Positions 1 through 64,000 of a stretch of 64,000 nucleotides of DNA are shown one piece after another (positions within the stretch are counted from its first letter, which is position 1; the number at the start of each line of letters is the position of its first letter). A program made the translations under genes and the position numbers. The notes under the pieces are model-generated. The model had not been told where the DNA came from, did no database searches, and saw only the letters and a program-made list of their open reading frames with translations. The DNA is from an uncultured Chloroflexia bacterium (GTDB lineage Bacteria > Chloroflexota > Limnocylindria > Limnocylindrales > CSP1-4): NCBI GenBank assembly GCA_963707215.1, contig CAVPPB010000003.1, positions 384,001 through 448,000 on the forward strand, written 5' to 3'.

Positions 1-3000
1 CTCGACCCCCAGCTTGCCGAGGATGTTCGAGACGTGGACGCTCGCGGTCTTGCGGCTGATGTCGAGCGCCTCCGCGATGTCCCGATTCGACCAGCCAGCG
101 CCCACGTAGCGGAGCACCTCGCGCTCGCGGGGTGTCAGGCCGATGGCCGCGTGGGTCGGCTGATCCGCTATCTCCGTGTGGGCCGTGGCCGCCCCGGGTG
201 ACGCATCCGCGAGGTCGATCCTGGCGACCTGGGCCGACCGATGGACGGCGTCGCCCAGCAGGCGGGCTCCGAGCCCATCCGCCGATCGGGCGGCCGCGAC
301 CAACGACGTCCGCGCGCCGGTCCGATCGCCGGCTCGGAGCCCGGCTTCCCCGGCCCGGTACAGGGCATAGGCCTCCGGCAGCGGCCGACCCACGGCCCGC
401 CAGGCCCCGGCGGTCGCCTGCCACGCGTCGGGATCGGACGCGCCCTCGAGCCGGGACATCTCCGCACGCAGTTGGCCGACGATCGCTGCGGCCCGTGGGT
501 CGATGGCGCGGGCCACGGCCTCCTGCTCGGCGAGGTCGCCATCGGGCAGCCAATCGCGCATCCAGTCGAGGATGGTCCTGCTCCGCTCACCGGCCAGGCC
601 CAGCCCGGCGACGTCCCCGATCGCCCTGGCCGTCTCGGCCACGTCCGCCTCGACCCTCAGGCCGAGGGCGCCGATCCAGGCGAGCGCGGGGTCCGGGACC
701 ATCCCGACCGTGGGGATCGCGAGCGCCCTGTCGGCGATCGCTCTCGCTTCGTCCGTCGTCCCGGCCCAGACGGCCAGCTCCATCCCCGCCTCCAGGAGTC
801 GGGTCCTCGGGTCAGGCCCACCCATCGCGCCACCCCGCGCCGATGCGATGGCGCCCTCGGCAGAGGACAGTTCCGTGCCCGCCTCCTCGATCCGACCTGC
901 CGCGGCCAGCGACCGCGACAGCTGGGCCCGCAGCAGCGCCTCGGCGCGCGGCATCGTGCCGGCCGCCAGGGTCTCGCGGATCGTCCGCTCGGACTCGTCC
1001 CAGCGGCCGAGGTGGAACAGCATCCTCGCCTCGTGCGCTCGCAGGTGGCCGCCGAAGACGCGGCGCAGACCCAGCCGGTCCACCTCCGCATAACCCTCCC
1101 GGGCGACCCGCAGTGCGTCGGCCGAGCGCCCGGCGCGGTCGAGGACCGACACGAGATTCGTGTAGCCGAGCGCGAGCCCCTCGACGGAGCCGACGAGCTC
1201 GGCGATCCTGATGGCTTGCCGGAACCGCTCCAGGCCGTCGTCGACCCGGCCGAATGAGGCGATGGCCCAGCCCTCGATGCCCAGCCCGAGCGCCTCTTCC
1301 GGCAGCGCGTTGGCGGCCCGCGCGATCCGGATAGCGGCACGAGCGCCGACGAGTGCCTCGCGGGCACGCCCGGCCATCATGTCGAGGCCTGCCGCGTGGG
1401 CGAGCGCGCGAGCGCGCTCACGCGAGGGTGGCTCCCGAGGGATCAGGCGAAGCGCCTCCCGGACCGCCGCCTCGGCAGCGGCCGGGTCGCCGGCCTCCCA
1501 CAGGAACCAGCGGAGCCGCTCCTGGAGGCTGCCGGACCGGGCGGGCTCGCCGGCCGGATCGACCAGTGCGACGGCCTCTCGGATCAGAGCGAGCGACGTC
1601 CCATAGTCGCCCTCCATCGCGGCCATCTCGGCGGTCCGGTCCAGCAGCTCTGGCCGATCGAGGCCGGTCAGCGTCTCTGCGTCGGGGACGCCCGACCAGA
1701 GATCCAGGATCCGCTCAAAGTGACGGCGGGCCGTCCCGAAGGCATAGACGCGGACGGCCATGAGGGCAGCCTGGGCATGGGCTGCCAAGGCCGCCTCCGG
1801 ATCGCCGGCAGCGTCCCAGTGGTGGGCCAGGATCGACGGCCCGACGGAGGCGGGCGCGGTCGTCGCGCGATGCGCCAGGGCGGTCGCCAGAGCGGCATGG
1901 AGGCGAGTCCGCTCGCCCGGCAGGAGCTCGTCATACAGGGCGTCCTGCAGGAGCGCGTGACGGAAGGCGTAGCCGTCGAAGGCGACCGATCGATCGACCA
2001 CGCGGACCAGGACCCCGTTGGCTTCGGCGTTGCGCAGGGCGCTGGCCACCGCAGGATGTGAAGCGCCGAGGGCTTCCGCGAGCAGGTCATCGTCGATCCG
2101 CAGGCCGATGGCCGACGCGGCCCTGACGATCGCCTCGGTTCCCTCGTCCAGGCTGGCGAGGCGGGTCAGGAGGATCTCGCGAAGGCGACCGGGAACCGAC
2201 GCCCACTCACCACGGGCGGCGGCCTCGGCCAGCTCCTCGGCCAGGAATGGGTTCCCACCGGAGCGCTCGGCGATCCGACCCGCCACGTCCCGGTCGGCGT
2301 CGCCGAGGATCGCGGTGACGAGGGCCCCGACCTCGTCGCGCGTCAGCGGGCCGAGGTCGACGCGCTCGGACCCGGGCAGCCGCTCGAGCTCGACGAGCCA
2401 CGACCTCAGCCCCTCCGAGACGGTCGGTTCGTCGGTCCGGACGGTGAGCGCGAGCAGGACCGGCTGGGCACCGAGGCTCCGGGCGGTGAACGCCAGCAGG
2501 TCGCGGCTGGCTCGGTCGGCCCAATGGACGTCCTCGATCGCGACGATGAGCGGAGCTGATCGGGCGAGGCGCTCGAAGGTCCCGGTGACGAGCTCGTACA
2601 GCCGGACGGCGGCCGTCGGGTCACTGGGGTCGGTGATCGGCGGGACGTCCGCGGACCGGTCCACGAGCTCCGGCACGAGGCGGGCGAGGTCGCGTCGACC
2701 CGGCCCGAGGATCGCCGGCAGCGCTCCCGGCTCGGCGACGCGAGCCATGTCGCGGAGGACCGCGACCACCGGGACGTACGGCGCGGCCCGGCCGCCCAGC
2801 GGCAGGCAGGCACCCTCGAGGACCGTGAACCCGTCGGTCCGCGCCTCGGCGAGCATGCGCCCGAGGAGTCGTGTCTTCCCGACGCCGGCCTCCCCGCCGA
2901 TGAGGACCAGCCCGGAGGCCCCGGCTGCCGTCCGCGAAAGGAGGGCACGCAGTCGCCCCGACTCCGCGCTCCTGCCCACGAACGTCCCAGGGCCGGCGAG

Positions 3001-3009
3001 GTCCCCCAT
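1..3009 (-). CDS. Large ATP-binding LuxR-family transcriptional regulator (AAA ATPase plus C-terminal LuxR HTH); 3' end runs off the window
   Basis: Manual translation from ATG 3009: MGDLAGPGTFVGR...LIGGEAGVGKTRL (Walker A). The same frame at the window start reads ALDISRKTASVHVSNILGKLGV (LuxR HTH). Absent from the ORF track because the stop is outside the window. Confidence 0.9.
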   Translation of the reverse strand, partial: MGDLAGPGTFVGRSAESGRLRALLSRTAAGASGLVLIGGEAGVGKTRLLGRMLAEARTDGFTVLEGACLPLGGRAAPYVPVVAVLRDMARVAEPGALPAILGPGRRDLARLVPELVDRSADVPPITDPSDPTAAVRLYELVTGTFERLARSAPLIVAIEDVHWADRASRDLLAFTARSLGAQPVLLALTVRTDEPTVSEGLRSWLVELERLPGSERVDLGPLTRDEVGALVTAILGDADRDVAGRIAERSGGNPFLAEELAEAAARGEWASVPGRLREILLTRLASLDEGTEAIVRAASAIGLRIDDDLLAEALGASHPAVASALRNAEANGVLVRVVDRSVAFDGYAFRHALLQDALYDELLPGERTRLHAALATALAHRATTAPASVGPSILAHHWDAAGDPEAALAAHAQAALMAVRVYAFGTARRHFERILDLWSGVPDAETLTGLDRPELLDRTAEMAAMEGDYGTSLALIREAVALVDPAGEPARSGSLQERLRWFLWEAGDPAAAEAAVREALRLIPREPPSRERARALAHAAGLDMMAGRAREALVGARAAIRIARAANALPEEALGLGIEGWAIASFGRVDDGLERFRQAIRIAELVGSVEGLALGYTNLVSVLDRAGRSADALRVAREGYAEVDRLGLRRVFGGHLRAHEARMLFHLGRWDESERTIRETLAAGTMPRAEALLRAQLSRSLAAAGRIEEAGTELSSAEGAIASARGGAMGGPDPRTRLLEAGMELAVWAGTTDEARAIADRALAIPTVGMVPDPALAWIGALGLRVEADVAETARAIGDVAGLGLAGERSRTILDWMRDWLPDGDLAEQEAVARAIDPRAAAIVGQLRAEMSRLEGASDPDAWQATAGAWRAVGRPLPEAYALYRAGEAGLRAGDRTGARTSLVAAARSADGLGARLLGDAVHRSAQVARIDLADASPGAATAHTEIADQPTHAAIGLTPREREVLRYVGAGWSNRDIAEALDISRKTASVHVSNILGKLGVE

Positions 3010-3103
3010 GGCGGCCGCATTCTACGAGGGGCAGCCGATCCGACGGACCTGCCACCTGGCCCTGGGCGCGGGACGCGCCCGGCCGGATGCCGATGCGGGG
3101 GCG

Positions 3104-3664
3104 TCATGCGGTCGTACCGAACCGTGCCTCGGGCTCCGCAAGCAGCAGGCGCAGACGGCCACGAGCGCGACACAGCATCGTCCGGGTAGCCGAGTCCGAG
3201 CGACCCATGCGGCCCGCGAGCTCCGGGCCGGAGAGACCGGCCGCCGCCAGCAGCACGACCTCGCGGTCCTGGTCGCGGAGCTCTCCGAGCGCGTCCCGGA
3301 CCCTCCGGTGCTCGTCGTGCCGGACGGCGAGGTCCTCGGTCGCCGGCACAGACCCGTCGGCCCGGAGCCGTGGCTCGGCTCGCTGGGCCACCCGTCGGTG
3401 GCGCCCGTAGCTCATCGCCAGGTTGCTGGCCACCCGATGAAGCCAGGCCCGCGTGTTGTCCGGGGCCCGCCCCGCGGCGATCTCGGCCAGCAGTCGCACG
3501 AACGTCTCCTGGGCCAGATCCTCGGCCTCGCCCGGGTCACGCACGAGTGCCCGGAGATGGGCCTGGATCTCGGGCCCGTAGCGCTCGAAGGCGAGCGCTA
3601 CCTGAGCGTCGGGGGCGTCGGGCCGCGCGCTCGCGGTCGTGCCCCACGTCTCCCTCACGTCCAT
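3104..3664 (-). CDS. ECF sigma-70 family RNA polymerase sigma factor
   Basis: Region 2 AEDLAQETFVRL...AWLHRVASNL; region 4 REVVLLAAAGLSGPELAGRMG...RARGRL. Confidence 0.88.
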   Translation of the reverse strand: MDVRETWGTTASARPDAPDAQVALAFERYGPEIQAHLRALVRDPGEAEDLAQETFVRLLAEIAAGRAPDNTRAWLHRVASNLAMSYGRHRRVAQRAEPRLRADGSVPATEDLAVRHDEHRRVRDALGELRDQDREVVLLAAAGLSGPELAGRMGRSDSATRTMLCRARGRLRLLLAEPEARFGTTA

Positions 3665-3839
3665 CGTCGGTCCCTTTCGATCGTCGGATCGAGTCCTCGA
3701 GCCGATCCGGGACCGACGATGGGTCTAGGCCGGGGGTCTGGGCATCGGGCAGCTGCCCTACGGAGGCGAGAGGATCCGGCGAGCTGAATCCGACGACCCG
3801 GGGGCGCCGCCTACCGGCGCTCCACTCGGCCGCTCGCGT

Positions 3840-4907
3840 CTACCAATCCTCGTGGACCGACACCGCCAGGTCGCTCATCCCTTCGAGCGAGTAGATCCGC
3901 TTCGTCCCGAAGCCCTTGACCTCGACCTCGCCGCGGTCTTGGACCGACACGTCGTCGCGGATGAGCTCGTAGAGGTCCTCGGCCATCATGATCCCCATGG
4001 GATCCGCGAGTGCCTCCATCCGGGCCGCCAGTCCGACGCCGGGCCCGAAGATGTCGTAGACGTACTTCTGGACGCCGATGATCGACCCGACGACGGGACC
4101 CGCGTTGATGCCGATCCGGCAGATCCACTGGTTCGACTGGGTGGCATTCCGGCGCTGGAGGTAGCGGACCATCCGGAGCGCGATCCGGGCGATGTTGCGG
4201 GGGTCGTCGGCTCCGGGCTCGGGGACGCCGCAGACCGCCATGTAAGCGTCGCCGATCGTCTTGAGCCGCTCGCCGCCGAACTGCTCCACGATCCGGTCGA
4301 ACGACGTGAAGATGTCGTTGAGCTCCGCGACGAGGGCCGGCGGATCGGCCGCGATGTCCATGTCGGTCGACGACACGAAGTCGAGCATGAGGACGGCAGC
4401 CCGGTCGAACCGCTGCGGCGCCGTGACCCCGAACTCCTTCCACTCCTCGTAGATCGTCCGGGGCATGATGTTGAGGAGGAGCTTCTCGACCCGCTCCTTC
4501 TCCTTGCGCAGGTCGCGGTTCTGGCGCTCGACCATCTTCGAGTACGACTCGACCATGTACTCGAGCTCCTTGAGCTTCGTCACGTTCACGCACTCGACGA
4601 CGAGCAGGTCAGTGCCGTCACCCTCGTGGTGCTTGACGTCGACGGCGATCGTCATCGCCCGACGGTTGACCTTCAGCTCGAGCTCGGTGCGGTAGGGCCG
4701 GTCACCGTCGAGGCGCGAGCGCATCCGCTCGACGTCGAGGCCCTCCAGGAGCTCGTCGAGGGGCGGATCGCCTTCGCCGGAGGCCGGGAACCACTCCTTG
4801 AAGCGAGCGTTGGCGAAGCGGATCACAAGGGTCTCGGGATCGGCCAGGGCGAGCCCGACCCCAGCGGACTCGAGGAGCAGCCGGTTGAACCGGTCGAGAT
4901 CCATCAC
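3840..4907 (-). CDS. PAS-domain class III adenylate/guanylate cyclase
   Basis: N-terminal PAS-like segment (IRFANARF), coiled coil EKERVEKLLLNIMP, cyclase motifs LKTIGDAYMAVCG, RIGINAGPVVGSIIG and YDIFG..LAARME. Confidence 0.92.
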   Translation of the reverse strand: MMDLDRFNRLLLESAGVGLALADPETLVIRFANARFKEWFPASGEGDPPLDELLEGLDVERMRSRLDGDRPYRTELELKVNRRAMTIAVDVKHHEGDGTDLLVVECVNVTKLKELEYMVESYSKMVERQNRDLRKEKERVEKLLLNIMPRTIYEEWKEFGVTAPQRFDRAAVLMLDFVSSTDMDIAADPPALVAELNDIFTSFDRIVEQFGGERLKTIGDAYMAVCGVPEPGADDPRNIARIALRMVRYLQRRNATQSNQWICRIGINAGPVVGSIIGVQKYVYDIFGPGVGLAARMEALADPMGIMMAEDLYELIRDDVSVQDRGEVEVKGFGTKRIYSLEGMSDLAVSVHEDW

Positions 4908-5290
4908 CCCGCCGCGGCGGTCGGGCTACCCGGGGCGGCGATGATCCACGGGGCGCGGACACGGAGCTCGTGGAGGACGCTGGCGACGTCGCCATCCTCC
5001 ATCTCGAAGTCCTCGAGCGCCTCCCGCATCGTCTCGATCATCACTTCGAACGAGGGGCGATCGATGCCGAGCCGGGCATGGACCTGGGCGAGGTGCTCGT
5101 TCGTGTAGCTCGCCGGCCCGCCCATCAGGAAGGCCATGAACTTCGTCTGGTGATCGATGAGCCGTCGCATATCGACGTCCTCGAAGTAGGGAGCGAGGAC
5201 ATCGGAATCGAGCACCTTGTCGTAGAAGGCCAGCACGACGCGGCTCAGGAACGGGAAGCCACCGTATCGCTCGAGGATGCTCCTGGCCAT
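4904..5290 (-). CDS. Group I truncated (2/2) hemoglobin, GlbN-like
   Basis: ERYGG...FYDKVLDS.VLAPYF..DMRRLIDHQTKFM...GGP..Y....L...HARLGI pattern; 4-bp overlap with the cyclase gene. Confidence 0.88.
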   Translation of the reverse strand: MARSILERYGGFPFLSRVVLAFYDKVLDSDVLAPYFEDVDMRRLIDHQTKFMAFLMGGPASYTNEHLAQVHARLGIDRPSFEVMIETMREALEDFEMEDGDVASVLHELRVRAPWIIAAPGSPTAAAG

Positions 5291-5449
5291 CCGCCACCTC
5301 CACTCCGGAGGCCCACCTTACCGTCGGCGTCGCGGAGCGTCCACCCGACGGATGGCCCGGCCGGGACTCCGTCATCCGACGTACGCCGGGTCGGTCGAGC
5401 GCCGGCGACGGTCCCCGGGTCGGTGCCGGCCTCCGTGGTCCCGGTCGGA

Positions 5450-5938
5450 TCACCCTGCGGGACGGAGGGCCCACTCGCGCCGATAGCCGAAGCCACGGCG
5501 ATTATCGACCAGGCGGATCCAGCCGGGACGAAGCCCGTAGAGCCAGTTGCCCTCCACGATCTCGGCCAGCTCGGCCACGATCGGGAACTTGCGTCGGTAG
5601 GCGTCCCAGGCCGCGTCCCAGGCGGCGCCGGAGGGGATCGGAGCGAACGTCCCCACGACCTGGAGGCCGCGGATCCGGGTCCAGTCCGTGACCACCGGGT
5701 AGATGGCGGCGGCCATCCTCGGATCCTCGATGGCGTGGCGGACGTGGACGCTGTCGGGGTCCGAGAAGAAGACGAGGTGCAGGTCCGCCTCCGCGGCGAA
5801 GAAGACCGGGGCGGCATGGGACTCGCCTGCTCGGCTCGAGGTGGCGAGCGTCATCGTCGAGATCGAGAGCAGCTCGAGGACGGCCTCGTCCTCCCAGGGC
5901 AGGCTGGAGGATCCGTCCGACTCACGCCATGACGCCAC
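5450..5938 (-). CDS. Pyridoxamine 5'-phosphate oxidase-like split-barrel protein (YhbP-like); start uncertain
   Basis: TMTLATS...HAAPVFF...FFSDPDSVH...IRGLQVVG...DNRRGFG. Confidence 0.75.
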   Translation of the reverse strand: MASWRESDGSSSLPWEDEAVLELLSISTMTLATSSRAGESHAAPVFFAAEADLHLVFFSDPDSVHVRHAIEDPRMAAAIYPVVTDWTRIRGLQVVGTFAPIPSGAAWDAAWDAYRRKFPIVAELAEIVEGNWLYGLRPGWIRLVDNRRGFGYRREWALRPAG

Positions 5939-6058
5939 GATCGCCCTTTCCTCCCCCTGTTCCGGTGGGCCCCACGCCCTGCCGTACGGTACAGGCCCCG
6001 GTGCTCCGGGCACCCGGATCCTGCGAAGGGCCGCGCCAGCGGACGCTCGAGGCGGATC

Positions 6059-6883
6059 TCAGCCGCGGCGGGCCAGGAAGCCGAGGACCTCGGCCGTCGA
6101 GCGCTCGGGGTCCTGCCAGAAGTAGCCATGCCGACACCCGGGGACGGTCCGCAGCTCGGCGTCGGGCAGGTGGGCGGCGAGGTACTCCGACTGCTCGAGG
6201 TGGGAGCCGGTCCCCCCGACGTGGGTGTCGAGCTCGCCGACGAGGACCAGCGTCGGCTGCCCGATCCGGTCGAGCAGCTCGGCAGTCTGGTGGCCCTGGC
6301 GGGCGACCACGTGCTTGAGGTAATCGCGGAGCGATGGGCGGTGCTCCCAGAAGGCCGAGATCAGGCGATCCACGACCTCGGGCTGTCGCTCGATGAATGC
6401 CGGCGTGAAGAGCGTCGTCCGGATCTGGTGCGCGATATAGCCCTCGTAGCCGAGCTCGATCATCGTCTCGGCCGCGGCGAGCGGGATCCCGCGCGCCTGC
6501 GGACGATCGGCCCGGGACTGGCCCGGGCCCGAGGCTGCCAGGATGAGGGTGGCGACCCGCTCCGGGGCATCGAGCGCCATCCACTGGGCGACCCGGCCAC
6601 CCATCGAGTGGCCCAGGACGTGCGCTCGGTCGACCCCGAGCTCTTCCAGCAGGCCGATGGCATCGGCGGCGAACAGGCGGGTCGTGTACTCGTCGGCTGT
6701 CCCCGGTGTCGCACCCGTGCCCCGATGGTCGAAGGTGACGACCGTGTGGCGCTGAGCAAGCGGCCCCACCAGCGCATCGGGCCAGGTCGCACCCGGGTAG
6801 CCGGTGCCGGCAACGAGCATGAGGACCGGGCCCTGCCCGTGGACCCGGTGCGCGAGGGGAACGGGACCGTCGTTCGACGCCAT
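6059..6883 (-). CDS. Alpha/beta fold hydrolase
   Basis: FDHRGTG, nucleophile motif GHSMGG, PTLVLVGELD, C-terminal His. Confidence 0.9.
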   Translation of the reverse strand: MASNDGPVPLAHRVHGQGPVLMLVAGTGYPGATWPDALVGPLAQRHTVVTFDHRGTGATPGTADEYTTRLFAADAIGLLEELGVDRAHVLGHSMGGRVAQWMALDAPERVATLILAASGPGQSRADRPQARGIPLAAAETMIELGYEGYIAHQIRTTLFTPAFIERQPEVVDRLISAFWEHRPSLRDYLKHVVARQGHQTAELLDRIGQPTLVLVGELDTHVGGTGSHLEQSEYLAAHLPDAELRTVPGCRHGYFWQDPERSTAEVLGFLARRG

Positions 6884-7122
6884 CGAGCGCCTCAGGACCC
6901 GGAGACCGGGGCCGGGACGAAGGTCGCGATACCGCCGGCGGGAACGATGCACGCGAGCCGTGTCGCGCCGGTGTCGGCGGCGAGCAGCTGTCGCCGATCC
7001 CGTTCGTCGAGCATGCGAACACCATACGTGAGCCCGCAACGGCGCCGCGCTGCGGCTCGCGAGGCTGCAGCGAGGGGCCCGACGATCACACGTCGTCGGG
7101 CCCCGGTCGCTACGTCTGCGCC

Positions 7123-7377
7123 TCAGCCGTTCGCGCAGTGCTCCCCGCCCTGGCCCTGCCCGGCCCCCGGCGTGCCGACCGGCGGGAGCGGCAGGCTCAG
7201 GCCGGCCTGACCGGTGAGCGCTTCCTTGGCCATCCCGTTGTCGTTGCCGGGGCTACCGGCGGCATCGGCCGCGCAGGCCGATGACGGGATGACGACGTGG
7301 TGGAACGCGAGCGCCGGGGCCGGCAGAACGAGCACCGCGGCAAGCCCGAAGATCGCAGCGAGACGCCTCATGTTCAC
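7123..7377 (-). CDS. Small secreted hypothetical protein
   Basis: Signal peptide MNMRRLAAIFGLAAVLVLPAPALA; AGGAGG ribosome-binding site upstream; two Cys. Confidence 0.65.
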   Translation of the reverse strand: MNMRRLAAIFGLAAVLVLPAPALAFHHVVIPSSACAADAAGSPGNDNGMAKEALTGQAGLSLPLPPVGTPGAGQGQGGEHCANG

Positions 7378-7616
7378 CCTCCTGAGCCTGGACTGGATGC
7401 AGGTGTGTACGTCGTCATCGCAGCGATGGTTTCGACCGCTGCCACCCGAACCGCCCCGGCTGGATCATCCCTCCACCGGGCCGACGCGCGGGGCGAGCTC
7501 GCCTGGGCTCGGCAGGCGCGGTACGCTCTTGCCGCGTCCCGTAGCTCCGCAACAGCGAGTTCACCATGGAACGAGCCAGCGGGATCGAGTCGCGGGCTGA
7601 CCCGGGACCCGGGGCG

Positions 7617-7910
7617 ATGGGCTATGCGAGGGTCGCCACCTGGACCGTCGGGTTCTGGCTCCTGTGCTACGCGATCGGCGCCCTGGCCTTCGGGCTTCTG
7701 ACCGTCGGGATCCTCGTGGTCGGCGTCGTGCTCGTGCAGATCCCGGTTGCGGCGGGCATGGTCGCCTACCTCGTGGGCCTGATCCTGGCGGGCCGGCGAT
7801 GCCACCTCCGCGGCGCGACCCAGTGGGCCTGCGCGGCCGTTGTCTCGATCGTCCCCGTCCTCGTCGTGGCGGCCGTATCGGTCCTGGCACTGGCAGCGCT
7901 CGGCGTCTGA
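7617..7910 (+). CDS. Small hypothetical membrane protein (about 3 TM)
   Basis: Strongly hydrophobic ORF MGYARVATWTVGFWLL... Confidence 0.55.
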   Translation: MGYARVATWTVGFWLLCYAIGALAFGLLTVGILVVGVVLVQIPVAAGMVAYLVGLILAGRRCHLRGATQWACAAVVSIVPVLVVAAVSVLALAALGV

Positions 7911-8150
7911 ACCCCGGCCTGCCCGTTCGCCTGGCCCGCTCGGGTACCGCCCAGCCTCCACGGGGTCCCACCGTACCGACCCCCGGCCGCCGACCCGGCG
8001 GGGCCTGACTCGATGGCGTCGACGACGAGCAAGGCCGCCGCAGCAGGAGCGATCACCAGCCCGACGAATAGCATGAGCACGCTCACCACTGGAAGCTGAC
8101 GCCGCGAGGTGGCTGGGCCGTGCCGACAGGGCCCACCGCGCCCCCTGCTG

Positions 8151-8543
8151 TCAGGCGTCCCCGATCACGGCGATGGCCTGGATCTCGACGAGCATCTCGG
8201 GCCGCGCGAACCCTGTGACGGTGATCAGGGCGCTGGCCGGGAACCCGTCGGGGAAGTAGCCCTTGCGGATCTGGGTGAACTCCTCGCCGTGCCGCGGATC
8301 GAGGATGAAGACGGTCATCGTGACGATGTCGGCCAGTCGACCGCCACAGCGGTCGAGCGTGCCCGCGATCTCCCGGAACGTGGCGTGGACCTGCCCCGCG
8401 AAGTCGCCCCGCAGGACGCGCCCCGTGTCATCCCGCCAGGCACCGACACCAGCCAACCAGACGAGACGACCGCCGGTCGTGACGACCGCCGGCGAGAAGG
8501 CGCGCTCCGCCTCCCAGGTCCCGGTGATGTGCTGCCTTGGCAT
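8151..8543 (-). CDS. RidA/YjgF family protein
   Basis: FSPAV...VWLAG...DIVTMTVFI...FPASALITVTGFARPEMLVEIQAIA. Confidence 0.88.
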   Translation of the reverse strand: MPRQHITGTWEAERAFSPAVVTTGGRLVWLAGVGAWRDDTGRVLRGDFAGQVHATFREIAGTLDRCGGRLADIVTMTVFILDPRHGEEFTQIRKGYFPDGFPASALITVTGFARPEMLVEIQAIAVIGDA

Positions 8544-8765
8544 CGATCCCTCCAGTCCTGCGACGCCGGCCATCCTCGGGGCAGTCTACGGCTGGCGGAC
8601 GATCCGTTCCCGGGATCGCGGGAGAGGCCGCCGTCGTGGTCGCTGCCCTCCTCCTCGCATCCTCCACCGTGCCTCCATGGCCGTTCCATGCAGGGCAGGC
8701 CCAATAGGGATGCGACCCGCGTCACTCCGTGTGGCGTCAGAACGGAGCGAAAGGAACCACGTCCC

Positions 8766-9563
8766 ATGCCGCTGATGACACGATCCCGATCCACCGACCG
8801 CCTCGGTCGACGCCCGGCGGCCCTGCTGGTCGCCGGCCTCGGCGTCGCCCTGGTCGCTGGTGCCTGCGCGCCCGGGGACGTCTCCGACGCAGCCGCGCGG
8901 GGTCCGCTCGATGGCCGTAGCGGCGAGGCCGCAGGGGGCCGCGGGCACGGAGGCGGCACCGGCGTCGGGTCGACCGGTCTCGGGGAACGAGGGGGCGGCC
9001 AGGACGACGATCAGGGGACGAGCCTCGCTCCGCTCCCGATCGCCACCCTGACGGACCAGGAGGTCGAGTCGCTCCTCACCATGCGCGAGGAGGAGAAGCT
9101 CGCCCACGACGTCTACGTGGCCCTCGGCGAGACGTGGGGCAGCCGGATCTTCGAGAACATCGCCCGGGCCGAGGCGAACCACGTCGCGGCGGTCAAGGCC
9201 CTTCTCGATCGCTACGACATCGCCGATCCGGCGGACGACCTGGCCATCGGGGAGTTCACTGATCCCGAGGTCCGGGCGCTGTACGACGAGCTTGTCACCC
9301 GAGGGCGCACGTCCATCACCGAGGCCTTCGCGGTCGGCGCGCAGATCGAGGACCTCGACATCAGCGACCTGCGGGAGCGGGCGACCGACACGCAGGACAT
9401 CGACAAGGTCTTCGATGCCCTCGAGCAGGGGTCCGAGAACCACCTGCGCGCGTTCGTACGGAACCTGGACCGCCTCGGCGTGACGTACACGCCGACCTAT
9501 CTCTCCGCCGAGGAGTACGAGTCGATCATCGGCTCGTCACACGGGCAGGGTAGGCCGGCCTGA
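8766..9563 (+). CDS. DUF2202 family ferritin-like lipoprotein
   Basis: Lipobox-like LVAGAC; MREEEKLAHDVY...IFENIARAEANH...GAQIEDLDISDL...GSENHLRAF. Confidence 0.85.
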   Translation: MPLMTRSRSTDRLGRRPAALLVAGLGVALVAGACAPGDVSDAAARGPLDGRSGEAAGGRGHGGGTGVGSTGLGERGGGQDDDQGTSLAPLPIATLTDQEVESLLTMREEEKLAHDVYVALGETWGSRIFENIARAEANHVAAVKALLDRYDIADPADDLAIGEFTDPEVRALYDELVTRGRTSITEAFAVGAQIEDLDISDLRERATDTQDIDKVFDALEQGSENHLRAFVRNLDRLGVTYTPTYLSAEEYESIIGSSHGQGRPA

Positions 9564-9593
9564 GCGCGGCAACCGACCTCACGGAGGCTTCCC

Positions 9594-10235
9594 ATGACCA
9601 CGGTCACCCTCACGGCAACGCCCATCGCGAGACCCACCCGGGCGCGACTGGTCTTCTATGTCCGCGCGATCGTCGCGATCGCGATGGTCGCGACCTGGGT
9701 GCTGTCCGCGCTCAGCGGGCTGGCGCTGTGGCTGGCCATGGATGGCCCCGGAGCCCTCGAGACTCCGGCAGCTCTCGGGCTGACGAAGCACGCCTGGGAC
9801 GACATCCACGTCGTGGGGTCCTTCCTTGCCATCGGCCTGACGCTCGTGCATGTGTCCTTGATGCGACGAGGCATCGTCGCCTACGCCCGGCTCATCGTGA
9901 CCGGGCGGCGGAGCCTCTCGACCCGGGTCGTCCGGCGGCCCAAGGCGGTCGTGTACGTCCGCGCCGTCGCCGTCGCCGTCTTGGTCGTCCTGGTGCCCCT
10001 GGCCTTCGTCAGCGGCGTCGTCCCGTGGCTGGCACCCGAGGTCCGCCGCGCGGGCCAGCAGGTCCTCCTGCTCGGCCTGACGAAGCACGGATGGGTGGAC
10101 GTCCACACAGCCGCCACGATCGGCGCGATCCTCGTGTCGATGACCCACGTCGTCGTCGTCCGGGCCGGGCTCGTGGCTGATGTGCGCCTCCTCTTGACGG
10201 GCCAGAGGAGCGGCCCTCGGGCTGTCCGTCGCTGA
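9594..10235 (+). CDS. Tandem DUF4405-like (cytochrome b-type) membrane protein
   Basis: Internal duplication: LGLTKHAWDDIH...LVH and LGLTKHGWVDVH...MTH, with paired His residues. Confidence 0.75.
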   Translation: MTTVTLTATPIARPTRARLVFYVRAIVAIAMVATWVLSALSGLALWLAMDGPGALETPAALGLTKHAWDDIHVVGSFLAIGLTLVHVSLMRRGIVAYARLIVTGRRSLSTRVVRRPKAVVYVRAVAVAVLVVLVPLAFVSGVVPWLAPEVRRAGQQVLLLGLTKHGWVDVHTAATIGAILVSMTHVVVVRAGLVADVRLLLTGQRSGPRAVRR

Positions 10236-10260
10236 CGGCGGCGAAGGTGCCACCCTGACC

Positions 10261-10286
10261 GGCCCCCGTCGCCCGGCCGTGGGCTG
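10261..10286 (+). repeat. Repeat R1, 26-bp core GGCCCCCGTCGCCCGGCCGTGGGCTG
   Basis: Exact match to the copies at 10514, 13000 and 14364. Confidence 0.95.
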
Positions 10287-10347
10287 TTCGCCTTGTTGCG
10301 GGACGTCCCGCACCGACGGGGCTCCGACCGCGGGCTAGGATCGGGGC

Positions 10348-10491
10348 ATGAGCGCCATCCGTGTCATCAGCATCGCCATGACCTTGGTGCTCCTCGGCCT
10401 GACGGCCCTGGTCGTCATCGGAGCGCTGATACCGACCACACTCGGCGGGCCGATCCTCGACGTCCTTCCGAGCCCGACGGTGGCGCCCTAG
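10348..10491 (+). CDS. 47-aa single-TM small protein between R1 and R2
   Basis: MSAIRVISIAMTLVLLGLTALVVIGALIPTTLGGPILDVLPSPTVAP; TAGGAT -10 box 6 nt upstream; below the ORF-track size cutoff. Confidence 0.55.
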   Translation: MSAIRVISIAMTLVLLGLTALVVIGALIPTTLGGPILDVLPSPTVAP

Positions 10492-10511
10492 ATGCGTCGA
10501 GGTAGGGGGAA

Positions 10512-10597
10512 CCGGCCCCCGTCGCCCGGCCGTGGGCTGGTCGCTCTCCCCGTGGGTCAGCGAGATCGCCCCCGGCCGGCCCGGAGCGGGGGGCCGG
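10512..10597 (+). repeat. Repeat R2, full-length hairpin form (core 10514-10539)
   Basis: Terminal inverted repeat CCGGCCCCC...GGGGGCCGG; inner GGGCTGGTCG pairs with CGGCCGGCCC (two G-T pairs). Confidence 0.92.
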
Positions 10598-10641
10598 CGC
10601 GTCAGGCTCGATGGGGCTGCTGAGCGGTCGCCGACCCTCCC

Positions 10642-12162
10642 TCAGTCACAGACCGTGGTCGGGGCCTTCTCGCTGACGACGCCGGTCCCGCCGAGCATGG
10701 CGATCTGGACCGGGCCGAGGCGCTCGAGCTCGGTCGCCACGACCGGAGGCAGACAGCTCTGGCGGGTCAGCAGGAGCGGCCCCTCGACCAGGCTCACGAG
10801 GGGCACCCCGGCCAGGGCGTCGGGGAAGTTCACCCCGGTCGCGAGGTAGACCGTGTCGGCGCCACCGGGGAAGGCCTGCGCGCCGATGGCGGCACTCGTC
10901 GCGTAGCGGTCGGCACCGGACCAGCGGCTCACCGGGATCCCCGGGAACAGCGCCTTGAGGTCATCAACGACCCCCGAGCCGAGGACGCCGGTCCCGCCGA
11001 GGAGGACGAAGCTCGTCGGCGTCAGCCCCTCGTAGGGTCCGATCCCGACCAGAGGGGCGACGAGCACGTCGGGCACACCGCTCCAGGTGGCGAGGATCAC
11101 CGGCGCGCCGACGGCCGCCGCGGCCGCCCCGCCGGCGAGGGCATCGGGGAAGTTCGCCCCAGTGGCGACGAAGATCGGCCCGGTGTAGCCGGCGAAGCGG
11201 GCGTCGAGGATCGCGGCCGCGGTCGCGTAGCGGTCGGCCCCGGCGAGCCGGGTCACCGAGCCGGTGGTGAAGGCCTTGAGCTCATCGCGGACCGCGTTCG
11301 AGACGACCCCGGTCCCGCCGAGGATGCGAATCTGGCCGGGCTCGAGCCATTCGAGCGCCTCGGCCACGACGTCGGGCAGCCGGTCGGGCCGGGTCAGCAG
11401 GACCGGCCCACCGTCCTTGGCCGCCGCCGGACCGCCGGTCAACGCGTCGGGGAAGTTGTAGCCGGTGGCGATGTAGGCGACGGGCACGCCTGGCGAGAAG
11501 CCATAGGCCGTCTCGGCGGCCGTGGCGAAGCGGTCGGGACCGGCAAACCGGGTCAGCGACTGCTGGACCCATGTCGTGAAGGCGAGGTCATGGCCGTCAC
11601 TTCGGCTCCAGTGCTCGTCGTAGGAATGGGTGAGGTACATGTGGCCGCCGAAGTAGACGTTCATGTACCGCCTGTTGTAGGCGAAGCCCCAGTGACCTGC
11701 CCCTTGGGGCGTGGGCTGGACGACGAGCGCAAGCACATCGCCGGCATCGACCTGCAGCGGGTGTGGGATGGTGAATGTGATCCACTCTGCGGTGTCGACC
11801 ACGTCACTGTCGATCGGACCCACCGGGATGGCCGCCGGAGGGACGGGCTCGCTCGTCGCGAGGAGCGCGCCTTCCGGTGTGTCATCTCGGATCTCGATGA
11901 CGAGATCCTGTGTCGTGTCGGCCATCCGGTTCACCAGCAGGTCGACGTAGGTCAGGGAGCCGGCCACCCCGACCGTGAATGTCTGGGCGATCCCGTCGAA
12001 GCACATTCCGTCGTCCCGGGTAACGCAGTACATGCCGTCCGCGACATCCTGCACTTGGTCGGAGTCTGACCACTGGGCGGAGGCCGGCGTCGCAGGGGCG
12101 ACCATGACCAGGACCAACCCGGTCGCAAGACCGATCAGTCCGGCACGCATTGGCATCTTCAC
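10642..12162 (-). CDS. Secreted cell wall-binding repeat (CWB2) protein
   Basis: Signal peptide; three repeats R.AG.DR[FY]AT[AS] with ATG.NFPDAL and LGGTGV. Confidence 0.88.
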   Translation of the reverse strand: MKMPMRAGLIGLATGLVLVMVAPATPASAQWSDSDQVQDVADGMYCVTRDDGMCFDGIAQTFTVGVAGSLTYVDLLVNRMADTTQDLVIEIRDDTPEGALLATSEPVPPAAIPVGPIDSDVVDTAEWITFTIPHPLQVDAGDVLALVVQPTPQGAGHWGFAYNRRYMNVYFGGHMYLTHSYDEHWSRSDGHDLAFTTWVQQSLTRFAGPDRFATAAETAYGFSPGVPVAYIATGYNFPDALTGGPAAAKDGGPVLLTRPDRLPDVVAEALEWLEPGQIRILGGTGVVSNAVRDELKAFTTGSVTRLAGADRYATAAAILDARFAGYTGPIFVATGANFPDALAGGAAAAAVGAPVILATWSGVPDVLVAPLVGIGPYEGLTPTSFVLLGGTGVLGSGVVDDLKALFPGIPVSRWSGADRYATSAAIGAQAFPGGADTVYLATGVNFPDALAGVPLVSLVEGPLLLTRQSCLPPVVATELERLGPVQIAMLGGTGVVSEKAPTTVCD

Positions 12163-12296
12163 GGTGCACTCCCTGGGACGCCTGGATCACGGGTCGGTCT
12201 CGCCAGTGGCACGGCTCGAGCCGGCCACGGCATGGGTCACTGCACCCAGCGCCACCCGTGTGGCACCTGATCGACGCCCAACAGGCAGATGTGTTG

Positions 12297-12322
12297 CGCC
12301 CCCGTCGCCCGGCCGTGGGCTG
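12297..12322 (+). repeat. Repeat R3 (25/26 core match), extending into CCCCCCAGGGTCAG
   Basis: Direct alignment with R2 and R6. Confidence 0.92.
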
Positions 12323-12340
12323 GCCGGCGTCCCCCCAGGG

Positions 12341-12571
12341 TCAGTAGCGAGCCGCTGCAAACAGGGCGACCAGAGCGACCGGGATCATCAGGAGCGCGAA
12401 GACGAGCCCGCCATTGATACAGGCGACCGACCCCGATCCACACCCCGAGGCGGTGATCACTCAGGCGACCAGGGCCGCGATCATGGCACCGACGACCGCG
12501 ACGAGGGAGAAGATCGCCACCCGCGCTCCCCGGTAGCCCATGCGGTAGTAGCGCCCACCCGCCCGGAACAT
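12341..12571 (-). pseudogene. Small membrane protein with an internal in-frame TGA at 12461-12463
   Basis: MFRAGGRYYRMGYRGARVAIFSLVAVVGAMIAALVA*VITASGCGSGSVACINGGLVFALLMIPVALVALFAAARY* reads in one frame across the stop. Confidence 0.55.
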
Positions 12572-12593
12572 TGCTGACCACCGCCTGTGGGCG

Positions 12594-12672
12594 GGCCCCC
12601 ATCGCCCGGGCGTGGGCTGGTCGCCTCGACGCGGCCCAGCGAGATCGCGGCGGCCGGCCCGGAGCGGGGGCC
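12594..12672 (+). repeat. Repeat R4, full-length hairpin form (24/26 core)
   Basis: GGCCCCC...GGGGGCC ends; 12-bp inner stem GGGCTGGTCGCC/GGCGGCCGGCCC. Confidence 0.92.
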
Positions 12673-12704
12673 GTGGCGCCAACGTAGGTGGCGCGGCTCA
12701 CCGG

Positions 12705-12737
12705 AGACTCACCAGCCATGCGACGCCGCGATCCCGA
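12705..12737 (+). repeat. 33-bp segment also found at 14970-15002 (31/33 identical), encoding DSPAMRxRDPE
   Basis: AGACTCACCAGCCATGCGACGCCGCGATCCCGA versus AGACTCACCGGCCATGCGATGCCGCGATCCCGA. Confidence 0.9.
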
Positions 12738-12752
12738 GCGCTCCTCGCCGCC

Positions 12753-12944
12753 CTACTTCCGATCCGCCTCCTGCCTGAGCACGGTGGCCAGAGACGAGCC
12801 GGCCATCATGGTGATTCCAACGATGCCGATCATGGCGGCGGGACCGGAGTCGATGACGCCCAGGAACAGCAACGCTGCCGCGGCGAGCACTATCAGCAGC
12901 CCACCGAGCGCAATCAGCACGCCCAGGAGCCTGGCCCTGTCCAT
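12753..12944 (-). CDS. 63-aa two-TM small membrane protein between R4 and R5
   Basis: MDRARLLGVLIALGGLLIVLAAAALLFLGVIDSGPAAMIGIVGITMMAG... Confidence 0.65.
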   Translation of the reverse strand: MDRARLLGVLIALGGLLIVLAAAALLFLGVIDSGPAAMIGIVGITMMAGSSLATVLRQEADRK

Positions 12945-12999
12945 GGCGGTCAGGCTGCCGGTCGAGGAACGTAACGGGCAAGAGGCCGAGGGCCTGAAC

Positions 13000-13025
13000 G
13001 GCCCCCGTCGCCCGGCCGTGGGCTG
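13000..13025 (+). repeat. Repeat R5 (26/26 core)
   Basis: Exact core, preceded by GAAC. Confidence 0.95.
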
Positions 13026-13061
13026 GTCGGCATCAGTCCGCAGGACTCTTGCGAGGCCACG

Positions 13062-14267
13062 TTGCGGCGAGAACAGTTGGCTGTCGTGGTGCACGTCCTG
13101 GCGAGTGTGCTCAAGGTCGCACTTGGGGCTGCCCTGGTCGCGGGTGGTCTCGTCGGGGTCGTCTACATCAACGCCGAGATCGAGCGGTCGGCTTCGCTTG
13201 AGCCGTCGGCGCCTCCCGAGCCGAACCAGTCGGCCATCGACTACAACTGCAGTCTCCCCGGCATGGGCTACCCGTGGCTTCGGCAGGACCTGTCCTACAC
13301 GGTGCAGTTCACGACTTCTGCGGTCTTCGTGTCCACCGTGCCGGACGTCTCGCCGTGGGCCGCCTTCCTGCCGATATCCATTGCCGGGGACGGGACCGCG
13401 CTTTCGATGGATGACGTGTACCGGAGACTGTGTCGCGTCCACCCTCAGCTCGGTGGAGGCGGCCTGACCCGGGTCTCCACCGAGGTAGCGAAGCAGTTGG
13501 TGTGCGGGGGCCAGGACCGGTGCCTGCAGCGGGAGTGCGATGACTTCCCGGACCTCTACACCGACAGGCTCCCGCTGACAGTCGATGAGGCGCGCATGTG
13601 CCTGGAGCCAATCAGGATGTACTGGTTGCCGCCCATTCCCCAGGACCTCCGTGACGCCTTGGCAACAGCGGTGGCATCCGGAAGGACGCCGGGCCCCTCC
13701 TCGGCGCCGACACCGGCGCCGAGCGGCGAGACTCGCCGCTACCGCATCACGGTCAACGGCTACGAGAACGTGTTCTACTGGAACATCGGTGAGCGCCTAG
13801 GCGTGCGCTTCGACTACCGCCTGATCGGGGAGTTCGCGCTGGTGCGCCCGACCCCAACAAGGCCCTGGACCGTCACGAGCAGACGTGTCATCACGGCTGA
13901 CCTCAAGTACACGAGCCTGTACCCGGCGGACCGCTACGAGGTCACTCTGGACTGTGTGCGCCGGAGCCGCTCGTGTGAGGGGCATCTCATCCGGAGCACC
14001 ACCCTGCGGCTGCGGGTGCAGGTGGACGGCGACGAGATCATCGCGCGCTGGGGTGCCTTCAGGCCCGAGGTTCTGGTGACTGGGAGACGGACAGACCCTC
14101 TCGAGACGGTCCGTTCCTCCTACATCTCCGAGTACTTCGATGACGCCGTCGCGGCGGAGCGCCTGCCCCTGCGGGACCAGTACGTCGGCCCGCAGCGGGT
14201 CAAGACGTACCAGGGTCGCAGCGACATCTCAACCAGCTACGCATACCGCCTCGACCGACTCCCGTGA
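13062..14267 (+). CDS. Hypothetical membrane-anchored or exported Cys-containing protein between R5 and R6; start uncertain
   Basis: About 400-aa ORF with an N-terminal TM segment, a Pro/Ser linker and two apparent domains; no family recognised. Confidence 0.7.
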   Translation: MRREQLAVVVHVLASVLKVALGAALVAGGLVGVVYINAEIERSASLEPSAPPEPNQSAIDYNCSLPGMGYPWLRQDLSYTVQFTTSAVFVSTVPDVSPWAAFLPISIAGDGTALSMDDVYRRLCRVHPQLGGGGLTRVSTEVAKQLVCGGQDRCLQRECDDFPDLYTDRLPLTVDEARMCLEPIRMYWLPPIPQDLRDALATAVASGRTPGPSSAPTPAPSGETRRYRITVNGYENVFYWNIGERLGVRFDYRLIGEFALVRPTPTRPWTVTSRRVITADLKYTSLYPADRYEVTLDCVRRSRSCEGHLIRSTTLRLRVQVDGDEIIARWGAFRPEVLVTGRRTDPLETVRSSYISEYFDDAVAAERLPLRDQYVGPQRVKTYQGRSDISTSYAYRLDRLP

Positions 14268-14363
14268 TCGAGAGTCACGGAGCATCGCATCCATACCTCC
14301 GGTCCACGCGCCGTGCTCCTGGGACTTTCCGTCGAGCTCCTCGACCTCTGTCACGAGTCGAAC

Positions 14364-14437
14364 GGCCCCCGTCGCCCGGCCGTGGGCTGGTGGCCTTCCC
14401 CCCTGGGTCAGCGAGGTCGCGCCGGCCGGCCCGGAGC
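14364..14437 (+). repeat. Repeat R6 (26/26 core; near full length but lacks the final GGGGGCC)
   Basis: Continues ...GGGTCAGCGAGGTCGCGCCGGCCGGCCCGGAGC, like R2 and R4. Confidence 0.93.
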
Positions 14438-14561
14438 TTGTGCGCGGACTGCCGTCGAGCAGCTTCTGGGCCGCGACCGACGTGCTCCGCGAGATCACCC
14501 TCGATCGCGCGGACTAGACTACGCGACGCGACGCGTCCGTTACGTGAACGTTGGTGACCTC

Positions 14562-14954
14562 ATGACAACCAGACGCCTGCCAGCGCAGCTGGCCTTCGCC
14601 TCGCTTCTGTCGCTGGCCGTCACAGACATCCTCTTTGTGTTCCTGGTGGCGGTGGACGTTCTATCCGGGGACGAAGCCCTGTCGGTGGCAACACCCAAGA
14701 TGATCTACTTCTCCCTGATGGCCAGCCTCTCCTTCTTCTCGCTTCCTCTCATTTGGTGGGGGAACAGGATTGGCTACTACGTCGCGATGGCTGTTGCGGC
14801 TCTCTCGTTGCTCGCCGGCGTTTCCGGGGTGTGGTCGGCCCTCACAGGCGCGGTGCCCGTCGATGTGAACGTGCTTTCGGGGCTTGTCGGCCTGGCCCTG
14901 TCGACGATCCTGCTTGTCTCCTCCGGGTACGCCTCCAGAGAGAAAGCGGGATAG
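14562..14954 (+). CDS. Hypothetical 4-TM membrane protein after R6
   Basis: 130-aa hydrophobic ORF MTTRRLPAQLAFASLLSLAV... Confidence 0.7.
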   Translation: MTTRRLPAQLAFASLLSLAVTDILFVFLVAVDVLSGDEALSVATPKMIYFSLMASLSFFSLPLIWWGNRIGYYVAMAVAALSLLAGVSGVWSALTGAVPVDVNVLSGLVGLALSTILLVSSGYASREKAG

Positions 14955-14970
14955 ACAGTCGCCGGCCGCA

Positions 14971-15180
14971 GACTCACCGGCCATGCGATGCCGCGATCCC
15001 GAACGCCTCCACCTCGCCGGCTGAGCCGCCCACCTCGCCCGGCTGCTCGATGCCGGATACGCCCCAGGAGCCGCCGAGGAGGCGATGGTGACCTGGGAGT
15101 GCGAGCCGGACGCCGAGGGCCGCCAGCGCGGCACCTCGGCGTTCTGGGACGGGCTGGAGGCGCGGGCGGTGGAGCGGCGG
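14971..15180 (+). pseudogene. Small helical-protein gene remnant with an in-frame TGA at 15022-15024
   Basis: DSPAMRCRDPERLHLAG*AAHLARLLDAGYAPGAAEEAMVTWECEPDAEGRQRGTSAFWDGLEARAVERR; its 5' part is duplicated after R4. Confidence 0.55.
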
Positions 15181-15181
15181 G

Positions 15182-15560
15182 CTACTCGCTCGGACTCGAT
15201 CCAACCATGAAGGGCGCCCAGATCCCCGAGAAGCCGTCGTCGCCCTCGAGGTGGACCTCGAATGTCACGGTCTCGGCGAAGAGCTCAGCCTCTGTGTAGT
15301 CGATGCCAAGGTATCGGAGATAGATGGTCGACTCGTACTCGCGATCCCGAGAGCCGCTGCAGGGCATGTTGAAGTTCTGGAGCCTGGTTCTCGGGTGCGT
15401 ATCGGTCGTCAGGTGGATCGACCAGAACAGGTCGGGCTGGATCAGGCACCACGGCCCCTTGAACCTACATGTGATGTAGATCCCGTCGCAGTTCTGGTGG
15501 GCCTCCGAGAAGGGCCTCTGGATGCGAACCGAGCCGACCGAGTCGCCGGCGAAGATGGCG
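15182..15560 (-). pseudogene. C-terminal fragment of an unknown gene abutting the Prim-Pol fragment
   Basis: Protein-like IFAGDSVGSVRIQRPFSEAHQNCDGIYITC...PSE with no convincing start. Confidence 0.4.
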
Positions 15561-15700
15561 GCCACCGCTCGATCGTGTCGAGGTTCGTGGTCGCGTCCTT
15601 GAAGCCGTCCGGGGCGAGCCGTGGGACCGGGTGCTTGCCCGGCGAGGGACAGTCGTCCTTGGCCCACATGCAGCCGACGTCGCTGCCCCGGTAGCGGTGG
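15561..15700 (-). pseudogene. Fragment of a bifunctional DNA primase/polymerase (Prim-Pol) N-terminus
   Basis: GC.....CPSPGKHP......GFKDATTNLDTIERW matches the Prim-Pol N-terminal signature and then breaks off. Confidence 0.7.
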
Positions 15701-15750
15701 CGGCACCCGACGCGCCTGACTACTTCCGGTTCGCCGTCACGGGCCAGCTC

Positions 15751-16014
15751 ATGCGGGCGGTCCTGAAGGAGCTGCCGACGTGGCCGTACGAGACGCTGAT
15801 CGTCTTCCGGCCGTGGCTCGACAACGGGGCGGCATATCTACAAGCCGTCGGCGACGGGGTCGTCATGCCTGAGCGATGGTTCGATTGGTTCCCCGGCTGC
15901 TACGTCGACCGGGAGTCGCTAGAGGCGGCCCAGGGACTGACCCACGCCACAGCCACCGTGACGGCGCACGACGCGACCGTCCGCACCACAAGTCCGAAGG
16001 GGGTGACCCGGTGA
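15751..16014 (+). CDS. Hypothetical protein whose stop overlaps the integrase start
   Basis: ORF MRAVLKELPTWPYETL...; GTGA overlap with the integrase; start uncertain. Confidence 0.45.
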   Translation: MRAVLKELPTWPYETLIVFRPWLDNGAAYLQAVGDGVVMPERWFDWFPGCYVDRESLEAAQGLTHATATVTAHDATVRTTSPKGVTR

Positions 16015-17097
16015 GACGCTACGGTGAGGGAACCATCCTCCAGCGATCGAACGGTCGCTGGCAGGCCCGCTGGCTCGTGGACGGCCGGCGGTACTCGGTC
16101 ATGGGCGCGACGAAGCGGGAGGCCCGTGAACGGCTCAGGGCGGCCCTGGCAGACCGGGACAGCGGTGGGCGATCCGTGGACACGCGCAGGACGGTCGGGG
16201 CGGTCCTTGACGAGTGGCTGGCGGTGCGAGTCCGGCAGCGACTGCGCCCGCAGACGGTCGCCAGCTATGAGCGACTGGTCCGCCTCTACATGAAGCCGGC
16301 GATCGGCTCGGTGCCGGTCGCGAAGCTCACGGCAGCCGACATCTCCAAGATGCTCGAGCGGATGTCGGTCAGCGGCACGACGAAGCGGTACACCCTCGTG
16401 GTCCTCCGGGTGGCGCTCGCCTGGGCCGTCCAGCATGACATGGCGCGGCGCAACGTCGCGGCGCTCGTCGAGCTCCCGGAGCGGTCGACGACCGAACGGG
16501 CCCCTACTCGACCGAACAGGTCGTCCGGCTACTCGACGCCACGGCGGACGAGCCCGTCGGGCCCGTGCTGGCGCTCGTCGCCTCGACCGGGTTGCGCCAA
16601 GGCGAGGCGCTCGGGCCGGCGTGGAGCGACGTCGACCTGGAGGCCGGCGCGATCACCATCCGGCAGTCACTGGATCCGCACACGCGGACGCTGGCGCCGA
16701 CGAAGACCGAGAAGTCGCAGCGGACGCTCAACCTGCCCGGGCTTGGGCGGCGCTCCGGGAGCAGCGTCGACGGCAGCTCGAGGCCCGGCTTGCGGCCGGG
16801 CGGAAGTGGCAGGACTCGGGGCTCGTCTTCACGACGAGCGTGGGATCCCCGATGGACGCCGCGGCGGTCGTCCGCGCCGACCACGCGGCCTGTGCTCGTC
16901 TCGGCCTCGAGCGGAGGCGCTTCCACCACTTGCGGCACTTCGCGGCGACGGCGGCGCTCGAGGCCGGCACCGACCTGTATGCCGTGTCGAGGATGCTCGG
17001 CCACGCCTCGATCACGACGACGGCGAACGCCTACGGCCACGTCACCCCGGCGATGCGGCGCCGGACGGCCGAGCTCATGGACGCCGCTCGCGGGTGA
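16011..17097 (+). CDS. Phage-type tyrosine integrase with two frameshifts (about 16505 and 16740)
   Basis: N-terminus RRYGEGTILQRSNGRWQAR; catalytic TGLRQGE, PTKTEKS, HHLRH, LGH and AYGH spread over three frames. Confidence 0.92.
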
Positions 17098-17121
17098 GGA
17101 TTGGGCCCGGATTGGGCCCAA
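17098..17121 (+). repeat. Tandem GGATTGGGCCC x2, also palindromic (TTGGGCCC...GGGCCCAA); candidate integrase arm-type binding sites
   Basis: Lies directly after the integrase stop and before the tRNA; function is inferred. Confidence 0.6.
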
Positions 17122-17133
17122 CGGCACAAGCAG

Positions 17134-17165
17134 AACGGCCCTCGGAGACGCCTCCGGGGGCCGTT
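17134..17165. terminator. Hairpin between the convergent integrase and tRNA genes
   Basis: AACGGCCCTCGGAG-ACGC-CTCCGGGGGCCGTT. Confidence 0.7.
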
Positions 17166-17181
17166 TCGTGCGTGGAAGTGG

Positions 17182-17256
17182 TGGTGAGCCCGGAAGGATT
17201 CGAACCTTCAACCTAGTGATTAAGAGTCACTTGCTCTGCCGTTGAGCTACGGGCCC
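17182..17256 (-). tRNA. tRNA-Lys (anticodon CTT)
   Basis: Reverse complement GGGCCCGTAGCTCAACGGCAGAGCAAGTGACTCTTAATCACTAGGTTGAAGGTTCGAATCCTTCCGGGCTCACCA: cloverleaf, GTTCGAAT T-loop, encoded CCA. Confidence 0.97.
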
Positions 17257-17372
17257 GCCGGGGCCACCGCCGGCCGACGTCGCGGAACATCGGCTCCGGG
17301 GGGCGGCCGCAGGATACCGCAAGTCACCCCTCGACCGCGAGTGGACGACCCCGGCCGGTCGCCCGCCGCTGG

Positions 17373-18455
17373 TCACCCAGGTCCACCGGGCCGGGACCGC
17401 TCGAAGACCGCCCCGAGGATGGCCAACCGCCGCTCCAGGCTCCGTCGCTCGTTGGTGCCGTGCTGCATCAGGTGCGAGAACTCGACGAGCGCAGCGTCCT
17501 GGGATTCCTCGGGCTTGTCGAGCTCGGCCTTGCGGATCCGCTGGAACTCCTCGAGGAAGGTCCGCAGCGCGTCCGGATCGATGACAGCACCCGACCGGTC
17601 CAGCTCCCGGACGAACAAGTAGTACAGCGGCACGTACGACTGGGCTCCCAGGAGGTGGTCGGCGTGGCCGAAGATCGCCTCCAGGCGACCAAGCCGGGCG
17701 TCGACGCGACCGGCGAGCTCCGTCCTCTCGGGCTTCGTCATCCGGCGATTCGCGCGCACGAACTCGTCGAGGGCCTTGCCCTTGAGGTCCGGGATCTGGC
17801 CGTCGGCGCCGCGAGCGTCCGCCGCCTCGATGAGCAGCATCCGGGCGGCCAGGTCGAGGTGCTGGTAGCGCGCGTTGGAGAAGCGCAGACGGTCGGCGAA
17901 GAACGGTCGATGGGCAAGCTCCCGGATCAGCTGGGCCATGTCCCCGCCCATCGCGTTGCGCTTCTCGGCGGCGTTCAGCGGCTCCCCGTTGTTGAGCCGC
18001 GAGAAGAGGTCCTCGATGTCGTCCTCGGTCGCGTTCTGGATGAGGACGACGGAGATGTAGGTCAGTCGCAGGACCTGCTGCCAGGCGGGGTGGAACTCCG
18101 AGAAGCGCATCCCGGCGAGCGGCGGCGGTGTCGTGGGCGGGAGGTCCGGAAGGTTCGCTTCGACGATCCGGAAGTCGGGAGCGAGTGGGAACTCGTCTCC
18201 CAGGAAGCGCCAGATCGTGGTCAGTCGCTGCTTCCCATCGACGATCGTGTAGACCTTGGTCGGGTGCTTCCCGCGCAGGTCATGGAGGTAGATCTTCGGG
18301 ACGTCATAGCCGTTCAGCAGCGAGTCGACGAAGAGCTGCTGCTTGTCGAGCGACCACAGCGAACTCTCCCGCTGGTAGGGCGGGTTCTCCTCGATGGCGC
18401 TCCGCCAGGCCAGCGCCTTGGCGACGGTGAAGTGGTGGGCGAGAACGCAGCGCAT
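17373..18455 (-). CDS. DUF262 (ParB/GmrS-like NTPase) domain protein
   Basis: PPYQRE...W...Q.FVDSLLNGYDVPKIY...IVDGKQRLTTI...LFSRLNNGEPLN. Confidence 0.9.
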   Translation of the reverse strand: MRCVLAHHFTVAKALAWRSAIEENPPYQRESSLWSLDKQQLFVDSLLNGYDVPKIYLHDLRGKHPTKVYTIVDGKQRLTTIWRFLGDEFPLAPDFRIVEANLPDLPPTTPPPLAGMRFSEFHPAWQQVLRLTYISVVLIQNATEDDIEDLFSRLNNGEPLNAAEKRNAMGGDMAQLIRELAHRPFFADRLRFSNARYQHLDLAARMLLIEAADARGADGQIPDLKGKALDEFVRANRRMTKPERTELAGRVDARLGRLEAIFGHADHLLGAQSYVPLYYLFVRELDRSGAVIDPDALRTFLEEFQRIRKAELDKPEESQDAALVEFSHLMQHGTNERRSLERRLAILGAVFERSRPGGPG

Positions 18456-18551
18456 CGGCTCCGCGATTGCGGGATCTGACGGTCGAACCCCGGACCGGGG
18501 GGGTCGGCGGCGGTCGTCCGAAGGTGCCGGTCTCGGGACGACCGCCGCCGC

Positions 18552-19640
18552 TCAGGGTCGTGCGATCGCAGTCTCGCGGTGCTCCACCTTCTCGTAGCCG
18601 CCCCACAGGGGCTCGTAGAAGTACCGGATCCCGTACTCGATCCGGAGCGTCCGGGTCCGCTTGTCCGACGGGTTGAAGTGCTCGTGCCGGGTCATCCTCG
18701 GCGGCACGTGGACCGCGTCGCCGGCCTCCCAGTCGTAGTGCTCGTAGTCCACCTCGGAGAACCCGACGCCCTCGAGGACGTAGAGCACGGCTTCGGTGTG
18801 GGAATGGCAGTGGCTGGAGGTGTGGGGGACCTCCTCGAAGATGTTCGTCATCGCGACCGACACCGCCTGGAACCCGTTGCGCTCGTCGCTGGGGCTCTCG
18901 CCGCCACCCATGAGGATGAGGATCGCGCCGTGTCGATGCGGGTTCTCGTTCCGATGGCGCTTGCCCTTGCCATCCCCGTGCCCGTGCCCGTGCCCGTGGG
19001 ACTCGACCGTCTCGCCGGCGGCGGCTGCCGCCTTCTTCAGCTCGTCTCGCCGCTTCTGCTCGTCGGGCGCGTCCTCGATGTGGAGGGCGATCCGGCGCCC
19101 CAGCGCGTCGAACTGGCCATCCTCGGCTGGCAGCTTCGTCTCGAACCCCGACTGGTTCGGCCCCTTGTCCTCGAGCTGCTCGAGGCGACCAAGGCGGACG
19201 AAGAGGTCGAGATCCATCGCCGTCGCCGTGACGTACTCGACATCGGCGTCGCCGGTGTTGAAGAGCTGGTGGGTCGACATGTAGGGGATGTGGATCGTCG
19301 TCCCGGTGTGGAAGTCGTAGCGCCGGTCGTCGACGACGAGGATCCCCTCGCCCGAGACGATGTGGATCGCTTCCTCGCCGTGACGGTGCTTTCCGGTGTG
19401 GTGCCCCGACGGGATGATCGCCTTGCAGAGGTTGGAGCCCTGGGTCGGGAAGCCGACCTGCGGGCCGATCAACATCGCGAGCTTGTAGTCCTGGGGCGTC
19501 TCGATCCAGGCCGCATCGCGCCCGCGGGCGAGGATGGGGGCCCGCCCCGTCTCGTACTCGTTGGCCTCGCTCTTCGCCAGCCACTGCGAGTAGAAGTCCG
19601 CAGGCTCGTACCGGGTCACGGCGCGCCACTGCTCGGTCAT
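18552..19640 (-). CDS. Bicupin domain protein
   Basis: Two cupin motifs (KHRHGEEAIHIVSGEG and CHSHTEAVLYVLEGVG...HEHFN) joined by an HGHGHGHG linker. Confidence 0.85.
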   Translation of the reverse strand: MTEQWRAVTRYEPADFYSQWLAKSEANEYETGRAPILARGRDAAWIETPQDYKLAMLIGPQVGFPTQGSNLCKAIIPSGHHTGKHRHGEEAIHIVSGEGILVVDDRRYDFHTGTTIHIPYMSTHQLFNTGDADVEYVTATAMDLDLFVRLGRLEQLEDKGPNQSGFETKLPAEDGQFDALGRRIALHIEDAPDEQKRRDELKKAAAAAGETVESHGHGHGHGDGKGKRHRNENPHRHGAILILMGGGESPSDERNGFQAVSVAMTNIFEEVPHTSSHCHSHTEAVLYVLEGVGFSEVDYEHYDWEAGDAVHVPPRMTRHEHFNPSDKRTRTLRIEYGIRYFYEPLWGGYEKVEHRETAIARP

Positions 19641-19787
19641 CGATCCCTCCGAGGTCTCGCGGGCCGGTCCCGACCGCCGACGCCGCAGAACGATGTGTAC
19701 ACCGCAGTATGGCGTCGTGGACACCCAGGTCGCAAGACCGCACGGCCGCGGCCAACGACTGGTCCGGGCAGACCCGGGGACGCGGTG

Positions 19788-20660
19788 CTAGGGAGCGACG
19801 CGCAGGAGCAGGCGAGCGACAGCGTTCGGCTCTTCACCGCGGTCGATCGCCTCGACCTCCAGCCAGGCCCGGCCGAACGGGAGGTCGGGGGGGATCGACA
19901 GCTCAGCGCTGATCGACCGCCAACCGTCCTCGGCGGGCCGGGTCGACACGATCCGCTCCTCCCCCACCCGCCCGTCCTCGGACGCAAGGCGGACGAGCGC
20001 GCGGGTCGCCCCGCCGCGCACCAGGGCGCTCACCTCGACGGTCTCCCCCTCGCGCCACCCCTCGAGCCGATCCGGTGATCGGAAGACGATGGGGCCGCGC
20101 GTCCGGATGACGTAGGGGACGGTCGCGAGGACCGCACCGGCCGGCTCACGGAGCTCGAGCACGACCCGTCCGCCCCCGACCGGGGGCAGGAACGGCAGAT
20201 CGGCCCGGAACCGGCCGTCCGACGCAGGGACGGCCGTCGCGGTCCCGAGCACCATCCACGGATCCTCGTCGCGAAGCTCGGCGACGACCTTGCCCGAGGG
20301 ATCGGTCACGCGCCCGAAGACCTGCAGCGTAGCCAGGACCTGCGAGGCCTCGTACGATCCGATGGCCGGCGGCAGGTCGATGCCCAGCAGGGCGACCACG
20401 CTGACCGGCGGCTCCTCGATGGCAGGCACGACGAACGGGACCGACGAGGCCGGCGCCGCGGAGGGCGACGGCGCAGCGGATGTCTCGGGCGGGCTGGTGA
20501 GACGTCCGCCGATGCCGGCAAGAGCGACACCGACCCCGAGCACGAGGACGATGGCAGGCAGCACGGCCGAGCCCTTGAGTCGGGTCGGTGGGACCAGCGC
20601 TTCGCGGCTGCCAGGTTCGGCCCATCGGCCCGGATCCCCGCCCGGATCGGCATCGATCAT
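19788..20660 (-). CDS. Hypothetical membrane-anchored protein, possibly with Ig-like domains
   Basis: N-terminal TM segment, Pro/Ser linker, beta-rich C-terminus. Confidence 0.6.
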   Translation of the reverse strand: MIDADPGGDPGRWAEPGSREALVPPTRLKGSAVLPAIVLVLGVGVALAGIGGRLTSPPETSAAPSPSAAPASSVPFVVPAIEEPPVSVVALLGIDLPPAIGSYEASQVLATLQVFGRVTDPSGKVVAELRDEDPWMVLGTATAVPASDGRFRADLPFLPPVGGGRVVLELREPAGAVLATVPYVIRTRGPIVFRSPDRLEGWREGETVEVSALVRGGATRALVRLASEDGRVGEERIVSTRPAEDGWRSISAELSIPPDLPFGRAWLEVEAIDRGEEPNAVARLLLRVAP

Positions 20661-20746
20661 CGTCCGATCCTACCCCGCGGTCGTTCCGGGCGCCGGCGGG
20701 GCCGCGACCGGGCGACCATGGAGCCGGGCGCCGCAGCCCCCGACGC

Positions 20747-22276
20747 CTACCCGGGCTGGTTGTCGATCTGGGCCTTCTGGAGCGACCCGCTGAAGTCCAC
20801 GTAGACCGCCTTCCACTCGGTGTACGTGTCCAGCGCCGCATGGCCGGCCTCGCGGTGACCGTTGCCGGTCTCCTTCCAGCCACCGAAGGGGAGGTGCGTC
20901 TCGGCCCCCGTCGTCCCGGCGTTCACGTAGACGATGCCGGTCTCGAAGTCGCGCATCGCCCGGAAGGCCGTGTTGACGTCGCGGGTGTAGATGGAGCTCG
21001 AGAGACCGTAGCGGACCTGGTTCAGCGCCGTCACGGCAGCCGGGTAGTCGGCCACCGGGATGATGGACAGCACCGGCCCGAAGATCTCCTCCTGGGCGAT
21101 CCGGTCCATCGGCCGGACGCCGCTGAAGATCGTCGGCTCGAAGAAGTGGCCGTGCTCCAGGCCCGGCCCGGTCGCCGGCGATCCGCCTCGGACCAGCTCG
21201 CCCTCGCGCCGGCCGACCTCCACGTAGCCGGTGACCTTCTCCACCGCCGCGGCGTTGACCAGCGGGCCGACGTCGGTCCCCTCCTCCAGGCCGTCGCCCA
21301 GCCGGAGCCCTCGGGCGCCGCTCTCGAGGCGCTCCAGCAGCGGCTCCAGCACGGCCTCCTCGACGATGACCCGGCTGCAGGCCGTGCAGCGCTGACCGGT
21401 CGTCCCGAAGGCCGACCACAGGATCCCCTCGGTCGCCAGGTCGAGGTCGGCGTCACGGAGGACCACGATGCCGTTCTTGCCGCCGAGCTCCAGGCTCAGC
21501 CGCTTGAGGCGCCGGCCGGCCCGCTCGGCGATCCGCTTGCCGGTCGCGCTGGCCCCGGTGAACGAGATGACCGGCACGTCGGGACTGTCGACGAGCGCCT
21601 CGCCGACCTCGGCGCCGCCGCCGGTCACGAGGTTGACGGTCCCGGCCGGGAAGCCCGCCTCGGCCATGAGCTCGACGAGGAGCGTCGCGCAGTGCGGCGC
21701 GTCCGACGCCGGCTTGAGGACGACGGTGTTGCCGGTGACCAGGGCCGGCATCATCTTCCAGCAGGGGATGGCCATCGGGAAGTTCCAGGGGGTCACGATC
21801 CCGGCCACGCCGATCGGCTGGCGGACGCTCATGGCCCACTTGTCGGGCAGCTCCGAGGGCACCGTGTCGCCGAACATCCGGCGCCCCTCGCCGGCCATGA
21901 GGAAGGCGATGTCGATGCCTTCCTGGACGTCCCCCAGGGCCTCGGCGAGGACCTTGCCCATCTCGCGGGTCATCGCCCGGGCCAGGCGCTCCTTGTGCTC
22001 GGCCATGAGCGCGCCGAAGCGGTAGAGGATCTCGCCCCGCTTGGGAGCCGGGGTGGCCCGCCACGCCGGCAGGGCCTGCTCCGCGGCCCGGACCGCCATC
22101 GCCGCGTCGGCGGCGGTGCCGGCCTGGAACCGTCCGACCAGGTCCCGGGTGTCGGCGGGGTTGCGGCTCTCGAAGGTCCGCCCCGACGAGGCGTCGACCC
22201 ACTCGCCGGCGATGAACAGTCGGAAGGTCGGGGCGCCGGCACCCGCATCGGGGCCGGAGGCGGCGGTCTCGGTCAT
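20747..22276 (-). CDS. Aldehyde dehydrogenase family protein
   Basis: PWNFP, SFTGASATG, LELGGKN, GQRCTA, EEIFGPV. Confidence 0.95.
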   Translation of the reverse strand: MTETAASGPDAGAGAPTFRLFIAGEWVDASSGRTFESRNPADTRDLVGRFQAGTAADAAMAVRAAEQALPAWRATPAPKRGEILYRFGALMAEHKERLARAMTREMGKVLAEALGDVQEGIDIAFLMAGEGRRMFGDTVPSELPDKWAMSVRQPIGVAGIVTPWNFPMAIPCWKMMPALVTGNTVVLKPASDAPHCATLLVELMAEAGFPAGTVNLVTGGGAEVGEALVDSPDVPVISFTGASATGKRIAERAGRRLKRLSLELGGKNGIVVLRDADLDLATEGILWSAFGTTGQRCTACSRVIVEEAVLEPLLERLESGARGLRLGDGLEEGTDVGPLVNAAAVEKVTGYVEVGRREGELVRGGSPATGPGLEHGHFFEPTIFSGVRPMDRIAQEEIFGPVLSIIPVADYPAAVTALNQVRYGLSSSIYTRDVNTAFRAMRDFETGIVYVNAGTTGAETHLPFGGWKETGNGHREAGHAALDTYTEWKAVYVDFSGSLQKAQIDNQPG

Positions 22277-22415
22277 GGCGGCGAGTGTACGGCGCCAGGT
22301 GACGCGGCGGCGCTGCAACGGTCGCGATCGAGGAGCGTCATGTCTGCGGGTCGCTCGGTACGGGCCGGACGTCGACCAGCGAGCCCGGAGCGACCAGCCG
22401 GAGGTCCGAAGGCCG

Positions 22416-23795
22416 ATGGACGGCGAGCGCCGTCGGAGCCGCCCTGCGAGAGGCATGGGAACGGCCGGCCGAGTCCGGCTCGATCCGCCGATCGACTTCC
22501 AGCGGCTCCGGGCGAGCGGTCCGGCCGTGCTGCTTCGACGGGCGGCCTTCCGGGCCATCGTGGGCCGCGGCTGGCCCCCCACCCTCCAGCCGGTCACGGA
22601 GGGCGAGCGCCTGCCGAGGCTCGCCGCGAGCGACCTCTACGTCCATCTCCCGTTCTGCGCGACGCGCTGCCCGCACTGCCCCTACACCACGACGTTCGAC
22701 AGCCCCGAGCTACGGGCCGTCTACGCGGCGGCCCTGGTCCGCGAGCTCGACGCCTACTTCGCCGGAGGGGATGCCCCGCCGGTCGATTCGCTGTACTTCG
22801 GCGGCGGCACGCCGTCCCGGACGCCCGAGCTGGTCGAGCTGGTCATCGAGCTGGTCCACCCCTGGCTGTCCGCCGGGACCGAGATCGGGGTCGAGTGCCA
22901 CCCGTCCGACGCCACGGCGGCGAACCTGGCCCTCCTGCGCGCGAGCGGCGTGACCCGGATCAGCCTTGGCATCGAGACGCTCCGCCCGGACCTCCTCCGA
23001 CTGCTCGGCCGGCCCTACACGCCGCTCCAGGCGCTCGCCGGGATCCGGAGGGCTCGGGCGGCCGGCTTCGACTGCGTCGACGTGAACCTGATCTTCGCGA
23101 TCCCGGGCCAGTCCGCGAAGGACGCCGTCGCGGATGTCGAGCGATGCCTGGAGCTCGGCGTGGACCAGGTCTCGGCCTACCCGCTCTTCACCTTCCCGCA
23201 CACGCCACTCGGCCGACGTATCGCCGACGGCACCATCCGGCCCGTGGGCGACCGGACCCGCCTGGCGTCGCAGCGCGGCATCGCCCGGGCCTGTCGACGG
23301 CACGGCCTGGTCCGATCCTCGGTCTGGTCGTTCACCCGACCGGGCGTCGCCCCCTACTCGACCGTCACCCACGACAGCTACGTCGGGTTCGGGGTGGGGG
23401 CCGGCAGCAAGGTCGACGGCGAGCTGCGCTTCAACAGCTTCTCGTTCGAGGCCTACGTTGCCGCCGACCCGCCCCGCCCGGCCCTCCGGCTGGCCCTCGG
23501 CGAGCGCTTCGAACGGGCCCACTGGATCTACTGGCAGGCGTACCGGACGCGCCTGGACCCGACGGCCTATTCGCGCCGCTTCGGCCGCGACCTGGGAGCC
23601 GACGCGGGTCGCTGGCTCGCCGTGCTCCAGCTCCTGCGCCTCGCCCGGCGCTGCCCGGACGGCTGCTGGGCCCTCACCGAGCGGGGCTCGATCTGGGTCC
23701 ATCGGCTCCAGGCGCTCTTCTCGCTCGCCTACATCGACCAGCTCTGGGGCCTCGCCCGCGGCGAGCCCTGGCCGGGCCCGGTCGCGCTCCGATGA
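22416..23795 (+). CDS. HemN/HemW-like radical SAM protein
   Basis: LYVHLPFCATRCPHCPY, LYFGGGTPS, RISLGIE. Confidence 0.88.
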   Translation: MDGERRRSRPARGMGTAGRVRLDPPIDFQRLRASGPAVLLRRAAFRAIVGRGWPPTLQPVTEGERLPRLAASDLYVHLPFCATRCPHCPYTTTFDSPELRAVYAAALVRELDAYFAGGDAPPVDSLYFGGGTPSRTPELVELVIELVHPWLSAGTEIGVECHPSDATAANLALLRASGVTRISLGIETLRPDLLRLLGRPYTPLQALAGIRRARAAGFDCVDVNLIFAIPGQSAKDAVADVERCLELGVDQVSAYPLFTFPHTPLGRRIADGTIRPVGDRTRLASQRGIARACRRHGLVRSSVWSFTRPGVAPYSTVTHDSYVGFGVGAGSKVDGELRFNSFSFEAYVAADPPRPALRLALGERFERAHWIYWQAYRTRLDPTAYSRRFGRDLGADAGRWLAVLQLLRLARRCPDGCWALTERGSIWVHRLQALFSLAYIDQLWGLARGEPWPGPVALR

Positions 23796-24667
23796 CACCG
23801 ACCCTGCCGACCCTGATGGACGCCGTCCACCTGGCCCGGTTCGCCCTCCTGCGGCAGGAGGTGCCCATGGCCGCCGCGCTGGTGGTCACCGACCGCTGCC
23901 AGCTCGCCTGCCGGCACTGCCGGGTCGCCAACGTCGTCGGTCGCGACATGACCCTGCTCGAGGTCGAGGCGGCGCTGGGACGGCATCGCGCCATGGGGAT
24001 CCGGGCCCTGGCGCTCGAGGGCGGCGAGCCGTTCCTCTGGCATGACGGCCCGGCCGGCCTGGACGACGTGGTGCGGCTGGCCCGCCGGATGGGGTTCTGG
24101 CGCGTCCACGTGTTCACCAACGGCCTGCTGCCGATCCGCAGCAGCGCCGATCGGGTCTGGGTGTCGATCGACGGCCTGCGCCGGACCTACGCCGGACTCC
24201 GCGGCGACCACTTCGACCGGGTCGTCGCCAACGTCCGGGATGCCCGGGCGCGCCGGCTGGGGATCGTCTTCACGGTGAACCGCCTCAACCGGACAGACCT
24301 GGGGCCGGTCCTCGAGCTGGCCCGGAGCCTCCCCGTCGACGGGGTCATGGCGTTCCTCCACACGCCGTACTACGGCCATGACGAGCTGGCCCTCTCGGCC
24401 ACCGAGCGGTCGGCGGTCATCGACGAGCTCCTGGAGCTGCGACGGACCGGCCTCCCGGTCCTCAACACCCCGAGCGCGCTCGCGCTGCTCCGGTCGGGCG
24501 ACTGGCCTCGGCCGAACCGGATCTGGTGGGTCACCGACGCGGCCGGCGATCACCCCTGCTGTCGGGCGGCCTCGCCGGAGGTCTGCGAGGAGTGCGGCTA
24601 TGCCGGGTGCGTGGAGCTGATCGCGGCCCAGCGCCTGCGGCCGTCGGCGATCAGGGCCCTGCTCTGA
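23792..24667 (+). CDS. Radical SAM protein with a C-terminal Cys cluster
   Basis: CQLACRHC, EGGEP, FTNG, VSIDG; C-terminal CCR...CEECGYAGC; ATGA overlap with the upstream gene. Confidence 0.88.
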   Translation: MTPTLPTLMDAVHLARFALLRQEVPMAAALVVTDRCQLACRHCRVANVVGRDMTLLEVEAALGRHRAMGIRALALEGGEPFLWHDGPAGLDDVVRLARRMGFWRVHVFTNGLLPIRSSADRVWVSIDGLRRTYAGLRGDHFDRVVANVRDARARRLGIVFTVNRLNRTDLGPVLELARSLPVDGVMAFLHTPYYGHDELALSATERSAVIDELLELRRTGLPVLNTPSALALLRSGDWPRPNRIWWVTDAAGDHPCCRAASPEVCEECGYAGCVELIAAQRLRPSAIRALL

Positions 24668-24699
24668 CGGGCACCCGGTCTCGGTCCGGGGCCGAGCGG

Positions 24700-24870
24700 T
24701 CAGTCGTGCGGCAACCGCTCCAGGAGCGCGCGGACCTCGTGGAGCTCCTCGGCCTCCTCGTGGCCGAGGGTCGACAGCAGCAGGCGGAGCGCGGCCCGGA
24801 TGAGGTCGAGCTCGTCACGGTCCAGCTCGATGGTCACGGTCTCGGCAGGGGGCGCGATCATCTCGTTCAT
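24700..24870 (-). CDS. 56-aa hypothetical helical protein
   Basis: MNEMIAPPAETVTIELDRDELDLIRAALRLLLSTLGHEEAEELHEVRALLERLPHD; GAGGA ribosome-binding site; host-like codon use. Confidence 0.6.
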   Translation of the reverse strand: MNEMIAPPAETVTIELDRDELDLIRAALRLLLSTLGHEEAEELHEVRALLERLPHD

Positions 24871-25061
24871 CACGGTCCTCGCACTGTGGTGCCCGGGCGG
24901 CGGCCACGCCGATGCGTCGCTGGCCCGAGTCTGCGGCCCGTCGCCGGCCTGGGCCAGAGCCCTTCGGACCGGCCGATGCGGACGGCAGGCCCGTCGCTCG
25001 ACCCGCGGTTTCGGGCCGTCCCGCCCGTGGCCCGGTCGCCGTGGGGCCGCACCATCGGGTC

Positions 25062-26255
25062 ATGGAGGCGGCGACGGCGATCCGCAGACACCTCGGGACC
25101 CTCGTCGGGGGGATCGGCCCGAGGCCGCCCGGTTCGCCCGCGAACCGGCGAGCCACCGACCACCTGATCCGCTGTCTCGAGGAAGCCGATCTCGAGGTGA
25201 GCGCGCTCGAGTTCACGGCGACCTGGTGGGAGCCCGGGCCGGTCCGCCTGGAGGTCCACGACGAGATCCTGTCGCTCGACCCGACACCATTCGCTCGACC
25301 CTGCGACGTCCGTGGCCCCGTCCTTCGCCGATCGACCCGAGCGAGCCTCGCCGGCGACGAGGCCCTGGCCGGATCGGTCCTGGTCCTCGATGGCGACCTC
25401 ACGACCGAGCCGCTCTTCCCGAAGTCGTTCCCCTTCCTGGACCTGCCCGACCAGCGCGCCTTCATCGACGACCTCGAGCGCCTCCGCCCGGCCGCCGTCA
25501 TCGCGGTCGTCGATAGAGCGAGCCCCTACGCGTTCTTCGAGGACCCCGACCTCGCCTTCCCGTACGCGGTCGTCGGGCCGTCGGTCGGACGCCAGCTGGG
25601 CGACGGGACGGTCATCAGGCTGCGGGTCGCGGGGGCGCTGAACCAGGGACCTGGCGTGAACGTCTCGGCTCGGACCCCGGCGGACGGCAGCGACGGCCGG
25701 TCGGTCCTGAGCGCCCACGTGGACAGCAAGGTGACGACGCCGGGGGCGTTCGACAACGCCGGGGGCGTGGCCACGCTGCTCTCCCTCGCCGAGTCCCGCC
25801 GTCTCAACGACCGCCCGGTCGAATTCGTCTTCTTCAACGGCGAGGACCACTACGCTGCGCCGGGCGAGCAGGCGTGGCTGGCGGCGTCGGACCTGGCCTC
25901 GATCCGCCAGGTGCTCAACATCGACGGTGCTGGCGTAGCGGGGCGCGGCACCGCGGTCTCGCCGATGGCGTGTCCGCCCGACGTCGAGGACCGGCTGGCC
26001 GCCGCGGTCGCCGGACGGCCCGGCTGGTCGGTCGCGGGACCCTGGTACGAGAGCGACCACGCGATCTTCGCCATGCAGGGGATCCCGAGCCTGGCCATCA
26101 CCTCCGAGGGCGTCCACGAGCTGCTCGTCGACCTCGCCCACACGGAGCGAGACACCCTCGAGGTCGTCGATGCCGGGATCCTCGTCGAGGTGGCCGGCTT
26201 CGTCGCCGACTGGGTGGAGACCAACCCAGGACCCGTGGCGGGCCGTCGAGGCTGA
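25062..26255 (+). CDS. M28 family metallopeptidase (aminopeptidase-like)
   Basis: SAHVDS, GAFDNAGGV, FNGED, NIDG, SDH, H...DT. Confidence 0.88.
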   Translation: MEAATAIRRHLGTLVGGIGPRPPGSPANRRATDHLIRCLEEADLEVSALEFTATWWEPGPVRLEVHDEILSLDPTPFARPCDVRGPVLRRSTRASLAGDEALAGSVLVLDGDLTTEPLFPKSFPFLDLPDQRAFIDDLERLRPAAVIAVVDRASPYAFFEDPDLAFPYAVVGPSVGRQLGDGTVIRLRVAGALNQGPGVNVSARTPADGSDGRSVLSAHVDSKVTTPGAFDNAGGVATLLSLAESRRLNDRPVEFVFFNGEDHYAAPGEQAWLAASDLASIRQVLNIDGAGVAGRGTAVSPMACPPDVEDRLAAAVAGRPGWSVAGPWYESDHAIFAMQGIPSLAITSEGVHELLVDLAHTERDTLEVVDAGILVEVAGFVADWVETNPGPVAGRRG

Positions 26256-26293
26256 CCTCGGTCGGGCCCGTCGGCTGTCCCGAGGCCCGCCGG

Positions 26294-27522
26294 TCAGACC
26301 CGTTCGAAGGCCATCGCCACCGACCCGCCGCCGCCCAGGCAGAGCGTGGCGAGGCCGTAGCGGCCATCGCGCCGGCGAAGCTCGTGGAGGAGCGTCGCGA
26401 CGATCCGGGCGCCGGACGCCCCGATCGGGTGGCCCAGGGCGATCGCCCCGCCGTTGACGTTGACCCGGTCCCAGTCGAAGCCGAGGGCACGGCCATCGGC
26501 GAGGGTCTGGGCGGCGAACGCCTCGTTGATCTCGATGAGGTCGAAGTCGCCGATGCCCATCCCGTCTTGTCGAGCAGCCGACCGACACCCTCGATCGGGG
26601 CAAGGAAGAGCCACTTCGGGGTGACCTCGGCCTGGGCGTAGCCGACGATCCGGGCCAGCGGGACCAGGCCGTACCGCTCGACCGCCGCAGCGCCGGCGAC
26701 CACCGTGGCGGCGGCCCCGTCGGTGATGCCGGGGGCATTGCCGGCGGTGACCGTCCCGGTCTCCGCGCCGCCCCGGTCCTCGCCCTCGGGCAGATCGAAG
26801 ACCGACCGGAGCCGGGCCAGCGCCTCCAGCGAGCTGTCGCGACGAGGGTTCTCGTCGACGCCCACGACCGTCTCGCGGCCCTTGGCGTCGCGGATCGTGA
26901 CCGGGACGAGCTCGTCGTCGAAGCGACCGGCGTCGATGGCGGCGATCGCCCGCTCGTGGGAACGCAGGGCGAAGGCGTCCTGGTCCTCTCGGCTGACCTG
27001 CTCGCGGATGGCGACCCGCTCGGCGTGGGTGCCCATGTGGCAGCCCTCGATCGCGCACCAGAGGCCGTCGTGGACGGTCGAGTCGACCAGCGTCCCGTCG
27101 CCAAGGCGATAGCCGATCCGGGCCCCGGGCAGCAGGTACGGGGCGAGGTTCATCGATTCCATGCCGCCGGCGACCACCACTTCGGCATCGCCGGCCCGGA
27201 TCTCGGCCGCGGCCAGCATGATCGCCTTGAGGCCGGAGCCGCAGACGCGGTTGATGGTCGTGGCTGGGGTCGTGTCGGGGAGGCCGGCGGCGAGGGCCGC
27301 CTGGCGGGCCGGTGCCTGGCCGACCCCGGCCTGGAGGACCTGGCCCATCAGGACGTCGTCGACCTGGGCGTCGGCGGGCAGCCCGGAGCGCTCCATGGCG
27401 GCCCGGATGGCCACCCCGCCGAGCTCGGTCGCCGGGACCGTCGAGAGGGCTCCGCCGAAGCGGCCGATCGGCGTGCGGGCCGCCGAGACGATGTAGACGT
27501 CGGTACCTCGATCGCTGCTCAT
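26294..27522 (-). CDS. Acetyl-CoA C-acetyltransferase (thiolase), frameshift near 26560
   Basis: RTPIG, NRVCGSG; C-terminal [15 protein letters not shown] and CLGGG lie in a shifted frame. Confidence 0.93.
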
Positions 27523-27531
27523 GCCTCGAGT

Positions 27532-28728
27532 CTACGCTCGCCCGAGGACCTCGCCGGCGACGATCTCGCGGTGGACCTGGTTGGTGCCCTCGTAGATCTG
27601 GGCGCCCTTGGCGTCGCGCATGAGCCGCTCGATGCCGGTCTCCCGCGAGTAGCCGCTGCCACCGAAGAGCTGGACCGCGTCGGTCGCGACCCGCATCGCC
27701 GCGTCCGAGGCGGTCCACTTGGCCAGCGACGAGACCTCGGCCAGCGGCTCGCCGCGATCCTTGGCCGCGGCCGCCTCGCGGGTCAGGGCCCGGGCGGCAG
27801 CCACATCGCGAGCCATCTCGGCGAGCATGAAGCGAAGTCCCTGGAGCTCGGCCAGCGGCGCCCCGAACGCCTCGCGCTGCTTCAGGTAGGCGGCCGCCTG
27901 CTCGAGGGCCGACCGGGCCAGCCCGGTGCAGGCGGCGGCGATCGAGATCCGCCCCTCGCCCAGCGCCGAGAGAGCGATCCGGTAGCCCTCCCCTTCTCCG
28001 CCGAGCCGGTTCGCGACCGGCACGACCGCACCCCCGAAGACGAGCTCGGCGGCCGGACAGGACCGGATCCCCATCTTCTTCTCGTGGGCGCCGAAGTCAA
28101 AGCCCGGCGTCCCCCTCTCGACGAGGAAGGCCGTGATCCCCTTCGCTCCCCGGGCCGGGTCGAGCGTCGCGAAGACGAGGTAGCGCTCGGCCTCGGGGGC
28201 GTTCGAGATCCAGATCTTGGTCCCCTCGAGGCGATAGGCGGCGACCTCGTCGACGGAGGCATCCGTCGGGGCCTCCGAGCCATCGGCCCTCAGGCGGGTC
28301 GCCCGGGTCCGGATCGCGGCGGCGTCGGAGCCGGCATGGGGCTCGGTCAGGGCGAACGCCCCGAGCGCCTCGCCGGTCTGCAGGGCCGGCAGCCAGCGCG
28401 CCTGCTGCTCCTCGGTGCCCCAGGTGACGACCGGGAACTGCGACAGGACGTGGACCGACAGGGTGATCGCCGTCGCCATGTCGGCCGCGGCGATCTCCTC
28501 CATGACGAGGGTCCAGCCGAGGTAGCTGACGCCGGCCCCACCGACGGCCTCGGCGAACGGCGCGCCGGTCAGGCCGAGCTCGGCCATCCGCTCGAAGATG
28601 GACCGGTCGAAGCGCTCCGTCTCGTCGCGCTCGGCCGCGCTCGGGGCGACCACCTCGCGGGCGAACTCGCGGACGGTCTGCTGGAGGAGGCGCTCGTCCT
28701 CGTTCGGCGCCCAGCGCGGCTCGGTCAT
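27532..28728 (-). CDS. Short-chain acyl-CoA dehydrogenase
   Basis: [33 protein letters not shown]. Confidence 0.95.
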
Positions 28729-28755
28729 GGAGGCAGGATACGCGGCACGCGGGAC

Positions 28756-29121
28756 CTAGCGGGTGACGTCCACCACGCAGAAGCGGTTGCCTTCCGGGTC
28801 GGCCATGATGACGTAGTCGGCGTCGGCCGGCCGCTTGTCCCAGTGCACCTCGGTGGCGCCCAACTCCGTCAGCCGCTCGACCTCGCCGGCCTGGTCCTCG
28901 GTGTAGAGGTCGAGGTGGATCCGCGGCGGCACCTGGACCGTCGAGCGGACCCGGTCGAGCGACACGTTGGGCCCGATGCCATCCCGGGGGCGCATCAGAA
29001 CGAAGTCGTCGGCGTCCCCCATGCGAGGCTCGTAGTCGAGGGCCGCCGACCAGAACGCGACCTGGCGCTCCAGGTCGTCCACCCGGATCACGATCGAGCC
29101 GACACGGAGCATGGGGGTCAT
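28756..29121 (-). CDS. VOC/glyoxalase family protein
   Basis: FWSAALDY...RIHLDL...MADPEGNRFCV. Confidence 0.88.
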   Translation of the reverse strand: MTPMLRVGSIVIRVDDLERQVAFWSAALDYEPRMGDADDFVLMRPRDGIGPNVSLDRVRSTVQVPPRIHLDLYTEDQAGEVERLTELGATEVHWDKRPADADYVIMADPEGNRFCVVDVTR

Positions 29122-29248
29122 GCTACATGCGAGCCCGTCGCGGGCGACGGGACCGGCGCGTCGTCGGCGGCCCGGGCGGGCACCATCCTGGGACCATGTG
29201 GCGGGCCCGGTCCGGCCCGGCAGACACTCCACCGCGAGGTGAACGACC

Positions 29249-30625
29249 GTGACGACCGCCGATCCCGCCTACCGCAGCCTGGACCGCGAGCGTCTCGAGG
29301 AGCTGATGGCCCGCGAGCTCGCGGCCTTCGATGCCGCCAACCCGCGCTCCAGGGCCCTCTGGGAGCGGGCCAAGGGCTCGCTGCTGGCCGGCGTGCCGAT
29401 GAACTGGATGGTCAAGTGGGCCGGCGGCTTCCCCTTGTTCGTCGAGACCGCATCCGGCGCGCGGTTCACCGACGTCGACGGGCACGAGTACGTCGACCTC
29501 TGCCTGGGCGACACGGGCTCGATGACCGGCCACGGGCCGGCGGCGACGATCGGGGCCGTCGAGGCGCAGCTGCCCCGCGGCATCACCCACATGCTGCCGA
29601 CCGAGGACGCGATCGCCGTCGGCGAAGAGCTCCAGCGGCGGTTCGGGCTCCAGTGGTGGCAGTTCACCCTCTCGGCGACGGATGCCAACCGGTTCGCGAT
29701 CCGGCTGGCCCGGATGATCACCGGCCGGCCCAAGGTCCTCTTCCACGAGCTTTGCTACCACGGCTCGGTCGACGAGTCGTTCGCCTGGCTCGACGACGCG
29801 GGCAGGGTCGTCCCGCGGCGGGGCAACATCGGCCCGGGCGTCGACCCGGCGGTCACCACCCGGATCGTGCCGTTCAACGACCTCGAGGCGCTCGAGCGGG
29901 AGCTGGCCCACGGTGACGTCGCGGTGGCGGTCATGGAGCCGGCCCTGACGAACGTCGGCATCGTCCTGCCGGACCCCGACTACCACGCCGGCGTCCGCGA
30001 GCTGACCCGTCGCTACGGCACGCTCCTCCTCATCGACGAGACGCACACGATCTGCGCCGGTCCGGGCGGCTACACGCGGGCCTTCGGACTGGATCCCGAC
30101 CTGCTCGTCATCGGCAAGTCGATCGGCGGCGGCGTGCCGTGCGGGACCTACGGCTTCACCCGCGAGATCGGCGATCGGATCACCGAGATGATCGAGTGGG
30201 AGGACCAGGACGTCGGCGGCGTCGGCGGGACCCTGGCCGGCTACGCGCTGTCGATGGCCGCGATGCGGGCCACCCTGGCCGAGGTCCTGACCGAGGAGGC
30301 CTTCGCCCGGATGATCCCCCTGGCGGAGCGCTGGGCCGCGGGCGTGGACGAGGTCCTGCGCTCCCGACGGATCCCCTGGCACGTGACCCGCCTGGGCGCC
30401 CGAGCCGAGTACCACTTCATGCCCGAGCTGCCGCGCGACGGCCGCGATCAGTGGGACAACGGCGACGCCGAGCTGGAGCGCTTCCTCCACCTGTACGCGA
30501 TGAACCGGGGCATCCTAATGACCCCGTTCCACAACATGGCCCTGATGAGCCCGGCGACGACCGAGGCCGACGTCGACCGCCACACCGAGGTCTTCGCCAG
30601 CGCGGTGGACGAGCTCTTCGGCTGA
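29249..30625 (+). CDS. Class III PLP aminotransferase (GSA aminomutase-like)
   Basis: DVDGHEYVD, CYHG, LIDETHT, GKSIGGG. Confidence 0.88.
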   Translation: MTTADPAYRSLDRERLEELMARELAAFDAANPRSRALWERAKGSLLAGVPMNWMVKWAGGFPLFVETASGARFTDVDGHEYVDLCLGDTGSMTGHGPAATIGAVEAQLPRGITHMLPTEDAIAVGEELQRRFGLQWWQFTLSATDANRFAIRLARMITGRPKVLFHELCYHGSVDESFAWLDDAGRVVPRRGNIGPGVDPAVTTRIVPFNDLEALERELAHGDVAVAVMEPALTNVGIVLPDPDYHAGVRELTRRYGTLLLIDETHTICAGPGGYTRAFGLDPDLLVIGKSIGGGVPCGTYGFTREIGDRITEMIEWEDQDVGGVGGTLAGYALSMAAMRATLAEVLTEEAFARMIPLAERWAAGVDEVLRSRRIPWHVTRLGARAEYHFMPELPRDGRDQWDNGDAELERFLHLYAMNRGILMTPFHNMALMSPATTEADVDRHTEVFASAVDELFG

Positions 30626-30690
30626 GCCCGAGCGGGCCCGGGTCCGGACGGCGGTGCGCGTCAGCCGGGTCCGGCCGGGGACCCGGACCG

Positions 30691-31551
30691 CTACCGCGGG
30701 TAGGCGTGGAAGCCGCGTCCGGTCTTCTGGCCCAGGTCGCCGGCGGCGACGAGCTCCACGAGAACGGCTGGCGGGCGGAACTGCTCCTGCCCGAGGCCCT
30801 CGTGGAGGACCCGCAGGATGTCGAGGCAGACGTCGAGGCCGATGAAGTCGGCCAGCTCCAGCGGCCCCATCGGGTGGTTGAGCCCGACCTTGGCGCCGGT
30901 GTCGATGTCCTCGGCCGTCCCGACGCCCTCCTCGTAGGCCCGCATCGCCTCGGCCAGGAGCGGCATCAGGGTCCGGTTGACGATGAACCCCGGGCGGTCG
31001 GCGCTGACGATGACCTGCTTCTTGAGATCGCCGGCGACCTCGCGGATGGCGACTTCCGTCTCGTCGGATGTCGTGGCCCCGCGGATCAGCTCGATCAACG
31101 GCATGACCGGGACGGGGCTGAAGAAGTGCATGCCGACGAACCGGGTCCGCCGGTCCTCGCCGACGGCCTCGGCCAGCCGGTCGATGGAGATGGAGCTGGT
31201 GTTGGTAGCGAAGACTGCCCGCGGCGGGGCGATCTGATCGAGCTCGGCCCAGAGCGTCGACTTCACGTCGACGTCCTCGAAGACCGCCTCGACGACCAGG
31301 TCGGCCGTGGCGACCGCCGCCATGTCGTCGGTCGTCGAGACGCGCTCGATGGCCTGGCCGGCGGCCTCCTCGTCGAGGCGGCCCTTGGCGACCGCGCGCG
31401 CCAGGTTCGCCGCGATCCGCTCGCGACCGGCCGTCGCCCGGGCGTGGTCCGGCTCGTAGAGGATCACCGTGCGACCGGCGGTCGCGAGGACCTGGGCGAT
31501 GCCGTGACCCATCAGCCCCGCCCCCGCCACGAAGACGCGCTCGATCCTCAT
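30691..31551 (-). CDS. 3-hydroxybutyryl-CoA dehydrogenase
   Basis: GAGLMGHGIA, TNTSSISI, GMHFFSP, PGFIVNR, PMGPLELADFIGLD. Confidence 0.93.
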   Translation of the reverse strand: MRIERVFVAGAGLMGHGIAQVLATAGRTVILYEPDHARATAGRERIAANLARAVAKGRLDEEAAGQAIERVSTTDDMAAVATADLVVEAVFEDVDVKSTLWAELDQIAPPRAVFATNTSSISIDRLAEAVGEDRRTRFVGMHFFSPVPVMPLIELIRGATTSDETEVAIREVAGDLKKQVIVSADRPGFIVNRTLMPLLAEAMRAYEEGVGTAEDIDTGAKVGLNHPMGPLELADFIGLDVCLDILRVLHEGLGQEQFRPPAVLVELVAAGDLGQKTGRGFHAYPR

Positions 31552-32540
31552 CGGTCCTCCTCCCGGGCAAGGGTAGCGAGCAGCTCGTCGGCCGCGCTGT
31601 ACGGGTCCGTCTCGTGGGCCGCGACCGCCGCGAGGATGCGGTCGGCGCCGTCCCGTCGGCCGGGCGCCGCCAGCCGCTCGCGCAGCCGCTCCACGACGAT
31701 CCCCCAGACCTGGTGCTCGGCCCGGGCCAGCCGGGCCGACCCGTCGACCGAGCGGTGCGACCTCCCGATGGCGGTCGAGGGCCACCAGCAGCTCCGGGAC
31801 GCCGTCACCGGTCGCGGCCGTGGTCAGCAGCACCTCGGGACGCTTCGGGCGTGGCCGCGGCCGTCGGCCGGGTCGGTGGGGCGCCGCCATGGACAGCATC
31901 GCCCGCAGCTGGCTGGCCGTTCGCTGCGCGCCCGGGCGGTCGCCCTTGTTGACGACGACGAGGTCGGCCACCTCGAGCAGCCCGGCCTTGATCGCCTGGA
32001 CCTCGTCGCCCATCTCGGGCGCCTCGAGGACGACCGTCGTGTCGGCTGCTGCGGCGACCTCGACCTCGCTCTGGCCGGTCCCGACCGTCTCGAGGAGGAC
32101 CAGATCGAAGCCGGCCGCGTCGAGCACGGCCGCCGCCGCGGTCGACGTGGCGGCCAGCCCACCGGCGTGGCCGCGAGCGGCCATCGAGCGGATGAAGACG
32201 TCGCGATCGCCGGCGTAGGCCTGCATCCGGACGCGGTCGCCGAGGAGCGCGCCGCCGGTGATCGGGCTCGACGGGTCGACGGCGACGACCGCGACCGACC
32301 GACCGGCGGCTCCGGACCTCGGCGATGAGCGCCGCCACGAGGGTCGATCTTGCCGGCGCCCGGCGGACCGGTGATGCCGACCAGGTGAGCGCGGCCGGCG
32401 CGCGGATAGAGGCGGCGCAGCGCCTGCTCGGCCATGGCGGTCCGGTTCTCGATGGCCGTCAGCAGGCGGGCGAGGGCCCGGCGATCGCCGGCGCACGGCA
32501 TCGCCGGCCGGCTGCGCGCTCGGCCGGGCCGACGCTCGGC
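31548..32540 (-). CDS. meaB: MeaB/ArgK acyl-CoA mutase chaperone GTPase, several frameshifts; start approximate
   Basis: GDRRALARLLT, GITGPPGAGK, AVDPSSPITGGALLGDRVRM, ETVGTGQSE, VNKGD. Confidence 0.9.
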
Positions 32541-32589
32541 GCGGGTCCCGGGACCGGCCGGCCCCGCCGCACAGCGCGGCCGCCCACGC

Positions 32590-32996
32590 CAGTCGCGCGG
32601 CGCGGACGTTGGCCCGGATGAACTCGGCGACCTCGCGAATGGTCGTGCCCGGACCGAAGACCTCGCTGATGCCCGCCGCCTTCAGGGCCGGGACGTCGTC
32701 GTCGGGGATGATGCCGCCCGCCGTGACCAGGACGTCGTCGAGACCGGCCTCGCGGAGCAGCTCGGCGATCCGCGGCAGCAGGGTCATGTGGGCACCCGAC
32801 AGGATCGACAGGCCCGACGACGTCGACGTCCTCCTGGAGGGCCGCGGTGGCGACCATCTCCGGGCGTCTGGCGCAGGCCGGTGTAGACGACCTCGAAGCC
32901 CTCGTCGCGGAGGCCCCGGGCCAGCACCTTGGCGCCGCGGTCGTGGCCGTCGAGGCCGGGCTTGGCGATGAGCACCTTGATCGGGCGCTCGGTCAT
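32590..32996 (-). CDS. Cobalamin-binding small subunit of an acyl-CoA mutase (IcmB-like), frameshifted; 3' end approximate
   Basis: [14 protein letters not shown] (DxHxxG), [22 protein letters not shown]. Confidence 0.9.
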
Positions 32997-33097
32997 GGCC
33001 GGATTGTAGGCCCCGCGAGGTCCCGGGGCCACGCCGGGTCCGGGACACCCGGACGTCGGGTGGGGCAGGCCGGCCACCTTCCGTCGCCAGCGCCGGA

Positions 33098-33813
33098 TCA
33101 AGCTCCGGCGGTCGCCGATCGAGGTGGGCGAAGAACTCGGCCCGCGTCTTGTCGTTCGAACCGAAAGAGCCCGAGGACGGCCGCCGTGGTCATGACGGTG
33201 CCCGGGCTTGCGGACGCCGCGCATCGACGGCACAGAGGTGGGTCGCCTCGATGACGACACCGACGCCCTTGGGCTGGAGGTGCTCCATCAGGAAGTCGGC
33301 GATCTGCTGGGTCATCCGTTCCTGGACCTGCAGTCGCCGGGCGAACGTCTCGACGACCCGTGGGATCTTGGAGAGGCCGAGGACCTTGCCGTCCGGGATG
33401 TAGGCGACGGCTGCGGTCCCGAAGAACGGCAGCAGGTGGTGCTCGCAGAGCGAGTAGAATGGGCACATCACTGGACGACGACCATCTCGCAGTAGTCGAC
33501 GTCGAAGATCGCCTCGTTGATGAGGCGCTCCGGGTCGCACGTGATAGCCGGCCGTCAGCTCCGAGTACATCCGGTGGACGCGCTCCGGCGTCCCCCGGAG
33601 GCCCTCCCGGTCGGGATCCTCCCCGATCTCGCGGAGGATCTCGCGGACGGCCGCCTCGATCCGGCCGTTGGGCGCGGCCACGTCGGCGGACCCTTCGATC
33701 GGTACGACACGGTCGCCCTCGAGGGCCTCGACGGCATCGATCCGGGACTCGCCGATCTCGGTCTCGATCTCCTCGACGATCTCGCGGACGTGGGCGGGCA
33801 GGCGGTCGGTCAT
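33098..33813 (-). CDS. folE: GTP cyclohydrolase I, several frameshifts
   Basis: [43 protein letters not shown]. Confidence 0.92.
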
Positions 33814-33880
33814 GGTCCTCGCTCGGGCGTGCGAATCGGATGGTACCGCGCGGCCACGGCTCCCATGCCGTGACGGGTAC

Positions 33881-34990
33881 TCAGACCTTCGAGCCGCCCT
33901 CGGCGAACCCGCCGGCCGGCTGCGGATCGTAGGGACGGCCTTCCGCGCCGCGCAGCCAGGCTCGGGCGTTCTCCCCGAGCGACGGCCGATGGTAGCCACC
34001 CTCCTGGAGGACCACGAGCCGTCGCCCCAGGGCTGCGGTCCGCCGGCCGACCTCGTGGTAGACCTCGGTCGTCAGGGCGAAGTCGCCGATCGGGTCGTGA
34101 CCGTAGGTGTCGAAGCCGAGCGAGACGACGATGACGCTGCCCGGCGTCGCGGCGATCGCCTCCAGCGCCTTGTCGACGGCCTCGAGGTACAGCTCGTTCG
34201 ACGTGCCGGCCGGCATCGGGATGTTGAGGTTGGCCCCTCGGCCCTCTCCCTCCCCGACCTCATCGGCGCGGCCCAGGAACCAGGGGTACTGGCGCTCCGG
34301 GTCAGCGTGGATCGAGACATAGAGGATGTCGCCGCGGCGCCAGAAGATCTGCTCGGTCCCGTTGCCGTGGTGGTAGTCGACGTCGAGGATGGCGACCCGC
34401 TCGCCGGTCCGTCGGGCGATCGCCTCGGCCGCGATGGCCGCGTTGTTGAAGAAGCAGTAGCCCCCGTACATGGACCGCGCAGCGTGATGGCCCGGCGGTC
34501 GGCAGAGCCCGTAGGCGGCCGCCTCACCCCCGTCGAGCACGATGTCCACGGTCGTCAGCGCGACGTCCACGCTGGCGCGCGCCGCGACGTAGGTCCCGGC
34601 CACGATCGGCGTCGACGTATCGAGTGCTCGATGGCCTGCCTGTCCGGACGACGAGGCGGCCGGGGAACGCAGCAGGCCGGGGTCCATCCCCTCGACGAGG
34701 CCGCCCACCGCGAACCCCTCCGGGATGAGCGCCGGCCGCGGCAGAAGCTCGCTCCGGAAGCGGGCCCAGGCTGACTCGAGGAACCGGACGAGGCCCTCAT
34801 CGTGGACTGCGACGATCGGCTCCTCGCCGTGCTCCGTCGGGCCGACCAGCTCGTAGCCACCATCGGCATCAAGGGCCACCCGGATCCGCTCGGCCCGCTC
34901 GGCGACCTCGTTGGCGGGCACCGCCACGCCCATGATCGTCTCGTGGGTGATGTCGTGGGCCAGGTGGACCGGCGTGTAGACGACCCGCAT
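33881..34990 (-). CDS. Histone deacetylase family protein (acetylpolyamine amidohydrolase-like)
   Basis: RPPGHHA, GGYCFFNN, DVDYHHGNGT, QEGGY. Confidence 0.92.
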   Translation of the reverse strand: MRVVYTPVHLAHDITHETIMGVAVPANEVAERAERIRVALDADGGYELVGPTEHGEEPIVAVHDEGLVRFLESAWARFRSELLPRPALIPEGFAVGGLVEGMDPGLLRSPAASSSGQAGHRALDTSTPIVAGTYVAARASVDVALTTVDIVLDGGEAAAYGLCRPPGHHAARSMYGGYCFFNNAAIAAEAIARRTGERVAILDVDYHHGNGTEQIFWRRGDILYVSIHADPERQYPWFLGRADEVGEGEGRGANLNIPMPAGTSNELYLEAVDKALEAIAATPGSVIVVSLGFDTYGHDPIGDFALTTEVYHEVGRRTAALGRRLVVLQEGGYHRPSLGENARAWLRGAEGRPYDPQPAGGFAEGGSKV

Positions 34991-36009
34991 CAGACTCCAT
35001 CCTCCCGCTCATCTGCCGCCAGCAGGGCCGCAGCGACCTCGCGAGGACGGTAGCGCATCAGGTTGTGGCCGTCAGCGGGCCACCGCGCCAGCCGGATCGG
35101 CGGGCGGCCGAGCGCGGCCACCGCGACCGCGGTGGCCGCGAGTGCTCGGGCGTGGCTCCCGCCCTCGTCGTCGGCCGCCGCCAGGACCGTGACCGGCGCG
35201 TCGACGGCCGCCAGGACCTCGACCGGACGGTGGGCGAACATGGCCCGGACCGACGCCTCGCGGACGTGCGGATGGACCGCCGGCTCGATCCGCCCCACCG
35301 GCAGCTCGACGACCGCGGCCCGGGCGGCCCGCTCCTGGTCGGCATCCCAGGAGGCCGGGTCGTAGCCCGCTCGGTCGGCGAGATAGGACGCCATCGACCG
35401 CAGCACCTCGGGCGGCTCGTCGAGGCCACGGAGGAGCTCGTCGACGTCCAGCCCGGTGGCCACGGCTGGGTCCTCCCACCCCCCGTCCACCAGCACCAGG
35501 CCGGCGCAGCGGGATCCGATGCGGGCGGCCGTCCAGGCCGCCACGATCGCCCCGAACCCATGCCCGGCCAGGACCAGACGGTCGTCCGGACCACCGGCGC
35601 CATCCCCCATCCGCAGCAGGCCGGAACCCTCCGCGACCGCCACCATGTCCTCGGCTAGCGTGGCTCGATCGTAGCCTTCGGTCGGCGCGTCGGAGAGGCC
35701 GTGGCCGCGCAGATCGACCGCCACGACATGACGATCCCGACGCAGCCGTCGGGCGACCGGGGCCCAGGCCCAGGACGTGCCCATCAGCCCGTGGACCAGG
35801 AGGATACCCGGGCCCGGTCCGGCCGCCGTGGGCGCGCCCCAATCGAGGAAGTGCAGCCGATCAGTCTCGCCGACGACGACCAGGAACCCCTCCGGCTCGG
35901 CTGCCGCGTCGGGCGGCCCGACCCGCTCGAACGGGAGTCGCGCCGGGGCAAGCCCTGATGGGAGCTGGCCGCTCGGCCCTGAGGCAGGTCCCTTCGACGG
36001 GAGGTTCAC
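34990..36009 (-). CDS. Alpha/beta fold hydrolase with an atypical nucleophile motif (GHGFG)
   Basis: LVHGL, DLRGHGLSD, LVLVDGG. Confidence 0.82.
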   Translation of the reverse strand: MNLPSKGPASGPSGQLPSGLAPARLPFERVGPPDAAAEPEGFLVVVGETDRLHFLDWGAPTAAGPGPGILLVHGLMGTSWAWAPVARRLRRDRHVVAVDLRGHGLSDAPTEGYDRATLAEDMVAVAEGSGLLRMGDGAGGPDDRLVLAGHGFGAIVAAWTAARIGSRCAGLVLVDGGWEDPAVATGLDVDELLRGLDEPPEVLRSMASYLADRAGYDPASWDADQERAARAAVVELPVGRIEPAVHPHVREASVRAMFAHRPVEVLAAVDAPVTVLAAADDEGGSHARALAATAVAVAALGRPPIRLARWPADGHNLMRYRPREVAAALLAADEREDGV

Positions 36010-36029
36010 CCGGCTAGCATACGGACGCC

Positions 36030-36440
36030 ATGGCCAAGCGCCGCCGAGGAGCCCGCAGCGGGCGCCCGTTCCCGACCCGCCACCTCCGCTTCGAGCGGCT
36101 CGTCGAGCGAGCGCTGGCGGGCATCCCGATGCCGTTCGCCGCCGCCCTCGACGAGATCGCGATCGTCATCGAGGACGAGCCGTCCGCCGAGCAGCGCCGT
36201 ACCAACGACCTGGGGCCGGACGACACGCTCTATGGGCTCTACGAGGGCGTCCCGAAGACCGAGTGGGCGGCTGACTGGGTCATCGCGCCGAACAAGATCA
36301 CCCTCTTCCGGCTGCCGCTCGAGGCCGACTTCCCCGACCCCGACGACCTCGCCGACGAGGTCGCCATCACCGTCATCCACGAGCTCGCCCACCACCTGGG
36401 CATCGACGACGACCGGCTCGAGGGCTTCGGCCTGGACTGA
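36030..36440 (+). CDS. Zincin-like metallopeptidase (DUF1025 type)
   Basis: LYGLYEGVP...ITLFR...TVIHELAHHLGIDD. Confidence 0.9.
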   Translation: MAKRRRGARSGRPFPTRHLRFERLVERALAGIPMPFAAALDEIAIVIEDEPSAEQRRTNDLGPDDTLYGLYEGVPKTEWAADWVIAPNKITLFRLPLEADFPDPDDLADEVAITVIHELAHHLGIDDDRLEGFGLD

Positions 36441-36489
36441 CCCGCGCGCCCGACGGCCGCGGATCGAGTGCCGCCTGGTGGTCTCCCCG

Positions 36490-37368
36490 CTACTCGACGG
36501 CGGCCCCCAGCAAGGCACCCCGCGACAGCTGTCGCTGGAGCAGGGCGACGATGATCACGACCGGGAAGGTCATCAGCAGGGCGTGGGCGGCGAGGGGTCC
36601 CCACTCGTACGAGAAGACCCCGGTCTGCGCGCTGGCGAGGATCATCGCCAGGGTCAGGTTCTCCTCCGAGCTGGCGAACAGCCAGGCGATCGCCGACTCG
36701 CTGTAGGCGAGCAGGAAGGCGATGAGCGCCGCGACCAGGATCGGCGGCACGGCGATCGGCAGGGTGATCCGCCGGAAGGTCGTCCAACGGCTCGCACCCT
36801 CCAGGAAGGCGGCCTCCTCGAGCTCGTTCGGGACGCCCCGGAAGGCCGACCGCATGAGCCAGATGAGGAGGGGCATCGAGAAGGCCGCGTAGAGGAGGGC
36901 CAGGGCCGTCGTCGAGCCGCGGAAGCCAACGTCGCGGAGGAGCGGGAAGAGGGTCTCGAGCCAGAGGAAGAGCATGAACAGCGGCGTCGCGAGGGCGATG
37001 AGCGGCAGGAACGCGCCGACCAGGATCCCGAACATGCCGACCGAGGCGCCGGGGAAGCGCAAGCGGGCGAACGCGTAGGCCATGGTCGCGCCGAAGAGCA
37101 GGCTGATGCCGGCGGCGCCCAGCGAGACGTAGAGCGAGTTCCGGAGGAGGCCGAGGAAGTCGAGGGCCCGGCCCGGCCGCGTCCAGGCCTCGATGAGCTT
37201 GTCCGCCGTCGGCTCCTTCGGCCAGAGCGCGAACTCGCGCGGTGCCGTCAGGAACGAGCCGTCGATGGCCAGGAGGACGAGCACCCAAACGGGCGCCAGC
37301 ACGACGATGGCCACGCCCACGAGGATGAGCTGGGTGACGAGCTGGTTCCGGCGGCGGATGCGTCCCAT
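36490..37368 (-). CDS. Carbohydrate ABC transporter permease (MalG-like)
   Basis: AYAFARLRFPG; EAA loop ELEEAAFLEGASRW. Confidence 0.93.
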   Translation of the reverse strand: MGRIRRRNQLVTQLILVGVAIVVLAPVWVLVLLAIDGSFLTAPREFALWPKEPTADKLIEAWTRPGRALDFLGLLRNSLYVSLGAAGISLLFGATMAYAFARLRFPGASVGMFGILVGAFLPLIALATPLFMLFLWLETLFPLLRDVGFRGSTTALALLYAAFSMPLLIWLMRSAFRGVPNELEEAAFLEGASRWTTFRRITLPIAVPPILVAALIAFLLAYSESAIAWLFASSEENLTLAMILASAQTGVFSYEWGPLAAHALLMTFPVVIIVALLQRQLSRGALLGAAVE

Positions 37369-37374
37369 GGCGCC

Positions 37375-39551
37375 CTACGCGTAAGCCACCCGCTCGACAC
37401 GCTCGCGCCAGGCCAGGAACCAGGCGACGAGGATGCCGAGGGCGACGATGGTGAGGACGTTGAGCGCGGCCGAGACCGCGAACCAGCCAGGACCGGACGA
37501 GTAGTCGAAGATGAAGTACGAGAAGGTCGCCATCGTGACCATCCCTCCAGGCAGCTGGTCGAGGAGGGCGAAGAACAGGTAGAACTGGTTGAAGGCGGCG
37601 ATCCCCCGGATGACCATGGCCGGGATCAGCAGCGGCAGCAGCAGCGGCAGGATCACCGACCGGATCCGAGCCCAGGGGCCGGCGCCGTCGATCGCGGCCG
37701 CCTCGACCGCGCTCCTGGGCACGGCCTGGAGGCCGGCCGTGGCGACGAGCATGAAGAGCGGGAAGCCCATCCAGGTCGACGCCAGCAGGAGCAGGACCAG
37801 CGAGACCTCCGGGCTCCCCGGCCAGGGGATCGGCTGCCCGACGGCGAGGGCCAGGTAGCCTCGCTCCGGGTGGAGGATCGTCCGCCAGGCGACAGCGCCC
37901 GACGAACTCGGGGATGGCCCAGGGCAACACGAACAGGACCCGCCAGGCGTTGGCGAAGCGGACCCCCGGCCGGGCCAGCAGGAGGGCGATCCCGACCCCG
38001 ACGATGGCGGCCAGGAGCACCGACAGGCTGGCCCACAGGATCGAGAAGGCCGGGAAGGCCGCCGTCGTCTGGTCACCCAGCCAGAAGCCGCGGGTGATGC
38101 CGGCAAGCAGGTCGCCACCGACGTAGCGGACCTCGGTGCTCGAGCTCTCTGGCGACCAGGTCGCCGGCTCGATGGATCCGGTGAGGCCGCCGACCACCTC
38201 TCGGAGGACCCCGCCGTTGAGCCCATCGCGGAGCGAGGTGCTGCTGAAGTCGGTCGGCCGACATCGCCACTTCGTAGGCGAGCGGGATCGCGACGAGGAT
38301 CGAGAGGGCCGCGATCCCGGGCAACAGCCACGGGGCGGCTTCGCGGAGCCTCCTGGGACCGCCACCGGACGCCGCCCGCCTGGATCGCCCGGCCCGCAAC
38401 CCCCCGACCCAGCGGCCGATGGGCTCCAGGACGGCCGAGCGGAGGCCCAGCGCGGCCGCCACCGAGAGCGGGATCGAGAGCAGGAGCAGGTACTGCGGCC
38501 ACTTGGTCGGCCAGACGAGCAGGAAGGCGAGCGCCAGCCCGAGCCAGACCGCCATGAGCCGGTGCTCACGCCAGAGCCTCGCCAGGCCGAGCAGCGCGAA
38601 GACGGTGATGAACAGGTCCACACCCAGCGGGAAGGTCCCTGACGGATGGAACGGCACGGACCCGGATAGCCACACCAGCGGCTGCCAGGACGGCCAGCCC
38701 GTCGCGGCGACCGCCTCGCTGCCCGCGTAGCCGACGTGGAAGGCGAGCGAGTCGCCGAGTCGCCCGATCGGGTCGGGCCAGATGTAGGGGTTGCCCAGCA
38801 GGAAGAAGCCGAACGACAGCGCCAGCCAGCCGAGCTTCGGCACGAGCCAGCGACCGATCCCCCGGGGATCCATCCAGCCGGTCGGCCGGGTCGCCCAGAG
38901 CCACACGACGAGGATCGCGATCCCGGCGACCCCGTACATGTACTTGCCCGCGCAGGCGAGCCCGAAGCCGGCAGCCGCGAGGACCCACCAGCGAGCCGGT
39001 CGGGGGCTGCGCATCGCCCGCGTCGCTGCCAGGATCGCCACCAGGCTCAGGGCCGCGGGGACGGCCTCCAGCATGACCTGGCTCGTGTACTTCACGGTCC
39101 AGGTGTGGACCCCCAGCACGAGCCCGGCGATCGGCGAGACGAGCGCCAGGAGCAGCGCGGCGGCCGCGCCGAAGAGCGCCTGGAGGTCGCGGGCGACGGT
39201 GAAGTGCGGCTCGGGCAGCGATCCCGCCGGGGCGGCTGTCGTGGGCAGGTCCGGGACCAGCGGCGCAGGCTCGAGGGGCGTGATCGCCAGGCCGGTCAGG
39301 ATCTTCGTGAGCGGCGGGTGCTCGGGGCGGTAGTTCTCGCGGAAGAGGACCGTGGGGTCGCCGGCCTGGAACCCCTCGGCGTAGAGCTGGCCGGCCCGCA
39401 GGTAGTCGTCCTCGTCGAAGTCGATCGGCAGCCGGTCGACCGCGCCGAGACGTACCCACAGGGCCAGGATCGCCACCGCGACCGCGATCCCGATGCGGAC
39501 GGCCACCACGCTCCAGGTCGGCCACGACCCGGGCTGCGTGAGGACCCTCAC
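37375..39551 (-). CDS. Apparent fusion of a GT-C/PMT-like glycosyltransferase (N-terminal) and a MalF-like sugar ABC permease (C-terminal); frameshifts near 38260 and 37895
   Basis: N-terminal DFDEDDY, EHPPLTK, GKY; continues in frame to PWLLPG...IPLAYE; later LPWAIP and EAAAIDGA in shifted frames. Confidence 0.72.
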
Positions 39552-40570
39552 CGGTCGGGCACCGGGGCAGCGCCTGCGAGCAGCTCGCCGAGCCTGGAGA
39601 CGTCGACGTTGCCACCGGACAGGACCGCCGCCACCTGCTCGCCGTCACGGACGACGACCCGGCCGTACAGCAGGGCCGCCAGGGCGGCCGCCCCGGCCGG
39701 CTCCAGGATCTGCTTGAGCCGCTCGACAGCGAAGCGCAGGCCCCCCAGGACCTCGTCGTCGGGGATGCGGACGACCGCGTCGAGATAGCGGGCGCACAAC
39801 GGCAGGGTCCAGAACCCGGCCTGGGCGGCCCCGAGCCCGTCCGCGACGCTGCGGGGCTCGATCCGGACCGGTCGCCCCGCCTGTAGAGCACGGGCCATGG
39901 CGTCCGACGTGTCCGGTTCGACGCCGATCACGCGGACCGCCGGGCGGCGCTCCTTGAGCGCGGCCGCGACACCGGCGATGAGGCCACCGCCGCCGATGGG
40001 GACGACGACCAGATCGACCTCGGGCAGGTCCTCGAGCAGCTCCAGGCCGACGGACCCGTTGCCCGCGATGACGTCCGGGTCGTCGTAGGGGTGGCAGACC
40101 ACGCGACCCCGCTCGGCGGCGAGGCGCTCCATCTCCGTTGCCGCCTCGCCGAAGTGCTCGCCGTGGTGGACGACCGTCGCCCCGTAGCCGCGACAGGCAT
40201 CGACCTTGGATGGGTTGGCGACCCTGGGAACCACCACGGTCGCCGCCACGCCCCACTCTCGAGCGGCCCATGCGTACGCCTGCCCGGCGTTCCCGGCCGA
40301 GGCCGTGACGATGCCGGCCGCCCGGGACCGCGCATCGAGGGCCACGACGCGGCTGGAGGCGGCCCGGGCCTTGAACGAGCCTGTCGTCTGGAGGTGCTCG
40401 GCCTTGAGCCAGACCCGGCCGTCGCGGATCGAGCTCCCGGACGCGTGCTCCACGACCCGGCCGGCCGTCCGCGAGGAGAGCAGGGGCGTGCGCTGCACGT
40501 GACCGTCGATGGCCGATCGGGCGGCCACGATCCGGTCGAGCGTGACCGAGGGAAGGCCGGGCTTGGTCAT
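39548..40570 (-). CDS. Threonine/serine dehydratase family PLP enzyme
   Basis: KAEHLQTTGSFKAR, SAGN, PIGGGGLI, EPAGA, SGGN. Confidence 0.92.
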   Translation of the reverse strand: MTKPGLPSVTLDRIVAARSAIDGHVQRTPLLSSRTAGRVVEHASGSSIRDGRVWLKAEHLQTTGSFKARAASSRVVALDARSRAAGIVTASAGNAGQAYAWAAREWGVAATVVVPRVANPSKVDACRGYGATVVHHGEHFGEAATEMERLAAERGRVVCHPYDDPDVIAGNGSVGLELLEDLPEVDLVVVPIGGGGLIAGVAAALKERRPAVRVIGVEPDTSDAMARALQAGRPVRIEPRSVADGLGAAQAGFWTLPLCARYLDAVVRIPDDEVLGGLRFAVERLKQILEPAGAAALAALLYGRVVVRDGEQVAAVLSGGNVDVSRLGELLAGAAPVPDR

Positions 40571-40764
40571 CGATCGTCAGTCTGGCTCTGGGTCCCGCTG
40601 GACCATCGATCGGCGCCGGCAGTGCAGCGGGTCACCGGGCGAGTATCGCAGGTCGCGGGTCGCACGCTGGAGCCTGTGCGAACCGCCGCATCCGGTCCGG
40701 GCCAGGCGAGCTCGTCGGGCCGCCCGCCCTCCCAGGCCGCGGCCATCCACGTGACGCCCGATGA

Positions 40765-40793
40765 TTGCGTGTTTGCGCAAGTAGTGATATGGT
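40765..40793 (+). promoter_or_regulatory. Sigma70-like promoter (TTGCGT-N17-TATGGT) overlapping the inverted repeat TTGCG-N6-CGCAA; probably leaderless
   Basis: Locally AT-rich; -10 box 6 nt before the ArsR ATG; the inverted repeat is a candidate autoregulatory operator. Confidence 0.55.
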
Positions 40794-40799
40794 TCGACG

Positions 40800-41096
40800 A
40801 TGCTGGACACGGGCACCTTCACTCGACCTGATCGGCAGCGGGAGGCGGCCATCGGCCGGGCCCTCGCCGATCCGAAGCGCCTCTGCGTGCTGGAGTCGCT
40901 CGCCATCGGCGAGCTCTCGGTCAGCGAGCTCTCCGGGCGGGTCGGCTGCCAGGTCCCGAACATGAGCCAGCATCTGGCGGTCCTCCGCAGCGCCGGGCTG
41001 GTGACATCCCGACGCGAGGGGAACACCGTCCTCTACCGTCTCGCGGACCCGTCGGTCCTCGAGGCCTACCGGATCATCCAGCAGCTCGCCCGCTAG
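40800..41096 (+). CDS. ArsR/SmtB family transcriptional regulator
   Basis: ALADPKRL.VL...ELSVSEL...SQHLAVLRSAGLV..RREG..V.YRL. Confidence 0.92.
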   Translation: MLDTGTFTRPDRQREAAIGRALADPKRLCVLESLAIGELSVSELSGRVGCQVPNMSQHLAVLRSAGLVTSRREGNTVLYRLADPSVLEAYRIIQQLAR

Positions 41097-41140
41097 CCGG
41101 GCGACACCGACGACCCGCGTGGAGCGGGAGAAAGGGACCG

Positions 41141-41488
41141 ATGGCCGAGATCAAGCAGGCGACCGACACGACGTTCGAGGAGCTCGTCCTCAAGAACGAC
41201 CGGCCGGTCGTCGTGGACTTCTGGGCCGCCTGGTGCGGGCCGTGCAAGCTCGTTGCGCCCGAGATGGAGAAGATCGCCGAGAAGTACGACGGCTCGGTCG
41301 ACGTCGTCAAGGTCGACGTCGATGCGAACCCGGGTCTCTCGCAGGCCTTCAACATCATGAGCATCCCCACGATCGCCTTCTTCGCGCCGGGCCAGCAGCC
41401 CAAGGGCGTGGTCGGCTTCCGCCCCATGGAGCAGCTCGAGCAGGCCTTCGGCCTGGCCGAGTTCAGCAAACCAGCCGCCCAGGCCTGA
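41141..41488 (+). CDS. trxA: Thioredoxin
   Basis: VDFWAAWCGPCK, IMSIPT. Confidence 0.95.
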   Translation: MAEIKQATDTTFEELVLKNDRPVVVDFWAAWCGPCKLVAPEMEKIAEKYDGSVDVVKVDVDANPGLSQAFNIMSIPTIAFFAPGQQPKGVVGFRPMEQLEQAFGLAEFSKPAAQA

Positions 41489-41505
41489 ACGACCGACCCC
41501 GACCG

Positions 41506-41536
41506 AGAACCCCGACCGGGTCCCGGTCGGGGTTCT
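41506..41536 (+). terminator. Intrinsic terminator after trxA
   Basis: AGAACCCCGACCGGG-T-CCCGGTCGGGGTTCT followed by TT. Confidence 0.8.
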
Positions 41537-41568
41537 TTCCTGTCGGAGCGAAACGCGGGCCGGCTCGG

Positions 41569-42045
41569 TCAGCCGGCCGCAGCCAGGATGGCCTGCAGGT
41601 CCGGCAGGTGCTCCTCGTAGTGCTCGAGGGTCTCGGCTACCAGCGACCCCATGTGAAGAGGGTGCTTCACCCAGCGCGTCTCCGGCACCACCGTCAGGTA
41701 CCCGCGCAGCTCGCCGGGCGACGTGGCGAAGCGGCGGCGGAGCTCCTCGCGCGGAAGCGCGAGGTAGGTCGCCAGCAACTCGTCGTTCAGGCGGTCGCCC
41801 TTCTCCTCCCACTCGGCGTCGAGTCGCGCCAGGGTCGGGCTGGTCTCGCCGACCGCCAGCTCCCTGGCCATCTCGAGCGAGGATTCCTGCCAGGCCAGCA
41901 TATGGGCCATGAGGTCCGCGCCCGACCAGCCGTGGGCCCCGTCGACCGGGATCGCCAGCTGCTCGTCGTCCAGGTCGGCCAGGGCCTCGTAGGGCCGCCA
42001 GGCCTCCCGCTCTTCCTCCAGGAAGGACATGCCGTCGAGGAACAT
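41569..42045 (-). CDS. DinB/ClbS-like four-helix bundle protein
   Basis: GWSGADLMAHMLAW...HYEEH. Confidence 0.8.
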   Translation of the reverse strand: MFLDGMSFLEEEREAWRPYEALADLDDEQLAIPVDGAHGWSGADLMAHMLAWQESSLEMARELAVGETSPTLARLDAEWEEKGDRLNDELLATYLALPREELRRRFATSPGELRGYLTVVPETRWVKHPLHMGSLVAETLEHYEEHLPDLQAILAAAG

Positions 42046-42095
42046 GGCGGGAGCATAGCCGTGCGACCGCTGGGCCGTCTGGTAGAGTCCGCGCC

Positions 42096-42803
42096 GTGAG
42101 CGACGATCAGCCTCCTCGCCTGCCGCCCGTCAGCCCTGAAGCCGTCGACGCGGGCCCCGGCGGGTCTCTGTCGCCGGAGTTCCTTGCATCGCTGCTGGTC
42201 GAGGGCGACGACGAGCTCGTCGCCTGGGCGCTCCGTCATGCGCTCGACGAGCGATCGAGGGCCGAGGTCTTCGACGACCTCCTCGTCGGCGCGATGACCA
42301 TCATCGGCCAGCGCTGGGCCGACGGACAGTGGAGCGTCGCCGAGGAGCACCTCGCCAGCCAGACGATCGTCCGGGCCCTCGACCGCATCCGACCGGAGCA
42401 GGGTCCCGAGGCCCGGATCGGCCCCGTCGCGGTCCTCGCCGGGGTCGCCGGCGAGCGCCACATGATCGGCCTGATCTGCCTCGACCAGGTTCTCCGCGAT
42501 GACGGCTGGGCGGTCGCCAACCTCGGGGCCGACGTGCCGGCCGAGGACCTGGCCCGCTACGTGACCCGCAACGAAGCCACCCTCGTCGCCATCTCGGCCT
42601 CGGATCCCGACCGCCTGGAGACGCTCATCGACACGATCGCGGCCGTCCGCGCCGTCCGGCCCGACCTGTCGATCCTGCTGGGGGGGCGCATCGCGTCCAG
42701 GCCAGGCCTCGCCGAGACGCTCGGCGTCGACTGGGCGGGCACCTCGCTCGCCGATGCCGCCGTGGCGGCCGCTGGGGTCGTCGCGACCAGCGCCGAGGGC
42801 TGA
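42096..42803 (+). CDS. Stand-alone cobalamin-binding domain protein (CarH/AerR-like, no DNA-binding domain)
   Basis: IGQRW...SVAEEHLAS (W-x9-EH-like), GERHMIG, NLGADVP. Confidence 0.82.
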   Translation: MSDDQPPRLPPVSPEAVDAGPGGSLSPEFLASLLVEGDDELVAWALRHALDERSRAEVFDDLLVGAMTIIGQRWADGQWSVAEEHLASQTIVRALDRIRPEQGPEARIGPVAVLAGVAGERHMIGLICLDQVLRDDGWAVANLGADVPAEDLARYVTRNEATLVAISASDPDRLETLIDTIAAVRAVRPDLSILLGGRIASRPGLAETLGVDWAGTSLADAAVAAAGVVATSAEG

Positions 42804-42813
42804 CCCGGGCGGG

Positions 42814-44622
42814 TCAGACGGCGACCGGCTCCCGGTACTCACCGAAGACGTCCCTCAGGACCCGGCACTGCTCACCGAGCGTGGCGTACGCCCGCGCGCA
42901 GGCGATGAAGTGGGGCATGAGGTTCGATTCGGGCGTCCCCGGACGCGCGGCGGCATCCCGGAGGCCGGCGAGCGCCGTCGCCACGGCCTGGGCATCGCGC
43001 TCGCGCCGGACCCGGTCGAGTCGTTCGAGGTGCCGGCGGAGTGACGCTCCGGGGACCTCGAGGACCGGGATCGAGAGGTCCTCGTCGGGATCCACGTGGC
43101 GGTTGACGCCGACGATCGCCCGCTCGCCGGCATCGAAGGCACGCTGGAACGCGTAGGCGGCATCGGCGATCTCCCGCTGCGGGTACCCTGCCTCCACCGC
43201 CGCAACCATCCCGCCGCGTCGGTCGATCTCGTCGAGGTACTTCCAGACCGCCCGCTCCGTCGCGTTCGTGAGGGCCTCCACGTACCAGCTGCCGCCGAGC
43301 GGATCCACCGTGTCGGCAACGCCGGTCTCCTCCGCCAGGACCTGCTGCTGGCGGAGGGCAAGCTGGGCCGCTTCCGCCGTCGGCACGGCCAGGGCTTCGT
43401 CGTAGGCGTCGGTGTGCAGGGACTGGGTGCCGCCGAGGATCGCGGCCAGGGCCTGTGTGGCCACCCGCGTCAGGTTGTTGAGCGGCTGCTGCGGAGTGAG
43501 CGAGACACCGGCCGTCTGGGTGTGGAAGCGCATCCAGGTCGACCGCTCGTTCTCGGCCCGGTAGCGCTCCGTCATGAGCTTCCACCAGATCCGCCGGGCT
43601 GCCCGGAACTTGGCGATCTCCTCGAAGAAGTCGGAGTGCGAGTTGAAGAAGAACGAAAGGCGGGGTGCGAACTCGTCCACCCGCAGACCCCGCTCCATCG
43701 AGGCTTCGACGTAGGCCATCCCGTCGGCGATGGTGAAGGCGAGCTCCTGGACGGCCGTCGAGCCGGCCTCGCGGATGTGGTAGCCGCTGATGGAGATCGT
43801 GTTCCAGCGTGGCAGCTCGCGGGTCCCGAACTCGATCGTGTCAACGACCAGGCGCATCGACGGCGCCGGCGGGAAAAGGAACTCCTTCTGGGCGATGAAC
43901 TCCTTGAGGATGTCGTTCTGGGTGGTGCCTTCGAGGGCCGCGCGGGGCACACCGGCCTTCTCGGCGGCGACGATATACATCGCCCAGATCGGGGCGGCCG
44001 GCGAGTTGATGGTCATCGACGTGCTGATCTGGTCGAGCGGGAGGCCGGCCAGGAGCACCTCCATGTCGGCCAGGGAGCTGACCGCGACGCCGCAGGTGCC
44101 GAACTCCCCCTCGGCCTCCGGATCGTCGGTGTCGTAGCCGTAGAGGGTCGGCATGTCGTAGGCGATCGAAAGACCGGTCTGGCCGGCCTCCAGGAGCTTC
44201 CGGAACCGCTGGTTGGTGTCCTCCGCCGAGCCGAAGCCGGCGAACATCCGCATCGTCCAGAGGCGGCTCCGATAGCCGGTCGGATGGATGCCCCGGGTGA
44301 ACGGTGGCTCGCCGGGGAACCCGACGTCGCGGACCGGGTCGAAGTCGTCCCAGCGGCCGGCCTGAAGCAGGTCGCCATGGTGGTCGACCTCGGTCGGACC
44401 ACCGGGGCCTACCGGCCCCCCGGGATCGGCCTCGCCGGCGGCATCGAGGTCCCAGGGTCCGTAGAGCGGCAGGACTTCGACGTCGGAGAGCGTCGCGAAG
44501 CGATCGCGCCGCTCCGGCGCGCGTGACCTGGCCGGGCCCAGGCGTTCGATCCGCCAGCGCTGCCGCCGCTCGGCCCAATCGGGCGGTCGGTCGCGGCCGG
44601 CTCGACGATCGTCCGCGGTCAT
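42814..44622 (-). CDS. B12-dependent acyl-CoA mutase large subunit with isobutyryl-CoA mutase-type signature
   Basis: [46 protein letters not shown]. Confidence 0.92.
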
Positions 44623-44703
44623 GGCGGCGAAGATAGCACGGCCATGGCGCCCAGCCAGGATCGCTGGGGTCGTCGGTCGACGCGCTCGATCGCTCCGCCT
44701 GCG

Positions 44704-45336
44704 TCAGCCCTCGAAGGCGGCGATGGCCCGCTCCACGAGGGCATCGTGGGCGGCCGGATCCTCGACGTCACGCGCTGCGCTGCTGACGAGCGCGGCCCGG
44801 ACGACCGTCCCATCGGCCGAGGGCCAGGTGACGACCGTCTGGAGGTAGCCGTCGTTGGTGAGGTCGAGCCGATAGCCCGGGCGCCCGGCCACGGCCGACG
44901 GCCCACCGACGACGTTCTCGGTCTTGCGGGCCTCATCTGCTCCCTGGTGATAGAACCGGCCCATGTCCTCGGCCGTGAGCCCGTCGCCGCTGAACACGGC
45001 CAGGGTGGTGCCGCTCTCGGAGCCGAGCTCCCAGAGACCGCCGGCGAAGCGGACCTCATCGATCCCCGAGTCGACGAGCGGGCCCAGCCCGTCGGGCGTG
45101 CAGTTGCGACCGCTGTCGAGGCGATCCGGGGGCTTGCCCTCGAACTCCGCCGGGACCAGCGCCTCGAGCTCCGGATACGCGCCGGCGGCCTGGCCATCGG
45201 CCAGGCACGGACCGGTCGGATCGAAAGCGGGACCGCCGAGCGAGCAGCCCGTCGCCGCGACGAGAACGACGAGAACGACGGCGAGCAGGGACGCGAGCGA
45301 TCGGCGGCCGGCGCGACCGCCCTGGGAACGGGACAT
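44704..45336 (-). CDS. Hypothetical lipoprotein
   Basis: Signal peptide ending VAATGC; host-like codon use. Confidence 0.7.
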   Translation of the reverse strand: MSRSQGGRAGRRSLASLLAVVLVVLVAATGCSLGGPAFDPTGPCLADGQAAGAYPELEALVPAEFEGKPPDRLDSGRNCTPDGLGPLVDSGIDEVRFAGGLWELGSESGTTLAVFSGDGLTAEDMGRFYHQGADEARKTENVVGGPSAVAGRPGYRLDLTNDGYLQTVVTWPSADGTVVRAALVSSAARDVEDPAAHDALVERAIAAFEG

Positions 45337-45791
45337 GGTCCTAGCCTACCGCGACCCGACCGGGGATGCCGCCGGCCGGCGCTGGACGTGGCATCGCCCG
45401 AGGCGGTGACGTGCGGCACCGAACGGAGGTCCTGCTGGTGCCCGGGCGCCACCGGCCGGGCGTCATCCGGCCGCCATGACGAGCGACCCATTCCCGGGGA
45501 CGCCGTTCCGGCGTAGGTTCCGTGGTGCGCCGCACCCGGATCCGAGCGACCTGGGGCGTCGGCCACGGACGGCGGTCCGGACGACCCGCCGACGGGACGC
45601 GGACCGTCGGCCGGGAGGATCCCGGGGCCCGTCACGAGCCGAGTGACCATGAGCATCGGCCGGCAGGGCCGGGTCGGGGCGGCGGGACTGATCCTTCATC
45701 CGTGCTCGTGATGACCGGCGGCGACATCGTCGCCGGTCGTCGCCATGATCGCCGGTCGTGCCGCAGGGCGCTGGTCAGCGATCGAGGTCAC

Positions 45792-46490
45792 TCAGCGAGC
45801 GGCGGCGGCCCCGTCCCGCGGCAGGCGTCTTCCGGCCCCCCGCCGCTCCAGATCGTCGCGGACGACGCGGGCCGCGGCAGTGAGGTCACGGTCCCGGGTG
45901 ATCGTGGCGACGATCCAGCCGACGTACGACGGCTCGAACTCGGCGATCTCACCGAGCGTGTGCCCGCGGAACTTGCCGAACTCCACGACGTGGTCCCTGG
46001 CGGTCGCCAGGTCCGGCTCGGGTGGTCGCCGGAACCGACGGACCCTGCCGTAATGGATCGGGCCGTTCGGGTCGGAGGCCCGCGGCGCCTCGCACTCCGG
46101 CTGCGGCTTCGGTCGGGGCGGGAAGCCGGGCGGGACGACCGGCCGACCGACGCGCTCGTTGCGGGGCCGGAGCGTCGCCGACGTGTCCACCCGGGCGGTC
46201 ACCGGGGGGCTCGGTGGGGGCGGCGGCGGGCCGGATGGTCGGCGTGTCGACCGGTCGCCATAGCCGGGCGAAGCGGTCGGGCGAACGCCGGGCCGGGTGC
46301 CCGAGCGCAGCGACTCGTAGGCGGCGTTGATCTCGGCCATCCGTCGGGTGGCCCGACGCGACGCCGCCGGATCCCCGCCGGTGAGGTCCGGATGGTGCTG
46401 CCGGGCGAGGCGGCGCCAGGCCGCCTTGATCTGGGCGGATGTGGCACCCGGGCGGAGGCCCAGGACCTGGTGGGGATCGCGCTGGCCCAT
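45792..46490 (-). CDS. J-domain protein with a C-terminal FGK-motif (DUF3820-like) domain
   Basis: DPHQVLGL...IKAAWRRLARQHHPD...MAEINAAYESL; EFGKFRGHTLGEI....SYVGW. Confidence 0.85.
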   Translation of the reverse strand: MGQRDPHQVLGLRPGATSAQIKAAWRRLARQHHPDLTGGDPAASRRATRRMAEINAAYESLRSGTRPGVRPTASPGYGDRSTRRPSGPPPPPPSPPVTARVDTSATLRPRNERVGRPVVPPGFPPRPKPQPECEAPRASDPNGPIHYGRVRRFRRPPEPDLATARDHVVEFGKFRGHTLGEIAEFEPSYVGWIVATITRDRDLTAAARVVRDDLERRGAGRRLPRDGAAAAR

Positions 46491-46594
46491 GCCCCGAGTG
46501 TAACGATGGCGCCGGGGGCCCGGTCCAGGCCAGCGGACGCCGTCGGCTACGATGGCGCGACGCGGTCGACCGAGGCCGATCGGGCAGGGTCGAC

Positions 46595-47005
46595 ATGGGC
46601 TATCGCAGGTGCGCCGACATGCAGGTCGAGGAACTCCACGAGGTCCGGCGCGATCACGACGGCGAGCTCGCGGGGTACGTCGCGACGGACGCCGGGGAGT
46701 GGCTGGCCCTGACCGTCTTCCACGGGCTCCTGGGCAGGACGCAGACGTTCGAGGGCGCCTGCGAGCTGGTGCGCCGACGTGGGCTCGACGCGCTCGCCGA
46801 GCACTGGTACTGGTTCTCGCGGCGAACGGGCAGGTGGCGAGTCGTGCTGCCCCAGGAATCGGCACCGGGACGGGTCCGCGTGGCCCTCGGCTACTACTCG
46901 CTGCCGGGTGTCGCGGTGACCGCCATCACGTCGGCCGACCTGGCAGCCGGCGATCGACTCAGCCTCGAGCCCCCGGAGGGCATCGATCCCGACCCACTCG
47001 AGTGA
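46595..47005 (+). CDS. Hypothetical protein
   Basis: Protein-like ORF with host codon use. Confidence 0.6.
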   Translation: MGYRRCADMQVEELHEVRRDHDGELAGYVATDAGEWLALTVFHGLLGRTQTFEGACELVRRRGLDALAEHWYWFSRRTGRWRVVLPQESAPGRVRVALGYYSLPGVAVTAITSADLAAGDRLSLEPPEGIDPDPLE

Positions 47006-47064
47006 CGCCGCTCCCGCCGCGAGCCGCGCTTGACAGGTGACGCGCGCTGCCGTCCGATAGGCCC

Positions 47065-48219
47065 ATGCCATCGTTCCGCCGTGCCGGCCTCACCGCGGCC
47101 GTCCTCGCCGTCCCGGCGGCGCTGGCGTATCGCTTCGCCGTCGTCTATCGGGCCCGCGCCGGGTTCCCTCGGCGACACCTGCCGGTCGTGACCCCGGCGG
47201 CCCTGGGGCTGCCCTTCGAGTCGCTCGAGGTCCCGGGCCCCGGTGGGCCCCTGCCCGCCTGGTTCATCCCGGCGACCGACGGGACGCCTGCCCCAGGCAT
47301 CCTGCTGCTCCACGGCTGGGAATCGGCCCGCGACCGGACGCTGCCGAACGCATCGGTCCTTCACAGCGCCGGCTTCCACGTCCTGACGGTCGATGTCCGT
47401 GGCCACGGCGAGAACCCGCCGGAGGCCCTGCCGATCTCCGGTGGCGAGTTCGCCGCCGATGCCCGAGCGGCCGTCGAGGTGCTGGCGCGACGACCAGAGG
47501 TGACCCGCATCGGGGCCGTCGGGCACTCCATGGGCGGCATCGGGGTCATCCTGGCGGCCGCCGACGATCCGAGGATCGAGGCGGTCGTCGTCGTGGCCGC
47601 CCCGGCCGACCCGGTCCGACTCACCCGTCAGACGTTCCGGCTGGCCCGGCTGCCGCTTCCCGACCCCATCGCCTACCCGCTGGCCTGGCTGACCGCCCGG
47701 GTCTACGTCCGCCCTCGTCGCCACGGCGTGGATCGCATCTCCGCGGCCCGGGCCATCGCCCGCTACCGGGGTCCCCTCCTGCTGGTCCATGGCACCGACG
47801 ACTGGATCGTGCCGCTCTCGCACCACCACCGGCTCGCTCGCGCGGCTCGCACCGGCCGACGGACGGACGACGATGCGCCTCCGGTCCGGACCCTGGTGAT
47901 CCCCGGCGGCGAACACTCCTGGCAGTACGAGAGCGAGGTCTACCGGAAGACCATCGCCTGGTTCCTCGCAGACGCGCTCGACGGACCGCTGTCGCCCGGC
48001 GAGGCGGCCGAACGGGCGGGAGCCGTGCCGGCCGAACGGATCCCCGACCACGAGCGGCCGTTTGCCGGGCTCGACCACCCGAGCCCGAGACGCCGGGCAC
48101 TGATCGAGATCCTCGGGGCACCGGTCCGGCTCCCGGGCACCGAACCCGTGCCGGCCCCAGCGCCCGACCACTGGCTGGCGCCGGGCGAACCCCCGCGAGG
48201 AGGACCATGGACACCCTGA
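47065..48219 (+). CDS. Alpha/beta hydrolase with an N-terminal anchor
   Basis: LHGW, DVRGHGE, GHSMGG, LVHGTDD. Confidence 0.9.
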   Translation: MPSFRRAGLTAAVLAVPAALAYRFAVVYRARAGFPRRHLPVVTPAALGLPFESLEVPGPGGPLPAWFIPATDGTPAPGILLLHGWESARDRTLPNASVLHSAGFHVLTVDVRGHGENPPEALPISGGEFAADARAAVEVLARRPEVTRIGAVGHSMGGIGVILAAADDPRIEAVVVVAAPADPVRLTRQTFRLARLPLPDPIAYPLAWLTARVYVRPRRHGVDRISAARAIARYRGPLLLVHGTDDWIVPLSHHHRLARAARTGRRTDDDAPPVRTLVIPGGEHSWQYESEVYRKTIAWFLADALDGPLSPGEAAERAGAVPAERIPDHERPFAGLDHPSPRRRALIEILGAPVRLPGTEPVPAPAPDHWLAPGEPPRGGPWTP

Positions 48220-48728
48220 ACGCCATCGCGACGAAGCGCGTCGTGCGCGCCTATGCCGATCGACCGATCGAGCCCGATCACCTGCGGACCATCCTGGATG
48301 CCGGTCGACGGGCGGGCTCGTCGAAGAACCAGCAGCGCTGGGACTTCGTGGTGGTCCGGGATCGCGATCGCCTGGCCCGCCTCTCACGGGTGGGCCCGTA
48401 CGCCGGGCATCTCGCCGGCGCTGCGGCTGCTGTCGGCCTGGTGACCCCTGACCCGAACGGGCCGGGACACCCGCTCTCGGTCGTCTGGGATGTCGGCGGC
48501 GCGGCAGCGCAGATGATGCTGGCAGCCTGGGATCTCGGGGTCGGAAGCTGTCCGGTAACCGTCTACGAGCAGGCCCTCGCTCGATCGATCCTCGGTTACC
48601 CGGACGACCGCTGGTGCGAGTACGTCATCGCCCTCGGCTACCCGGCGGACCCTGCGACGCTGAGCGCTCCGAACCGACCTGGCGGTCGGCGCCCTCTCGA
48701 CGAGATCCTCCACCAGGAGACCTGGTAG
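48207..48728 (+). CDS. Nitroreductase family protein
   Basis: KRVVRAY, AGSSKNQQRWDFVVV, LAAWDLGVGSC, LGYP. Confidence 0.92.
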   Translation: MDTLNAIATKRVVRAYADRPIEPDHLRTILDAGRRAGSSKNQQRWDFVVVRDRDRLARLSRVGPYAGHLAGAAAAVGLVTPDPNGPGHPLSVVWDVGGAAAQMMLAAWDLGVGSCPVTVYEQALARSILGYPDDRWCEYVIALGYPADPATLSAPNRPGGRRPLDEILHQETW

Positions 48729-48846
48729 CGGGGCTCCCTGCCGCGGACCCCGCGCGCTCACGGCGCAGGTCGGTCCCGTCCGGTAGCGCTGTCCGGCTCG
48801 TCGTCGTCGAGCGCGCCCTGAGCCGCGCAGGTCATCGCTGCCGTGC

Positions 48847-49287
48847 TCAGAGCCGACGGCGAAGGTATGTCGTGAGCGTGCTGTCGTAGCCCCGGGACTC
48901 GAACAGCGCACGGGCCTCGGGACGATGGTGGCCGGCCGTCACCTCGACGAAGGCGGCTCCGACCTCCGCTCCCAGCCGCTCGGCTTCGGCCATGAGCCGG
49001 TTGCCGATGCCACGGTCACGAGCGCCCGGGTCGACGACCATCGCCAGGATCCTGACGACCCGGTCGTCGTGCTCGAACCGGGGCATGACGTGGAGGGCGA
49101 TGAAGCCGATGACCTCGCCCTCGAGATCGGCCACGACGACCACCGACGGGTCGCCGGTGAACCGTTCCAGCCGGGCCACGATGTCGGTCGAACCGGTCGG
49201 GTAGCCCTCTTCGGTCAGGAGGACCGCGATACGGTCGGCATCGGCGACCGTAGCCGGCCGAAGGACCAAAGATCCGCTGTCGTTCAT
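48847..49287 (-). CDS. GNAT family N-acetyltransferase
   Basis: VVDPGARDRGIGNRLM...FESRGY. Confidence 0.88.
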   Translation of the reverse strand: MNDSGSLVLRPATVADADRIAVLLTEEGYPTGSTDIVARLERFTGDPSVVVVADLEGEVIGFIALHVMPRFEHDDRVVRILAMVVDPGARDRGIGNRLMAEAERLGAEVGAAFVEVTAGHHRPEARALFESRGYDSTLTTYLRRRL

Positions 49288-49931
49288 GTCGGGATGGTAG
49301 CGCCATGTCCGCCGGGCGCATCGCCGCCGGGGAGACCGAGCAGGAACGGGCCCCAGCGCCCGGCAGCACGGAGCAGCACGGTCGGCCCTAGGGCGGTCGG
49401 CCGCTCGGTCGGAGCCGCCCCGGAGGCACCTCCATGGTCGGCGGGCCCGGAGGACGCGCGCCCGGCGCCTGCCACCAGGTCGATCCAGGCCGCGAACGGC
49501 GCCTCCCCGCGGCGAGCCAGGACCGCGGCCAGTCGACCCTCGGTCGTCGGCTCCAGCACCACAAGGCGCATGCCCGACGGAGCGTCGACGACGACGCCGC
49601 GGCCACCGACCCACGGGTCGAGGGCCATCACCTCCTCCGGCTGCCCTCCGGCGACGCCGGAGCGCAGCTCGGACACGAGCCGCTCGACGTCGACCGTCGC
49701 GATGCCGATGGCCCGGAGGCCGTTGACGAAGCCGACGGGCGATGCCGCCGGCGGGTCGGTCCCGCCCGCGAGCTCGAGGCGTTCCTCCGGCCCGCGAACG
49801 ATCGCCAGGCAAGCGCCCCGGACCTGGACGGAGGGGGCGTCGGGAGGGACGATCGTGGCGCCGGTAGCCTCAAGGACAGCGACGACCTGTTCCGGGTCCA
49901 TCGTCTCCCAGGTCGCGACGGCGCCGATCAC
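49284..49931 (-). CDS. Hypothetical protein with a VOC-like fold
   Basis: IGIATVDVER...VVLEPTTEGRLAAVLARRGE. Confidence 0.55.
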   Translation of the reverse strand: MIGAVATWETMDPEQVVAVLEATGATIVPPDAPSVQVRGACLAIVRGPEERLELAGGTDPPAASPVGFVNGLRAIGIATVDVERLVSELRSGVAGGQPEEVMALDPWVGGRGVVVDAPSGMRLVVLEPTTEGRLAAVLARRGEAPFAAWIDLVAGAGRASSGPADHGGASGAAPTERPTALGPTVLLRAAGRWGPFLLGLPGGDAPGGHGATIPT

Positions 49932-50788
49932 GAGTCGACCAGGAGCCAGTGGCCCACGGGGTCGCCGACGAGCTCGAAGCCGAGCCGCTCGTACAGCGCG
50001 ACGGCCCGGTGGTTGCCCGGCTCGACCCCGAGGTAGGCGGTCCGCGCACCCGAGGCAACGCCATCGGCCGCGGCGACCCGGGTCACGAAGCTGCCGAGCC
50101 CGCGACCGCGCCAGCCGAGCGCCGTCGCGATCGACGACAGGTAGGTCAGTCCGTCGAAGGTCACCCGCTTGGCCACGGCGACCGGCGTCGGTCCGGCGCG
50201 TGCCACGACGAGGTGGACGTCCGGCTCGGGGAGTGACGCCCGAAGGTCCGCGGCGACCCGGGGCCGGACCTCGCGATCGACCTCGAAGCCGGCCACGAGA
50301 AGCTCCGCGATCTCCTCGGAGAGACGGGCGAGCGTGTCGGCGTCCGCGTCATCCCAGCGCTCGAGGAGGACCCCGGCGGGGACATCGTCGTGCCCGGGAC
50401 CGGCGATCGGGCCGGTCGCCGCCATGAGTCGACCACGGCCACGGTCACGGAATCCATGGCCCGCCAGGCGAGCAGCGATATCCGGAGGCTCCGCGTGGGC
50501 TGGCGCCACGACCAAGTGCGGCTGCCGGTCGAGAGCGACGAACAGCGCCATCAGCTCGGCGAGACGCCCTTCGAACGTATCCCGGCCGGCCGGCAGGCGG
50601 AGGGCGGCCACACGGTTCCAGAACGGGTCACGGTCCGCCGGGTCGTGCAGGAGGACGGCGTCACCCAGGTCGCGGACCTCGCGGCCGCCCAGGGCGAGGG
50701 CCGTCGCCTCGTGGACCTCGATCGCGCGCATGAGACCCGGGTCGATGGTCCGCCCCGGACGAACGGGCCATGCGCCGTCGCGTTGCAT
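49928..50788 (-). CDS. GNAT family N-acetyltransferase
   Basis: WRGRGLG...N.RAVALYERLGF. Confidence 0.85.
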   Translation of the reverse strand: MQRDGAWPVRPGRTIDPGLMRAIEVHEATALALGGREVRDLGDAVLLHDPADRDPFWNRVAALRLPAGRDTFEGRLAELMALFVALDRQPHLVVAPAHAEPPDIAARLAGHGFRDRGRGRLMAATGPIAGPGHDDVPAGVLLERWDDADADTLARLSEEIAELLVAGFEVDREVRPRVAADLRASLPEPDVHLVVARAGPTPVAVAKRVTFDGLTYLSSIATALGWRGRGLGSFVTRVAAADGVASGARTAYLGVEPGNHRAVALYERLGFELVGDPVGHWLLVDS

Positions 50789-50921
50789 CGCGCCACGATA
50801 GCCCGGCGCCCCGGCCACGGCAGAGAACCCCCGCGCCCTCGTCGTCGTATCGTGGGTACGGGTCGGCTGCGCCCGGGCCCGGCTCGCGGCATCGGGGCCC
50901 GCCCGACCAGGAGGAACGTCC

Positions 50922-51350
50922 ATGAGCATGCTCCGCGTCCCAGGCCTACTTCTGGTGGCCGCCCTGGTGGTCGCCGCGTGCGGCTCCGATCCGACGCCCT
51001 CGACGTCGTCCGGACCGGCCGCCTCGGCCGCGGCATCGGAGGGGGCCTCGGCGGCTCCGTCGGCTGCAGCCGGTGCGTGCGAGGTCGTCGAGGCTGTCGA
51101 CGGCACGCCCGTCCGCATCGCCGGGTTCGCCTTCGAGCCGGCCAGCGTCACGGTGAAGGTCGGCGGGGCGGTCACCTGGACCAACGAAGACACGGCAGGT
51201 CACACCGCCACGCTCGACGGCGGCTCCTGCGGGACGGGCACCCTCCAGAAGGGCGAGTCGGGCAGCATCCGCTTCGACGCCCCCGGTGAGTACCCGTATC
51301 TCTGCTCGATCCACCCCCGGATGACCGGCACGGTGGTCGTCGAGCCCTGA
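50922..51350 (+). CDS. Cupredoxin (plastocyanin/azurin family) lipoprotein
   Basis: Lipobox VAAC; FAFEP, N.D..GHT, YLCSIHPRMTG type-1 copper ligands. Confidence 0.92.
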   Translation: MSMLRVPGLLLVAALVVAACGSDPTPSTSSGPAASAAASEGASAAPSAAAGACEVVEAVDGTPVRIAGFAFEPASVTVKVGGAVTWTNEDTAGHTATLDGGSCGTGTLQKGESGSIRFDAPGEYPYLCSIHPRMTGTVVVEP

Positions 51351-51379
51351 GCCCCGGCCTCGTCCCGCCGGACGGCCGT

Positions 51380-52396
51380 TCAGGCGTCCCGGCGCACCAT
51401 CAGCAGCGTCGCACCGGACGGCAGGTCCAGCACGTCGGGCGCGGGGATCCCGGCATCGACGAACATCGCCTGGAGCTCCTCGATCGTCCGGAGCCGTGAG
51501 CCCTGGAAGAGCTCATCGAGCTGGATCCCGGACACCAGGCGCCCGTGGAGGGTCCGGTGCTCGTCAAGGTCGGACGGGGCGCACCAGTCGAGCACCAGCA
51601 ACCGGCCGCCCGGCGCGAGCGACGTCCAGCCGGCACGGAGCGCGCCGATCGCATCGTCGAGCTCGTGCAGGGCGTACTGGAAGTAGGCCAGGTCGAACGA
51701 CCCGACACTGCGATCGATCGCCGCGACATCGGCCTGCTCGATCCGGATCCGCTCACCCAGGCCGGCCTCCGCGACGCTGTGACGGGCTCGCTCGACGGAA
51801 TCGGCCTCGGATTCCACGCCCAGCCCGTGGATCCCGGGGAAGCGTCGAGCGACGGCGATGAGCCAGCGCCCGCCGCCGCAATGGATGTCGACGACGCGGG
51901 CACCGGCCGACAGCTCGGCCACCAGCTCCGGCAGCAGGCCGAGGGCCTCCTGGAAGAAGACGGCGATATCGAGGCGGGTGAGCCGTTCGATGGACGCCCG
52001 GTAGCGGTCCGGCCGGTCGCTCACGGCCACGCCGGTCCGGAAGACCTCCGTCATCCGGTCATGGTCCAGGCTGGCGACCACGGCGTGGAAGAGCTGGCCG
52101 CCGAGGTAGTCGGGATGATCCTCGTCGAGGAGGATCCGGGCGGTCGCCGCGTCGAGGCGCGTACGTTCGCCGTCGAAGGTCGCCACACCGTGGGCGTCGG
52201 CGGCGATCGTCCAGGCCCTGATGGCGTCGCGCGTGCAGGAGGCCGCGTCGGCGAGGTCGTCCGGGGTGATGCCCTGCGGCCCGGCGGTCCGGATCCGCTC
52301 GAGCAGACCGAGTTCGAGGCCGAGGTAGACGATCCAGGTCCGGTGGAACCCGGCCAGGGTCTCGAGCATCTCGTCGAAGCGTTCGTCGATGGCCAT
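51380..52396 (-). CDS. Class I SAM-dependent methyltransferase with an N-terminal winged helix
   Basis: VVDIHCGGG, FDLAYFQYALHE, LAPGGRLLV. Confidence 0.85.
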   Translation of the reverse strand: MAIDERFDEMLETLAGFHRTWIVYLGLELGLLERIRTAGPQGITPDDLADAASCTRDAIRAWTIAADAHGVATFDGERTRLDAATARILLDEDHPDYLGGQLFHAVVASLDHDRMTEVFRTGVAVSDRPDRYRASIERLTRLDIAVFFQEALGLLPELVAELSAGARVVDIHCGGGRWLIAVARRFPGIHGLGVESEADSVERARHSVAEAGLGERIRIEQADVAAIDRSVGSFDLAYFQYALHELDDAIGALRAGWTSLAPGGRLLVLDWCAPSDLDEHRTLHGRLVSGIQLDELFQGSRLRTIEELQAMFVDAGIPAPDVLDLPSGATLLMVRRDA

Positions 52397-52553
52397 CGGC
52401 GGCATCCTCGCACACCGGCCGGAGGCGCTGCCGGACCGGCGCGCCGTGCGACGGTCCGCCCGTGCCCGGCGAATCCGGTCCGGGGGCCTCGACGGCGAGC
52501 CGATCGCCACCGACCGTGCAACCATCCGCTCGGTGACCGTGTTCAGACGATCG

Positions 52554-53135
52554 ATGGATGACACCGACCTCGCCGGCCGCCTGGCGGCCGATCCGGACAG
52601 CGCGTTCTCCGACCTGGTGGCCGGGCACCAGGACCGGCTCTATTCGATCGCCCTGCGACTCCTGGGCGATCCGGCCGATGCCGAGGAGGTCGCCCAGGAC
52701 GCCCTGGTCCGGGCCTACCGGGCGATCGCCGGCTACCCGGCCGAGCGCACTCGCGCACTGCGGCTCCGGCCCTGGCTGGCGGCGATCGCCGTCAACCAGG
52801 CTCGCAACCGGCGGCGCCGAAGTGACGAGCGACGTCCACCGATGCGGCTGGTGGTCGACGACGGCGAGGTCGTCGGGCGACGGGAGCGCGAGCCGTCCGC
52901 CGAGGCCGCGGCCATCGACCGAGCCGAGCGCGAGCGATGGGGCGCGCTGCTCGCGACCCTTCCCGATCGCTATCGGATCCCGCTCGTCCTGCGCTACGTG
53001 GACGACCTCACCTTCGCGGAGATGGCGGAGGCGCTCGACCGACCCGAGGGCACCCTGAAGGCCCAGGTCCATCGCGGCCTGGGCCGACTTCGCGATGCCT
53101 GGCTGGCCCAGGAGCGCCGAGAGGAGACGGCATGA
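52554..53135 (+). CDS. ECF sigma-70 family sigma factor
   Basis: DAEEVAQDALVRAY, PWLAAIAVN, LVLRYVDDLTFAEMA..L..PEGTLKAQVHRG. Confidence 0.92.
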   Translation: MDDTDLAGRLAADPDSAFSDLVAGHQDRLYSIALRLLGDPADAEEVAQDALVRAYRAIAGYPAERTRALRLRPWLAAIAVNQARNRRRRSDERRPPMRLVVDDGEVVGRREREPSAEAAAIDRAERERWGALLATLPDRYRIPLVLRYVDDLTFAEMAEALDRPEGTLKAQVHRGLGRLRDAWLAQERREETA

Positions 53136-53960
53136 ACCGGACAGCGCGGTCCGCCCGGGCGGACCAGGATCAGGCCACCGGGCTGGCGGCGGTCGAAGAG
53201 ACCCTCCGCCACCTCCGGACCGATGCCCCGGCAAACCTCCTTCCACGGACCCTCGTGGAGGTCGGCCTGGCCGATGCGCACGACATCGTCGAGTCGCCGG
53301 CAGGCCCGGTCGTCGTGGCCTGGAACGGTCGGGGAGTCGCCATGGTGGACCTCCTGGGCGATGCCGAGACGTTCGAGCTCCACCACGCGGAGGTGACCGG
53401 ACGGCCGCTCGGGGCCGGGGCCCGACTCCCGGAACGCTGGCGCCGAGCGGTCGAGCGAAGGCTGGGCGGCGATCGTCGGGCGCGAGTGCCCCTCGATCTC
53501 CGGGGCCACACCGACTTCGAGCGGTCGGTCTGGGAGAAGGCCATGGAGATCCCGGTCGGCGAGGTCCGCCCGTACGGCTGGATCGCCGCCGAGATCGGTC
53601 GTCCTCGAAGCGGTACGGGCGGTCGGATCGGCGCTGGGGCACAACCCGGTCCCCCTGCTCGTTCCCTGCCACCGGGTCATCCGCAGCGACGGCACCATCG
53701 GCGAGTACTCGCTGGGCGGTCCACCCGTCAAGCGGCGACTCCTCTCGGCCGAGGGCGTCGACCTGGTCGAGCTCGCGGCCCTCGCCCACCGCGGCATCCG
53801 CTTCGTCGGCTCCGACACCACCCGGATCCTCTGCCTGCCGACCTGTCGCCACGCCCGCCGCATCTCGGCGGCCCATCGCGTCCCGTTCCGGACGATGCAC
53901 GATGGCACGGCAGCCGGCTACCGGGCCTGCCGCGACTGCCGACCGTCCGCCGCCGCCTGA
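53132..53960 (+). CDS. Methylated-DNA-protein-cysteine methyltransferase with a C-terminal Ada Zn-binding domain; frameshift near 53605
   Basis: IPVGEVRPYGWIA, NPVPLLVPCHRVI, then CLPTCRH...GYRACRDCRP. Confidence 0.88.
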
Positions 53961-54033
53961 CCCGGGCCAGGGGCGTGTCCGTGAGCGCGTCTCCGGTCGG
54001 GGCGCTACACTCCGCACCTTGGACCAGACTACT

Positions 54034-56675
<2,642 letters not shown>

Positions 56676-56751
56676 TGGCTCGGCTCGGGGCGGAGCCCGG
56701 GACGGCGCCCGGGACGGCCGGCGGGCACGGATGACCGGGTCGCGGTAGGAC

Positions 56752-57495
56752 GTGCCGGCCGAGGTCGATCTCTACGCACCGGTCAAGGCCCTCCTCGAGG
56801 GTCAGGGCTACGACGTCAAAGGCGAGGTGCTGCGCTGTGACGTGGTGGGCGTCCGCGGTGACGAGCCACCCGTGGTCGTCGAGCTGAAGCGTCGCTTCAG
56901 CCTCGACCTGGTCCTCCAGGGCATCGATCGCCTGGCCCTGACGGACCGGGTCTACCTGGCCGTGGGCGACCGGCCGAGGCGGATCAGGGAGGTCCGCAGC
57001 CTCTGCCGCCGGCTCGGGCTGGGGCTGCTGGTGGTCGATCGCGATCGGGTCGAGGTCCTGCTCGACCCGCTGCCCTATCGGCCGCGCGGGAGCGCCAGGC
57101 GTCGGGCGCTCCTGCTGGGCGAGCACGCCCGCCGCATCGGCGACCCGAATCGGGGCGGGTCCACGCGCGTGAAGATCGTCACCGCGTATCGGCAGGAGGC
57201 ACTCCGCTGCGCCGCCCTGCTCCAGGAGAACGGGCCGATGACGGTCGGCGCGCTGCGTGCCCAGGGCGAGGCGCCGAACGCGGGGCGGATCCTCCAGCAG
57301 AACGTCTACGGCTGGTTCCAGCGGGTCGCCCGGGGCACCTATGCCCTGACGCCGGCAGGCAGCCTGGGCCTGGCGCGTTTCGGTGCGGGGTCGGCTCCGG
57401 CCGTCAGCCCGGCCGATCGAACCCCTGGGCCGGCCACGGCTCGCAGCGCAACGGCCGGTCCTCGCGGTAGCCGAGGGCGTAGTCGGCCTGGATGA
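56752..57495 (+). CDS. DUF2161 family putative PD-(D/E)XK protein
   Basis: E.DLY.PVK..LE.QGY.VKGEV..CD...VELK, GDPNRGG, TAYRQEAL, NVYGWF. Confidence 0.88.
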   Translation: MPAEVDLYAPVKALLEGQGYDVKGEVLRCDVVGVRGDEPPVVVELKRRFSLDLVLQGIDRLALTDRVYLAVGDRPRRIREVRSLCRRLGLGLLVVDRDRVEVLLDPLPYRPRGSARRRALLLGEHARRIGDPNRGGSTRVKIVTAYRQEALRCAALLQENGPMTVGALRAQGEAPNAGRILQQNVYGWFQRVARGTYALTPAGSLGLARFGAGSAPAVSPADRTPGPATARSATAGPRGSRGRSRPG

Positions 57496-58616
57496 GCGTG
57501 TGGAGCTGGCTGGTGCCCTCGTAGATGACGGCGGCCTTGCTGTTGCGCAGGTAGCGCTCTACCGGGAACTCGTTGCTGTAGCCGTTGGCGCCGTGGATCT
57601 GGATCGCGTCGAGGGCGGCTTGGACCGAGTGGTCGGTCGCCCACCACTTCGCCGACGAGGTCTCGCGCGTGTTGCGGAGGCCCTGGTTCTTGAGCCACCC
57701 GGCTCGCCAGCACCAGCGAGCCGCCCGATCTCCGTCCCCCTGGCCATGGTGGCGATCATCTGCTTGACCAGCTGATGCCGGCCGATCTCCTCGCCGAAGG
57801 TCTGGCGCTCGTGGGCGTACTTGAGCGGAGGCGTCGAGGCAGGCCTGGGCCAGCCCCACCGCACCGGCCGCCACGGTGTAGCGGCCCTGGTCGATGGCGC
57901 TCATGGCGATGAGGAAGCCCTCGCCCTCCTCGCCGATCCGGTTCTGGACGGGCACGCGGACTCCGTCGAAGTTGATGCAGGCCGGTGTTGCCGGCGCGGA
58001 TCCCGAGCTTGCCGTGGAGCGTGCCGGTGGTCAGTCCCTCCATCCCCCGCTCGACGACGAAGGCGGTGATGCCCCGGTGCTTCTTCGTCCGGTCGACGGT
58101 GGCGAAGACCAGGAAGTGGTCTGCGAGATCGGCCAGGCTGATCCAGATCTTCTGGCCATTGAGCACGTAGCTGTCGCCGTCGCGGCGGGCGGTCGTCTGG
58201 AGGTTGGCGGCGTCCGTGCCCGACGCCCGGCTCGGTCAGCCCGAAGGTCGCCAGCTTCTCGCCCCTCGCCTGCGGCACGAGCCAGCGCTGGCGCTGCTCC
58301 TCGGTCCCCCACTGGAGGAGGGTCAGGGAGTTGAGCCCGACGTGGACGCTCTGGACGACCCGGAAGGCCGTGTCGGCTCGCTCGAGCTCCTCGCACAGGA
58401 TGGCGAAGCTGATGTAGTCCATGCCCGCGCCGCCGTAGCGCCTCGGGGATCGGGGCGCCGAGGAAACCCAGCTCGCCCATCTTCTCGAAGATCTCGCGGT
58501 GGACCTCGCCCTTCTCGTCCCAGCTCGCGGATGTGGGGCAGGATCTCCGCTTCCACGAACGCGCGGGCCGCGTCGCGGACCAGCTTGTTCTCGTCGGTCA
58601 GGCTGAAGTCGATCAC
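57404..58616 (-). CDS. Acyl-CoA dehydrogenase, several frameshifts
   Basis: Fragments MIDFSLT, FGLTEPG, NGQKIWIS, GKLGIR, IYEGTSQ across frames. Confidence 0.9.
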
Positions 58617-58801
58617 GGGTAGCTCCGGTTGCGGGTCGGTTCGCGAGAGGGGACGCTCCTATCGTAGGCCGCCGCCGCCGGGGACGTTCCGCGGGGTCGG
58701 CGCCGATCGGGGGCGCCGGCCGGCGGCGGCCTCGGTGCCGGGTGACGGCGGTATCCTCGGGGCGGCGTCACCGGACGGCGACGCACCCGCACGAGGTTCC
58801 G

Positions 58802-60160
58802 ATGGACACGTCGCCGATGCCGCCCACCCATACGCCAGCCGGGTCCGACGCGACCGGGCACGACCTGGCCCCGATGGCAGGCAACCTGACGCCCGTGCTG
58901 GGCCGCTACTTCGAGCGGTCATGGAGCCACGGCGAGGGACATCGCCTGTACGACACCTCGGGGCGCGCGTACCTCGACTTCGCCAACGGCATCGCGGTGA
59001 GCGTCCTGGGCCACGGCAACCCGCGAGTCGTCGCCGCGGTCCATGCCCAGGTGGACCGGTTGATGGGGCCGATGGGCGCCATGGGCTACGCCGAGCCGAC
59101 GGTCCGCCTGGCGCAGGAGCTGGCCGCCGAGCTGCCCGACCCGATCGACTCGGTCTTCTTCCTCAACTCCGGCAGCGAGGCCATCGAAGCGGCGCTCAAG
59201 CTGGCTCGCAGGGTCACCGGGCGGCCGGGCATCGTCGCCTTCCGGGGCGGCTTCCACGGGCGGACGCTGGGAGCGACGAGCATCACCAGCTCCAACCCCA
59301 ACTACCGGCGCGGCTACGAGCCGCTCCTGCCCGTCGTCCACCTCACCCAGTACCCGCGGGTGTATCGGGATTTCGGCGGCGACGAGGAACGCGCCGTGGA
59401 GATCGCCTTCCGCCACCTGCGCGAGCTCTTCCACTCGACGATCTCGCCCGAGGAGGTGGCCGCCATCGTCGTGGAGCCGGTCCAGGGAGAGGGCGGCTAC
59501 GTTCCTGCCCCGCCCGAGTTCCTCCGCATCCTGCGCCGGGTGTGCGACCGGCACGGGATCCTCCTGGTCATGGACGAGGTCCAGACCGGCTTCGGGCGGA
59601 CCGGCCGGATGTGGGGCTTCGAGCATGCCGGGATCGTCCCCGACATCGTGACCATGGCCAAGGCCATCGCCAACGGCCTGCCGCTCTCGGCCATGGCCAG
59701 CTCGCGTGCCCTGCAGGAGCGCTGGGGACGCGGCGCCCACGGCTCGACGTACGGCGGCAACCCGGTCGCTTGCGCGGCCGGGCTCGCCGTCCTTGCCGAG
59801 ATCCGCGAGCGCGATCTGGTGGCCAACGCCGCCGCCCGGGGAGCAGAGCTGACCGCCGGTCTCCGTGACCTCGCCTCGGCCGACCCGCGACTCGGCGACG
59901 TGCGCGGGCCCGGCCTGATGGTCGGCGTGGAGCTCGTCCGCGACCCCGCGAGCCGCGAGCCCGACGGGACGACCTGCGAGGCGGTCCTCCAGCGCTGCGC
60001 CGACGAGGGCCTGCTGCTGCTCTCCTGCGGCACCGAGCACAACGTCGTCCGCTGGATCGCCCCGCTCGACGTGACGAGCGAGGAGGTCGGCGAGGCGCTG
60101 GCGATCTTCCGGGGCGCCCTGGCGGCGACGCCCCGCGAGCTCGGCTTGGCCGGGAGCTAG
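58802..60160 (+). CDS. Class III aminotransferase (4-aminobutyrate aminotransferase-like)
   Basis: [40 protein letters not shown]. Confidence 0.9.
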
Positions 60161-61377
60161 GCCGGCGAGAGGATCGGCGCGATCCGCTCCATCGCCCAGT
60201 CGATCTCGTCCCGGGTGATGATCAGCGGCGGGGCGAAGCGGATCGTGTCGACGTGGGTCTCCTTGGCCAGGATCCCGTCACGCTGGAGCGCCTCGCAGAA
60301 GGGCCGCGCGCCGCCGACCTCCCCGTGGAGCTCGACGCCGATCAGCAGGCCCCGGCCGCGGACCTCCTTGACGAGCGGGCTGGCGAGCTCGCGAAGGCGG
60401 GTCATGAAGTACTCGCCCATGGACGCCGCGTTCTTGGCCAGATCCTCGTCCACCAGGACTCGCAGGGCGGCCCGGGCAACCGCGCAAGCCAGGGGGTTCC
60501 CACCGAACGTGCTGCCGTGGGTCCCGGCCGTGAAGAGACCCAGGATCTGCCGACTGGCCAGGACCGCCGAGACCGGGTAGAAGCCGCCCGATAGAGCCTT
60601 GCCGATCGTGACCATGTCGGGCCGGACGTCCTCGTGGTCGGTGGCGAACAGGCGGCCCGTGCGACCCAGGCCCGTCTGGATCTCGTCGGCGATCAGGAGC
60701 ACCCGGTGGCGCGAGCAGAGCTCGCGAACCCGCTGAAGGTAGCCCTCGGGCGGGACGATGACCCCGCCCTCGCCCTGGATCGGCTCGACGATGAAGGCCG
60801 CCGTCTCCGGCGTGATCGCCGCGTCCAGCGCCTCGACATCGCCGTACGGCACCAGGTCGAACCCGGGCGTGAGCGGACCGAAGCCTGCCCGGTAGAGCGG
60901 CTCGGAGCTGAAGCTGACGATGGAGATCGTCCGACCGGCGAAGTTGCCTTCGGCCGCGATGATGCGGGCCTGCCCCTCCGGCACGCCCTTGACCTCGTAG
61001 GCCCACTTCCGGGCCGCCTTGAGGGCGGTCTCGACCGCCTCCGCCCCGCTGTTCATCGGCAGGACCATCTCGTAGCCGGTCAGCTCGCAGAGCTCCCGGT
61101 AGTAGGGCCCCAGCTGGTCGTTGCGGAAGGCCCGACTGGTGAGCGGGAGGCGCCCGGCCTGCTCGACGAGCGCCTCGAGGATCCGGGGATGGGCATGGCC
61201 CTGGTTGACCGCGCTGTATGCACTCAGGCAGTCCAGGTACCGGTTGCCGTCCACGTCCCAGACCCAGACGCCCTCGCCGCGCGTCAGCACGACGTCGAGA
61301 GGGTGGTAGTTGGGAGCGCCGTAGCGGTCTTCGAGCTCGATCAGCTCGCGCGTGGACGATCGCTCGACGAGCGTCAT
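60157..61377 (-). CDS. rocD: Ornithine-oxo-acid transaminase
   Basis: [36 protein letters not shown]. Confidence 0.93.
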
Positions 61378-61383
61378 GGGAGG

Positions 61384-62160
61384 TCACCGTGCACGTGCGT
61401 GGCTGCTCGTTTGGCACTCGGGAACAGCCGTACCGATGGCAGCGCGATGATAGCGCCGGGCGGTCCCGGACGCCGGGTCAGCCGCGGGAGGTCCCGATCG
61501 CGACGGTCCCCGCGCCATCTCGACCCGAGCCTTGACGCCCTTGAGCATCCCCACTTCCATGTAATGGTGGAGAAGCTCACCGGGTCCCCGGTCGATCAGC
61601 GCCGCGAGCGGCCACAGGATCGGCCAGAGGATGGGCACCCGACGGGCGAACGGCTCGCTCCAGCCGCCGCGAGTCCGGGCGATGAGGCGGGTCCGCGTGC
61701 TCCCGTCGAGTGGCTCGAGGATGAGTCGCTCGCCGGCCCACATGGCCCTGGGCGGATCGACGAGGATCACCGGGACCGTGTTGAACCGCGAATAGGGAAC
61801 GCGGTCGCCGACCGCCAGCGCCTGCCACTCGGGGTGGATCCGCGTCGAGGAGTGGCCGTCGGCGTAGGTGACGAACAGGAGCCGCTCGACCCACTCGTGC
61901 GTGTAGAAGCCCGCCCGTCCCGAGCCCATCTGCACCAGCCACGGCCAGACCTCGTCGGGCGGAGCCTCGATGGTGATCGCCCGGGTCGAGACCGGCCGGT
62001 CGCCCATCGGGTTGTCGATCTCGTCCCCCGGAAGGATCTTGCTGACCTCCTCGTCGGTCGCACCCCAGCGGCTCATCCGTGGCCGGAAGACGACGACGCA
62101 GAGCGCCGCCGCCGCGGCCACGATGAGCACCCTGGATCCGCGCGAGATGTCCGCCACCCT
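61384..62160 (-). CDS. SRPBCC-like hypothetical protein; start approximate
   Basis: WGATDEE....LPGD...[24 protein letters not shown]. Confidence 0.75.
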
Positions 62161-62407
62161 CGTCAAGTGCGTTGGATCCGACCGCGCCAACCGCGCAGCC
62201 CGTGATCGACGCCCCATCTTCGGGCTCGGGAGCGGGCCGGTCAACGGTATGACAGCTCACCGCGCGCGGGGGTCGCTGGGCCTCCTGCACCCGGCCCACC
62301 GACGGGGGGCCACGGGAGTTCCTTCCCCGGATCGGTCGCCGCGGCTCGACCCGGGCGTCGGGGGACATCCAGTGACGCCGTGCGAGCGGTCGGCACCCGG
62401 GCAGCAC

Positions 62408-62433
62408 GAAGCGCCCGCTCGTGCGGGCGCTTC
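62408..62433. terminator. Hairpin downstream of the HTH gene
   Basis: GAAGCGCCCGC-TCGT-GCGGGCGCTTC. Confidence 0.6.
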
Positions 62434-62484
62434 ACGGTCCCTGGCGAGCCAGGCAGGCGGCGCGCCGGGACGGCGCGGCCGGAC

Positions 62485-62679
62485 CTAGCGATTCCTGTGG
62501 AGGAACTCCATCACGTCGTCGAGGCGGAAGCGGCGATCGCCCCGCTTGCAGACGCGGTAGAACGGAAGCTCCCCTCGATCCCCGAGCCGCTTCACGGTGT
62601 TGACGTGGAGATGGAGCATCTCCGCGACCTCGCTGGCGGTGAGCATGGGGCCGAGCTCGTTGACGGCCATCGATGCCAT
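62485..62679 (-). CDS. Small excisionase/BldC-like HTH DNA-binding protein
   Basis: [37 protein letters not shown]. Confidence 0.88.
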
Positions 62680-62864
62680 GTGCCGGTCCTGCCTCATGTG
62701 TGCGACCTAGCGTGGGTGCTGTGCATGCGGGTGGACCGGGGTACGGTCCGGCTCGCTGCGTGGCGGAGCGTAGGGGTGCGGACCACAGCCGGCCAAGACG
62801 ACCATGGTCCCGGGTCGCCTAGTACGGCCGCCGACCCACCGGATGATGGACGGGGGCCCTGCGC

Positions 62865-64000
62865 TCAGGCTCCGGGCGATCCCGCCTGGATCGAGACGGC
62901 AGCGGCCGCGTCCGATTCGACCACGATCGCCTGGCCCAGCGACCACAGGGTGAGTGCCGTCAGGGCCACCATGAGTACGGCGAGGGGGACCTGGCGGGCA
63001 CGGATCCTTCGGGCCGTCGCCGCGTCGTCGGCCGCGCCCCCTTCCTCGCGCATCGCGGCCTCGTGGCCGGCGTAGGCACCCAGCATGTGGCCGCCGACGA
63101 CGGCGAGCAGCTGGATCGTCCAGATGATCCCCGGCGGGATCGCCGCGATCGAGGGTTCGTAGAACGCGGTGCCGAAGAGGTCCCAGCCGAGCTGGAACGG
63201 ATCCGAGATGGCGATGACGATCCGCTGCCCGTCGACGAGCAGATAGGTCAGGTAGTGGGCCACCAGGTAGCCCACCGCGATCGGCAGCAGCCCGGCCCCC
63301 AGGGCCGACAGGCCAGCCAGGCGGCTGACGCCCAGGACGATCGATACGAGGATCCCCAGGAACGCGGCCAGGATGAGCGTGGCGGCCGGCAGGCCGGGCA
63401 GGCCGAACAGGTCGAACCAGACCTGGGTCTGGGAGAGGCCGTCATAGATGATCGAGCCGGTGGCGAGGGTCACCAGGACCACCAGGGCGCTCGACCAGGA
63501 CGGCGTCTCGAAGCCGGCGCCGAGTGGCTGCCGGCGCACCCGGCTGCCCCCGGGGTCGTCAGCGTCGAGAACGAAGGGCGCCAGCCGACCGAGCGTCCGG
63601 AACCAGACCGTGAAGGTCTCGCCGCGGGCTCGCCACTCGTCCCGCCCAAACTGGGCCATCGCCGCCAGGGTCAGCACGGTGTAGCCGACCATGATGGCGC
63701 CGAGGGTGGTCCCGCTCGAGGCCGCCGTGAAGACCAGCTCGAGCCAGACGAAGAAGGCGAAGCCGGCGACCGCCGGCCAGTGACCCAGGCCGGTCGGATA
63801 GGCTGCGACCCGCCATCCGCCGACACCGATCCGCCGGAGCGCCGCGGCTCCCAGGTCGTGGAGGGACGCGAAGGGGTCGAGCCACTCCCAAGCCGGCCCC
63901 AGGAAGGCCGAGACCATGGCCAGGCCGACCCACCCGAACACCCACAGGAAGAGCGAGGCCACGTCGGCGTCCCCCCCTCCACCGAGGATCGCCTGGGCGA
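62865..64000 (-). CDS. Conserved multi-pass membrane protein; 5' end outside the window
   Basis: Long hydrophobic ORF with LLPIAVGYLVAHY and DPFQLGWDLFG. Confidence 0.8.
   Translation of the reverse strand, partial: AQAILGGGGDADVASLFLWVFGWVGLAMVSAFLGPAWEWLDPFASLHDLGAAALRRIGVGGWRVAAYPTGLGHWPAVAGFAFFVWLELVFTAASSGTTLGAIMVGYTVLTLAAMAQFGRDEWRARGETFTVWFRTLGRLAPFVLDADDPGGSRVRRQPLGAGFETPSWSSALVVLVTLATGSIIYDGLSQTQVWFDLFGLPGLPAATLILAAFLGILVSIVLGVSRLAGLSALGAGLLPIAVGYLVAHYLTYLLVDGQRIVIAISDPFQLGWDLFGTAFYEPSIAAIPPGIIWTIQLLAVVGGHMLGAYAGHEAAMREEGGAADDAATARRIRARQVPLAVLMVALTALTLWSLGQAIVVESDAAAAVSIQAGSPGA

Follow-up and report, generated by a model that had tools for sequence, protein, structure and literature searches.

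Integrons are present in Chloroflexi (Cury et al. 2016, PMC4889954) and, as portrayed in that survey, their arrays, including the attC clusters without an integrase called CALIN, consist of co-oriented short repeats separated by mostly single, unrelated ORFs that are often small or secreted. One edge of the repeat is the exchange point, as each repeat keeps to one of its neighbours, and arrays exist with no integrase nearby. The plasmid-borne dif modules of Acinetobacter, in the description by Mindlin et al. (2019, PMC6449649), are gene-sized modules with a short (~28 bp) double-stranded site; they have no recombinase of their own, use the host Xer, and the same module occurs in different contexts. 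tRNA-linked genomic islands show a tRNA gene, a tyrosine integrase remnant, lower GC, and presence or absence between related species; the classical ones lack an internal, regularly placed, co-oriented repeat between cargo genes. Short species-specific intergenic repeats near surface-protein genes are known from Neisseria (dRS3/NIME and Correia), where they are thought to be recombination promoters and integration targets; there are hundreds of them, in scattered positions and with inverted termini. The locus described here shares the listed traits of the integron arrays and, with the dif modules, has gene-sized modules bounded by a short double-stranded site, no dedicated recombinase, and modules that recur in different contexts; its island is of the tRNA-linked kind. 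Like the Neisseria repeats, those described here cluster between genes for surface proteins. It differs from each of these systems as set out below.

We analyzed a 64,000-nt stretch of DNA (the window) from a Ca. Limnocylindrales MAG (G000; 3.26 Mb, 85% complete assembly), in which a sequence-only reading had reported a gene array delimited by six same-orientation copies of a 26-bp core. The observation is confirmed: a mismatch search of the window found the 26-mer on the plus strand without mismatches at 10261, 10514, 13000, and 14364, with one mismatch at 12297, and with two at 12594 (24–26/26 identity), and the spacings (253, 1783, 297, 406, and 1364 bp) had been reported correctly. The core was also said to occur nowhere else in the window, and no further match with up to three mismatches was found on either strand. 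The number of matches expected by chance was zero, and none of 100 dinucleotide-preserving shuffles gave one.

The core forms the left portion of an element of ~80 nt that is non-coding and specific to the genus; we named it A (Table 1). All copies share the invariant block GTCGCCCGGCCGTGGGCTGGTCGCC, about half also have a second conserved block, and the optional right extension spans ~50 nt. The copy alignments agree with the earlier description of a sharp left edge and a variable right side: similarity runs for ~75–80 nt, reaching the second block, in the copies at 10514, 12594, and 14364, ends after ~47 nt in that at 12297, and after ~31–34 nt in those at 10261 and 13000. Right-hand similarity ends at ~31, 34, 47, 60, or 75 nt; so ragged an edge resembles the outcome of decay more than that of precise exchange. 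In the left flank, a weak GAAC persists across flank families (G in 17, A in 14, A in 13, and C in 18 of 32 copies, in a genome of 72% GC). No consensus structure was found among A copies on either strand, with consensus folding energies of −8.9 and −7.8 kcal/mol for the two strands against ~−54 for single sequences, which suggests that A is recognized in duplex form; the copy at 10510..10596 is the only one in the window that folds better than shuffles (z −2.2). The recognized unit is best read as a double-stranded site of ~31–36 bp, running from the weak GAAC through GGCCCCC to the invariant GTCGCCCGGCCGTGGGCTGGTCGCC.

Table 1 Features of the array and its island (window coordinates)
Feature	Position	Strand	Evidence and context
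A, short form (block 1 only)	10257..10295	+	exact 26-mer; nhmmer envelope E 1.5e-4; 26 nt past DUF4405 gene stop, ~60 nt ahead of 47-aa ORF
A, full form (block 1, C-rich spacer, block 2)	10510..10596	+	26-mer, alignment, nhmmer E 1e-16; between two convergent gene ends
A, partial form (to ~position 47)	12295..12344	+	26-mer search; nhmmer E 8e-5; right end overlaps stop codon of minus-strand small ORF; 31 nt to riboswitch-like element
A, full form, then start of module C	12593..12674	+	26-mer search; nhmmer E 3e-13
A, short form, module B ahead of it	12995..13035	+	26-mer search; nhmmer; module B comparison
A, full form	14358..14444	+	26-mer search; nhmmer E 1e-16
Module B: conserved region upstream of leftward genes, ending in GGCCTGAAC beside A	12941..12999	-	17 distinct copies in G000, G001, and loci
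Module C: frameshifted copy of small ORF (~75 aa, no Pfam match)	14966..15210	+	comes after A elsewhere
Weak c-di-GMP-II-GAG riboswitch-like element, upstream of CWB2 gene	12183..12265	-	cmscan 25.9 bits, E 0.088
Cargo: 47-aa single-TM peptide	10348..10491	+	ORF; BLASTP comparison
Cargo: 506-aa secreted protein, three CWB2 cell-wall-binding repeats	10642..12162	-	Pfam PF04122, E 7.9e-52
Cargo: small two-TM ORF, broken by in-frame TGA	12341..12574	-	ORF; BLASTP comparison
Cargo: 63-aa TM peptide	12753..12944	-	ORF; BLASTP comparison
Cargo: 401-aa protein, N-terminal TM anchor, no Pfam family	13062..14267	+	ORF; Pfam search
Cargo: 130-aa multi-TM protein, no Pfam family	14562..14954	+	Pfam search
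Variable segment (island) with array, approximate limits	7904..20754	.	no DNA match in same-genus G001
Tyrosine integrase pseudogene, two frameshifts	16013..17098	+	PF00589, 54.7 and 20.5 bits in two frames
tRNA-Lys(ctt), right island border	17182..17256	-	ARAGORN; Rfam 72.8 bits

This anatomy bears on whether the array is a true integron remnant, a CALIN, as co-oriented short repeats with mostly single ORFs between them, in a phylum with known integrons, would allow. By the survey's account, the integron repeat is a folded imperfect palindrome that stays with the upstream module, whereas A is conserved as sequence and stays with the downstream one. Half of the A copies lack the right arm, complementarity of the left arm to downstream sequence falls within the best 5% of background in three of 32 copies (0/19 short copies), and the copies have neither a conserved hairpin nor RYYYAAC or GTTRRRY boxes. 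There is no IntI, the best TIGR02249 score in the assembly being 83.4 bits against a cut-off of 265; the ORFs of the arrays run in both directions, and some modules bring their own promoter-like region and riboswitch. A CALIN is therefore extremely improbable, and the A system is not an integron. It is not a dif module either: pdif sites, as Mindlin et al. describe them, have an 11-6-11 layout, palindromic inner arms, and inverse orientation, and lie on plasmids, whereas A copies are all direct and lie in chromosomal islands. Unlike most tyrosine-recombinase cores, that of A has no significant dyad symmetry (best arms matching at 8 of 11 positions, equalled in 17.6% of shuffles).

We compared the two genomes of the genus, G000 and G001, and two metagenome contigs. 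Searching the 3.26-Mb genome with a 24-mer (up to three mismatches) gave 17 matches and none for the reversed control, and nhmmer with the A profile gave 17 at E < 0.01. With divergent copies included, G000 holds ~21 copies at seven loci, four of which are arrays (6, 5, 3, and 2–4 copies), and A is thus clustered rather than scattered in the manner of a REP. With ~20 copies in total, in a few co-oriented arrays, A also stands apart from the Neisseria repeats. At least 17 copies were found in G001, weak partial matches alone in other genera, and none in plasmid, phage, and viral collections. Copies are co-oriented within every array and in all six two-copy G001 contigs (3.8e-6 under random orientation). 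The genes inside the arrays point both ways, and A fills 6/6 gaps in the window array, 5–6/6 at C3:181-186k, and 3/4 at C1:257-259k, between tandem, convergent, and divergent gene pairs; some intervals between copies hold two to three genes.

A genus-restricted, multi-copy, always intergenic element could be a non-autonomous MITE-like transposable element of ~80 nt, with imperfect terminal inverted repeats (GGCCCCCG...CGGGGGCC), that inserts in intergenic island DNA and leaves short copies as truncated remnants. Full copies do measure ~80 nt, their inverted terminus is perfect over 8 bp and imperfect over roughly 20 nt, several copies share sequence subfamilies (variant GGTCGCCCGGCGCTCGGCTGG is on two G001 copies), and multi-copy transposase genes are often lost from MAGs in assembly. 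We nevertheless regard such an origin as improbable. Full copies have no flanking target-site duplication, MITEs insert either way whereas each array is uniform, and truncation is one-sided, left-only copies being common and right-only ones almost absent (one 22-nt match in G000, a few weak ones in G001). The assembly has no Y1, IS110, rve, or serine enzyme, and the mobile-element collections hold no match to A.

The sequence-only reading had described the genes between the cores as unrelated, membrane or secreted, and of mixed orientation. None of the 28 pairs among eight array and flanking proteins matched at BLASTP E < 0.3, so "unrelated" holds, and in all six gaps A lies between genes of the described kind, whatever their direction. 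Such functionally coherent cargo (TM peptides, lipoproteins, CWB2 and PKD proteins) would also suit a cis-regulatory DNA site, that is an operator, upstream activating site, or promoter module of an envelope/secreted-protein regulon, which spread with promoter modules as a "mobile promoter". A would then be kept identical by selection and gene conversion, and the arrays would be regulon islands, not capture arrays. Three sequence blocks are kept, with a spacer that varies in length and sequence, which fits protein binding rather than neutral decay, and we read in block 1 a direct repeat, GTCGCC-N13-GTCGCC, whose first half recurs in block 2. In six cases module B separates A from an RF03169 riboswitch and its gene that run in the opposite direction, A being 30–55 nt upstream of them; in three to four cases full A immediately precedes small ORF C, and the pair is inherited together. 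A regulatory role is still unlikely in our view: about 5 of 16 array copies in G000 lie between converging 3' ends, where no promoter is needed, and no sigma-70-type promoter was found in 9500–15500. The orientation of A tracks the array and not the genes, all three copies at C1:257-259k opposing every gene there; the flanks of A are unrelated rather than diverged; and identity over 24–26 nt in two species whose shared genes are ~82% identical exceeds what a binding site needs.

Judged from the flanks, the left edge of A is a true homology breakpoint. In two A-bearing units common to several loci or species, homology starts within ~5 nt of this edge and the left flanks are unrelated. The copy at 10514 recurs with 85 nt of its right flank in G001:C126, and that at 12594 recurs with the start of module C at G000:C3:185770 and G001:C121, each time beside an unrelated left flank. 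The proposed modularity of the array is borne out, with one co-oriented repeat in each of the six gaps between unrelated genes, and the unit of A and its right flank is found with unrelated left neighbours in another island and another species. Left-flank families (B-type GGGCCTGAAC, CACGAGYCGAAC, GTGTTGC, and TAGAC) are each seen with full and short right sides; the 12-nt left flank of the full copy at 14358..14444, CACGAGTCGAAC, is also on a short G001 copy (L003:3337), and copies L001:528 and L004:947 have their right flank in common and differ on the left. Left and right flank types thus assort freely. Homology sometimes runs through A (for example, C3:182263-182901 with C1:104427-103793; C1:257359-257749 with C3:154329-153971 and G001:C121). 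In these pairs A lies inside a conserved unit, so not every copy bounds a module. A 440-nt stretch of the window is ~99.5% identical to C1:103219-103660 and ends abruptly; exchange between arrays is ongoing.

Module B, a putative promoter, stands directly upstream of RF03169 riboswitch copies elsewhere. In ~10 of its 17 copies it is followed by A or a decayed A, which suggests descent from a B-A composite more than capture on several occasions. Module C has left a second trace in the window, a 40-nt remnant at 12701-12741. The riboswitch-like element scored 31.8 bits in the genome search, and both of its scores are under the 40-bit gathering score. Separately, we observed an orphan c-di-GMP-II-GAG riboswitch in 17 copies, several of which adjoin A.

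The genes of the array had been read as acquired one at a time. The ~13-kb segment around the array lacks a counterpart in G001, where synteny resumes outside it on contigs C259 and C284; its GC is 0.66–0.70, against 0.72–0.75 outside. The tRNA-adjacent, non-IntI tyrosine integrase of the earlier reading (31.8 bits against TIGR02249, cut-off 265) is real but is a pseudogene that has to be read in three frames, with the catalytic R, HxxR, and Y motifs still legible. The proposed link of the core to a capture integrase is not supported. Genome-wide, A is clustered and three of the four G000 arrays adjoin tRNA genes, but no integrase remnant was found in the three G000 arrays outside the window, and one array lies 24 kb from any tRNA.

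The same surroundings raise the alternative that A copies are arm-type or att-derived leftovers of successive tRNA-targeting integrations at one site, the elements having later been mostly deleted. Like the three arrays, two G001 loci lie beside tRNA genes, two arrays have integrase remnants, terminal A copies lie at an arm-site-like 88–138 nt from the tRNA 3' end (88 nt from tRNA-Leu, 134 nt from tRNA-Asn), and G000 has other islands with tRNA-derived direct repeats. We hold this to be very unlikely. A has not decayed, yet its internal copies come without tRNA fragments; in the window, a stretch of 12 nt is the best repeat of tRNA-Lys up to 25 kb away on either side. The islands are located at seven different tRNA species, and no likeness was detected between the two integrase remnants. 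Moreover, other candidate arm sites, a tandem GGATTGGGCCC x2, adjoin the window integrase, and it is the right end of A that points to the tRNA in four of five cases, the left end in one. At the tRNA-Arg(tct) of G001, an A-bearing 2-kb island has a partial tRNA copy on one side and the full gene on the other, and the same site is empty in G000. Where visible, island ends are tRNA-derived repeats rather than A, so integrases most likely moved whole islands.

No enzyme acting on A was found in the assembly: searches for IntI, Y1, IS110, rve, and serine recombinases returned nothing, that for Y2 had no matches with its control silent too, and the only intact tyrosine recombinases are XerC- and XerD-like. 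In the reads, whose cover was too thin for a verdict, no excision circles and no A-to-A joints were seen.

The capture interpretation of the sequence-only reading is thus partly supported. A seems to mark joints between gene-sized modules, and we tentatively favor, at a little under even probability, a role as a double-stranded DNA recombination anchor. A module would be A plus whatever stands on its right, and the crossover point would lie at the left extremity of A. Whether A on a circular or incoming DNA recombined with a resident copy, or copies in separate islands with one another, a single crossover would always give direct repeats, so that arrays arise; this would explain the uniform orientation within arrays, why each gap has one copy, and why A shows no tie to gene direction. 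The agent may be XerC/XerD, a site-specific recombinase that the assembly, at 85% completeness, lacks, or else recombination, RecA-dependent or homology-facilitated, over the 25–80 bp of identity. The arrays would accordingly have been built through recombination at A, which would join gene-sized modules inside decaying, tRNA-linked genomic islands.

Six copies of a 26-bp core lie on the plus strand of the window, at exactly the coordinates, identities and spacings that the sequence-only reading had reported: four are exact (10261, 10514, 13000 and 14364), one carries a single mismatch (12297) and one carries two (12594). Its remark that the window holds no further copy was likewise borne out, with none found at up to three mismatches on either strand and none in 100 shuffles. 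Alignment of the flanks revealed that the core is the left portion of a longer non-coding element, here termed A, which spans ~75-80 nt at 10514, 12594 and 14364. In these three copies, GGCCCCC directly precedes block 1 (GTCGCCCGGCCGTGGGCTGGTCGCC). A C-rich spacer of variable length separates block 1 from block 2, which approximates CGAGATCGCGCC-GGCCGGCCCGGAGC-GGGGGCC. Shorter forms retain ~31-34 nt (10261 and 13000) or ~47 nt (12297), and the right end is missing in about half of the copies of A.

We searched for A across the source genome (G000), whose assembly comprises 5 contigs and 3.26 Mb at 72% GC and is 84.8% complete; the window corresponds to positions C3:384001-448000 of this assembly. 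A 24-nt core allowed up to three mismatches was found in 17 places, compared with none for the reversed control, and a profile built from full copies also gave 17 matches at E<0.01. Counting divergent copies recovered by looser matching and BLAST, the genome holds ~21 copies, spread over seven loci. The comparison within the genus covers two genomes, G000 and G001, the latter containing 17 matches at E<1e-4, with two copies each on six contigs. Of 40 other genomes from the family and order, G001 was the only one with the core at up to two mismatches; exact-core scans recovered only G001 contigs among species representatives, in addition to two metagenome contigs. In BLAST searches with the 96-nt element, 7 of 119 other genomes of the family each showed one or two matches, all weak and partial (26-50 nt). 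Since searches outside the genus gave only such weak partial matches, A is young or fast-evolving and, among the genomes searched, confined to this genus. The 96-nt element had no match in PLSDB or INPHARED, and block 1 had no exact match in IMG/VR, which rules out a plasmid, phage or viral source in these collections.

Locations of element A, riboswitches and neighboring features in the source genome (positions without a contig name refer to the window)
Feature	Location	Strand	Description
A locus	Window		6 copies
A locus	C3:181057-185770		5 copies
A locus	C1:257420-259199		3 copies
A locus	C1:101180-108185		2 canonical and 2 divergent copies
A locus	C3:154760		1 copy
A locus	C3:339816		1 copy
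A locus	C3:1266147		1 copy
RF03169 riboswitch (example)	C1:104339-104428
RF03169 riboswitch (example)	C1:108240-108328
RF03169 riboswitch (example)	C3:339870-339959
RF03169 riboswitch (example)	C3:1265462-1265550
Riboswitch-like copy	12183-12265	-	Precedes the CWB2 gene; scores of 25.9 and 31.8 bits, sub-threshold
Two-TM small ORF	12341-12574	-	Single in-frame TGA
Tyrosine integrase pseudogene	16013-17098		Three frames needed to read
tRNA-Lys(ctt)	17182-17256		Right end of the segment, beside the integrase

Within each array, all copies of A lie on one strand (6/6, 5/5, 3/3 and 4/4 in G000, and 6/6 contig pairs in G001), a uniformity with a chance of ~4e-6 if orientation were random. The array genes, unlike A, point both ways. 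All six window gaps from 10236 to 14561 contain A, and they separate tandem, convergent and divergent gene pairs; at two other arrays, A occupies 5-6 of six and three of four gaps. Six plus-strand copies, one per gap, reproduce the co-oriented layout of an integron with one cassette per repeat, but the mixed ORF direction is unusual for integrons. The cargo encoded between the copies is, as the sequence-only reading described it, membrane-bound or secreted and mutually unrelated: two TM peptides (47 and 63 aa) and a two-TM ORF interrupted by TGA accompany a protein of 506 aa carrying three CWB2 repeats, an anchored protein of 401 aa and a multi-TM protein of 130 aa. Of the 28 pairings among array and flanking proteins, none was detectably related, and tandem duplication of one gene is ruled out by this unrelated cargo. 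At other loci, the cargo includes lipoproteins, a PKD-domain protein and more TM proteins. One product of the C3:181-186k array, 455 aa long and without a Pfam match (G000:C3:184324-185691, plus strand), looks cytoplasmic and is an exception to the envelope theme. The two-TM window ORF interrupted by TGA may be a pseudogene or may be expressed by readthrough; the genome has a tRNA-SeC, yet this ORF bears no further sign of selenocysteine.

We compared A with known classes of repeats and mobile elements. Across the whole 84.8%-complete assembly, the best score of the IntI profile (TIGR02249) was 83.4 bits, for a XerD-like protein, against a cut-off of 265; the window integrase pseudogene scored 31.8 bits, and IntI was found neither in nor near the array. 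Neither strand of A gave a consensus fold (-8.9 and -7.8 kcal/mol, compared with ~-54 for single sequences). Single-copy fold z-scores ranged from -2.2 to +1.3, with one of six below -2 (copy 10514), and the left arm was complemented downstream better than in 95% of random genome windows in 3 of 32 copies, including none of the 19 short ones. A thus shows neither the folding imperfect palindromes nor the R and L boxes of attC sites. The z-scores, the missing consensus fold and the poor arm complementarity rule out a hairpin, an attC site, a terminator or an sRNA. Because the IntI score falls below the cut-off, no consensus fold exists and left-arm complementarity is poor, A is not an integron, and it is extremely unlikely that the array is a true one.

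According to PMC6449649, dif modules are flanked by inversely oriented sites of 28 bp, with 11-bp arms, palindromic inner parts and a 6-bp center. The best inverted arms in A match at 8 of 11 positions around a 9-nt spacer, which 17.6% of 2000 shuffles equaled. Given this lack of significant dyad symmetry and copies that are direct rather than inverse within arrays, A is not of the Xer/dif type. A short generic dif-like pattern had no match in G000, whose own dif may differ. The full copies have imperfect inverted termini, as a MITE-like repeat might; we nevertheless consider a MITE-like origin improbable, as no target-site duplication was seen, roughly half of the copies lack the right terminus and orientation is uniform in each array. 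REP or BIME repeats mobilized by a RAYT do not fit either: A has no conserved hairpin, and the Y1 transposase (PF01797) was not found in the assembly (the control was positive in 6 of 14 genomes).

IS110, rve and serine-recombinase genes were also not found in the assembly, and a search for Y2 transposases gave no match, its control being silent too. GAAC is the target of IS91, and its presence at A's left edge raised the idea of an IS91-like rolling-circle element; GAAC also ends B, a conserved region upstream of leftward genes, where A is absent. A had no Rfam match at the gathering score, nor any at E<=5 within 10200-15300, and a k-mer spacing scan of the genome revealed no CRISPR-like arrays. 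An ECF-type promoter (GAAC-N17-CGT) was rejected, with GAAC present in only about half of the copies and a co-oriented gene downstream in 6 of 16. The window array is real and non-random, and no catalogued element accounts for it. A literature search yielded no work tying Limnocylindria to an integron, and among the papers listed for Limnocylindrales none was evidently on repeats.

The array resides in a segment (~7904-20754) with no DNA counterpart in G001, where synteny stops on contig C259 and resumes on C284. Its GC content is 0.66-0.70, compared with 0.72-0.75 outside; GC3 is 0.80-0.90 in the array genes and 0.90-0.97 in the neighbors at other arrays. This ~13-kb segment combines two marks of a genomic island, a tRNA gene with an integrase and a variable stretch of deviating composition. 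The third, a stretch of the tRNA directly repeated at the opposite end, is missing: no tRNA-Lys repeat of at least 13 nt was found within 25 kb on either side of the window locus. The integrase is a pseudogene, since it can be read only by combining frames. Between its stop and the 3' end of tRNA-Lys lies a perfect tandem, GGATTGGGCCC GGATTGGGCCC (17098-17119, plus strand), with no other copies in the window; the pair are candidate arm-type sites of this integrase. Just past the tRNA, still in the variable segment, is a GmrSD-type restriction-like gene with a DUF262 N-terminal domain (17373-18455, minus strand).

Other arrays come close to tRNA genes as well, with distances from A of 88 nt to tRNA-Leu(caa) and 134 nt to tRNA-Asn, but the nearest tRNA to the C3:181-186k array is 24 kb away. 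G001 has a 2-kb insert at tRNA-Arg(tct), flanked on one side by a partial 5' copy of this tRNA and on the other by the complete gene. A occurs in the insert twice, together with two small genes and an integrase that is truncated, and the corresponding G000 site is uninterrupted. Elsewhere in G001, A is found 93 nt away from tRNA-Leu(taa). Other G000 islands carry tRNA-derived direct repeats, perfect over 54 nt for tRNA-Gly and 36 nt long for tRNA-Pro. Wherever the ends of an island are visible, they consist of tRNA repeats rather than A, which makes it most likely that the integrases mobilized islands as a whole. The 4.7-kb island at tRNA-Gly(ccc) (G000:C1:717584-722434), bounded by the 54-nt repeat of the tRNA 3' part, encodes a peptidase, a beta-lactamase-like and a DinB-like protein along with B, C (a small ORF) and riboswitch modules; it has no recognizable integrase and no A copy. 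An origin of A from a tRNA 3' end is ruled out: A does not resemble tRNA-Lys, and the window array is free of tRNA fragments. This absence of fragments also makes it quite unlikely that the copies are serial att remnants. No remnants resembling the window integrase were found in other arrays, and the only intact tyrosine recombinases in the G000 assembly are XerD-like and XerC-like.

Examining the flanks of A revealed that homology starts at its left edge in two units common to loci and species. One is the copy at 10514 with the 85 nt that follow it on the right, which form the 3' end of the CWB2 gene; this unit is found again in the G001 tRNA-Arg island beside an unrelated left neighbor. The copy at 12594, with the start of C, recurs at C3:185770 and on G001:C121, again with unrelated left flanks. 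Two A copies share a common right flank and have different left flanks, and each of the left-flank families (B-type ...GGGCCTGAAC, CACGAGYCGAAC, GTGTTGC and TAGAC) is found with both full and short right sides. A weak GAAC is kept just left of the break across these families, and the C unit on the right carries along a variant at core position 8, two observations that argue for exchange at the extreme left of A. By pairwise flank extension, which indels blur, most A pairs have only the core and ~10 nt on either side in common. Some homologies extend across A, which complicates the junction reading.

Exchange between arrays has been recent. A stretch of ~440 nt is ~99.5% identical between window 15120-15559 and G000:C1:103219-103660 and ends abruptly inside a gene; the stretch spans the C-terminal portion of an ORF of 174 aa that lacks a Pfam match, and the N-terminal parts differ. 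This is a recent conversion or a mosaic gene. Public reads comprised three DNA runs with small shares (0.16, 0.07 and 0.06) and no RNA run. Contigs from these reads were pieces of ~150-370 nt at a depth of 2-3, some identical to the window and bridging A at 12297, 12594 and 14364. Four read joints, with 21-24 letters on the shorter side, neither start nor end in A, and reads this thin do not bear on circles, empty sites or expression.

Taken as a whole, orientation, position, flank assortment and island context are best covered if A serves as a duplex-DNA recombination anchor at which modules are joined, and we therefore prefer this reading, tentatively and at somewhat less than even likelihood. 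The joining could equally proceed by ordinary homologous or homology-facilitated recombination. More doubtful is that A is the site of an undescribed Chloroflexota cassette system, analogous to integrons but mechanistically different and served by a dedicated site-specific enzyme. Its site would be a 31-36-bp duplex instead of a folded attC, with strand exchange at A's left edge, between GAAC and GGCCCCC. The recombinase would be encoded elsewhere, either by the host's XerC/D genes or by a gene that the assembly lacks. Modules of A plus a gene would be excised and then inserted into any resident A, and arrays of envelope-protein genes would build up inside tRNA-linked islands. The sequence-only reading had proposed integron-analogous capture beside the window integrase; the modular array that it described is real, but its enzymatic side fared less well, as the integrase is a pseudogene and no remnant like it lies in the other arrays.

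The modules adjoining A complicate the junction reading and suggest where A came from. B, a 59-nt region (12941-12999 and 16 other copies), contains a small hairpin (AGGCC-GAG-GGCCT) and ends in GAAC. It is located immediately upstream of riboswitch copies and of diverse non-homologous genes, and in ~10 of 17 copies A or a decayed A comes next; we infer that B resembles a propagated promoter region. The riboswitch is RF03169, a c-di-GMP-II-GAG variant with 17 matches above the 40-bit cut-off in G000, each immediately preceding a gene whose product is secreted or membrane-bound, and many within A-bearing islands. In six of the 17 cases, an A on the opposite strand follows 30-55 nt to the right, and B separates the two. 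Full A is also found directly upstream of C, which has no Pfam match. With the riboswitch and B on its left and C on its right, A probably belonged ancestrally to a divergent stretch between genes, in the order gene - riboswitch - B / A - C. Among the other genomes of the family, 11 of 15 have RF03169, with as many as 23 copies, compared with none of nine in the small-genome sister family. Since the riboswitch is widespread in the family and A genus-specific, A is a later addition to this gene pool. A may have a regulatory role. That A is a regulatory site is possible though not probable: its three conserved blocks with a variable spacer fit protein binding, but ~5 of 16 array copies in G000 lie between two 3' ends.

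Known gene modules bounded by repeats include integrons, with folded attC sites and IntI, and the dif modules of Acinetobacter, with Xer sites on plasmids. If a third architecture were true, cassette-style shuffling of envelope genes would have arisen more than once; it would sit in an uncultured, high-GC Chloroflexota lineage and would offer a compact DNA site open to testing. The locus has its uses even if a less novel reading holds, since it defines the variable gene pool of the genus. This pool is wired to an orphan c-di-GMP-II-GAG riboswitch, whose many copies, 17 here and up to 23 in a relative, offer natural test cases for finding its ligand.
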